This document shows, piece after piece, positions 1 through 64,000 of a stretch of 64,000 nt of DNA. Source of the stretch: Eledone cirrhosa (Eukaryota); assembly GCA_964016885.1 (NCBI GenBank), contig OZ024741.1:271622001-271686000 (forward strand), written 5' to 3'. Position 1 is the stretch's first letter. The number at the start of each line of letters is the position of its first letter. The notes beneath the pieces are model-generated. The model was not told the origin of the DNA, made no database searches, and saw nothing but the letters and a program-made list of their open reading frames with translations. A program made the position numbers and the translations under genes.

Positions 1-1505
1 ACACTGACCACAGTATACACAATAAACACCTCACATAATTCACCATTCTCCTACACTGACCACAGTATACACATTAAACACCTCACATAAGTCACCATTC
101 TCCTACACTGACCACAGTATATACATTAAACACCTCAAATAAGTCACCATTCTCCTACACTGACCACAGTATACACATTTAAAACCTAAAATAAGTCACC
201 ATTCTCCTACACTGTCCACAGTATATACATTAAACACCTGACATAAGTCACCATTCTCCTACACTGACCACAGTATATACATTAAACACCTCACATAAGT
301 CACCATTCTCCTACACTGACCACAGTATACATTAAACACCTCACATAAGTCACCATTCTCCAACACTGACCACAGTATACATTAAACACCTTACATAAGT
401 CACCATTCTCCTACACTGACCACAGTATATACATTAAACACCTCACATAAGTTACCCTTCTCCTACACTGACCACAGTATATACATTAAACACCTCACAT
501 AAGTCACCCTTCTCCTACACTGACCACAGTATACACATTAAACACCTCACATAAGTCACCATTCTCCAACACTGATCACAGTATACATTAAACACCTCAC
601 ATAAGTCACCCTTCTCTTACACTGACCACAGTATATACATTAAACACCTCACATAAGTCACCATTCTCCAACACTGACCACAGTATACATTAAACACCTC
701 ACATAAGTCACCATTCTCCTACACTGACCACAGTATATACATTAAACACCTCACATAAGTCACCATTCTCCTACACTGACCACAGTATACATTAAACACC
801 TCACATAAGTCACCATTCTCTTACACTGACCACAATATACACATTAAACACCTTAAATAAGTCACCATTCTCCTACACTGACCACAGTATATACATTAAA
901 CACCTCACATAAGTCACCATTCTCCTACACTGCCCACAGTATACATTAAACACCTCACATAAGTCACCATTCTCTTACACTGACCACAATATACACATTA
1001 AACACCTCACATCAGTCACCATTCTCCTACACTGAGCACAGTATATACATTAAACACCTCACATAAGTCACCATTCTGCTACACTGACCACAGTATATAC
1101 ATTAAACACCTCACATAACTCACCCTTCTCCTACACTGACCACAGTATACACATTAAACACCTCACATAAGTCACCATTCTCCAACACTGACCACAGTAT
1201 ACATTAAACACCTCACATAAGTCACCATTCTCCTACACTGACCACAGTATATACATTAAACACCTCACATAAGTCACCATTCTCCTACACTGACCACAGT
1301 ATACACATTAAACACCTCACATAAGTCACCATTCTCCAACACTGACCACAGTATACATTAAATACCTCACATAAGTCACCAATCTCCAACACTGACCACA
1401 GTATACATTAAACACCTCACATAAGTCACCCTTCTCCTACACTGACCACAGTATATACATTAAACACCTCACATAAGTCACCATTCTCTTACACTGACCA
1501 CACAG
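1..1505. repeat. Minisatellite, 52-bp unit (50-bp variants), ~29 copies, open at window start
   Basis: Unit ACACTGACCACAGTATATACATTAAACACCTCACATAAGTCACCATTCTCCT restarts at 1, 53, 105 and onward, with few substitutions. Confidence 0.97.
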
Positions 1506-2416
1506 TAAAACAAATACGTATATATTGTACTCATGATGGTGCTCTTCACTTTCTAAACTGTTAAAGTACACTTTTAATATAATATACTCGTCTTCTGGTG
1601 ATGTATACCTGGTTATTTTGGTACCTCTGTAAATTAATTTGTAACTTTTTCTGCACAAATATATATTGATATCATAACCACTTCCATTATTGATTTATTG
1701 ATTCATTGATTCATTGATCTGTATATAAGCTGATATCCTATGTTAATAAACTCTGATGATACCAATTTTGAACCTATTTCTGATGATTGAAATATAAAAT
1801 CATAATGGAACCTTAGATAAAAACTCCTTGTTCTTAAGAAAATTCTAAGATTCCTGATTTTATAATCTCACATCCTCCGGTTTAATCTCCATCAGTTGAA
1901 ATGTGTTAGTTTGACAGCATATTGACTCTTTGGTGTTTCTTATTCTTTAAAATCAGCTCTATATTGAACCCTATTACATCGCGTGACTATCTCCCCCTCC
2001 GCCTTTTGGGATTCTTTCTCACGTCGTGTAGACGCGTTCTTGAGACTAGTAAAATGAGGTATCCTCTTGATAAGTCGGCAGACCTCGCAAGGACTCTATA
2101 TCTTTGATATATTGTTTTTGTTTATGCCACGAAACTACGTAGTCGAGGAATTTAGGAACAGTTTAGGTATGATACATTTTATTACTAATTATATCTAAAT
2201 GTTTCTTCTCTCTTCATAATGTATTTTTAACTCTGATACTGGTTCAGTCTAGTTCAAACTGAATTGGTCTGTCCCAGTCATTCATTGAGCAACATCGGTG
2301 AAGTTGGCACCCTTAACTCACAGTTGGGTGCGGATGCATTCATGTATATATGTGTGTGTCCGCATGTATCTGTGTGTTTCTAAATATATATATATATATA
2401 TATAGGAACAAGTATG

Positions 2417-2512
2417 ACCCCGACGGCAGAGCTCAAGCCGTTTCGACGGCTAATTCTGGACTAAATAAGAATTTTTAGCCTGGTAAATAAATAGCCGAAC
2501 TTTTCAGGGGGT
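2417..2512 (-). ncRNA. Type I hammerhead-ribozyme-like motif (degenerate core), probable Penelope-like element relic
   Basis: Minus strand reads acccc-CTGAAAA-stem II (cggcta/tagccg, long loop)-GAAA-cggc ttgagctct gccg-TC-ggggt. All three stems pair; the core has G8>A. Confidence 0.55.
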
Positions 2513-2754
2513 AATTCCTTATATCGGAAGATAGTAATTGTCAAAAGGATTGGTCAAAAATTTGTCGTAAAGAGAGATGATTCTATCATGGCATTTGGTG
2601 GGAGGTAGGGGTAGCTGAACTTGCCGGTAGAACAAAGAGGGAGTGGGGGAAACCCAGTCAAGCGTTGAAAGTATTGAGTACTTTGGTGCGTTATGGTCCA
2701 TCTGGTTCCTTACCACATTTCCTTTGTTATATATATATATATATATAATTCTCA

Positions 2755-3072
2755 GACTGGTGATGTGTTGTTTCCTTGAGCAACTTTATTTCACATTGCT
2801 CCAGTTTACTCAGCTGTAGAAATGAGATGATAGGACTGGAGTCCCTACCATTCCACTTCAAAGTGGTCGCGTAGGCGCCATGGAAAAAAAAGCACCCAGC
2901 ACTCACTGTAAATGAGGTTGGTGTTAGGAAGGGCATCCAGCTGTAGAAATCAAGCCAGAATCAGTTCCCATATGAGCAAGACAAGGTCAGCCGACCGGAC
3001 ACTGCCCACAACAGGACAACCCGTCGAACCCATGCTAGTGTGGAAGAACGGACGTAAAACAGTGATGATGAT
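2755..3072 (+). mobile_element. tRNA-derived CORE-like SINE with RTE-type 3' tail (5'-truncated copy)
   Basis: ccttgagcaa...cagtttactcagctgtagaaatgag resembles the MIR/CORE domain. Tail ggttggtgttaggaagggcatccagc...ggacgt(GAT)n is shared with the RTE 3' end at ~12480-12643. Confidence 0.75.
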
Positions 3073-3173
3073 ATATATATATATATGTGTGTGTGTGTGT
3101 ATATATATAAGATTTAATATAGAAATGGCTTCTACAGGGCTAGAACTGTCATCAGGAAGGCACACACATGTGT

Positions 3174-3505
3174 CATCATCATCATCATATGTCCGTTTTT
3201 CCCTGCTTGCAAGGGTGGGACGGGAACTGACTCTGGCTTGATTTCTACAGATGGATGCCCTTCCTAACACCAACCTCATTTACAGTGAGTGCTGGGTGAT
3301 TTTTTGCCGTGGCACCTCCACGACCACTTTGCAGTAGAATGATAGGGACCCCAGTCCCTATCATCTCATTTCTACAACTGAGTAAACTGGAGCAATGTGA
3401 AATAAAGTGTCTTGCTCAAGGAAACAACACATCACCTGGTCTAAGAATTGAACTCACAACCTTTCGATTGCAAGGCCAATGCTCTAACCACTAAGCCATG
3501 TGCCT
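3174..3505 (-). mobile_element. tRNA-derived CORE-like SINE, near full length
   Basis: Minus strand has A-box-like TGGCTTAGTGG and B-box-like GAGTTCAATTC, then the CORE-like segment, the RTE-type tail and (GAT)n. Confidence 0.8.
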
Positions 3506-3573
3506 ACATGTGTGTGTATTTATATATACACACATATACATACACATATCCACACACATATATACATATATAT

Positions 3574-3614
<41 letters not shown>

Positions 3615-3676
3615 AATCAAAATTCAAGCAACTTAAGTTTGACTGTATATATAATTCTGTCCATATATATTTCTAG

Positions 3677-3894
3677 GAGATTGGACCATCTTTGCACCAT
3701 CTGATCAGGCTTTTCAAGAGTTTGGCTCCAACTTTATTAACAATTTGAAGAATGACTCCGCTGCACTTGAAGCCTTTCTCAAATACCATGTTGTAAAAGG
3801 CCGATATATGTTTGAGGACCTTCAGAGAAATGATATGGAATTGGTCTCCGTTGCTGGAACGAAGATTCGCGTGAATGTTTATCGAGCAAATCGG
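3677..3894 (+). CDS. FAS1-domain protein (TGFBI/periostin-like), internal exon A
   Basis: ttctag acceptor at 3671-3676. Encodes DWTIFAPSDQAF...FLKYHVVKG...KIRVNVYRANR (FAS1 H1 TxFAP motif and YH motif). Donor gtaaaa at 3895, phase 0. Confidence 0.9.
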
Positions 3895-3924
3895 GTAAAA
3901 GAAACATTATATTATTATTACTGC

Positions 3925-4710
3925 TTTAAAGGTTGCCAGAATCAGTTGAGCGTCGGACAATGTGCTTTGCGGCACAGAGTTACAGCCCTTTACGTTCTGA
4001 AGTTCTAAGTTCTAATCCCACCAAGGTTAGCTTTCCTTTTCATACTTACAGAGTCGATAAAATAAAATACCAGTAATATACTTGGGTTGATTTAATCGAC
4101 TTATCCCTCCCCCCCAAAAAAAATTGCTGGCCTTGTGTCTAAATGTGAAACCCTTATTATTACTGTTTTAGTATTACTGCAGCTAGATTGGCACTAATTG
4201 ATAGAGCATCGAGCAACATACTTGGTGGCATATAGATATGGCCCTTTACATTCTGAGTTCAAATCCTGCTTTGCTTTTCATCCTTACGGATTGATAAAAT
4301 ATAATTACCAGTAATGCATTGGGGTTAATTTAATCGATATTCCTCTTCCCTTCAAATTGCTGGACTTGTGCCAAAAGTAGAAACAATTATTATTATTACT
4401 CATAATCCCGCCGAGGTTAACTTTGCCTTTCATCCTTACGGGGTTGATAAAATAAAGTACCAGTAATGCACTGGGTAATTGCTGGCCTTGTGCCTAACGT
4501 AGAAACAATTATTATTACTCATAACGCTTTTGTACTGGCAGATGTTATACCAACACTATACCAAAAAAGCAAACCCTAGCCAATGGCCAAAGGTCATTTG
4601 GGTCATTAAGGGTGGTGGATTGGAAGGCATTAAGGGTGGTGGATTGGATTTGTTGTGGCTCTTTATGTTCTGAGTTCATATCCTGCCAAAGTCAAGTTTG
4701 CTTTTTGTCC
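3925..4710 (+). mobile_element. Cluster of 3-4 tandem, partly truncated copies of a second SINE family (Meta/Sauria-like central domain, tentative)
   Basis: Recurrent ctgagttcaaatcc...ctttgcctttcatccttacggggtcgataaaataaagtaccagtaa...gctggccttgtgcc...gaaac(att)n at about 3925-4160, 4180-4400, 4405-4520 and partially 4600-4710. Confidence 0.75.
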
Positions 4711-4714
4711 TTGG

Positions 4715-5120
4715 AGACAGTTGATCCCCAAGCTAGACCAGCCAAGATCATGGATGTTATCCAACCATCTTGCTCAGGGTCTACCCCTGGGTCTCCTGCC
4801 AGTTGGTTTTGCCCATAAATTCTGTCCAGTGATTCTTTCCTGAGACATTCTAACCATATGTCCATAGTATCGGAGCTGTGATCTCTCAATTCGGAGAAGT
4901 AGCGACTCTACCTCGAGCGACTCCCTGATCTCCAGGCTAGGCACTTTATCAAATAACATTACTCCAAAGACTCTTCAGGAGAACCCCATTTTGGCCACTA
5001 GTATTCAGGATCATATTCTTTTGGTCATTACCCAAGATTCATGAACATCAGTAAGGGTTGGCACAAATACCAAATTGAAGACATCAAGTTTGACTTTTAC
5101 ACCTACCTCCCTTCTAACTA
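4715..5120 (-). mobile_element. Degenerate RTE-clade LINE fragment (ORF C-terminus)
   Basis: ORF 4774-4959 reads IRESLEVESLLLRIERSQLRYYGHMVRM...GRRPRGRP, the typical RTE LRWxGHxxRM...GRP motif. Confidence 0.75.
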
Positions 5121-5821
5121 CCATGCTGTAGCTGGATTGGTTAAATCATTGAAGAGTTGGACGGCTGCAACTTAAAAAAGTCTGTCTCCCCTCTACTCAT
5201 ATTTAAAGAGAGTTAGGAGTTGGGATATGTGGATGAAGCCTGAGGTAGGGATTTTAGGGGATGTCTTAGCTCTAATATAGACATTTAGTTCAATTTTGGC
5301 TCAGTTTTTACGAATTTAATTTTTATGAGTTTGTAATCCGATGGTCTTGTCCACTAGATGTTTTGTTTATTGTTGGCTTTGTTTTCTGAGTGCTTTGTTT
5401 ATGTATAGGGCAGTCGATGATTGCTTGCATTTGTTCTATATATGCGTATATAGTGTATATATGTGTAGTGTAGTAAACGTATATTTAGGGTAGTTATCAA
5501 ATGTGAATATATATATATATATACACACATGTATGTGAGGGTTGTATATCAAATAATATATATGTATGTATATGTGTGTGTGCGTGTGTGTGTGTGCATG
5601 TGTTCCAGTTGTTCAACATAGTGCATGGAAAGAAACAGTGCAGTTATTAATGAGAAGAGTTGAAATTAATGACTGCATGATTTCACAGCTCTAGCATCAC
5701 TTCTTCATAGTCAGCCTATGAACTATACAGCTAATCTTGTATATGTCAGCCACCACCTTTAAAATTCATAGCTAAAGGCTTTCAAATGTTTATACGTGTG
5801 TGTATATATATATATATATAA

Positions 5822-6072
5822 AGTGGTTGTGCAGGTATCACGACAAAAAGCACCCAGTCCATGCTGTAAAGTTGTCATGTAGGTGACACGGCAAACAGCA
5901 TTCAGTACACACTGTAAATGTGGCTGGAGTTAGGAATAGCACCCAGCCGTAGAAACCAAGCCAAATCAGTTCTGTGTAAGCAAATCAAGGTCCCCTGACC
6001 TGATCCCTCACATGGGATAGCCTGACCTACCCATGCTAGCATGGTAGATGGATGTTAAGCAATGATGATGTG
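5822..6072 (+). mobile_element. RTE/SINE 3'-tail fragment
   Basis: cacccagtcc..ctgtaaa subrepeats, ttaggaatagcacccagccgtagaaa and ggatgttaag..(GAT)n end, matching 12390-12643. Confidence 0.7.
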
Positions 6073-6237
6073 ATAAAGATATATATATATATATATATAC
6101 AGGAGGGTCAGCTAAGAACTTCATAAGCTGACCAAGACACCCTCATGGAATGACCAAATGAGGTTTATTCTTTCAACATAGTCCCTAGAAAGAAACAATA
6201 TAGTTATTAATAATACGAGTTGAAATTAATGACTTAA

Positions 6238-6653
6238 CCCTTTAGCGTTTACATTACTCTATATTTACTATTGTATTTTCACAGTAAAGGCTTTATCTCA
6301 CATAATTATCTCACGTAACATCGAATCTGAGATTTTGATATTATTTATATAGGGCGGTGAATTGGCAGTATCGGTAGAGGGTTGGATTATGCTTTCCAGC
6401 ATAGTTACGTCCCTTTACGATCTGAGTTCAATTCCCGCCGAGGTTAACTTTGCCTTTCATCCTTATGGGGTCGATAAAATAAAGCACCAGTAATGTACTG
6501 GAATAATTGCTGGCCTTGTGCCAAAAAGTAGAAACAATTATTTATATTGAAAACAATACCTTAACATCAGTATGACTAGCCAGTTACAGCCGGTTTGAAC
6601 AGAAAGAGATGAGAGAATTCTGGCCAGATACAGCCAGTTTAACTGCTAAAGGG
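6238..6653. mobile_element. piggyBac-like non-autonomous DNA transposon (MITE) containing a nested SINE
   Basis: TTAA flanks at 6234-6237 and 6654-6657. Terminal inverted repeats CCCTTTAGC / GCTAAAGGG. Confidence 0.75.
6351..6545 (+). mobile_element. SINE (second family), nested inside the MITE
   Basis: agggcggtgaattggcagtatcggtaga head, B-box-like gagttcaattcc, gcctttcatcc..gggtcgataaaat core and gaaacaattatt tail. Confidence 0.8.
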
Positions 6654-6747
6654 TTAATGCATGCAAGATTTCACAGCTCTTGCATCACTCCTTCATAATC
6701 AGCCTCTGAACTTTTTGACCTACCCTCATACTTCTTTCTCTCTGCAG

Positions 6748-6934
6748 GTTGTTACTGTTGAAGGATGTCGGCTGGTAAGTGTCAACAATGTTGCCTCTAA
6801 TGGTATCTTATACATCATAGATGAAATAATGCTCGCTCCTTCAGACAATCTCTACCAGACTTTGCTCAACCAACCAAAATTCTCGATCATGACTTCCCTG
6901 CTTGAGAAGAGTAACTTACACTTGGAATTAGTGA
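6748..6934 (+). CDS. FAS1-domain protein, internal exon B
   Basis: Polypyrimidine tract and ctgcag acceptor. Encodes VVTVEGCRLVSVNNVASNGILYIIDEIM (FAS1 H2 motif) then the start of the next FAS1 domain (NLYQTL..FSIMTSLLEKSNL). Donor gtaagt at 6935, phase 1, matching the next exon. Confidence 0.92.
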
Positions 6935-6967
6935 GTAAGTAATAGCAATGATAATAATATTGTTATA

Positions 6968-7077
6968 TCGTCATCATTATCATCATCATCATCGTCGTCA
7001 TCACCATCATCATCACCACCGCCATCATCATCATCACCACCACCACCATTATCATCATCATCATCACCACCACCACC

Positions 7078-7130
<53 letters not shown>

Positions 7131-7180
7131 CATCATCATAACCACCACCATCATCATCACCATCATCATCATCATCAACA
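6968..7180. repeat. (CAT/CAC)n trinucleotide microsatellite
   Basis: Directly visible; it produces the poly-His, poly-Asp and poly-Met pseudo-ORFs. Confidence 0.95.
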
Positions 7181-7528
7181 TTATCAGTTTTGCGCCAATT
7201 TTTCCATGCTAGCATGGGCTGGATGTCACATTTTGAGTCTAAAAGCTCCTGTCATATATCTGCCCTTCCTAAAGCCAAACCTTAGATACAAATCTGTGCC
7301 TCTCTATGTCACAGCAGGCTACTAAGAAATATATTTTAATCTTATTCTTATTTTAATGGATACCCACTTGATTATATGCTGAGGTATCTATATGCATGCT
7401 TATGCAAATATATACCCACACATTTGCGCATACATACATGGATGCGCATATGGACTTATATACATAGATATATACATATATATATAAATATATATAAAAA
7501 TATTATAAATAAATATATATATATATAT

Positions 7529-8091
7529 ACGATATATTAACAAATGGAAACTGTATTTATAAAACCATATTTATTTCATTATACATATTTCAAGGAAACC
7601 AAGTTAAATTATGGTGTGCTTTCATCAGATAAAATATAATATAGATCAGTTTTATAAATAAATATTGACATACCCTTAAAGAAGGGTATCATCATCATCA
7701 TCATCATCATCATGATACCCTTAAAGAATGCGACCATTTCTGTTGGAAGCTCCCGGATAGTGGGGTTATAAATTTATTTATACTATTATGCAATAGATTT
7801 AAAATAAGCCGTTGGGGTACCCCAACGGCTTATTTTAAATCTACTGTGATTTAAAAATATCCGACACTAATTTGCATAATAGTATAAATAAATTTATAAC
7901 CCCACTATCCGGGAGCTTCCAACAGAAATGGTCGCATTCTTTAAGGGTATGTCAATATTTATTTATAAAACTGATCTATATTATAATTTATCTGATGAAA
8001 GCACACCATAATTTAACTTGGTGTCCTTGAAATATGTATAATGAAATAAATATGGTTTTATAAATATAGTTTCCATTTGTTAATATATCGT
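7529..8091. repeat. ~560-bp foldback inverted repeat with a perfect 50-bp palindrome in the loop
   Basis: 7529-7793 is the reverse complement of ~7872-8091 apart from a (CAT)n insert. 7794-7843 TAGATTTAAAATAAGCCGTTGGGGT|ACCCCAACGGCTTATTTTAAATCTA is a perfect palindrome. Confidence 0.93.
7987..8045 (+). ncRNA. Minimal type I hammerhead-ribozyme-like motif (antisense twin at 7575-7633)
   Basis: tttat-CTGATGA-aagcacacca/tggtgtcctt (stem II, 9 of 10 pairs)-GAAA-tatgta-TA-atgaa. Core intact, stem I weak and AU-rich. Confidence 0.55.
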
Positions 8092-8189
8092 ATTTTTACT
8101 CCAATAATTTGTTGAGTGCTTTATATCAGTTATAAAAATATTTGCTTGTTGTATCCCAACAATTTAAATAGAACTTCTATATATATATA

Positions 8190-8850
8190 TATATTTGAAA
8201 AAAAGGAAAAGAATGACTTCACTTGTAGTGGTAAAAAATGTTTGATTTAATTTTATAATATAATATTATGAGTTGGTAGATCCAGTAAGTTCTTTGTTAA
8301 CTTCGGTGGGAAGAATTTTAAAGATTCCTGGTTAACTTGGGTTGGAGAACTTTCTCGCATTCGTCTGTCTGTGGCGATTGTCAAACTGAGATCAGGTTGT
8401 GTTGAAATGTGTGACTATATATAAGAGAGATTTGGATGTGTCTGGGATGTGGGGTGTGGTGTTAATGAGTGTTGATGATGATGAAGGTCCAGAGGAATTA
8501 AAGCATACATACATACACACACACATATATATACACTCAGAAAATGGTGAGGTTGTAAGATAAGGGCGTTTGAGAAGGTGGTTGTAAACATACTCTCCTG
8601 CTGGTTTTATTTCATTAGCTGACCTTTGATGAGTATATAATGGCATAGCTGAATCAACTCTTCCAAATCCATAAAGAATATCTTCTACAAATTTCTATAA
8701 CAAAGATGAATTTAGGTGCTGTCTTGGTTTTAATCAGGTGTAAGATACATGTCTTTTGATAATAATGGGATGACAGGAAAAAGAGAAAAGAAGGATAGTT
8801 TGGGAACATTTGTCAAAGATGTGTTGTTGATATTGGTTTGGGAGAGGAAA
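8190..8850. repeat. Left arm of a dispersed inverted repeat (unclassified repeat, partner at 13099-13618)
   Basis: Near-identical reverse complement of 13099-13618. Shared translation CFNSSGPSSSSTLINTT.HIPDTSKSLLYI appears in ORFs 8392(-) and 13139(+). Confidence 0.9.
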
Positions 8851-8934
8851 AAACCCTCAGAGGTACAATAACATTTCATTAATTTCCTCTTCCCACACCA
8901 ATGTATATATGAACTTAAACACTTTAGTAGATGT

Positions 8935-9394
8935 GTATACATCTATACATATATGTATAAATAGATGTGTTTTTTATATGTGTCTGTAGGTATACATATA
9001 TATGTGTATATGTTTATGTGTATGTGTGCATATGTGTGTGTGTATATATATATATATGTGTGTGTATGTATGCACGTGCGTATGTGTGAGATAGATATGT
9101 GTATATATATATATGTATATGTATATGTATGTGTGGATATGTGTATAATATATTTATATGTATATATATGTAGTATATATATATATGTATATGTAAAAAA
9201 TATATATATATGTAGAAGGTATAAAATGTGTATATATGGAATATATATGTGTATGTATGTGTATATAAAATGTGTGGAATATATATATGTGTATATGTAT
9301 GTATATGTATATGTGTATATGTGTGTAATTATATATGTGTGTGTGTATATATATGTGTGTATGTATGTATAAAATATATGTGTGTGTATGGGAG

Positions 9395-9434
<40 letters not shown>

Positions 9435-9692
9435 ATATATGTGGGAGAGATATATATAATATGTATAGTGTATATATAGGATGTATATGATATATGTGTG
9501 GGATATATGGGTGGCATATGTATAGGATATATATAGTGTGTATATAAAATGTATGTATGGTATATGTGAAAAAAATATATATATGGTGTGTGTATAGGAT
9601 ATATATATGTATGTAAAAAAAATATATATGTGCGTATATATGGTGTGTATATATATATGTATGTGCATGAAATATATGTATATGTACGTATA

Positions 9693-9726
<34 letters not shown>
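8935..9726. repeat. Compound (TA)/(TG) low-complexity tract
   Basis: Directly visible. Confidence 0.95.
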
Positions 9727-9730
<4 letters not shown>

Positions 9731-10043
9731 TGTTGTTTCCTTGAGCAAGACACTTTATTTCACATTGCTCCAGTTTACTCAGCTGTAGAAATGAGATGAT
9801 AGGGACTGGGGTCCCTATCATTCCACTGCAAAATGGTCGTGAAGGTGCCATGGCAAAATAGCACCCAGCCCACACTGTAAAGTGGACGTGTAGGCGCCAC
9901 GGAAAAAAAGCACCCAGCCCACACTGTAAATGAGGTTGGTGTTAGGAAGGGCATCCAGCTGTAGAAATCAAGCCAGAATCAGTTCCCGGCCCACCCTTGC
10001 AAGCAGGGAAAAGCGGACGTAAAATGATGATGATGATGATGAT
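9726..10043 (+). mobile_element. CORE-like SINE with RTE tail (5'-truncated, tail subrepeat duplicated)
   Basis: Aligns to 2760-3070 and to the reverse complement of 3174-3435; ends in (GAT)n. Confidence 0.8.
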
Positions 10044-10093
10044 ATAGAGTGACGAAACATAAGTCAATTGCATGAACTCATAATCCTTTATTT

Positions 10094-10149
10094 ACTGCTA
10101 TATATATTTCGATGATAGCCATTGTATGGCTATGACCTCACCAGGCAGT
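10094..10149 (-). ncRNA. Minimal type I hammerhead-ribozyme-like motif (core A6>G)
   Basis: Minus strand reads actgc-CTGGTGA-ggtcatagcca tacaa tggctatcatc-GAAA-tatata-TA-gcagt. Stem I is perfect and stem III is palindromic. Confidence 0.6.
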
Positions 10150-10301
10150 TAGTAAGTTCTTATATATGTATGTGTATATGTGAGATATTTTTGAAATATT
10201 TACTTCTGCGTTCACAGATTGACTTTTTTAGTTTCAGAAGATCCCATTAAGGGTGAAAGCAGCGATTCTTTGCTTAAACTTTAATCTGTTATTTTAATAA
10301 A

Positions 10302-10333
<32 letters not shown>

Positions 10334-10418
10334 ACGGCATTCCTGTCTTAACGACATCACAACTTTTGTTTTCATCTTTGTCTCTCTCAATTTTCACTTT
10401 CACCTGTTTTTTCCTATC

Positions 10419-10457
<39 letters not shown>

Positions 10458-10569
10458 ATGTACATGATATGTATAATATATATGTATGTTTAGTGTGTAT
10501 GTGTATGTGTGTATAAAATATATATATATATATATATGTGTGTGTGTATATATATAATATATATATACA

Positions 10570-12643
10570 TCGATCCAATAGAGAGACCAGCAGTGTTAGT
10601 CGAAGGTAGTATAATAAGTTAGGCAATCAAAGATATGAAGACGGGTAAGGCGGCTGGGCCTTCGGAAATAGTTGCTGAAATGCTGAAAGCTTCTGGAATG
10701 GTGGGACACACCATGGTCACCCGGATAGTAAACCAAGTCATACAGAATGGGGTTGTTCTGAAGGACTAGCGTAGCAGCATCATCATTAACTGCTACAAGG
10801 GTAAAGGAGATGCCCTAGATAGGAGTAACTATAGAGGCATTAAATTAATCGACCAGGTCATGAAGGTCACAGAAAAAGTAATAGCGCAACTAATCAGAGA
10901 GAGAATTGATCTAGATGAAATGCAGTTCGGGTTTGTGTCAGGTAAAAGTACCACAGATGCTCTTTTCATTGTACGACAACTACAGGAGAAGTACCTAGCT
11001 AAAAGTAAACCCCTATACTTAGCTTTTGTTGACTTGGAGAAAGCCTTCGACAGAATCCCCCGTTCCATTATCTGGTGGGCTCTTAGAAAACTAGGTGTTG
11101 ACGAATGGCTTGTGAGAGCTATACAAGCCATGTATAAAGAAACAGTCAGCAAGGTTAGAATTAACAACGAATATAGTGAAGAGTTTAGCGTAAAAGTTGG
11201 TGTCCATCAGGGCTCTGTTCTTAGCCCCCTACTATTTATTATTGCCCTTCAGGCTATAACAGAGGAGTTCAAGACCGGCTGCCCATGGGAACTCCTATTT
11301 GCAGATGATCTAACGCTCATAGCTGAATCAATGACCGAGCTAGAGAAGAAATTCCAAACATGGAAGCATGGCCTAGAATCAAAAGGCCTTAAAATTAACC
11401 TGTCTAAGACTAAAGTTCTAGTTTGTAGGAAGGAAAATAGGGCACCGGTCCCATCCGGGAAATGGCCATGCTCAGTGTGTAGGAACGGAGTAGGTAGAAA
11501 CTCCATTTTATGTCCCAAATGCAAAGTATGGGTGCATAAAAGATGTAGTGGGATCACAGGTAAGCTAACTAAGAACATAGATTTTATATGTGGCCGGTGC
11601 TCTGGTGCAATAAGTAGCAGCAAGTGCCCACAAAATACTAGCTCATTCCATTGCACAGATGGTTCTATAGAAATAGCGGTCACCTTCCGTTACTTGGGTG
11701 ACAAAATCAGCAGTGGTGGAGGGTGCTCTGAAAGTACAGTAGCTAGAGTCAGAACTGGATGGAAAAAGTTCAGAGAGCTTATACCACTATTAGCCGCTAA
11801 AGGGTTCTCTCTGAAAATGAAAGGCAGGCTGTATGATGCCTGCATACGAACAGCAATGTTACATAGCAGTGAGACCTGGGCATTGTGTGCAGAGGATATA
11901 CGCAGACTGGAGAGGAATGATGCTTGCATGCTCCGCTGGATGTGTAATAGTAATATATGTGAACGGCAAAGCATAAACGAACTAAGGGAAAAATTAGAAA
12001 TAAGAGGGATCAGATGCTGTTTACTCGAGAGAAGACTACGTTGGTATGGTCACATGATGCGCATGAAAGACGACAGCTGTATAAAAAAGTGCAGGGCAAT
12101 AAAAATAGACGGTAGCCACGGAGTAGGCAGACCCAGAAAAACCTGGGACGACTTGATAAATTCCGACCTCACACACTTACACCTCTCCAAGACAATGTCA
12201 CTGGACCGAGATCTTTGGCGCTACACAGTAATACAGAAGACCCGCCTTACCTAAGTACAAAGTGAAACCTACTAGTCAGTAGGCACCTCTAACAAAATAC
12301 ACCCCGTCCCACTACCCCCACCCCATCCACACCACCCCTTTCAATGTAAAGTTATGTTGGTACCACAACATCCAGTCTGAAACAAATGAGGTCGTGTAGG
12401 TGTCACGACAAAAAAAACACACATTCCACGCTGTAATGTGGCCGTGTAGGTAACACGGTAAAAACCTCCCAGTCCACACTGTAAACGTGGTTGGTGTTAG
12501 GAAGGGCATCCAGCCGTAGAAAACCCTCCAGACAGTCCTATGCGAGCAATGACAACCACTCTTGCCTCAAATGGGAAAACTCCCGTCCAAACCCATGCAA
12601 GCGTGGAAGATGGACGTTAAACGATGATAATGATGATGATGAT
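10570..12643 (+). mobile_element. RTE-clade LINE, 5'-truncated, with RT, 3' UTR and (GAT)n tail
   Basis: KAAGPSEI..., NYRGIKL, QFGF, FVDLEKAFD, GVHQGSVLSP, LLFADD, FRYLG and LRWYGH motifs. A stop lies at ~10768, upstream of the open part. Confidence 0.95.
10860..12254 (+). CDS. RTE reverse transcriptase remnant (464 aa open), with inserted C4HC3 PHD-type finger
   Basis: RT motifs as above. CSVC-x10-CPKC-x4-HKRC-x14-CGRC lies between KTKVL and FRYLG. Confidence 0.85.
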   Translation: MKVTEKVIAQLIRERIDLDEMQFGFVSGKSTTDALFIVRQLQEKYLAKSKPLYLAFVDLEKAFDRIPRSIIWWALRKLGVDEWLVRAIQAMYKETVSKVRINNEYSEEFSVKVGVHQGSVLSPLLFIIALQAITEEFKTGCPWELLFADDLTLIAESMTELEKKFQTWKHGLESKGLKINLSKTKVLVCRKENRAPVPSGKWPCSVCRNGVGRNSILCPKCKVWVHKRCSGITGKLTKNIDFICGRCSGAISSSKCPQNTSSFHCTDGSIEIAVTFRYLGDKISSGGGCSESTVARVRTGWKKFRELIPLLAAKGFSLKMKGRLYDACIRTAMLHSSETWALCAEDIRRLERNDACMLRWMCNSNICERQSINELREKLEIRGIRCCLLERRLRWYGHMMRMKDDSCIKKCRAIKIDGSHGVGRPRKTWDDLINSDLTHLHLSKTMSLDRDLWRYTVIQKTRLT

Positions 12644-12644
12644 G

Positions 12645-12859
12645 GTGTGTGTTTGTATAATATGTATATGTGTGTATGGTGTATGTATATATATATGGTA
12701 TATATGTGTATATATATATGTGTATATATAGTATATATATATATATATAGTATGTGTATATATGTGTATAAAATATATATAAAATGTGTGTGTGGGTGTT
12801 GTGTGTGTATATATGTATGTGTGTGTATATATATGTATATGTATGTGTATGTATATATA

Positions 12860-12914
<55 letters not shown>

Positions 12915-13020
12915 TTCTATGTATGGGTGTGTATGTGTATGTATGTGTGTGTATATGTATATGTGCATGTATGTATGTGTTGATGTGTGTATGTGTATGT
13001 GTGTATATGTAATATATATG
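12645..13020. repeat. Compound (TA)/(TG) low-complexity tract
   Basis: Directly visible. Confidence 0.95.
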
Positions 13021-13098
13021 GACTGTCGATATATTTACATATAGGGAAGTGAATATGTGAGCAAGCATGCCCCCCCCCCCCGCCACACACACACACAC

Positions 13099-13618
13099 TT
13101 CCTCTCCCAAACCAATATCAACAACACATCTTTGACAAATGTTCCCAAACTATCCTTCTTTTCTCTTTTTCCTGTCATCCCATTATTATCAAAAGACATG
13201 TATCTTACACCTGATTAAAACCAAGACAGCACCTAAATTCATCTTTGATATAGAAATTTGGAGAAGATATTCTTTGAAGAAATTTGTAGAAGATATGTAT
13301 GAATGCTTTAATTCCTCTGGACCTTCATCATCATCAACACTCATTAACACCACATCCCACATCCCAGACACATCCAAATCTCTCTTATATATAGACACAC
13401 AGTTCAACACAACCTGATCTCAGTTTGACAATCGCCACAGACAGACGAATGCGAGAAAGTTCTCCAACCCAAGTTAACCAGGAATCTTTAAAATTCTTCC
13501 CACCGAAGTTAACAAAGAACTTACTGGATCTACCAACTCATAATATTATATTATAAAATTAAATCAAAAATTTGTTACCACTACAAATGAAGTCATTCTT
13601 TTCCTTTTTTTAAAATAT
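13099..13618. repeat. Right arm of the dispersed inverted repeat (partner 8190-8850), internally shorter
   Basis: Reverse-complement match to 8190-8850 except the central ~8505-8680 segment. Confidence 0.9.
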
Positions 13619-14441
13619 ACCTAACTGTACCAAGGATCTCACACATTTTCCAATATACATATATATATATAATAATACAAGGACTATTTGATAAGCCTTC
13701 ATTACGTTTATTGATTGGTGACGAACGTTTCACTATTGATCAACTCAAGGTTCGATCTGTATCTATCTGGCCTGACTCTGGAATTAAAAGCTTGTCGGTC
13801 CTCCACTCTTGTAATGACAAGAATGAACATATATCGCATATAAATGTCAAAAACAACCACTCAAAGCACAGGCAGAGTGTATATATGTATATATATATAA
13901 AACTAATTATATCCCCCAGAGTCACTGCTCCAGAAAACAACCGTTGCTATAAATCGGTGTTATCCCAACCGCCTCAATCTCACGCCTGAAACGAAAATAC
14001 CTATGGCTGTGCAAGAAACATCACCGCAACAACAATTCTGCACATTACAACAGAGACGGTCAAGGAACTACCACCACTGTGGTCACCGATACTTCAAACA
14101 ATGTCACAACTCCCGTCACAGACTTGACAGGATCGCTATCACACAAAGAACTTAAGCTCCTCAGTTTTATATTAACTCCACGACTAGACAACAGGATGAA
14201 ACTAAATCTTGAAGCCAGCTTTTTCCGAGCTGCCTACTTACTCAAATGGCTCTCAGTAATAGACACTACTTCTGCGGTGAACAGCACTAAATTTCCTATA
14301 CACCACTTAGACCAACCACACTCTCTACGCCTATCAACCAAGAGCTTGACCTCAAACTCTCCAGACTTAAGCAGTCTATCTTTAGCATGGAGCGTAGAGC
14401 ACTCAACCAAGTTAATTTTAACCTGTTGACTTACACTTCTT

Positions 14442-14444
<3 letters not shown>

Positions 14445-14530
<86 letters not shown>
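14445..14530. repeat. Pure (TA)n microsatellite
   Basis: Directly visible. Confidence 0.97.
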
Positions 14531-14531
<1 letters not shown>

Positions 14532-14629
14532 CTTTTCTATCTGATGAGTATACTAATATTGTCTAGGGTCCTAAAACCTTTGGTAATGGAATAGTTATAC
14601 ATTGTGTTGTTCACTTTCTAATTAAATAT

Positions 14630-14677
<48 letters not shown>

Positions 14678-14850
14678 ATATTTGTGTGTGTAATATATGT
14701 ATATGTTTACTGAACTTTCGCAAATACGGTAGCAATAGAGAGAAATCCAAAATAAATACACTCTTCTGCATATATTGAGTACTTTTTTTCTCTCTTATCA
14801 GGTGTAATAATAGATAAACCCATCACCTACTGTTCTTCTCAACATTTCAG

Positions 14851-14955
14851 ATGGTCCTTTCACTGTCTTTGCACCAAGCAATAAAGCCTTCCACAGATAT
14901 CTCTCCAACACCACCCTCGAGCATATCCTCAATGGTAATAATCAACTTGCTTCAG
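14851..14955 (+). CDS. FAS1-domain protein, internal exon C
   Basis: tttcag acceptor. Encodes (N)GPFTVFAPSNKAFHRYLSNTTLEHILNGNNQLAS (FAS1 H1 motif). Donor gtaaga at 14956, phases 1/1. Confidence 0.92.
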
Positions 14956-15169
14956 GTAAGAATGAAAACATCATTACTTCTAGTGCCATTTATATAGATA
15001 TACATTTATATAATAAGCAACACAATATAATTATTCCATTATGTTTATGTTAAGATCCTCTAGTTTCATGAAAACTTAGGTAATGGAAAAATTATATTGT
15101 GTTGTTTATTATAGAATTAAATAGCTCTCTGTACTATACATAGAGCACTCATCTTTCCTATATATATAT

Positions 15170-15365
15170 AATAATTGTTTCTACTTTTTGGCACAAGGCC
15201 AGCAACTACCCAGTACATTACTGGTACTTTATTTTATCGACCCCGTAAGGATGAAAGGCAAAGTTAACCTCGGCGAGATTTGAACTCAGATCATAAAGGG
15301 ACGCAACTCTATGCTTCAAAGTATGGCGTCCGACCCTCTACCGATACTGCCAATCCACCGCCCTA
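15170..15365 (-). mobile_element. SINE (second family)
   Basis: Reverse complement of 6351-6545. Confidence 0.8.
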
Positions 15366-15389
15366 GATATAATAATAATAATAATAATA

Positions 15390-17370
<1,981 letters not shown>

Positions 17371-18815
17371 TTGACATTGCTCATCCAACGGAGCATGCTT
17401 GCCTCATTTCTCTCCAGCCGTCGCATATCCTCTGCAGTTGCTGCTCATGTCTCACTACCATGCAGCATCGCGCTCCTCACACAGGCATCATATAACCGGC
17501 CTTTCGTATGCAGGGAGAAACCCTTCTTCGTCAGCAGAGGAAGCAGCTCCCTAAACTTCCTCCAGCCCGTCCTTATTCTAGATACTATGGCCTCGGAACA
17601 CCCCCTCCCTCCCATGCTAATCTGAACTCCTAGGTACCGGAAGCTATCCACCACTTCTATAGCACCAGCCTGCATTTGAAAAATGTGTCTATCAATGCGA
17701 CTTCTACTGTCTGAGTGAGCTGAGGACCGAACCTTGATGTACTCCTACTTGTATCTGGAATTCCTCACTAAACTCCATTCCTACCCTGACTTTACCGACA
17801 GCACCTCTGTACAAAGTTTGCACTGTCCTCACAAGCCATTCCTCTACACCTAGTTTCGTTAGGGACCACCAGATGACAGATCAGAGTACCCTATCAAAGG
17901 CCTTCTCTAGGTCAACAAAGGTTAAGTATAGTGGCTTATTCTTCTCCAAGAACCTCTCTTGTAAGTGTCTCACCAAGAAGAGGGCATCTGTTGTACTTTT
18001 CCCAGGCACAAAACCAAACTGCATCTCATCTAGTTTAACCCTTTCTCTAATTAGTTGTGCTAATATCCTTTCTGCCACTTTCATAACCTGATCCATCAGT
18101 TTTATACCCCTATAATTGCTCCTCTCCAGAGCATCCCCTTTAACTTTGTAGCAATTTATGAGAATACTGCTGCACCAGTCTTTGGGTATGACACCACCAT
18201 ATATAGCCTGATTGATGATGCGTGCAGCCAGTTTACTGCCTATGTCCCCTGATGCCTTCAGCATCTCAGCAACTATCCCCGACGGTCCAGCAGCCTTATC
18301 ATTTTTCATTTCCACTGCCTTGCAATGTGGAACACTGCACGCCTCTGATCTTCCCATCGCAGAACATTGGCAAACCTCCTACTCTCAGCCTCCCTGATGT
18401 CTATCTTCTCTCTTAGCGGCTGTATATCCATCTCTACTCCCACCCTTTTTCCAAGCCTTCCATGCTAGTCTTTTGTCTCTAATAGCCTTATCTACTGTGC
18501 TGTTCCACCACCAGGTCACTCTCTGTCTGGTTGGAGCAGAGCTCCAACCACAAGTTTCATCAGTAGCCTGCAGTAAGTTGTCACGTAATAAATTCCAGTT
18601 ATTATCTATGTCATACGTCTCTAAATCGTCTTCTTTTTCATCATATACATCTTGAAGGGCTTTCCTAAATTTGTATTTTAGTGAAAGGTCTTTTAGCTTC
18701 CAGACCTTTCTTCTCCACACGTTCCTGTATGTCTCATTCCATCTCTTGCTTACTGAGATATCACTAACGACTAGCCTATTCTTTCCCAGGGTATGCCTTG
18801 GTATTTCACAGCAAA
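17371..18815 (-). mobile_element. RTE-clade LINE fragment, inverted partner of 15549-17370, with internal deletions
   Basis: ORFs 18385-18924, 17881-18357 and 17445-17675 closely parallel the + copy. Deletions near 18312 and 17710. Confidence 0.92.
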
Positions 18816-18982
18816 GCAGACATAAAATGATGATGATGATGATATATATATATATATGTACATGCACAAGCCTACATGTACATGTGCAGACATATATATA
18901 TGTACACAAACACACACTGATCAATACATGTGACTGAAATTCACAGAATATAAAATATTGTTCACTCTTGTCTCTACCACAG

Positions 18983-19096
18983 ATCTAATGAAGTACCACA
19001 TAGTTCATGGAGTCTTATGGAGGGCTGGCATGCATACAACATACCTACAGACCCTTGAAGAAGGTGACAAACTGCTCATCAGAGAAAGCTTTTTTG
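18983..19096 (+). CDS. FAS1-domain protein, internal exon D
   Basis: cacag acceptor. Encodes (D)LMKYHIVHGVLWRAGMHTTYLQTLEEGDKLLIRESFF (YH motif). Donor gtaaga at 19097, phases 1/1. Confidence 0.92.
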
Positions 19097-19159
19097 GTAA
19101 GAATTCCACCTTCAATTCTTTCTTCCTTTTTTTTTTTTCGGTTTCTTCCCATCCCTTTC

Positions 19160-19558
19160 GGTACACTCTGTAAAGTGGTAGTGTTGTTGCCACAATAAAA
19201 CACGCCCAGTGGACTCTGTAAAGTGGTAGTGTTGGTGTCACAGTAAAACACACCCAATAGACACTGTAAAGTGGTAGTGTTGGTGTCACAGTAAAACACA
19301 CCCAGAACACTCTGTAAAGTGGTAGTGTTGGTGTCACAGTAAAATACACCCAGTACACTCTGTAAAGTGGTAGTGTTGATGACCCAATAACATACACCCA
19401 GTACACTCTGTAAAGTGATAGTGTTGGTGCCATAATAAAAGACATCCACTGCACTCTGTAAAGTGGTAGTGTTGGTGTCACAGTAAAATACTCCCAGTAC
19501 ACTCTGTAAAGTGGTAGTGCTGGTGACACAATTGAATACACCCAGTACACTCTGTAAA
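19160..19558. repeat. Minisatellite, 48-bp unit, ~8 copies
   Basis: ctgtaaa recurs at 19168, 19216, 19264 and onward to 19552. Confidence 0.95.
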
Positions 19559-19944
19559 AGAAAAAAACTCATAATCTGAGCTAATGCAAGTCTTTTGGAA
19601 CAATTTAAGACAATGCACTGAGAACAGATCTAGCTTTTCAGCTAGCTCAATGGAAGCAAAGAACATGTTTGAGTCTTCTCAGATCTCGTTAGTGAAGCAT
19701 ATTCACATACTAATATGATCATCATCATCATTGTTTTAACGTCCACTTTCCCTGCTAGCAAGGGTTGGACAGGTCCACATAGATAAAGTCACTAGTGAAT
19801 CGGGGCTATTGATTTTCCAGACAAGTTAGGAATCTGCATCTCACTTATGTACAGTCTCATGTTTTATCAAGTGCAGAGGAGAGGTTTTCATGTCTTTGAC
19901 ACAACTGAGGGTCATTATTATAAATGCTTTTATTTTTAACTTAA

Positions 19945-20380
19945 TATGGCGGTGGATTGGCTGTATTGGTAGAGAGTCGGACTCTATGCTTTGCAGCATA
20001 GTGTTATGGCCCTTTATGGTCTGAGTTCAAATCCTGCCGAGGTTAACTTTGCCTTTCATCCTTACAAGGTCAATAAAATAAAGTTCCAGTAATACACTGT
20101 GATAATTGCTGACCTTTTGCCAAAAGTAGAAACATTTATTATAAATGCTTTTAGGGCGGTGGATTGGCAGTATCGTTAGAGGATCAGATGCCATGCTCTG
20201 TGACACAGAGTTACATTCCTTTGTGTCCTGAATTCAAATGCTGTCAAGGTTAGCTTTGCCTTTCATCCTTCTGGGGATCGATAAAATAAAGTATCAATAA
20301 CACACTGGGGTTGAATTAATCGACTTTCCTCTCCCCCCAAAATTGTTGGCCTTGTGCTTAAATCAGAAATCGTTATTAAA
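19945..20380 (+). mobile_element. Two tandem copies of the second SINE family
   Basis: ggcggtggattggc heads at ~19948 and ~20155, each followed by the ctttgcctttcatcc core and gaaa tail. Confidence 0.8.
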
Positions 20381-20413
20381 AATGCTTTTATTTTTAACTT
20401 AATCCCACCATAG

Positions 20414-20532
20414 GTTTCATCTCAGTGGAAAACGCTCACCTTATCAGCCGAGATATTGCTGCTACAAATGGCGTCATTCATGAAATTTCTCGTATGTTGA
20501 AACCCAAGGATGTCGATCTGACCGGTTATTAG
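20414..20532 (+). CDS. FAS1-domain protein, terminal coding exon E
   Basis: catag acceptor. Encodes (G)FISVENAHLISRDIAATNGVIHEISRMLKPKDVDLTGY* (FAS1 H2 motif ATNGVIHxI). TAG at 20530-20532. Confidence 0.92.
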
Positions 20533-20598
20533 ACTGAATTGGTCGAAACTGGCTGAAACTAGTTTGATTTGGTCTAATGTGGTCTAGTTGAACCATCG

Positions 20599-20637
20599 AA
20601 TAAAGAGTATATTTCTATAATTTGTAAATAAATAAAT
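20599..20637 (+). promoter_or_regulatory. Candidate polyadenylation signals (AATAAA) of the FAS1 gene
   Basis: AATAAA at 20599-20604 and again at ~20627-20636, followed by a GT-rich stretch at ~20665-20685. Confidence 0.45.
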
Positions 20638-20767
20638 ATGTAGTAAACTTCGATAAAACAAAATGGTGGTCTGTGTTGTGTCGTTATAATGAAGTAAATA
20701 AATATATGTGAGTTTGTTCTTTTATCGTATGAAAAGATATGAAGTAGAGGGCCTTTCTTCACAGAAA

Positions 20768-20891
20768 TATCACCACCATCGTCATCATTATCATCCTCAT
20801 TGGCATCGCCATTATCATCACTATGACCATCATAATCATTATCATCATCATCATCACTAACACCATTATCATCACTATGGCCAACACCACC

Positions 20892-20925
<34 letters not shown>

Positions 20926-21035
20926 CTAACACTCTTATCACCCTATTGTCATCACCATCACCATCACTATGACCATCATCATCATCATCATTATCATTAT
21001 TATCATCATTTTCACATATAATGAATAATAATAAT
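20768..21035. repeat. Degenerate (CAT/CAC)n tract
   Basis: Directly visible. Confidence 0.9.
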
Positions 21036-21109
21036 GAAATTATTGTGTACACTGCTCAGGTACACTACAACTCATCAAAGGTGCATGTATAGTACATAGA
21101 ATAATGTAC

Positions 21110-21990
21110 AAATGTCAGGAAAATGATGAACAGTGTATGAGTCATGATATACATGTGTGCGTGTGTATGGAGGGAGGATATCAGGTATAGTGTTGGCGAA
21201 TCTCAGGAAGCATGGAGGTTTCAAAAGACGCAGTGTCTCGACAGCTAACAACTGATGCAGGTAGTTTGTCCCGTGCTTCAGCAACTCTGAACGTGAAAAA
21301 ATGTTTCCGAAAGTCATGGGAGCTGTGCTGTTTTCTGACTTTGTGGGCATGCCCACATGTGTTAAACACATGGAAATTAAAAAGGTGCTCAGGGTTGGTT
21401 AATAATTTTGTGGGTATTTACCAAGTCAGTTGCCAGACGTCAGAGCTTCAATGTATCCATGCCCAGGGAAGCAAGGCATTCTGAGTAAGGTAGATGTCTG
21501 ATGCAGGGTATTCGCTTGGTTGCACGTCTCTGAACAGTTTCCAGGAGGTCAATGTTCTGAGCAAGATAGGGTTTCCAGGCTGGTGGTGCAAATTCTAAGT
21601 GTGGCCGTACCATAGCTATATACAGCTTTAAATAGATAGCTGGAGAGCAGCTGACAAAGGTCCTGCTGGGTGATGCTAAGACACTCTCGGCCTTCTTGAC
21701 AATTTTAGAAACCTGCTTTGTCCAACGCAAATCGCTGCTGATATTAGTGTTGTGGAGGGAGTATGTGGACGCTGGGTTTTTCCTCACAAAATGCATGGTG
21801 GTACACTTGTCCACAGCCAGCTTGAGTTGCCAGTCCGTGATCTATTGCTGCATTGTGTCCAGGTCTGATTGCAGGAAAGATCTATTGTGTTCAGGATCTG
21901 TCCTTTTTATCTCAAGTTACAGCTTGATGTCATCTGCATATTTCAGTACTGTGGCATTCTTTAAATTGGCATCTATGTCATTAATATGTT
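21110..21990 (-). mobile_element. CR1-clade LINE 3' fragment, degenerate
   Basis: LYIAMVRPHLEFAPPAWKPYLAQNIDLLETVQRRATKRI...LGMDTL is the typical CR1 RT C-terminus; a YADD-type motif lies near 21925-21945. Confidence 0.85.
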
Positions 21991-21994
21991 TTTC

Positions 21995-22310
21995 CATGCT
22001 TCCATTGTTTTAAACAACTCTTCTCCAGCACAACTAACCACTGCTGGTTGCGTTCCTTCGTCATCTCCTCTGTGAGGTTCAACATCTTGAGATGAGGTTT
22101 TCCACAGTCTTCCTCCATTGCAACTCCTTCCACTTGGGTCTTCTGACACACCTTCACCCAATGACTATTATCCATATATAGCACATGTCTCTACAAGTCC
22201 AATCTTCTCTTCATTTCACTTTTACACAGTTTTTCTTCAACTATTCTGTGCTTCATCATTCATGTACACAAACTTGAAACATCAAACAAATCATACTATA
22301 GCTTCATCTC
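21995..22310 (-). mobile_element. Degenerate RTE C-terminal fragment
   Basis: WVKVCQKTQVEG...LKMLNLTEEMTKERNQ resembles the RTE ORF end. Confidence 0.55.
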
Positions 22311-22630
22311 TCTCTAACATTACTCTCTCTAACATTACACACTATAGCTTCATCTCTCTCTAACATTACACACTATAGCTTCATCTCTCTCTAACATTAC
22401 ACACTATAGCTTCATCTCTCTCTAACATTACACACTATAGCTTCATCTCTCTCTAACATTAGACACTAAAGCTTCATCTCTCTCTAACATTAGACACTAA
22501 AGCTTCATCTCTCTAACATTACACATCCTACATTACACACTATAATTTCATCTCTCTCTAACATTACACATCCTACATAACATACTAACCTCATCTCTCT
22601 AACATTACACATCCTACAAACCATACTACA
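22300..22630. repeat. Minisatellite, 31-bp unit, decaying rightwards
   Basis: aacatta recurs at 22331, 22362, 22393, 22424 and 22455. Confidence 0.9.
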
Positions 22631-22811
22631 GCTTGATTTTGACGATTGATGCCACTTTTATTGTCACAAGGGGACAGAAGAAATTATTGGTACAGTAAGC
22701 AATTACTTTTTACATTGCATTTGCAAAGAATCTTAGTCATGACATGTCTGAACTCTGGATTCCCTCTTCGACTGATTATTAAACAAGAACTAGTCACCAT
22801 GTGATGAGGAC

Positions 22812-24783
22812 TCTCTCTGATTAGTTGCGCTATTACTTTTTACGTGACCTTCATGACCTGGTCGATTAATTTAATGCCTCTATAGTTACTCCTATCTAGG
22901 GCATCTCCTTTTCCCTTATAGCAGTTAACGATGATGCTGTTACGCCAGTCCTTTGGAACAACCCCATTCTGTACGACTTGGTTAACTATCCGGGTGACCA
23001 TGGTGTGTCCCACCAAACCAGATGCCTTCAGCATCTCAGCAACTATTTCCGAAGGACCAGCCGCCTTACCCGTCTTCATATCTTTGATTGCCTTGCTTAT
23101 TGTACTACCCTGGACTAACACTGCTGGTCCCTCTATTGGGTCGATGTGGGGGAGACTGTCTTTCTCCTATTTGTTCTCCTCATTTAGAAGCCTTTCGTAG
23201 TGACACTTCCAAGCTACCTTCTTATCAGCGTCGGTGATGGCAAGTATGCCATCATCGTTAAGTACACACTTCTCCCCGACAATATCACGGTTTTCCTTGA
23301 CACATTGCCTGGCAATCCTGAACACCTCACGTTTTTGGTCCTCACGTTGTAGAACATGCTTGAACTTTCTTTCCTCTGCTTCCCTTCTTGTGAAGTACAC
23401 TCGTCTCCTAGCCTCCCTCCTGGCCACTTGATAGTCTTCTCTACTTCCCCCATCCCGCCATACTTTCCAAGCCTGCCTTTTGGCCTTAATTGACTCCTCC
23501 ACCTTACTGTTCCACCACCATGTTACTCTCCTCCTACTTACAGGCCTGCTCCAGCCACAGACTTCGTCTGCCGCCGTCAGCAGGTTTGCTCTCAGGAATT
23601 CCCAGTTCCTCTATATTATACGACTCTAATTGCTCTTCCTTACTGTCGAAAGCGTCAAGTAATATGCTTTGAAATTTATTTCTGGCTATGGGGTCCTTTA
23701 GCTTCCATATTTTTCTCCTGAGGATAGTCCTCTTCCGCTGTCTAGTACGTCTCGTCCTGACTATGAGGTCGCTAATTATCAGTCTATGTTGGGAGGGATT
23801 TAGTGTTAACAACAGACACTCTGTCACGTCTTCTGGTAAGGATATAATCTACCTGGCTTGTGTGTTCCCCCGATCTATAGGTGATCAAGTGATTGTCTCG
23901 TTTTTTGAAGTTAGTGTTACAGATAGTTAAGTTATTTGCGTCGCAGAATTCCAGGATTCTGGAGCCTTCCTCATTTCTAGTACCGAACCCGTAGCCTCCA
24001 TGGATTCCGTCATAGCCGTCACAATGTTGTCCAACGTGACCATTTAGGTCGCCTGCAATAACTATATAGTCACTGTCGGTTATTTGGGAGGTAGCGAGCA
24101 TCAGTGTCTCGTAGAATCTGTCTTTTATAGCGCCGGGCAGTCCGGATTGGGGTGCGTACGCAGATATTACTGTCACCGTAGTTTTATTGAGGACAAGTCT
24201 TATTTTAATTATTCTGTCGTTCACTCTATTTACGTCTATTATCTTATCTGCCCACTTTTCTGCTAACATGATTCCTACCCCACCCAGCCCATTGTCATTT
24301 CCCATCCAGAAAAGCTTATAGCATCGTTTTTTACCCACAATGAATCTAGCAGACCCGCCCCTCCACCTGGTCTCTTGGATGCAGCAGACATCAACCTCCT
24401 TACGTTCAAGCATTTCTACAACCTCGTTTGAGCGACCTTTTAAGGTCCCTACATTCATGGTACCAACTCTGAAGTTTTGGATTGCGTTTGGCGGGTGGGG
24501 AGCAGGGAGAGGTGTGGTTGATGGGGTTGGGGTTATGTTGGCCATCCGCGGCCGCAACAAAGAGGGTGGGGCTTTGCCCTTTCGTCCGGCAGCATGAGGT
24601 GAATTTGTCGTTATCTTTTGCATTGTCTTCGGGTGTCCAGATTCTTCTGACTCTCCAGAAATTCCCAAGTTCATCCATCATATCGAAAAAGCAACCAGAA
24701 GAGCTAGCATAGGTCGTTTACTTGTGATTGGTCCAAATAATAAGGTGGAGAGTGTGGGCGGGATGGAGGGGTATGGCGTAGTT
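22812..24783 (-). mobile_element. RTE-clade LINE 5' half (5' UTR, AP endonuclease, linker, start of RT), 3'-truncated, with frameshifts and stops
   Basis: RVGTMNVGTL, CCIQETRW, ISAYAPQ, IAGDLNGHVG and SQVDYIL endonuclease motifs, then WW, KAAGPSEI and NYRGIKL. Homology ends at ~22812. Confidence 0.95.
23784..24674 (-). CDS. RTE apurinic-like endonuclease domain (pseudogenised ORF start)
   Basis: 296-aa ORF with a complete set of EEP/APE motifs. The frame is lost after KSLP because of a small deletion. Confidence 0.8.
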   Translation of the reverse strand: MNLGISGESEESGHPKTMQKITTNSPHAAGRKGKAPPSLLRPRMANITPTPSTTPLPAPHPPNAIQNFRVGTMNVGTLKGRSNEVVEMLERKEVDVCCIQETRWRGGSARFIVGKKRCYKLFWMGNDNGLGGVGIMLAEKWADKIIDVNRVNDRIIKIRLVLNKTTVTVISAYAPQSGLPGAIKDRFYETLMLATSQITDSDYIVIAGDLNGHVGQHCDGYDGIHGGYGFGTRNEEGSRILEFCDANNLTICNTNFKKRDNHLITYRSGEHTSQVDYILTRRRDRVSVVNTKSLPT

Positions 24784-27700
24784 TGCGAGGAGCAGAATTA
24801 TTTTTAGAACAACGGTGAGAAAGAACAGAATTATAGAAAGCCAATTTTGAATACGATTTTTTGATTCTGGGGGATTGTAAGATATATAGATGAATGAACC
24901 GAATGTGGAGAGTTGAGAAGAAATGGATATGTACGTTACATTTCGTAGAAGAAAACTGAACAAGCGACCATCAATAATAGGAGACAAATTCTGGGTTTAG
25001 TCCCCTGTAGCATGGCTTATTTATATTTGGTTGGCAAGGAGTGAGGAGGAGTGTGAGACCAGCGTATATGATAGAGAGAGTGAAGGGGTGAGAGGCGATT
25101 TCAGCAGCCCAAGAGAGAGAGAGGGCAATCCCTAATTTAACCTGGCATAATATCTTTTTTCCGCCAAAATGGTTGCAGGAATATTATTTAGAATTGTAGA
25201 AAGACAAACAATTATGAACATGATTTTTTTTTTATCCTGGGGGATTGTAAGATATATAGATGCGAGGAGCAGAATTATTTTTAGAACAACAGTGAGAAAG
25301 AACAGAATTATAGAAAGCCAATTTTGAATACGACTTTTTGATTCTGGGGGATTGTAAGATATATAGATGAATGAACCGAATGTGGAGAGTTGAGAAGAAA
25401 TGGATATGGACGTTACATTTCGTAGAAGAAAACTGAACAAGCGACCATCAATAATAGGAGACAAATTCTAGAACAACGGTGATATATAGATGAATGAACC
25501 GAATGTGGAGAGTTGAGAAGAAATGGATATGTACGTTACATTTCGTAGAAGAAAACTGAACAAGCGACCATCAATAATAGGAGACAAATTCTAGAACAAC
25601 GGTGAGAAAGAACAGAATTATAGAAAGCCAATTTTGAATACGATTTTTTGATTCTGGGGGATTGTAAGATATATAGATGAATGAACCGAATGTGGAGAGT
25701 TGAGAAGAAATGGATATGTACGTTACATTTCGTAGAAGAAAACTGAACAAGCGACCATCAATAATAGGAGACAAATTCTAGAATAACGGTGAGAAAGAAC
25801 AGAATTATAGAAAGCCAATTTTGAATACGATTTTTTTATTCTGGGGGGTTGTGAGATATATAGATGAATGAACCGAATGTGGGAGTTGAGAAGAAATGAA
25901 TATGTACGTTACATTTCGTAGAAGAAAACTGAACAAGCGACCATCAATAATAGGAGACAAATTCTAGAACAACGGTGAGAAAGAACAGAATTATAGAAAG
26001 CCAATTTTGAATACGATTTTTTGATTCTGGGGGATTGTAAGATATATAGATGACTGAACCGAATGTGGAGAGTTGAGAAGAAATGGTTATGTACGTTACA
26101 TTTCGTAGAAGAAAACTGAACAAGCGACCATCAATAATAGGAGACAAATTCTGGGTTTAGTCCCCTGTAGCATGGCTTATTTATATTTGGTTGGCAAGGA
26201 GTGAGGAGGAGTGTGAGACCAGCGTATATGATAGAGAGAGTGAAGGGGTGAGAGGCGATTTCAGCAGCCCAAGAGAGAGAGAGGGCAATCCCTAATTTAA
26301 CCTGGCATAATTTCTTTTTTCCGCCAAAATGGTTGCAGGAATATTATTTAGAATTGTAGAAAGACAAACAATTATGAACATGATTTTTTTTTTATCCTGG
26401 GGGATTGTAAGATATATAGATGCGAGGAGCAGAATTATTTTTAGAACAACAGTGAGAAAGAACAGAATTATAGAAAGCCAATTTTGAATACGATTTTTTG
26501 ATTCTGGGGTATTGTAAGATATATAGATGCGAGGAGCAGAATTATTTTTAGAACAACGGTGAGAAAGAACAGAATTATAGAAAGCCAATTTTGAATACGA
26601 TTTTTTGATTCTGGGGTATTGTAAGATATATAGATGCGAGGAGCAGAATTATTTTTAGAACAACGGTGAGAAAGAACAGAATTATAGAAAGCCAATTTTG
26701 AATACGATTTTTTGATTCTGGGGTATTGTAAGATATATAGATGCGAGGAGCAGAATTATTTTTAGAACAACAGTGAGAAAGAACAGAATTATAGAAAGCC
26801 AATTTTGAATACGATTTTTTGATTCTGGGGTATTGTAAGATATATAGATGCGAGGAGCAGGAGCAGAATTATTTTTAGAACAACGGTGAGAAAGAACAGA
26901 ATTATAGAAAGCCAATTTTGAATACGATTTTTTGATTCTGGGGTATTGTAAGATATATAGATGCGAGGAGCAGAATTATTTTTAGAACAACGGTGAGAAA
27001 GAACAGAATTATAGAAAGCCAATTTTGAATACGATTTTTTGATTCTGGGGTATTGTAAGATATATAGATGCGAGGAGCAGAATTATTTTTAGAACAACAG
27101 TGAGAAAGAACAGAATTATAGAAAGCCAATTTTGAATACGATTTTTTGATTCTGGGGTATTGTAAGATATATAGATGCGAGGAGCAGAATTATTTTTAGA
27201 ACAACGGTGAGAAAGAACAGAATTATAGAAAGCCAATTTTGAATACGATTTTTTGATTCTGGGGTATTGTAAGATATATAGATGCGAGGAGCAGAATTAT
27301 TTTTAGAACAACAGTGAGAAAGAACAGAATTATAGAAAGCCAATTTTGAATACGACTTTTTGATTCTGGGGGATTGTAAGATATATAGATGGATGAACCG
27401 AATGTGGAGAGTTGAGAAGAAATGGATATGTACGTTACATTTCGTAGAAGAAAACTGAACAAGCGACCATCAATAATAGGAGACAAATTCTAGAACAACT
27501 GTGAGAAAGAACAGAATTATAGAAAGCCAATTTTGAATACGATTTTTTGATTCTGGGGGATTGTAAGATATATAGATGAATGAACCGAATGTGGAGAGTT
27601 GAGAAGAAATGGATATGTACGTTACATTTCGTAGAAGAAAACTGAACAAGCGACCATCAATAATAGGAGACAAATTCTAGAACAACGGTGAGAAAGAACA

Positions 27701-30700
27701 GAATTATAGAAAGCCAATTTTGAATACGATTTTTTGATTCTGGGGGATTGTAAGATATATAGATGAATGAACCGAATGTGGAGAGTTGAGAAGAAATGGA
27801 TATGTACGTTACATTTCGTAGAAGAAAACTGAACAAGCGACCATCAATAATAGGAGACAAATTCTGGGTTTAGTCCCCTGTAGCATGGCTTATTTATATT
27901 TGGTTGGCAAGGAGTGAGGAGGAGTGTGAGACCAGCGTATATGATAGAGAGAGTGAAGGGGTGAGAGGCGATTTCAGCAGCCCAAGAGAGAGAGAGGGCA
28001 ATCCCTAATTTAACCTGGCATAATATCTTTTTTCCGCCAAAATGGTTGCAGGAATATTATTTAGAATTGTAGAAAGACAAACAATTATGAACATGATTTT
28101 TTTTTTATCCTGGGGGATTGTAAGATATATAGATGCGAGGAGCAGAATTATTTTTAGAACAACAGTGAGAAAGAACAGAATTATAGAAAGCCAATTTTGA
28201 ATACGACTTTTTGATTCTGGGGGATTGTAAGATATATAGATGAATGAACCGAATGTGGAGAATTGAGAAGAAATGGATATGGACGTTACATTTCGTAGAA
28301 GAAAACTGAACAAGCGACCATCAATAATAGGAGACAAATTCTAGAACAACGGTGATATATAGATGAATGAACCGAATGTGGAGAGTTGAGAAGAAATGGA
28401 TATGTACGTTACATTTCGTAGAAGAAAACTGAACAAGCGACCATCAATAATAGGAGACAAATTCTAGAACAACGGTGAGAAAGAACAGAATTATAGAAAG
28501 CCAATTTTGAATACGATTTTTTGATTCTGGGGGATTGTAAGATATATAGATGAATGAACCGAATGTGGAGAGTTGAGAAGAAATGGATATGTACGTTACA
28601 TTTCGTAGAAGAAAACTGAACAAGCGACCATCAATAATAGGAGACAAATTCTAGAATAACGGTGAGAAAGAACAGAATTATAGAAAGCCAATTTTGAATA
28701 CGATTTTTTTATTCTGGGGGGTTGTGAGATATATAGATGAATGAACCGAATGTGGAGAGTTGAGAAGAAATGAATATGTACGTTACATTTCGTAGAAGAA
28801 AACTGAACAAGCGACCATCAATAATAGGAGACAAATTCTAGAACAACGGTGAGAAAGAACAGAATTATAGAAAGCCAATTTTGAATACGATTTTTTGATT
28901 CTGGGGGATTGTAAGATATATAGATGACTGAACCGAATGTGGAGAGTTGAGAAGAAATGGTTATGTACGTTACATTTCGTAGAAGAAAACTGAACAAGCG
29001 ACCATCAATAATAGGAGACAAATTCTGGGTTTAGTCCCCTGTAGCATGGCTTATTTATATTTGGTTGGCAAGGAGTGAGGAGGAGTGTGAGACCAGCGTA
29101 TATGATAGAGAGAGTGAAGGGGTGAGAGGCGATTTCAGCAGCCCAAGAGAGAGAGAGGGCAATCCCTAATTTAACCTGGCATAATTTCTTTTTTCCGCCA
29201 AAATGGTTGCAGGAATATTATTTAGAATTGTAGAAAGACAAACAATTATGAACATGATTTTTTTTTTATCTTGGGGGATTGTAAGATATATAGATGCGAG
29301 GAGCAGAATTATTTTTAGAACAACAGTGAGAAAGAACAGAATTATAGAAAGCCAATTTTGAATACGATTTTTTGATTCTGGGGTATTGTAAGATATATAG
29401 ATGCGAGGAGCAGAATTATTTTTAGAACAACGGTGAGAAAGAACAGAATTATAGAAAGCCAATTTTGAATACGACTTTTTGATTCTGGGGTATTGTAAGA
29501 TATATAGATGCGAGGAGCAGAATTATTTTTAGAACAACGGTGAGAAAGAACAGAATTATAGAAAGCCAATTTTGAATACGATTTTTTGATTCTGGGGTAT
29601 TGTAAGATATATAGATGCGAGGAGCAGAATTATTTTTAGAACAACAGTGAGGAAGAACAGAATTATAGAAAGCCAATTTTGAATACGATTTTTTGATTCT
29701 GGGGTATTGTAAGATATATAGATGCGAGGAGCAGAATTATTTTTAGAACAACGGTGAGAAAGAACAGAATTATAGAAAGCCAATTTTGAATACGATTTTT
29801 TGATTCTGGGGTATTGTAAGATATATAGATGCGAGGAGCAGAATTATTTTTAGAACAACGGTGAGAAAGAACAGAATTATAGAAAGCCAATTTTGAATAC
29901 GATTTTTTGATTCTGGGGTATTGTAAGATATATAGATGCGAGGAGCAGAATTATTTTTAGAACAACAGTGAGAAAGAACAGAATTATAGAAAGCCAATTT
30001 TGAATACGATTTTTTGATTCTGGGGTATTGTAAGATATATAGATGCGAGGAGCAGAATTATTTTTAGAACAACGGTGAGAAAGAACAGAATTATAGAAAG
30101 CCAATTTTGAATACGATTTTTTGATTCTGGGGTATTGTAAGATATATAGATGCGAGGAGCAGAATTATTTTTAGAACAACAGTGAGAAAGAACAGAATTA
30201 TAGAAAGCCAATTTTGAATACGACTTTTTGATTCTGGGGGATTGTAAGATATATAGATGAATGAACCGAATGTGGAGAGTTGAGAAGAAATGGATATGTA
30301 GGTTACATTTCGTAGAAGAAAACTGAACAAGCGACCATCAATAATAGGAGACAAATTCTAGAACAACTGTGAGAAAGAACAGAATTATAGAAAGCCAATT
30401 TTGAATACGATTTTTTGATTCTGGGGGATTGTAAGATATATAGATGAATGAACCGAATGTGGAGAGTTGAGAAGAAATGGATATGTACGTTACATTTCGT
30501 AGAAGAAAACTGAACAAGCGACCATCAATAATAGGAGACAAATTCTAGAACAACGGTGAGAAAGAACAGAATTATAGAAAGCCAATTTTGAATACGATTT
30601 TTTGATTCTGGGGGATTGTAAGATATATAGATGACTGAACCGAATGTAGAGAGTTGAGAAGAAATGAATATGTACGTTACATTTCGTAGAAGAAAACTGA

Positions 30701-33700
30701 ACAAGCGACCATCAATAATAGGAGACAAATTCTGGGTTTAGTCCCCTGTAGCATGGCTTATTTATATTTGGTTGGCAAGGAGTGAGGAGGAGTGTGAGAC
30801 CAGCGTATATGATAGAGAGAGTGAAGGGGTGAGAGGCGATTTCAGCAGCCCAAGAGAGAGAGAGGGCAATCCCTAATTTAACCTGGCATAATTTCTTTTT
30901 TCCGCCAAAATGGTTGCAGGAATATTATTTAGAATTGTAGAAAGACAAACAATTATGAACATGATTTTTTTTTTATCCTGGGGGATTGTAAGATATATAG
31001 ATGCGAGGAGCAGAATTATTTTTAGAACAACGGTGAGAAAGAACAGAATTATAGAAAGCCAATTTTGAATACGATTTTTTGATTCTGGGGGATTGTAAGA
31101 TATATAGATGAATGAACCGAATGTGGAGAGTTGAGAAGAAATGGATATGTACGTTACATTTCGTAGAAGAAAACTGAACAAGCGACCATCAATAATAGGA
31201 GACAAATTCTGGGTTTAGTCCCCTGTAGCATGGCTTATTTATATTTGGTTGGCAAGGAGTGAGGAGGAGTGTGAGACCAGCGTATATGATAGAGAGAGTG
31301 AGGGGGTGAGAGGCGATTTCAGCAGGCCAAGAGAGAGAGAGGGCAATCCCTAATTTAACCTGGCATAATTTCTTTTTTCCGCCAAAATGGTTGCAGGAAT
31401 ATTATTTAGAATTGTAGAAAGACAAACAATTATGAACATGATTTTTTTTTTATCCTGGGGGATTGTAAGATATATAGATGCGAGGAGCAGAATTATTTTT
31501 AGAACAACGGTGAGAAAGAACAGAATTATAGAAAGCCAATTTTGAATACGATTTTTTGATTCTGGGGGATTGTAAGATATATAGATGAATGAACCGAATG
31601 TGGAGAGTTGAGAAGAAATGGATATGTACGTTACATTTCGTAGAAGAAAACTGAACAAGCGACCATCAATAATAGGAGACAAATTCTAGAATAACGGTGA
31701 GAAAGAACAGAATTATAGAAAGCCAATTTTGAATACGATTTTTTGATTCTGGGGGATTGTAAGATATATAGATGACTGAACCGAATGTGGAGAGTTGAGA
31801 AGAAATGGATATGTACGTTACATTTCGTAGAAGAAAACTGAACAAGCGACCATCAATAATAGGAGACAAATTCTAGAACAACGGTGATATATAGATGAAT
31901 GAACCGAATGTGGAGAGTTGAGAAGAAATGGATATGTACGTTACATTTCGTAGAAGAAAACTGAACAAGCGACCATCAATAATAGGAGACAAATTCTAGA
32001 ATAACGGTGAGAAAGAACAGAATTATAGAAAGCCAATTTTGAATACGATTTTTTGATTCTGGGGGATTGTAAGATATATAGATGACTGAACCGAATGTGG
32101 AGAGTTGAGAAGAAATGGATATGTACGTTACATTTCGTAGAAGAAAACTGAACAAGCGACCATCAATAATAGGAGACAAATTCTAGAATAACGGTGAGAA
32201 AGAACAGAATTATAGAAAGCCAATTTTGAATACGATTTTTTGATTCTGGGGGATTGTAAGATATATAGATGACTGAACCGAATGTGGAGAGTTGAGAAGA
32301 AATGGATATGTACGTTACATTTCGTAGAAGAAAACTGAACAAGCGACCATCAATAATAGGAGACAAATTCTAGAACAACGGTGATATATAGATGACTGAA
32401 CCGAATGTGGAGAGTTGAGAAGAAATGGATATGTACGTTACATTTCGTAGAAGAAAACTGAACAAGCGACCATCAATAATAGGAGACAAATTCTAGAATA
32501 ACGGTGAGAAAGAACAGAATTATAGAAAGCCAATTTTGAATACGATTTTTTGATTCTGGGGGATTGTAAGATATATAGATGACTGAACCGAATGTGGAGA
32601 GTTGAGAAGAAATGGATATGTACGTTACATTTCGTAGAAGAAAACTGAACAAGCGACCATCAATAATAGGAGACAAATTCTAGAACAACGGTGATATATA
32701 GATGAATGAACCGAATGTGGAGAGTTGAGAAGAAATGGATATGTACGTTACATTTCGTAGAAGAAAACTGAACAAGCGACCATCAATAATAGGAGACAAA
32801 TTCTAGAATAACGGTGAGAAAGAACAGAATTATAGAAAGCCAATTTTGAATACGATTTTTTGATTCTGGGGGATTGTAAGATATATAGATGACTGAACCG
32901 AATGTGGAGAGTTGAGAAGAAATGGATATGTACGTTACATTTCGTAGAAGAAAACTGAACAAGCGACCATCAATAATAGGAGACAAATTCTAGAACAACG
33001 GTGAGAAAGAACAGAATTATAGAAAGCCAATTTTGAATACGATTTTTTGATTCTGGGGGATTGTAAGATATATAGATGAATGAACCGAATGTGGAGAGTT
33101 GAGAAGAAATGGATATGTACGTTACATTTCGTAGAAGAAAACTGAACAAGCGACCATCAATAATAGGAGACAAATTCTAGAACAACGGTGAGAAAGAACA
33201 GAATTATAGAAAGCCAATTTTGAATACGATTTTTTGATTCTGGGGGATTGTAAGATATATAGATGAATGAACCGAATGTGGAGAGTTGAGAAGAAATGGA
33301 TATGTACGTTACATTTCGTAGAAGAAAACTGAACAAGCGACCATCAATAATAGGAGACAAATTCTGGGTTTAGTCCCCTGTAGCATGGCTTATTTATATT
33401 TGGTTGGCAAGGAGTGAGGAGGAGTGTGAGACCAGCGTATATGATAGAGAGAGTGAGGGGGTGAGAGGCGATTTCAGCAGGCCAAGAGAGAGAGAGGGCA
33501 ATCCCTAATTTAACCTGGCATAATTTCTTTTTTCCGCCAAAATGGTTGCAGGAATATTATTTAGAATTGTAGAAAGAGAAACAATTATGAACATGATTTT
33601 TTTTTTATCCTGGGGGATTGTAAGATATATAGATGCGAGGAGCAGAATTATTTTTAGAACAACGGTGAGAAAGAACAGAATTATAGAAAGCCAATTTTGA

Positions 33701-36700
33701 ATACGATTTTTTGATTCTGGGGGATTGTAAGATATATAGATGCGAGGAGCAGAATTATTTTTAGAACAACAGTGAGAAAGAACAGAATTATAGAAAGCCA
33801 ATTTTGAATACGACTTTTTGATTCTGGGGGATTGTAAGATATATAGATGAATGAACCGAATGTGGAAGAGTTGAGAAGAAATGGATATATACGTTACATT
33901 TCGTAGAAGAAAACTGAACAAGCGACCATCAATAATAGGAGACAAATTCTAGAATAACGGTGAGAAAGAACAGAATTATAGAAAGCCAATTTTGAATACG
34001 ATTTTTTGATTCTGGGGTATTGTAAGATATATAGATGCGAGGAGCAGAATTATTTTTAGAACAACGGTGAGAAAGAACAGAATTATAGAAAGCCAATTTT
34101 GAATACGATTTTTTGATTCTGGGGTATTGTAAGATATATAGATGCGAGGAGCAGAATTATTTTTAGAACAACGGTGAGAAAGAACAGAATTATAGAAAGC
34201 CAATTTTGAATACGATTTTTTGATTCTGGGGTATTGTAAGATATATAGATGCGAGGAGCAGAATTATTTTTAGAACAACAGTGAGAAAGAACAGAATTAT
34301 AGAAAGCCAATTTTGAATACGATTTTTTGATTCTGGGGTATTGTAAGATATATAGATGCGAGGAGCAGGAGCAGAATTATTTTTAGAACAACGGTGAGAA
34401 AGAACAGAATTATAGAAAGCCAATTTTGAATACGATTTTTTGATTCTGGGGTATTGTAAGATATATAGATGCGAGGAGCAGAATTATTTTTAGAACAACG
34501 GTGAGAAAGAACAGAATTATAGAAAGCCAATTTTGAATACGATTTTTTGATTCTGGGGTATTGTAAGATATATAGATGCGAGGAGCAGAATTATTTTTAG
34601 AACAACAGTGAGAAAGAACAGAATTATAGAAAGCCAATTTTGAATACGATTTTTTGATTCTGGGGTATTGTAAGATATATAGATGCGAGGAGCAGAATTA
34701 TTTTTAGAACAACGGTGAGAAAGAACAGAATTATAGAAAGCCAATTTTGAATACGATTTTTTGATTCTGGGGTATTGTAAGATATATAGATGCGAGGAGC
34801 AGAATTATTTTTAGAACAACAGTGAGAAAGAACAGAATTATAGAAAGCCAATTTTGAATACGACTTTTTGATTCTGGGGGATTGTAAGATATATAGATGG
34901 ATGAACCGAATGTGGAGAGTTGAGAAGAAATGGATATGTACGTTACATTTCGTAGAAGAAAACTGAACAAGCGACCATCAATAATAGGAGACAAATTCTA
35001 GAACAACTGTGAGAAAGAACAGAATTATAGAAAGCCAATTTTGAATACGATTTTTTGATTCTGGGGGATTGTAAGATATATAGATGAATGAACCGAATGT
35101 GGAGAGTTGAGAAGAAATGGATATGTACGTTACATTTCGTAGAAGAAAACTGAACAAGCGACCATCAATAATAGGAGACAAATTCTAGAACAACGGTGAG
35201 AAAGAACAGAATTATAGAAAGCCAATTTTGAATACGATTTTTTGATTCTGGGGGATTGTAAGATATATAGATGAATGAACCGAATGTGGAGAGTTGAGAA
35301 GAAATGGATATGTACGTTACATTTCGTAGAAGAAAACTGAACAAGCGACCATCAATAATAGGAGACAAATTCTGGGTTTAGTCCCCTGTAGCATGGCTTA
35401 TTTATATTTGGTTGGCAAGGAGTGAGGAGGAGTGTGAGACCAGCGTATATGATAGAGAGAGTGAAGGGGTGAGAGGCGATTTCAGCAGCCCAAGAGAGAG
35501 AGAGGGCAATCCCTAATTTAACCTGGCATAATATCTTTTTTCCGCCAAAATGGTTGCAGGAATATTATTTAGAATTGTAGAAAGACAAACAATTATGAAC
35601 ATGATTTTTTTTTTATCCTGGGGGATTGTAAGATATATAGATGCGAGGAGCAGAATTATTTTTAGAACAACAGTGAGAAAGAACAGAATTATAGAAAGCC
35701 AATTTTGAATACGACTTTTTGATTCTGGGGGATTGTAAGATATATAGATGAATGAACCGAATGTGGAGAATTGAGAAGAAATGGATATGGACGTTACATT
35801 TCGTAGAAGAAAACTGAACAAGCGACCATCAATAATAGGAGACAAATTCTAGAACAACGGTGATATATAGATGAATGAACCGAATGTGGAGAGTTGAGAA
35901 GAAATGGATATGTACGTTACATTTCGTAGAAGAAAACTGAACAAGCGACCATCAATAATAGGAGACAAATTCTAGAACAACGGTGAGAAAGAACAGAATT
36001 ATAGAAAGCCAATTTTGAATACGATTTTTTGATTCTGGGGGATTGTAAGATATATAGATGAATGAACCGAATGTGGAGAGTTGAGAAGAAATGGATATGT
36101 ACGTTACATTTCGTAGAAGAAAACTGAACAAGCGACCATCAATAATAGGAGACAAATTCTAGAATAACGGTGAGAAAGAACAGAATTATAGAAAGCCAAT
36201 TTTGAATACGATTTTTTTATTCTGGGGGGTTGTGAGATATATAGATGAATGAACCGAATGTGGAGAGTTGAGAAGAAATGAATATGTACGTTACATTTCG
36301 TAGAAGAAAACTGAACAAGCGACCATCAATAATAGGAGACAAATTCTAGAACAACGGTGAGAAAGAACAGAATTATAGAAAGCCAATTTTGAATACGATT
36401 TTTTGATTCTGGGGGATTGTAAGATATATAGATGACTGAACCGAATGTGGAGAGTTGAGAAGAAATGGTTATGTACGTTACATTTCGTAGAAGAAAACTG
36501 AACAAGCGACCATCAATAATAGGAGACAAATTCTGGGTTTAGTCCCCTGTAGCATGGCTTATTTATATTTGGTTGGCAAGGAGTGAGGAGGAGTGTGAGA
36601 CCAGCGTATATGATAGAGAGAGTGAAGGGGTGAGAGGCGATTTCAGCAGCCCAAGAGAGAGAGAGGGCAATCCCTAATTTAACCTGGCATAATTTCTTTT

Positions 36701-39700
36701 TTCCGCCAAAATGGTTGCAGGAATATTATTTAGAATTGTAGAAAGACAAACAATTATGAACATGATTTTTTTTTTATCTTGGGGGATTGTAAGATATATA
36801 GATGCGAGGAGCAGAATTATTTTTAGAACAACAGTGAGAAAGAACAGAATTATAGAAAGCCAATTTTGAATACGATTTTTTGATTCTGGGGTATTGTAAG
36901 ATATATAGATGCGAGGAGCAGAATTATTTTTAGAACAACGGTGAGAAAGAACAGAATTATAGAAAGCCAATTTTGAATACGACTTTTTGATTCTGGGGTA
37001 TTGTAAGATATATAGATGCGAGGAGCAGAATTATTTTTAGAACAACGGTGAGAAAGAACAGAATTATAGAAAGCCAATTTTGAATACGATTTTTTGATTC
37101 TGGGGTATTGTAAGATATATAGATGCGAGGAGCAGAATTATTTTTAGAACAACAGTGAGGAAGAACAGAATTATAGAAAGCCAATTTTGAATACGATTTT
37201 TTGATTCTGGGGTATTGTAAGATATATAGATGCGAGGAGCAGAATTATTTTTAGAACAACGGTGAGAAAGAACAGAATTATAGAAAGCCAATTTTGAATA
37301 CGATTTTTTGATTCTGGGGTATTGTAAGATATATAGATGCGAGGAGCAGAATTATTTTTAGAACAACGGTGAGAAAGAACAGAATTATAGAAAGCCAATT
37401 TTGAATACGATTTTTTGATTCTGGGGTATTGTAAGATATATAGATGCGAGGAGCAGAATTATTTTTAGAACAACAGTGAGAAAGAACAGAATTATAGAAA
37501 GCCAATTTTGAATACGATTTTTTGATTCTGGGGTATTGTAAGATATATAGATGCGAGGAGCAGAATTATTTTTAGAACAACGGTGAGAAAGAACAGAATT
37601 ATAGAAAGCCAATTTTGAATACGATTTTTTGATTCTGGGGTATTGTAAGATATATAGATGCGAGGAGCAGAATTATTTTTAGAACAACAGTGAGAAAGAA
37701 CAGAATTATAGAAAGCCAATTTTGAATACGACTTTTTGATTCTGGGGGATTGTAAGATATATAGATGAATGAACCGAATGTGGAGAGTTGAGAAGAAATG
37801 GATATGTAGGTTACATTTCGTAGAAGAAAACTGAACAAGCGACCATCAATAATAGGAGACAAATTCTAGAACAACTGTGAGAAAGAACAGAATTATAGAA
37901 AGCCAATTTTGAATACGATTTTTTGATTCTGGGGGATTGTAAGATATATAGATGAATGAACCGAATGTGGAGAGTTGAGAAGAAATGGATATGTACGTTA
38001 CATTTCGTAGAAGAAAACTGAACAAGCGACCATCAATAATAGGAGACAAATTCTAGAACAACGGTGAGAAAGAACAGAATTATAGAAAGCCAATTTTGAA
38101 TACGATTTTTTGATTCTGGGGGATTGTAAGATATATAGATGACTGAACCGAATGTAGAGAGTTGAGAAGAAATGAATATGTACGTTACATTTCGTAGAAG
38201 AAAACTGAACAAGCGACCATCAATAATAGGAGACAAATTCTGGGTTTAGTCCCCTGTAGCATGGCTTATTTATATTTGGTTGGCAAGGAGTGAGGAGGAG
38301 TGTGAGACCAGCGTATATGATAGAGAGAGTGAAGGGGTGAGAGGCGATTTCAGCAGCCCAAGAGAGAGAGAGGGCAATCCCTAATTTAACCTGGCATAAT
38401 TTCTTTTTTCCGCCAAAATGGTTGCAGGAATATTATTTAGAATTGTAGAAAGACAAACAATTATGAACATGATTTTTTTTTTATCCTGGGGGATTGTAAG
38501 ATATATAGATGCGAGGAGCAGAATTATTTTTAGAACAACGGTGAGAAAGAACAGAATTATAGAAAGCCAATTTTGAATACGATTTTTTGATTCTGGGGGA
38601 TTGTAAGATATATAGATGAATGAACCGAATGTGGAGAGTTGAGAAGAAATGGATATGTACGTTACATTTCGTAGAAGAAAACTGAACAAGCGACCATCAA
38701 TAATAGGAGACAAATTCTGGGTTTAGTCCCCCGTAGCATGGCTTATTTATATTTGGTTGGCAAGGAGTGAGGAGGAGTGTGAGACCAGCGTATATGATAG
38801 AGAGAGTGAGGGGGTGAGAGGCGATTTCAGCAGGCCAAGAGAGAGAGAGGGCAATCCCTAATTTAACCTGGCATAATTTCTTTTTTCCGCCAAAATGGTT
38901 GCAGGAATATTATTTAGAATTGTAGAAAGACAAACAATTATGAACATGATTTTTTTTTTATCCTGGGGGATTGTAAGATATATAGATGCGAGGAGCAGAA
39001 TTATTTTTAGAACAACGGTGAGAAAGAACAGAATTATAGAAAGCCAATTTTGAATACGATTTTTTGATTCTGGGGGATTGTAAGATATATAGATGAATGA
39101 ACCGAATGTGGAGAGTTGAGAAGAAATGGATATGTACGTTACATTTCGTAGAAGAAAACTGAACAAGCGACCATCAATAATAGGAGACAAATTCTAGAAT
39201 AACGGTGAGAAAGAACAGAATTATAGAAAGCCAATTTTGAATACGATTTTTTGATTCTGGGGGATTGTAAGATATATAGATGACTGAACCGAATGTGGAG
39301 AGTTGAGAAGAAATGGATATGTACGTTACATTTCGTAGAAGAAAACTGAACAAGCGACCATCAATAATAGGAGACAAATTCTAGAACAACGGTGATATAT
39401 AGATGAATGAACCGAATGTGGAGAGTTGAGAAGAAATGGATATGTACGTTACATTTCGTAGAAGAAAACTGAACAAGCGACCATCAATAATAGGAGACAA
39501 ATTCTAGAATAACGGTGAGAAAGAACAGAATTATAGAAAGCCAATTTTGAATACGATTTTTTGATTCTGGGGGATTGTAAGATATATAGATGACTGAACC
39601 GAATGTGGAGAGTTGAGAAGAAATGGATATGTACGTTACATTTCGTAGAAGAAAACTGAACAAGCGACCATCAATAATAGGAGACAAATTCTAGAATAAC

Positions 39701-42700
39701 GGTGAGAAAGAACAGAATTATAGAAAGCCAATTTTGAATACGATTTTTTGATTCTGGGGGATTGTAAGATATATAGATGACTGAACCGAATGTGGAGAGT
39801 TGAGAAGAAATGGATATGTACGTTACATTTCGTAGAAGAAAACTGAACAAGCGACCATCAATAATAGGAGACAAATTCTAGAACAACGGTGATATATAGA
39901 TGACTGAACCGAATGTGGAGAGTTGAGAAGAAATGGATATGTACGTTACATTTCGTAGAAGAAAACTGAACAAGCGACCATCAATAATAGGAGACAAATT
40001 CTAGAATAACGGTGAGAAAGAACAGAATTATAGAAAGCCAATTTTGAATACGATTTTTTGATTCTGGGGGATTGTAAGATATATAGATGACTGAACCGAA
40101 TGTGGAGAGTTGAGAAGAAATGGATATGTACGTTACATTTCGTAGAAGAAAACTGAACAAGCGACCATCAATAATAGGAGACAAATTCTAGAACAACGGT
40201 GATATATAGATGAATGAACCGAATGTGGAGAGTTGAGAAGAAATGGATATGTACGTTACATTTCGTAGAAGAAAACTGAACAAGCGACCATCAATAATAG
40301 GAGACAAATTCTAGAATAACGGTGAGAAAGAACAGAATTATAGAAAGCCAATTTTGAATACGATTTTTTGATTCTGGGGGATTGTAAGATATATAGATGA
40401 CTGAACCGAATGTGGAGAGTTGAGAAGAAATGGATATGTACGTTACATTTCGTAGAAGAAAACTGAACAAGCGACCATCAATAATAGGAGACAAATTCTA
40501 GAACAACGGTGAGAAAGAACAGAATTATAGAAAGCCAATTTTGAATACGATTTTTTGATTCTGGGGGATTGTAAGATATATAGATGAATGAACCGAATGT
40601 GGAGAGTTGAGAAGAAATGGATATGTACGTTACATTTCGTAGAAGAAAACTGAACAAGCGACCATCAATAATAGGAGACAAATTCTAGAACAACGGTGAG
40701 AAAGAACAGAATTATAGAAAGCCAATTTTGAATACGATTTTTTGATTCTGGGGGATTGTAAGATATATAGATGAATGAACCGAATGTGGAGAGTTGAGAA
40801 GAAATGGATATGTACGTTACATTTCGTAGAAGAAAACTGAACAAGCGACCATCAATAATAGGAGACAAATTCTGGGTTTAGTCCCCTGTAGCATGGCTTA
40901 TTTATATTTGGTTGGCAAGGAGTGAGGAGGAGTGTGAGACCAGCGTATATGATAGAGAGAGTGAGGGGGTGAGAGGCGATTTCAGCAGGCCAAGAGAGAG
41001 AGAGGGCAATCCCTAATTTAACCTGGCATAATTTCTTTTTTCCGCCAAAATGGTTGCAGGAATATTATTTAGAATTGTAGAAAGAGAAACAATTATGAAC
41101 ATGATTTTTTTTTTATCCTGGGGGATTGTAAGATATATAGATGCGAGGAGCAGAATTATTTTTAGAACAACGGTGAGAAAGAACAGAATTATAGAAAGCC
41201 AATTTTGAATACGATTTTTTGATTCTGGGGGATTGTAAGATATATAGATGCGAGGAGCAGAATTATTTTTAGAACAACAGTGAGAAAGAACAGAATTATA
41301 GAAAGCCAATTTTGAATACGACTTTTTGATTCTGGGGGATTGTAAGATATATAGATGAATGAACCGAATGTGGAAGAGTTGAGAAGAAATGGATATATAC
41401 GTTACATTTCGTAGAAGAAAACTGAACAAGCGACCATCAATAATAGGAGACAAATTCTAGAATAACGGTGAGAAAGAACAGAATTATAGAAAGCCAATTT
41501 TGAATACGATTTTTTGATTCTGGGGGATTGTAAGATATATAGATGAATGAACCGAATGTGGAGAGTTGAAAAGAAATGGATATGTACGTTACATTTCGTA
41601 GAAGAAAACTGAATAAGCGACCATCAATAATAGGAGACAAATTCTAGAACAACGGTGAGAAAGAACAGGATTATAGAAAGCCAATTTTGAATACGATTTT
41701 TTGATTCTGGGGGATTGTAAGATATATAGATGAATGAACCGAATGTGGAGAGTTGAGAAGAAATGGATATATACGTTACATTTCGTAGAAGAAAACTGAA
41801 CAAGCGACCATCAATAATAGGAGACAAATTCTAGAACAACGGTGATATATAGATGAATGAACCGAATGTGGAGAGTTGAGAAGAAATGGATATGTACGTT
41901 ACATTTCGTAGAAGAAAACTGAACAAGCGACCATCAATAATAGGAGACAAATTCTAGAACAACGGTGAGAAAGAACAGAATTATAGAAAGCCAATTTTGA
42001 ATACGATTTTTTGATTCTGGGGGATTGTAAGATATATAGATGACTGAACCGAATGTGGAGAGTTGAGAAGAAATGGATATGTACGTTACATTTCGTAGAA
42101 GAAAACTGAACAAGCGACCATCAATAATAGGAGACAAATTCTAGAATAACGGTGAGAAAGAACAGAATTATAGAAAGCCAATTTTGAATACGATTTTTTG
42201 ATTCTGGGGGATTGTAAGATATATAGATGAATGAACCGAATGTGGAGAGTTGAGAAGAAATGGATATGTACGTTACATTTCGTAGAAGAAAACTGAACAA
42301 GCGACCATCAATAATAGGAGACAAATTCTGGGTTTAGTCCCCTGTAGCATGGCTTATTTATATTTGGTTGGCAAGGAGTGAGGAGGAGTGTGAGACCAGC
42401 GTATATGATAGAGGGAGTGAGGGGGTGAGAGGCGATTTCAGCAGGCCAAGAGAGAGAGAGGGCAATCCCTAATTTAACCTGGCATAATTTCTTTTTTCCG
42501 CCAAAATGGTTGCAGGAATATTATTTAGAATTGTAGAAAGACAAACAATTATGAACATGATTTTTTTTTTATCCTGGGGGATTGTAAGATATATAGATGC
42601 GAGGAGCAGAATTATTTTTAGAACAACGGTGAGAAAGAACAGAATTATAGAAAGCCAATTTTGAATACGATTTTTTGATTCTGGGGGATTGTAAGATATA

Positions 42701-45700
42701 TAGATGAATGAACCGAATGTGGAGAGTTGAGAAGAAATGGATATATACGTTACATTTCGTAGAAGAAAACTGAACAAGCGACCATCAATAATAGGAGACA
42801 AATTCTAGAACAACGGTGATATATAGATGAATGAACCGAATGTGGAGAGTTGAGAAGAAATGCATATGTACGTTACATTTCGTAGAAGAAAACTGAACAA
42901 GCTACCATCAATAATAGGAGACAAATTCTAGAACAACGGTGAGAAAGAACAGAATTATAGAAAGCCAATTTTGAATACGATTTTTTGATTCTGGGGGATT
43001 GTAAGATATATAGATGAATGAACCGAATGTGGAGAGTTGAGAAGAAATGGATATGTACGTTACATTTCGTAGAAGAAAACTGAACAAGCGACCATCAATA
43101 ATAGGAGACAAATTCTAGAATAACGGTGAGAAAGAACAGAATTATAGAAAGCCAATTTTGAATACGATTTTTTGATTCTGGGGGATTGTAAGATATATAG
43201 ATGACTGAACCGAATGTGGAGAGTTGAGAAGAAATGGATATGTACGTTACATTTCGTAGAAGAAAACTGAACAAGCGACCATCAATAATAGGAGACAAAT
43301 TCTAGAATAACGGTGAGAAAGAACAGAATTATAGAAAGCCAATTTTGAATACGATTTTTTGATTCTGGGGGATTGTAAGATATATAGATGACTGAACCGA
43401 ATGTGGAGAGTTGAGAAGAAATGGATATGTACGTTACATTTCGTAGAAGAAAACTGAACAAGCGACCATCAATAATAGGAGACAAATTCTAGAACAACGG
43501 TGATATATAGATGAATGAACCGAATGTGGAGAGTTGAGAAGAGATGGATATGTACGTTACATTTCGTAGAAGAAAACTGAACAAGCGACCATCAATAATA
43601 GGAGACAAATTCTAGAATAACGGTGAGAAAGAACAGAATTATAGAAAGCCAATTTTGAATACGATTTTTTGATTCTGGGGGATTGTAAGATATATAGATG
43701 AATGAACCGAATGTGGAGAGTTGAGAAGAAATGGATATGTACGTTACATTTCGTAGAAGAAAACTGAACAAGCGACCATCAATAATAGGAGACAAATTCT
43801 AGAACAACGGTGAGAAAGAACAGAATTATAGAAAGCCAATTTTGAATACGATTTTTTGATTCTGGGGGATTGTAAGATATATAGATGAATGAACCGAATG
43901 TGGAGAGTTGAGAAGAAATGGATATGTACGTTACATTTCGTAGAAGAAAACTGAACAAGCGACCATCAATAATAGGAGACAAATTCTAGAATAACGGTGA
44001 GAAAGAACAGAATTATAGAAAGCCAATTTTGAATACGATTTTTTGATTCTGGAGGATTGTAAGATATATAGATGACTGAACCGAATGTGGAGAGTTGAGA
44101 AGAAATGGTTATGTACGTTACATTTCGTAGAAGAAAACTGAACAAGCGACCATCAATAATAGGAGACAAATTCTGGGTTTAGTCCCCTGTAGCATGGCTT
44201 ATTTATATTTGGTTGGCAAGGAGTGAGGAGGAGTGTGAGACCAGCGTATATGATAGAGGGAGTGAGGGGGTGAGAGGCGATTTCAGCAGGCCAAGAGAGA
44301 GAGAGGGCAATCCCTAATTTAACCTGGCATAATTTCTTTTTTCGGCCAAAATGGTTGCAGGAATATTATTTAGAATTGTAGAAAGACAAACAATTATGAA
44401 CATGATTTTTTTTTTATCCTGGGGGATTGTAAGATATATAGATGCGAGGAGCAGAATTATTTTTAGAACAACGGTGAGAAAGAACAGAATTATAGAAAGC
44501 CAATTTTGAATACGATTTTTTGATTCTGGGGGATTGTAAGATATATAGATGCGAGGAGCAGAATTATTTTTAGAACAACGGTGAGAAAGAACAGAATTAT
44601 AGAAAGCCAATTTTGAATACGACTTTTTGATTCTGGGGGATTGTAAGATATATAGATGAATGAACCGAATGTGGAGAGTTGAGAAGAAATGGATATGTAC
44701 GTTACATTTCGTAGAAGAAAACTGAACAAGCTACCATCAATAATAGGAGACAAATTCTAGAACAACAGTGATATATAGATGAATGAACCGAATGTGGAGA
44801 GTTGAGAAGAAATGGATATGTACGTTACATTTCGTAGAAGAAAACTGAACAAGCGACCATCAATAATAGGAGACAAATTCTAGAACAACGGTGAGAAAGA
44901 ACAGAATTATAGAAAGCCAATTTTGAATACGATTTTTTGATTCTGGGGGATTGTAAGATATATAGATGAATGAAGCGAATGTGGAGAGTTGAGAAGAAAT
45001 GGATATGTACGTTACATTTCGTAGAAGAAAACTGAACAAGCGACCATCAATAATAGGAGACAAATTCTAGAATAACGGTGAGAAAGAACAGAATTATAGA
45101 AAGCCAATTTTGAATACGATTTTTTGATTCTGGGGGATTGTAAGATATATAGATGACTGAACCGAATGTGGAGAGTTGAGAAGAAATGGATATGTACGTT
45201 ACATTTCGTAGAAGAAAACTGAACAAGCGACCATCAATAATAGGAGACAAATTCTAGAACAACGGTGAGAAAGAACAGAATTATAGAAAGCCAATTTTGA
45301 ATACGATTTTTTGATTCTGGGGGATTGTAAGATATATAGATGAATGAACCGAATGTGGAGAGTTGAGAAGAAATGGATATGTACGTTACATTTCGTAGAA
45401 GAAAACTGAACAAGCGACCATCAATAATAGGAGACAAATTCTAGAACAACGGTGAGAAAGAACAGAATTATAGAAAGCCAATTTTGAATACGATTTTTTG
45501 ATTCTGGGGGATTGTAAGATATATAGATGAATGAACCGAATGTGGAGAGTTGAGAAGAAATGGATATGTACGTTACATTTCGTAGAAGAAAACTGAACAA
45601 GCGACCATCAATAATAGGAGACAAATTCTAGAATAACGGTGAGAAAGAACAGAATTATAGAAAGCCAATTTTGAATACGATTTTTTGATTCTGGGGGATT

Positions 45701-48700
45701 GTAAGATATATAGATGACTGAACCGAATGTGGAGAGTTGAGAAGAAATGGATATGTACGTTACATTTCGTAGAAGAAAACTGAACAAGCGACCATCAATA
45801 ATAGGAGACAAATTCTGGGTTTAGTCCCCTGTAGCATGGCTTATTTATATTTGGTTGGCAAGGAGTGAGGAGGAGTGTGAGACCAGCGTATATGATAGAG
45901 AGAGTGAGGGGGTGAGAGGCGATTTCAGCAGGCCAAGAGAGAGAGAGGGCAATCCCTAATTTAACCTGGCATAATTTCTTTTTTCGGCCAAAATGGTTGC
46001 AGGAATATTATTTAGAATTGTAGAAAGACAAACAATTATGAACATGATTTTTTTTTTATCCTGTGGGATTGTAAGATATATAGATGCGAGGAGCAGAATT
46101 ATTTTTAGAACAACGGTGAGAAAGAACAGAATTATAGAAAGCCAATTTTGAATACGATTTTTTGATTCTGGGGGATTGTAAGATATATAGATGCGAGGAG
46201 CAGAATTATTTTTAGAACAACAGTGAGAAAGAACAGAATTATAGAAAGCCAATTTTGAATACGACTTTTTGATTCTGGGGGATTGTAAGATATATAGATG
46301 AATGAACCGAATGTGGAGAGTTGAGAAGAAATGGATATATACGTTACATTTCGTAGAAGAAAACTGAACAAGCGACCATCAATAATAGGAGACAAATTCT
46401 AGAATAACGGTGAGAAAGAACAGAATTATAGAAAGCCAATTTTGAATACGATTTTTTTATTCTGGGGGATTGTAAGATATATAGATGAATGAACCGAATG
46501 TGGAGAGTTGAGAAGAAATGGATATGTACGTTACATTTCGTAGAAGAAAACTGAACAAGCGACCATCAATAATAGGAGACAAATTCTAGAACAACGGTGA
46601 GAAAGAACAGAATTATAGAAAGCCAATTTTGAATACGATTTTTTGATTCTGGGGGATTGTAAGATATATAGATGAATGAACCGAATGTGGAGAGTTGAGA
46701 AGAAATGGATATGTACGTTACATTTCGTAGAAGAAAACTGAACAAGCGACCATCAATAATAGGAGACAAATTCTAGAACAACGGTGAGAAAGAACAGAAT
46801 TATAGAAAGCCAATTTTGAATACGATTTTTTGATTCTGGGGGATTGTAAGATATATAGATGAATGAACCGAATGTGGAGAGTTGAGAAGAAATGGATATG
46901 TACGTTACATTTCGTAGAAGAAAACTGAACAAGCGACCATCAATAATAGGAGACAAATTCTAGAATAACGGTGAGAAAGAACAGAATTATAGAAAGCCAA
47001 TTTTGAATACGATTTTTTTATTCTGGGGGATTATAAGATATATAGATGAATGAACCGAATGTGGAGAGTTGAGAAGAAATGGATATGTACGTTACATTTC
47101 GTAGAAGAAAACTGAACAAGCGACCATCAATAATAGGAGACAAATTCTAGAACAACGGTGAGAAAGAACAGAATTATAGAAAGCCAATTTTGAATACGAT
47201 TTTTTGATTCTGGGGGATTGTAAGATATATAGATGAATGAACCGAATGTGGAGAGTTGAGAAGAAATGGATATGTACGTTACATTTCGTAGAAGAAAACT
47301 GAACAAGCGACCATCAATAATAGGAGACAAATTCTAGAACAACGGTGAGAAAGAACAGAATTATAGAAAGCCAATTTTGAATACGATTTTTTGATTCTGG
47401 GGGATTGTAAGATATATAGATGAATGAACCGAATGTGGAGAGTTGAGAAGAAATGGATATGTACGTTACATTTCGTAGAAGAAAACTGAACAAGCGACCA
47501 TCAATAATAGGAGACAAATTCTAGAATAACGGTGAGAAAGAACAGAATTATAGAAAGCCAATTTTGAATACGATTTTTTGATTCTGGGGGATTGTAAGAT
47601 ATATAGATGACTGAACCGAATGTGGAGAGTTGAGAAGAAATGGATATGTACGTTACATTTCGTAGAAGAAAACTGAACAAGCGACCATCAATAATAGGAG
47701 ACAAATTCTGGGTTTAGTCCCCTGTAGCATGGCTTATTTATATTTGGTTGGCAAGGAGTGAGGAGGAGTGTGAGACCAGCGTATATGATAGAGAGAGTGA
47801 GGGGGTGAGAGGCGATTTCAGCAGGCCAAGAGAGAGAGAGGGCAATCCCTAATTTAACCTGGCATAATTTCTTTTTTCGGCCAAAATGGTTGCAGGAATA
47901 TTATTTAGAATTGTAGAAAGACAAACAATTATGAACATGATTTTTTTTTTATCCTGTGGGATTGTAAGATATATAGATGCGAGGAGCAGAATTATTTTTA
48001 GAACAACGGTGAGAAAGAACAGAATTATAGAAAGCCAATTTTGAATACGATTTTTTGATTCTGGGGGATTGTAAGATATATAGATGCGAGGAGCAGAATT
48101 ATTTTTAGAACAACAGTGAGAAAGAACAGAATTATAGAAAGCCAATTTTGAATACGACTTTTTGATTCTGGGGGATTGTAAGATATATAGATGAATGAAC
48201 CGAATGTGGAGAGTTGAGAAGAAATGGATATATACGTTACATTTCGTAGAAGAAAACTGAACAAGCGACCATCAATAATAGGAGACAAATTCTAGAATAA
48301 CGGTGAGAAAGAACAGAATTATAGAAAGCCAATTTTGAATACGATTTTTTGATTCTGGGGGATTGTAAGATATATAGCTGAATGAACCGAATGTGGAGAG
48401 TTGAGAAGAAATGGATATGTACGTTACATTTCGTAGAAGAAAACTGAACAAGCGACCATCAATAATAGGAGACAAATTCTAGAACAACGGTGATATATAG
48501 ATGAATGAACCGAATGTGGAGAGTTGAGAAGAGATGGATATGTACGTTACATTTCGTAGAAGAAAACTGAACAAGCGACCATCAATAATAGGAGACAAAT
48601 TCTAGAATAACGGTGAGAAAGAACAGAATTATAGAAAGCCAATTTTGAATACGATTTTTTGATTCTGGGGGATTGTAAGATATATAGATGAATGAACCGA

Positions 48701-51700
48701 ATGTGGAGAGTTGAGAAGAAATGGATATGTACGTTACATTTCGTAGAAGAAAACTGAACAAGCGACCATCAATAATAGGAGACAAATTCTAGAACAACGG
48801 TGATATATAGATGAATGAACCGAATGTGGAGAGTTGAGAAGAGATGGATATGTACGTTACATTTCGTAGAAGAAAACTGAACAAGCGACCATCAATAATA
48901 GGAGACAAATTCTAGAACAACGGTGAGAAAGAACAGAATTATAGAAAGCCAATTTTGAATACGATTTTTTTATTCTGGGGGATTGTAAGATATATAGATG
49001 AATGAACCGAATGTGGAGAGTTGAGAAGAAATGGATATGTACGTTACATTTCGTAGAAGAAAACTGAACAAGCGACCATCAATAATAGGAGACAAATTCT
49101 AGAACAACGGTGAGAAAGAACAGAATTATAGAAAGCCAATTTTGAATACGATTTTTTGATTCTGGGGGATTGTAAGATATATAGATGAATGAACCGAATG
49201 TGGAGAGTTGAGAAGAAATGGATATGTACGTTACATTTCGTAGAAGAAAACTGAACAAGCGACCATCAATAATAGGAGACAAATTCTAGAACAACGGTGA
49301 GAAAGAACAGAATTATAGAAAGCCAATTTTGAATACGATTTTTTGATTCTGGGGGATTGTAAGATATATAGATGAATGAACCGAATGTGGAGAGTTGAGA
49401 AGAAATGGATATGTACGTTACATTTCGTAGAAGAAAACTGAACAAGCGACCATCAATAATAGGAGACAAATTCTGGGTTTAGTCCCCTGTAGCATGGCTT
49501 ATTTATATTTGGTTGGCAAGGAGTGAGGAGGAGTGTGAGACCAGCGTATATGATAGAGAGAGTGAGGGGGTGAGAGGCGATTTCAGCAGGCCAAGAGAGA
49601 GAGAGGGCAATCCCTAATTTAACCTGGCATAATTTCTTTTTTCGGCCAAAATGGTTGCAGGAATATTATTTAGAATTGTAGAAAGACAAACAATTATGAA
49701 CATGATTTTTTTTTTATCCTGTGGGATTGTAAGATATATAGATGCGAGGAGCAGAATTATTTTTAGAACAACGGTGAGAAAGAACAGAATTATAGAAAGC
49801 CAATTTTGAATACGATTTTTTGATTCTGGGGGATTGTAAGATATATAGATGCGAGGAGCAGAATTATTTTTAGAACAACAGTGAGAAAGAACAGAATTAT
49901 AGAAAGCCAATTTTGAATACGACTTTTTGATTCTGGGGGATTGTAAGATATATAGATGAATGAACCGAATGTGGAGAGTTGAGAAGAAATGGATATATAC
50001 GTTACATTTCGTAGAAGAAAACTGAACAAGCGACCATCAATAATAGGAGACAAATTCTAGAATAACGGTGAGAAAGAACAGAATTATAGAAAGCCAATTT
50101 TGAATACGATTTTTTTATTCTGGGGGATTGTAAGATATATAGATGAATGAACCGAATGTGGAGAGTTGAGAAGAAATGGATATGTACGTTACATTTCGTA
50201 GAAGAAAACTGAACAAGCGACCATCAATAATAGGAGACAAATTCTAGAACAACGGTGAGAAAGAACAGAATTATAGAAAGCCAATTTTGAATACGATTTT
50301 TTGATTCTGGGGGATTGTAAGATATATAGATGAATGAACCGAATGTGGAGAGTTGAGAAGAAATGGATATGTACGTTACATTTCGTAGAAGAAAACTGAA
50401 CAAGCGACCATCAATAATAGGAGACAAATTCTAGAATAACGGTGAGAAAGAACAGAATTATAGAAAGCCAATTTTGAATACGATTTTTTTATTCTGGGGG
50501 ATTATAAGATATATAGATGAATGAACCGAATGTGGAGAGTTGAGAAGAAATGGATATGTACGTTACATTTCGTAGAAGAAAACTGAACAAGCGACCATCA
50601 ATAATAGGAGACAAATTCTAGAACAACGGTGAGAAAGAACAGAATTATAGAAAGCCAATTTTGAATACGATTTTTTGATTCTGGGGGATTGTAAGATATA
50701 TAGATGAATGAACCGAATGTGGAGAGTTGAGAAGAAATGGATATGTACGTTACATTTCGTAGAAGAAAACTGAACAAGCGACCATCAATAATAGGAGACA
50801 AATTCTAGAACAACGGTGAGAAAGAACAGAATTATAGAAAGCCAATTTTGAATACGATTTTTTGATTCTGGGGGATTGTAAGATATATAGATGAATGAAC
50901 CGAATGTGGAGAGTTGAGAAGAAATGGATATGTACGTTACATTTCGTAGAAGAAAACTGAACAAGCGACCATCAATAATAGGAGACAAATTCTAGAATAA
51001 CGGTGAGAAAGAACAGAATTATAGAAAGCCAATTTTGAATACGATTTTTTGATTCTGGGGGATTGTAAGATATATAGATGACTGAACCGAATGTGGAGAG
51101 TTGAGAAGAAATGGATATGTACGTTACATTTCGTAGAAGAAAACTGAACAAGCGACCATCAATAATAGGAGACAAATTCTGGGTTTAGTCCCCTGTAGCA
51201 TGGCTTATTTATATTTGGTTGGCAAGGAGTGAGGAGGAGTGTGAGACCAGCGTATATGATAGAGAGAGTGAGGGGGTGAGAGGCGATTTCAGCAGGCCAA
51301 GAGAGAGAGAGGGCAATCCCTAATTTAACCTGGCATAATTTCTTTTTTCGGCCAAAATGGTTGCAGGAATATTATTTAGAATTGTAGAAAGACAAACAAT
51401 TATGAACATGATTTTTTTTTTATCCTGTGGGATTGTAAGATATATAGATGCGAGGAGCAGAATTATTTTTAGAACAACGGTGAGAAAGAACAGAATTATA
51501 GAAAGCCAATTTTGAATACGATTTTTTGATTCTGGGGGATTGTAAGATATATAGATGCGAGGAGCAGAATTATTTTTAGAACAACAGTGAGAAAGAACAG
51601 AATTATAGAAAGCCAATTTTGAATACGACTTTTTGATTCTGGGGGATTGTAAGATATATAGATGAATGAACCGAATGTGGAGAGTTGAGAAGAAATGGAT

Positions 51701-54700
51701 ATATACGTTACATTTCGTAGAAGAAAACTGAACAAGCGACCATCAATAATAGGAGACAAATTCTAGAATAACGGTGAGAAAGAACAGAATTATAGAAAGC
51801 CAATTTTGAATACGATTTTTTGATTCTGGGGGATTGTAAGATATATAGCTGAATGAACCGAATGTGGAGAGTTGAGAAGAAATGGATATGTACGTTACAT
51901 TTCGTAGAAGAAAACTGAACAAGCGACCATCAATAATAGGAGACAAATTCTAGAACAACGGTGATATATAGATGAATGAACCGAATGTGGAGAGTTGAGA
52001 AGAGATGGATATGTACGTTACATTTCGTAGAAGAAAACTGAACAAGCGACCATCAATAATAGGAGACAAATTCTAGAATAACGGTGAGAAAGAACAGAAT
52101 TATAGAAAGCCAATTTTGAATACGATTTTTTGATTCTGGGGGATTGTAAGATATATAGATGAATGAACCGAATGTGGAGAGTTGAGAAGAAATGGATATG
52201 TACGTTACATTTCGTAGAAGAAAACTGAACAAGCGACCATCAATAATAGGAGACAAATTCTAGAACAACGGTGATATATAGATGAATGAACCGAATGTGG
52301 AGAGTTGAGAAGAGATGGATATGTACGTTACATTTCGTAGAAGAAAACTGAACAAGCGACCATCAATAATAGGAGACAAATTCTAGAACAACGGTGAGAA
52401 AGAACAGAATTATAGAAAGCCAATTTTGAATACGATTTTGTTATTCTGGGGGATTGTAAGATATATAGATGAATGAACCGAATGTGGAGAGTTGAGAAGA
52501 AATGGATATGTACGTTACATTTCGTAGAAGAAAACTGAACAAGCGACCATCAATAATAGGAGACAAATTCTAGAACAACGGTGAGAAAGAACAGAATTAT
52601 AGAAAGCCAATTTTGAATACGATTTTTTGATTCTGGGGGATTGTAAGATATATAGATGAATGAACCGAATGTGGAGAGTTGAGAAGAAATGGATATGTAC
52701 GTTACATTTCGTAGAAGAAAACTGAACAAGCGACCATCAATAATAGGAGACAAATTCTAGAACAACGGTGAGAAAGAACAGAATTATAGAAAGCCAATTT
52801 TGAATACGATTTTTTGATTCTGGGGGATTGTAAGATATATAGCTGAATGAACCGAATGTGGAGAGTTGAGAAGAAATGGATATGTACGTTACATTTCGTA
52901 GAAGAAAACTGAACAAGCGACCATCAATAATAGGAGACAAATTCTAGAACAACGGTGAGAAAGAACAGAATTATAGAAAGCCAATTTTGAATACGATTTT
53001 TTGATTCTGGGGGATTGTAAGATATATAGATGAATGAACCGAATGTGGAGAGTTGAGAAGAAATGGATATGTACGTTACATTTCGTAGAAGAAAACTGAA
53101 CAAGCGACCATCAATAATAGGAGACAAATTCTAGAACAACGGTGAGAAAGAACAGAATTATAGAAAGCCAATTTTGAATACGATTTTTTGATTCTGGGGG
53201 ATTGTAAGATATATAGATGAATGAACCGAATGTGGAGAGTTGAGAAGAAATGGATATGTACGTTACATTTCGTAGAAGAAAACTGAACAAGCGACCATCA
53301 ATAATAGGAGACAAATTCTAGAACAACGGTGAGAAAGAACAGAATTATAGAAAGCCAATTTTGAATACGATTTTTTGATTCTGGGGGATTGTAAGATATA
53401 TAGATGAATGAACCGAATGTGGAGAGTTGAGAAGAAATGGATATGTACGTTACATTTCGTAGAAGAAAACTGAACAAGCGACCATAAATAATAGGAGACA
53501 AATTCTAGAACAACGGTGAGAAAGAACAGAATTATAGAAAGCCAATTTTGAATACGATTTTTTGATTCTGGGGGATTGTAAGATATATAGATGAATGAAC
53601 CGAATGTGGAGAGTTGAGAAGAAATGGATATGTACGTTACATTTCGTAGAAGAAACAAGCGACCATCAATAATAGGAGACAAATTCTAGAACAACGGTGA
53701 GAAAGAACAGAATTATAGAAAGCCAATTTTGAATACGATTTTTTGATTCTGGGGGATTGTAAGATATATAGATGAATGAACCGAATGTGGAGAGTTGAGA
53801 AGAAATGGATATATACGTTACATTTCGTAGAAGAAAACTGAACAAGCGACCATCAATAATAGGAGACAAATTCTAGAACAACGGTGATATATAGATGAAT
53901 GAACCGAATGTGGAGAGTTGAGAAGAAATGGATATGTACGTTACATTTCGTAGAAGAAAACTGAACAAGCTACCATCAATAATAGGAGACAAATTCTAGA
54001 ACAACGGTGATATATAGATGAATGAACCGAATGTGGAGAGTTGAGAAGAAATGGATATGTACGTTACATTTCGTAGAAGAAAACTGAACAAGCGACCATC
54101 AATAATAGGAGACAAATTCTAGAACAACGGTGATATATAGATGAATGAACCGAATGTGGAGAGTTGAGAAGAAATGGATATGTACGTTACATTTCGTAGA
54201 AGAAAACTGAACAAGCGACCATCAATAATAGGAGACAAATTCTAGAACAACGGTGAGAAAGAACAGAATTATAGAAAGCCAATTTTGAATACGATTTTTT
54301 GATTCTGGGGGATTGTAAGATATATAGATGAATGAACCGAATGTGGAGAGTTGAGAAGAAATGGATATGTACGTTACATTTCGTAGAAGAAAACTGAACA
54401 AGCGACCATCAATAATAGGAGACAAATTCTAGAACAACGGTGAGAAAGAACAGAATTATAGAAAGCCAATTTTGAATACGATTTTTTTATTCTGGGGGAT
54501 TGTAAGATATATAGATGAATGAACCGAATGTGGAGAGTTGAGAAGAAATGGATATGTACGTTACATTTCGTAGAAGAAAACTGAACAAGCGACCATCAAT
54601 AATAGGAGACAAATTCTAGAACAACGGTGATATATAGATGAATGAACCGAATGTGGAGAGTTGAGAAGAGATGGATATGTACGTTACATTTCGTAGAAGA

Positions 54701-57700
54701 AAACTGAACAAGCGACCATCAATAATAGGAGACAAATTCTAGAATAACGGTGAGAAAGAACAGAATTATAGAAAGCCAATTTTGAATACGATTTTTTGAT
54801 TCTGGGGGATTGTAAGATATATAGATGAATGAACCGAATGTGGAGAGTTGAGAAGAAATGGATATGTACGTTACATTTCGTAGAAGAAAACTGAACAAGC
54901 GACCATCAATAATAGGAGACAAATTCTAGAACAACGGTGATATATAGATGAATGAACCGAATGTGGAGAGTTGAGAAGAGATGGATATGTACGTTACATT
55001 TCGTAGAAGAAAACTGAACAAGCGACCATCAATAATAGGAGACAAATTCTAGAACAACGGTGAGAAAGAACAGAATTATAGAAAGCCAATTTTGAATACG
55101 ATTTTTTTATTCTGGGGGATTGTAAGATATATAGATGAATGAACCGAATGTGGAGAGTTGAGAAGAAATGGATATGTACGTTACATTTCGTAGAAGAAAA
55201 CTGAACAAGCGACCATCAATAATAGGAGACAAATTCTAGAACAACGGTGAGAAAGAACAGAATTATAGAAAGCCAATTTTGAATACGATTTTTTGATTCT
55301 GGGGGATTGTAAGATATATAGATGAATGAACCGAATGTGGAGAGTTGAGAAGAAATGGATATGTACGTTACATTTCGTAGAAGAAAACTGAACAAGCGAC
55401 CATCAATAATAGGAGACAAATTCTAGAACAACGGTGAGAAAGAACAGAATTATAGAAAGCCAATTTTGAATACGATTTTTTGATTCTGGGGGATTGTAAG
55501 ATATATAGATGAATGAACCGAATGTGGAGAGTTGAGAAGAAATGGATATGTACGTTACATTTCGTAGAAGAAAACTGAACAAGCGACCATCAATAATAGG
55601 AGACAAATTCTGGGTTTAGTCCCCTGTAGCATGGCTTATTTATATTTGGTTGGCAAGGAGTGAGGAGGAGTGTGAGACCAGCGTATATGATAGAGAGAGT
55701 GAGGGGGTGAGAGGCGATTTCAGCAGGCCAAGAGAGAGAGAGGGCAATCCCTAATTTAACCTGGCATAATTTCTTTTTTCGGCCAAAATGGTTGCAGGAA
55801 TATTATTTAGAATTGTAGAAAGACAAACAATTATGAACATGATTTTTTTTTTATCCTGTGGGATTGTAAGATATATAGATGCGAGGAGCAGAATTATTTT
55901 TAGAACAACGGTGAGAAAGAACAGAATTATAGAAAGCCAATTTTGAATACGATTTTTTGATTCTGGGGGATTGTAAGATATATAGATGCGAGGAGCAGAA
56001 TTATTTTTAGAACAACAGTGAGAAAGAACAGAATTATAGAAAGCCAATTTTGAATACGACTTTTTGATTCTGGGGGATTGTAAGATATATAGATGAATGA
56101 ACCGAATGTGGAGAGTTGAGAAGAAATGGATATATACGTTACATTTCGTAGAAGAAAACTGAACAAGCGACCATCAATAATAGGAGACAAATTCTAGAAT
56201 AACGGTGAGAAAGAACAGAATTATAGAAAGCCAATTTTGAATACGATTTTTTTATTCTGGGGGATTGTAAGATATATAGATGAATGAACCGAATGTGGAG
56301 AGTTGAGAAGAAATGGATATGTACGTTACATTTCGTAGAAGAAAACTGAACAAGCGACCATCAATAATAGGAGACAAATTCTAGAACAACGGTGAGAAAG
56401 AACAGAATTATAGAAAGCCAATTTTGAATACGATTTTTTGATTCTGGGGGATTGTAAGATATATAGATGAATGAACCGAATGTGGAGAGTTGAGAAGAAA
56501 TGGATATGTACGTTACATTTCGTAGAAGAAAACTGAACAAGCGACCATCAATAATAGGAGACAAATTCTAGAACAACGGTGAGAAAGAACAGAATTATAG
56601 AAAGCCAATTTTGAATACGATTTTTTGATTCTGGGGGATTGTAAGATATATAGATGAATGAACCGAATGTGGAGAGTTGAGAAGAAATGGATATGTACGT
56701 TACATTTCGTAGAAGAAAACTGAACAAGCGACCATCAATAATAGGAGACAAATTCTAGAACAACGGTGAGAAAGAACAGAATTATAGAAAGCCAATTTTG
56801 AATACGATTTTTTGATTCTGGGGGATTGTAAGATATATAGATGAATGAACCGAATGTGGAGAGTTGAGAAGAAATGGATATGTACGTTACATTTCGTAGA
56901 AGAAAACTGAACAAGCGACCATCAATAATAGGAGACAAATTCTAGAACAACGGTGAGAAAGAACAGAATTATAGAAAGCCAATTTTGAATACGATTTTTT
57001 TATTCTGGGGGATTGTAAGATATATAGATGAATGAACCGAATGTGGAGAGTTGAGAAGAAATGGATATGTACGTTACATTTCGTAGAAGAAAACTGAACA
57101 AGCGACCATCAATAATAGGAGACAAATTCTAGAACAACGGTGATATATAGATGAATGAACCGAATGTGGAGAGTTGAGAAGAGATGGATATGTACGTTAC
57201 ATTTCGTAGAAGAAAACTGAACAAGCGACCATCAATAATAGGAGACAAATTCTAGAATAACGGTGAGAAAGAACAGAATTATAGAAAGCCAATTTTGAAT
57301 ACGATTTTTTGATTCTGGGGGATTGTAAGATATATAGATGAATGAACCGAATGTGGAGAGTTGAGAAGAAATGGATATGTACGTTACATTTCGTAGAAGA
57401 AAACTGAACAAGCGACCATCAATAATAGGAGACAAATTCTAGAACAACGGTGATATATAGATGAATGAACCGAATGTGGAGAGTTGAGAAGAGATGGATA
57501 TGTACGTTACATTTCGTAGAAGAAAACTGAACAAGCGACCATCAATAATAGGAGACAAATTCTAGAACAACGGTGAGAAAGAACAGAATTATAGAAAGCC
57601 AATTTTGAATACGATTTTTTTATTCTGGGGGATTGTAAGATATATAGATGAATGAACCGAATGTGGAGAGTTGAGAAGAAATGGATATGTACGTTACATT

Positions 57701-60700
57701 TCGTAGAAGAAAACTGAACAAGCGACCATCAATAATAGGAGACAAATTCTAGAACAACGGTGAGAAAGAACAGAATTATAGAAAGCCAATTTTGAATACG
57801 ATTTTTTGATTCTGGGGGATTGTAAGATATATAGATGAATGAACCGAATGTGGAGAGTTGAGAAGAAATGGATATGTACGTTACATTTCGTAGAAGAAAA
57901 CTGAACAAGCGACCATCAATAATAGGAGACAAATTCTAGAACAACGGTGAGAAAGAACAGAATTATAGAAAGCCAATTTTGAATACGATTTTTTGATTCT
58001 GGGGGATTGTAAGATATATAGATGAATGAACCGAATGTGGAGAGTTGAGAAGAAATGGATATGTACGTTACATTTCGTAGAAGAAAACTGAACAAGCGAC
58101 CATCAATAATAGGAGACAAATTCTGGGTTTAGTCCCCTGTAGCATGGCTTATTTATATTTGGTTGGCAAGGAGTGAGGAGGAGTGTGAGACCAGCGTATA
58201 TGATAGAGAGAGTGAGGGGGTGAGAGGCGATTTCAGCAGGCCAAGAGAGAGAGAGGGCAATCCCTAATTTAACCTGGCATAATTTCTTTTTTCGGCCAAA
58301 ATGGTTGCAGGAATATTATTTAGAATTGTAGAAAGACAAACAATTATGAACATGATTTTTTTTTTATCCTGTGGGATTGTAAGATATATAGATGCGAGGA
58401 GCAGAATTATTTTTAGAACAACGGTGAGAAAGAACAGAATTATAGAAAGCCAATTTTGAATACGATTTTTTGATTCTGGGGGATTGTAAGATATATAGAT
58501 GCGAGGAGCAGAATTATTTTTAGAACAACAGTGAGAAAGAACAGAATTATAGAAAGCCAATTTTGAATACGACTTTTTGATTCTGGGGGATTGTAAGATA
58601 TATAGATGAATGAACCGAATGTGGAGAGTTGAGAAGAAATGGATATATACGTTACATTTCGTAGAAGAAAACTGAACAAGCGACCATCAATAATAGGAGA
58701 CAAATTCTAGAATAACGGTGAGAAAGAACAGAATTATAGAAAGCCAATTTTGAATACGATTTTTTTATTCTGGGGGATTGTAAGATATATAGATGAATGA
58801 ACCGAATGTGGAGAGTTGAGAAGAAATGGATATGTACGTTACATTTCGTAGAAGAAAACTGAACAAGCGACCATCAATAATAGGAGACAAATTCTAGAAC
58901 AACGGTGAGAAAGAACAGAATTATAGAAAGCCAATTTTGAATACGATTTTTTGATTCTGGGGGATTGTAAGATATATAGATGAATGAACCGAATGTGGAG
59001 AGTTGAGAAGAAATGGATATGTACGTTACATTTCGTAGAAGAAAACTGAACAAGCGACCATCAATAATAGGAGACAAATTCTAGAATAACGGTGAGAAAG
59101 AACAGAATTATAGAAAGCCAATTTTGAATACGATTTTTTTATTCTGGGGGATTATAAGATATATAGATGAATGAACCGAATGTGGAGAGTTGAGAAGAAA
59201 TGGATATGTACGTTACATTTCGTAGAAGAAAACTGAACAAGCGACCATCAATAATAGGAGACAAATTCTAGAACAACGGTGAGAAAGAACAGAATTATAG
59301 AAAGCCAATTTTGAATACGATTTTTTGATTCTGGGGGATTGTAAGATATATAGATGAATGAACCGAATGTGGAGAGTTGAGAAGAAATGGATATGTACGT
59401 TACATTTCGTAGAAGAAAACTGAACAAGCGACCATCAATAATAGGAGACAAATTCTAGAATAACGGTGAGAAAGAACAGAATTATAGAAAGCCAATTTTG
59501 AATACGATTTTTTTATTCTGGGGGATTATAAGATATATAGATGAATGAACCGAATGTGGAGAGTTGAGAAGAAATGGATATGTACGTTACATTTCGTAGA
59601 AGAAAACTGAACAAGCGACCATCAATAATAGGAGACAAATTCTAGAACAACGGTGAGAAAGAACAGAATTATAGAAAGCCAATTTTGAATACGATTTTTT
59701 GATTCTGGGGGATTGTAAGATATATAGATGAATGAACCGAATGTGGAGAGTTGAGAAGAAATGGATATGTACGTTACATTTCGTAGAAGAAAACTGAACA
59801 AGCGACCATCAATAATAGGAGACAAATTCTAGAACAACGGTGAGAAAGAACAGAATTATAGAAAGCCAATTTTGAATACGATTTTTTGATTCTGGGGGAT
59901 TGTAAGATATATAGATGAATGAACCGAATGTGGAGAGTTGAGAAGAAATGGATATGTACGTTACATTTCGTAGAAGAAAACTGAACAAGCGACCATCAAT
60001 AATAGGAGACAAATTCTAGAATAACGGTGAGAAAGAACAGAATTATAGAAAGCCAATTTTGAATACGATTTTTTGATTCTGGGGGATTGTAAGATATATA
60101 GATGACTGAACCGAATGTGGAGAGTTGAGAAGAAATGGATATGTACGTTACATTTCGTAGAAGAAAACTGAACAAGCGACCATCAATAATAGGAGACAAA
60201 TTCTGGGTTTAGTCCCCTGTAGCATGGCTTATTTATATTTGGTTGGCAAGGAGTGAGGAGGAGTGTGAGACCAGCGTATATGATAGAGAGAGTGAGGGGG
60301 TGAGAGGCGATTTCAGCAGGCCAAGAGAGAGAGAGGGCAATCCCTAATTTAACCTGGCATAATTTCTTTTTTCGGCCAAAATGGTTGCAGGAATATTATT
60401 TAGAATTGTAGAAAGACAAACAATTATGAACATGATTTTTTTTTTATCCTGTGGGATTGTAAGATATATAGATGCGAGGAGCAGAATTATTTTTAGAACA
60501 ACGGTGAGAAAGAACAGAATTATAGAAAGCCAATTTTGAATACGATTTTTTGATTCTGGGGGATTGTAAGATATATAGATGCGAGGAGCAGAATTATTTT
60601 TAGAACAACAGTGAGAAAGAACAGAATTATAGAAAGCCAATTTTGAATACGACTTTTTGATTCTGGGGGATTGTAAGATATATAGATGAATGAACCGAAT

Positions 60701-63700
60701 GTGGAGAGTTGAGAAGAAATGGATATATACGTTACATTTCGTAGAAGAAAACTGAACAAGCGACCATCAATAATAGGAGACAAATTCTAGAATAACGGTG
60801 AGAAAGAACAGAATTATAGAAAGCCAATTTTGAATACGATTTTTTGATTCTGGGGGATTGTAAGATATATAGCTGAATGAACCGAATGTGGAGAGTTGAG
60901 AAGAAATGGATATGTACGTTACATTTCGTAGAAGAAAACTGAACAAGCGACCATCAATAATAGGAGACAAATTCTAGAACAACGGTGATATATAGATGAA
61001 TGAACCGAATGTGGAGAGTTGAGAAGAGATGGATATGTACGTTACATTTCGTAGAAGAAAACTGAACAAGCGACCATCAATAATAGGAGACAAATTCTAG
61101 AATAACGGTGAGAAAGAACAGAATTATAGAAAGCCAATTTTGAATACGATTTTTTGATTCTGGGGGATTGTAAGATATATAGATGAATGAACCGAATGTG
61201 GAGAGTTGAGAAGAAATGGATATGTACGTTACATTTCGTAGAAGAAAACTGAACAAGCGACCATCAATAATAGGAGACAAATTCTAGAACAACGGTGATA
61301 TATAGATGAATGAACCGAATGTGGAGAGTTGAGAAGAGATGGATATGTACGTTACATTTCGTAGAAGAAAACTGAACAAGCGACCATCAATAATAGGAGA
61401 CAAATTCTAGAACAACGGTGAGAAAGAACAGAATTATAGAAAGCCAATTTTGAATACGATTTTTTTATTCTGGGGGATTGTAAGATATATAGATGAATGA
61501 ACCGAATGTGGAGAGTTGAGAAGAAATGGATATGTACGTTACATTTCGTAGAAGAAAACTGAACAAGCGACCATCAATAATAGGAGACAAATTCTAGAAC
61601 AACGGTGAGAAAGAACAGAATTATAGAAAGCCAATTTTGAATACGATTTTTTGATTCTGGGGGATTGTAAGATATATAGATGAATGAACCGAATGTGGAG
61701 AGTTGAGAAGAAATGGATATGTACGTTACATTTCGTAGAAGAAAACTGAACAAGCGACCATCAATAATAGGAGACAAATTCTAGAACAACGGTGAGAAAG
61801 AACAGAATTATAGAAAGCCAATTTTGAATACGATTTTTTGATTCTGGGGGATTGTAAGATATATAGCTGAATGAACCGAATGTGGAGAGTTGAGAAGAAA
61901 TGGATATGTACGTTACATTTCGTAGAAGAAAACTGAACAAGCGACCATCAATAATAGGAGACAAATTCTAGAACAACGGTGAGAAAGAACAGAATTATAG
62001 AAAGCCAATTTTGAATACGATTTTTTGATTCTGGGGGATTGTAAGATATATAGATGAATGAACCGAATGTGGAGAGTTGAGAAGAAATGGATATGTACGT
62101 TACATTTCGTAGAAGAAAACTGAACAAGCGACCATCAATAATAGGAGACAAATTCTAGAACAACGGTGAGAAAGAACAGAATTATAGAAAGCCAATTTTG
62201 AATACGATTTTTTGATTCTGGGGGATTGTAAGATATATAGATGAATGAACCGAATGTGGAGAGTTGAGAAGAAATGGATATGTACGTTACATTTCGTAGA
62301 AGAAAACTGAACAAGCGACCATCAATAATAGGAGACAAATTCTAGAACAACGGTGAGAAAGAACAGAATTATAGAAAGCCAATTTTGAATACGATTTTTT
62401 GATTCTGGGGGATTGTAAGATATATAGATGAATGAACCGAATGTGGAGAGTTGAGAAGAAATGGATATGTACGTTACATTTCGTAGAAGAAAACTGAACA
62501 AGCGACCATCAATAATAGGAGACAAATTCTAGAACAACGGTGAGAAAGAACAGAATTATAGAAAGCCAATTTTGAATACGATTTTTTGATTCTGGGGGAT
62601 TGTAAGATATATAGATGAATGAACCGAATGTGGAGAGTTGAGAAGAAATGGATATGTACGTTACATTTCGTAGAAGAAACAAGCGACCATCAATAATAGG
62701 AGACAAATTCTAGAACAACGGTGAGAAAGAACAGAATTATAGAAAGCCAATTTTGAATACGATTTTTTGATTCTGGGGGATTGTAAGATATATAGATGAA
62801 TGAACCGAATGTGGAGAGTTGAGAAGAAATGGATATATACGTTACATTTCGTAGAAGAAAACTGAACAAGCGACCATCAATAATAGGAGACAAATTCTAG
62901 AACAACGGTGATATATAGATGAATGAACCGAATGTGGAGAGTTGAGAAGAAATGGATATGTACGTTACATTTCGTAGAAGAAAACTGAACAAGCTACCAT
63001 CAATAATAGGAGACAAATTCTAGAACAACGGTGATATATAGATGAATGAACCGAATGTGGAGAGTTGAGAAGAAATGGATATGTACGTTACATTTCGTAG
63101 AAGAAAACTGAACAAGCGACCATCAATAATAGGAGACAAATTCTAGAACAACGGTGATATATAGATGAATGAACCGAATGTGGAGAGTTGAGAAGAAATG
63201 GATATGTACGTTACATTTCGTAGAAGAAAACTGAACAAGCGACCATCAATAATAGGAGACAAATTCTAGAACAACGGTGAGAAAGAACAGAATTATAGAA
63301 AGCCAATTTTGAATACGATTTTTTGATTCTGGGGGATTGTAAGATATATAGATGAATGAACCGAATGTGGAGAGTTGAGAAGAAATGGATATGTACGTTA
63401 CATTTCGTAGAAGAAAACTGAACAAGCGACCATCAATAATAGGAGACAAATTCTAGAACAACGGTGAGAAAGAACAGAATTATAGAAAGCCAATTTTGAA
63501 TACGATTTTTTTATTCTGGGGGATTGTAAGATATATAGATGAATGAACCGAATGTGGAGAGTTGAGAAGAAATGGATATGTACGTTACATTTCGTAGAAG
63601 AAAACTGAACAAGCGACCATCAATAATAGGAGACAAATTCTAGAACAACGGTGAGAAAGAACAGAATTATAGAAAGCCAATTTTGAATACGATTTTTTGA

Positions 63701-64000
63701 TTCTGGGGGATTGTAAGATATATAGATGAATGAACCGAATGTGGAGAGTTGAGAAGAAATGGATATGTACGTTACATTTCGTAGAAGAAAACTGAACAAG
63801 CGACCATCAATAATAGGAGACAAATTCTAGAACAACGGTGAGAAAGAACAGAATTATAGAAAGCCAATTTTGAATACGATTTTTTGATTCTGGGGGATTG
63901 TAAGATATATAGATGAATGAACCGAATGTGGAGAGTTGAGAAGAAATGGATATGTACGTTACATTTCGTAGAAGAAAACTGAACAAGCGACCATCAATAA
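24784..64000. repeat. Modular satellite array (187-, 107- and 123-bp monomers plus ~290-bp spacer unit), >39 kb, open at window end
   Basis: ORF-track offsets of 187, 107, 310 (187+123) and 477 (187+290). 21 spacer units begin gggtttagtcccc, from 24993 to 60205. Copies differ by very few substitutions. Confidence 0.98.

Follow-up and report, generated by a model that had tools for sequence, protein, structure and literature searches.

Promoters built from monomers are known mainly from vertebrate L1 elements. The A module of TRE5-A likewise repeats in tandem. It has been described as a 5' promoter module (PMC5633606). The 5' UTRs of mouse L1 (A, Tf and Gf) and of rat L1 are reported to consist of monomers plus a tether (PMC5381506; PMC9022269), and the elements analysed here share with these descriptions a variable number of tandem 5' units ahead of a unique tether, as well as units that are homogeneous within a subfamily. 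Rodent L1 differs in having an ORF1 and CpG-island monomers, whereas here there is a single ORF, and the units ahead of it are AT-rich, measure 343-508 bp and contain a TATA motif. Promoter activity has been demonstrated for mouse monomers in the work described, while in the present case a promoter is predicted from sequence alone. The mouse extreme, as described, is seven loci with more than 10 monomers, against 47 kb at the locus presented here, though most copies of the family carry fewer than two units.

Other described systems offer partial parallels. Satellites have arisen from tandem repeats within Ogre LTR retrotransposons (PMC7004042), PisTR-A being one case (PMC9659126); as in our data, these accounts report short arrays in dispersed elements and occasional expansion in place. 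However, the Ogre satellites trace back to the 3' portions of LTR elements and make up large centromeric arrays, whereas here the sequence that expanded is the 5' unit of a non-LTR retrotransposon, at a single locus and from a seed whose join lies at a predicted start. In the tandem promoters described for HeT-A and Penelope an upstream repeat also gives promoter sequence to a downstream copy (PMC2377424), but there it comes from the 3' end of an adjacent copy and not from a dedicated 5' unit. Closer in architecture is RTE-2_OV of Octopus vulgaris, for which a single long ORF (endonuclease, reverse transcriptase and zinc finger), a 5' UTR of ~600 nt and a microsatellite tail are described (PMC9115989). 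It has 1109 aa and a C2H2 finger, against 1075 codons and a PHD-like match here, a comparison made by description only; the word 'tandem' is absent from the accessible part of that text. Perere-3, of the RTE clade, is likewise described as having a single ORF and a defined 5' end, but that end bears a twister ribozyme (PMC8501958), of which no signal was found here. The accessible portions of PMC13282606, PMC2861651 and PMC6007223 add nothing on 5' arrays, and none of the titles and abstract openings searched, a scope outside which lay Repbase entries and subscription papers, describes a 5' monomer promoter in the RTE clade.

The locus described here lies in a 64,000-nucleotide stretch of Eledone cirrhosa DNA (the window), and its features are listed below in plain order.

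Positions 22811 to 24783, minus strand: 5' half of an RTE-type body that is broken but shares 97.5% identity with intact copies; it is cut off at 22811 within an older repeat.
Positions 24624 to 24783, minus strand: unique tether of about 160 nt, from the last unit to the first Met of the family.
Positions 24784 to 25260, minus strand: proximal full 477-bp unit, the 5' repeat of the family (from comparison with dispersed copies).
Positions 24990 to 24995, minus strand: initiator-like hexamer with a predicted +1 at 24992 (consensus match, PMC5287114).
Positions 25018 to 25025, minus strand: TATA-like motif, its first T 33 nt ahead of the predicted start.
Positions 24784 to 64000, continuing 8.15 kb beyond the window, minus strand: tandem array of the 5' unit and its derivatives (from the segment breakdown and the match to the unit of another locus, L083).
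Positions 25481 to 25667, minus strand: example of a 187-bp monomer; the join inside it (25593/25592) leads back into the unit at the predicted +1 and is private to the array.
Positions 26439 to 41545, no strand assigned: higher-order duplication with a lag of 7508 bp and only 5 mismatches over 7599 bp.
Positions 49881 to 63654, no strand assigned: higher-order duplication with a lag of 9024 bp, 5 mismatches in 4750 bp.

Our main reading, to which we give a probability of about 0.85, is that the array is this RTE copy's own tandem 477-bp 5' repeat, probably amplified in place at the DNA level after insertion, from a seed likely made during retrotransposition. The direct fusion of satellite and element reported in the preliminary description is borne out: on the minus strand the join falls at 24783/24784, with neither tail nor spacer, and is followed by a unique leader and by the endonuclease ORF, whose stop-to-stop frame (23784-24677, minus strand) begins 106 bp from the junction. 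The array had been put at more than 39 kb; it does exceed that figure, and sequence beyond the window, in which we found its far border, brings the total to 47.4 kb.

The host copy itself is not intact. It carries deletions of 20 bp and 2 bp, and of a body of about 3750 bases only the first 1995 are present, up to 22811. This break lies inside an older dispersed repeat, other copies of which extend further upstream past the break, and a deletion is therefore indicated. Neither the missing 3' half nor the remainder of a Helitron-like element adjoining the far border of the array was found in the window's 24.8 kb on this side or in a further 10 kb leftward. The endonuclease frame in the window matches Exo_endo_phos (E 1e-9). 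In the family, an intact open frame of 1075 codons is present in four of the 20 copies fetched at length; it opens 119 nt past the last unit, with no separate ORF1 ahead of the endonuclease, and Pfam matches comprise an endonuclease (Exo_endo_phos), a reverse transcriptase (RVT_1) and a PHD-like domain. All 120 homologues listed lack informative names. A (GAT)n tail closes the 3' end of 19 of the 20 copies, the other one (L068) being cut short of it. From this architecture, and in part from general features of the clade, we take the family to be an RTE-type LINE. Target-site duplications were scored in 18 copies of 32 tried, and the flanks were mostly TA-rich with no clear duplication; the copy in the window lacks the 3' half next to which one would lie.

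The repeat is part of the element and not peculiar to this locus. Using 384 repeat-free bases of leader and body as a query, we scored 40 of 2208 candidates and fetched 30 loci, the window itself included. The remaining 29 copies, on several contigs, all carry the repeat directly upstream at the identical join (29/29), over a length of 20-962 bp, which is what the genome-wide check of 5' flanks proposed in the preliminary description had sought. A search with the join pattern gave 481 matches; among the first 100 listed, 80 new loci were fetched and 79 parsed, of which 76 match either the 477-bp unit or the 495-bp unit of a sister subfamily. The two units are 71% identical at aligned positions (score 184, against 65 for the best of 100 shuffles). 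Among 147 pooled copies, which are a non-random sample, 43 show a second unit; apart from one outlier, the period is 343-508 bp. Another LINE family of the same genome has a 504/604-bp 5' unit ahead of a body that is 73-75% identical, and blastn of that unit against the 477-bp unit gave zero matches.

These data recast the earlier proposal that the 187- and 107-bp monomers are the 5' UTR repeats of the RTE family in amplified form. A family 5' repeat and its amplification at one locus are supported, but the true unit is 477 bp: it takes in what had been called a spacer and contains the 107-mer as a portion, while the 187- and 123-mers were derived from it at this locus. The array, with a GC content of about 35%, comprises about 123 segments of 187 bp, 66 of 107 bp, 34 of 123 bp and 24 of 370 bp plus a few variants, and 99.1% of it is covered by the L083 unit at 97.9% identity.

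Each unit contains a candidate core promoter. The human initiator consensus is BBCA+1BW, and TATA motifs are placed in a range from -33 to -23, as given in PMC5287114. We selected 93 units by their TATA and initiator motifs, with the +1 block as anchor. In 89 of them the first A of a conserved decamer lies 32 or 33 nt downstream of the start of the TATA motif, and at that A 87 of the 93 fit the initiator consensus, which is short and common; since the units were chosen by both motifs, it is the spacing that is informative. Across 20 units with a mean identity of 77%, conservation is 0.96-0.97 between -40 and -21, compared with 0.64-0.74 between -110 and -41.

The 5' ends of dispersed copies bear on the same prediction. 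They were taken from self-alignment; an all-against-all chain was dropped because it overran into (TA)n and neighbouring repeats, and a library-based length method gives too-short lengths for one subfamily. Of the 43 copies that have a second unit, 33 stop short of its +1, six end within -4 to +5 of that site and four extend past it. Ends at the second +1 thus make up six of the 10 copies that reach there (P 1.4e-4, the range of positions having been set after five were seen; P = 5e-4 when two rearranged multi-unit loci are added). Mouse L1 is similarly described as having 5' ends clustered at one monomer position (PMC9022269). At the first +1, by comparison, the ends of only three copies in 115 are found, which a simple model of one promoter per unit leaves unexplained. 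The majority of 5' ends are scattered, many of them at AT-rich matches to the target, and 26 of the 43 multi-unit copies have TA-rich 5' flanks. An extra G at +1, of the cap-derived kind, occurs in L155 only.

On this evidence the unit probably has a promoter role. No RNA data set was listed as containing 23800-25260, which speaks neither for nor against expression. We consider it likewise probable that each unit holds a TATA-plus-initiator promoter and that full-length RNA usually starts at the +1 of the second unit, thereby carrying one spare.

The most serious competitor of this interpretation, though we hold it to be rather unlikely, is that the +1 marks an RNA processing site (a 5' ribozyme or cleavage) or a hot spot of truncation, and that the shared end point is a matter of chance. 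Ribozymes are described at the 5' end of some RTE-clade elements (PMC8501958), and the many 5' ends at AT-rich target matches would suit truncation. However, neither an HDV-like nor a twister ribozyme emerged at the 5' end from searches of Rfam and from folding, within a scope that a divergent ribozyme could escape: the best Rfam match was no better than E 5.2, and the 209-nt stretch that follows +1 folds less stably than shuffled sequences (z +1.74). Retention of the TATA motif at a fixed upstream distance also argues against processing and in favour of a promoter.

At its far end the array begins with the predicted +1, the very base at which the 187 join leads back into the unit (to within one shared A), a coincidence whose chance is about 2-3 in 477; this shared base suggests that the seed formed during retrotransposition. 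The distal 647 bp correspond to a full-length 5' end truncated 21 nt short of the body, and at L155 a UTR fragment is likewise joined exactly at +1. We propose that source RNAs would mostly begin at the +1 of the second unit and so bear one complete internal promoter, and that a head-to-tail fusion of two 5' ends of this kind placed the 647-bp piece ahead of a full-length copy. A jump of the reverse transcriptase at the end of the RNA has roughly an even chance of having made this join; insertion of a second copy into the first is possible but less favoured. The two are indistinguishable here because the 3' half is lost. Either way, tandem full-length 5' ends would create a direct repeat of 187 bp and account for how the segments are arranged at either end of the array, and repeated unequal exchange then probably built the runs of 187, 123 and 107 bp and the kilobase duplications. 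Splicing, considered separately as a source of the 187 join, was dropped, as the upstream break has no GT donor.

Growth after insertion has left a clear record. Near-identical internal duplications span 4-7.6 kb, and the one with a lag of 7508 bp includes an exact run of 4772 bp; together with the private variants described below, they indicate that the array likely expanded in place. The body carries 19 private substitutions in 1973 bp, against 5 mismatches in the 7599 bp of that duplication, and growth therefore persisted long after insertion, gene conversion being ignored. The array is likely passive, because the copy has lost its 3' half. Passive growth also fits the loss of the predicted promoter from most of the array: 177 of the 203 start-like sites lie behind the new join, and the TATA motif survives at no more than 25.

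Could the array be real yet shorter, with part of its 47 kb due to over-expansion in the assembly? The 4772-bp exact run would permit this, the full span is known from the assembly alone, and contigs of run X1 lack several of the window's private alleles. Against this, most internal duplications differ at several sites and the monomers split into many variants. In run X1 the unitig with the 187 join, with zero differences, has a depth of 554, against 376 for the spacer-to-unit contig; these depths, a crude guide, roughly match the 87 and 68 exact matches in the assembly. We therefore regard over-expansion as improbable.

The joins themselves are seen outside the assembly. The X1 unitig extends 30 and 29 letters either side of the 187 join, narrowly missing our 31-letter rule. 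A contig of X4, which is labelled as another organism, bridges it with 93 and 46 letters at a depth of 2.9; this is possibly trace DNA, and X4 was therefore excluded from dating the array. In X17, from another study, six RAD reads with three starts apparently carry the 123 join, the short side being only 21 letters, and X6 has ancestral joins only, in four contigs. RAD reads from three samples were cut at AATT-like sites including the 187 join, and 71-80% of them continued into unlike sequence, so RAD depth was not used. It is likely, on these sequence matches, that the joins are real and shared between data sets, the 47-kb length resting on the assembly.

A further alternative makes this locus, or a long-array parent, the source of the family's repeats, with the array copied via RNA or passed to other copies. 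Some copies do have 6 or about 12 units, but the private states of the array are not found elsewhere. All 87 exact genome matches to the 187 join fall in the array. The 123 join was counted 37 times in the array and never in dispersed copies, and a variant at the start of the spacer occurs in 22 of 23 array instances against none of 22 dispersed ones. None of the 45 dispersed loci scanned has the array variants, save that three minor ones recur in one to three loci; the most distal spacer and the distal segments retain the family state. Absence of the proximal-unit variants and of both joins from the 45 loci and from the genome-wide pattern search, as well as internal duplications far younger than the body, make a source role very unlikely. 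The preliminary description had offered either a satellite at its point of birth or an RTE lineage tied to this satellite; the one-locus expansion agrees with the former, while the absence of private joins and variants from dispersed copies shows that the lineage is not so tied. Expansion in place has also occurred at L083 (six units over 2.6 kb) and, in the sister subfamily, at L133 (about 6 kb), where the arrays hold deletion derivatives of their own. Exact matches to a 28-mer of the unit number 217 in the genome, 174 of them in the array, so no second large array of the unit showed, and these matches together with those of the 187 join revealed genome-wide neither large arrays at several loci nor any free of the element. 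A locus-private macro-array that originated from a LINE 5' repeat is the part of the main reading that we hold most firmly, as highly probable.

Slightly less credible again is amplification by rolling circle from a neighbouring Helitron. About 65 bp that abut the far border presumably represent a Helitron-like 5' end, but no Helitron sequence occurs within the array or at its internal joins, the 99.1% match is to the RTE unit, and the nested, mixed periods suit stepwise duplication. Finally, insertion of the RTE at the margin of a pre-existing satellite, the alternative raised at the outset, might be suggested by the other arrays in the region, but is excluded by the unit at the same join in 29/29 other copies on several contigs, with homologous units ahead of sister subfamilies too.

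If the main reading is right, the locus holds a nearly complete record of the birth of a satellite: the parent unit, the founding join, both borders and later duplications that can be dated. It also suggests an answer, open to experiment, to the question of how a LINE can retain a promoter situated upstream of the point where its own RNA starts. Tentatively, and with less than an even chance of being correct, the lineage would lose its upstream TATA promoter at each round and persist through the spare unit in its RNA and through rebuilding by reverse transcriptase jumps at 5' ends, with (TA)n targets perhaps supplying a TATA-like box, and the same jump would seed kilobase satellites. Were this true, the birth of a satellite would be a direct by-product of promoter renewal.

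The region around the 47.4-kb array of RTE-type 5' units is rich in satellites; arrays with units of 52, 48 and 41 bp lie close by:

Window 1-1502: 52-bp array
Window 19161-19558: 48-bp array
L062, the stretch past the far end of the RTE-unit array, from ~11.1 kb beyond the window: 41-bp array, at least 4.9 kb long

Directly past the far end of the RTE-unit array, at ~8.15-9.5 kb beyond the window, L062 also holds elements arranged head-to-tail that start with TC and end with a hairpin plus CTAG, termini from which we take them to be Helitron-like. The start of the array lies ~65 bp inside the second of these elements. Within the window, an exon-like frame at 3655-4008 (plus strand) matches a Fasciclin domain (E 2.5e-17), and the corresponding gene may contain or adjoin the array.

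A sister subfamily, whose 5' unit measures 495 bp, forms an array of ~6 kb at locus L133 (G000:C1:236.156-236.162 Mb). This array has its own subunits, derived by deletion, and is followed downstream by a full-length body with 90% identity to the RTE-type family of the window.

Copies elsewhere vary at their 5' ends. In one subfamily (L154, L168, L173, L174, L175, L177, L180, L189, L191, L196, L201 and L224), a TATA motif stands 28 nt upstream of the body itself, the start of which falls where the predicted transcription start (+1) would lie. Small local duplications within the 5' unit are present in L005, L007, L014, L016, L017 and L028, with a 55-bp piece in five or six copies in L005. The 5' parts of L086, L088, L090 and L098 are inverted or rearranged, a pattern typical of twin priming. 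L151, L165, L208 and L210 share an identical 5' end point within the unit as well as common sequence further upstream, which suggests either a sub-lineage with an extra 5' part or segmental duplicates.

Concerning the coding region, the intact ORF of one copy (L066:2119-5346) has a PHD-finger match immediately C-terminal to the reverse transcriptase domain, an arrangement common to many relatives at 40-53% identity.
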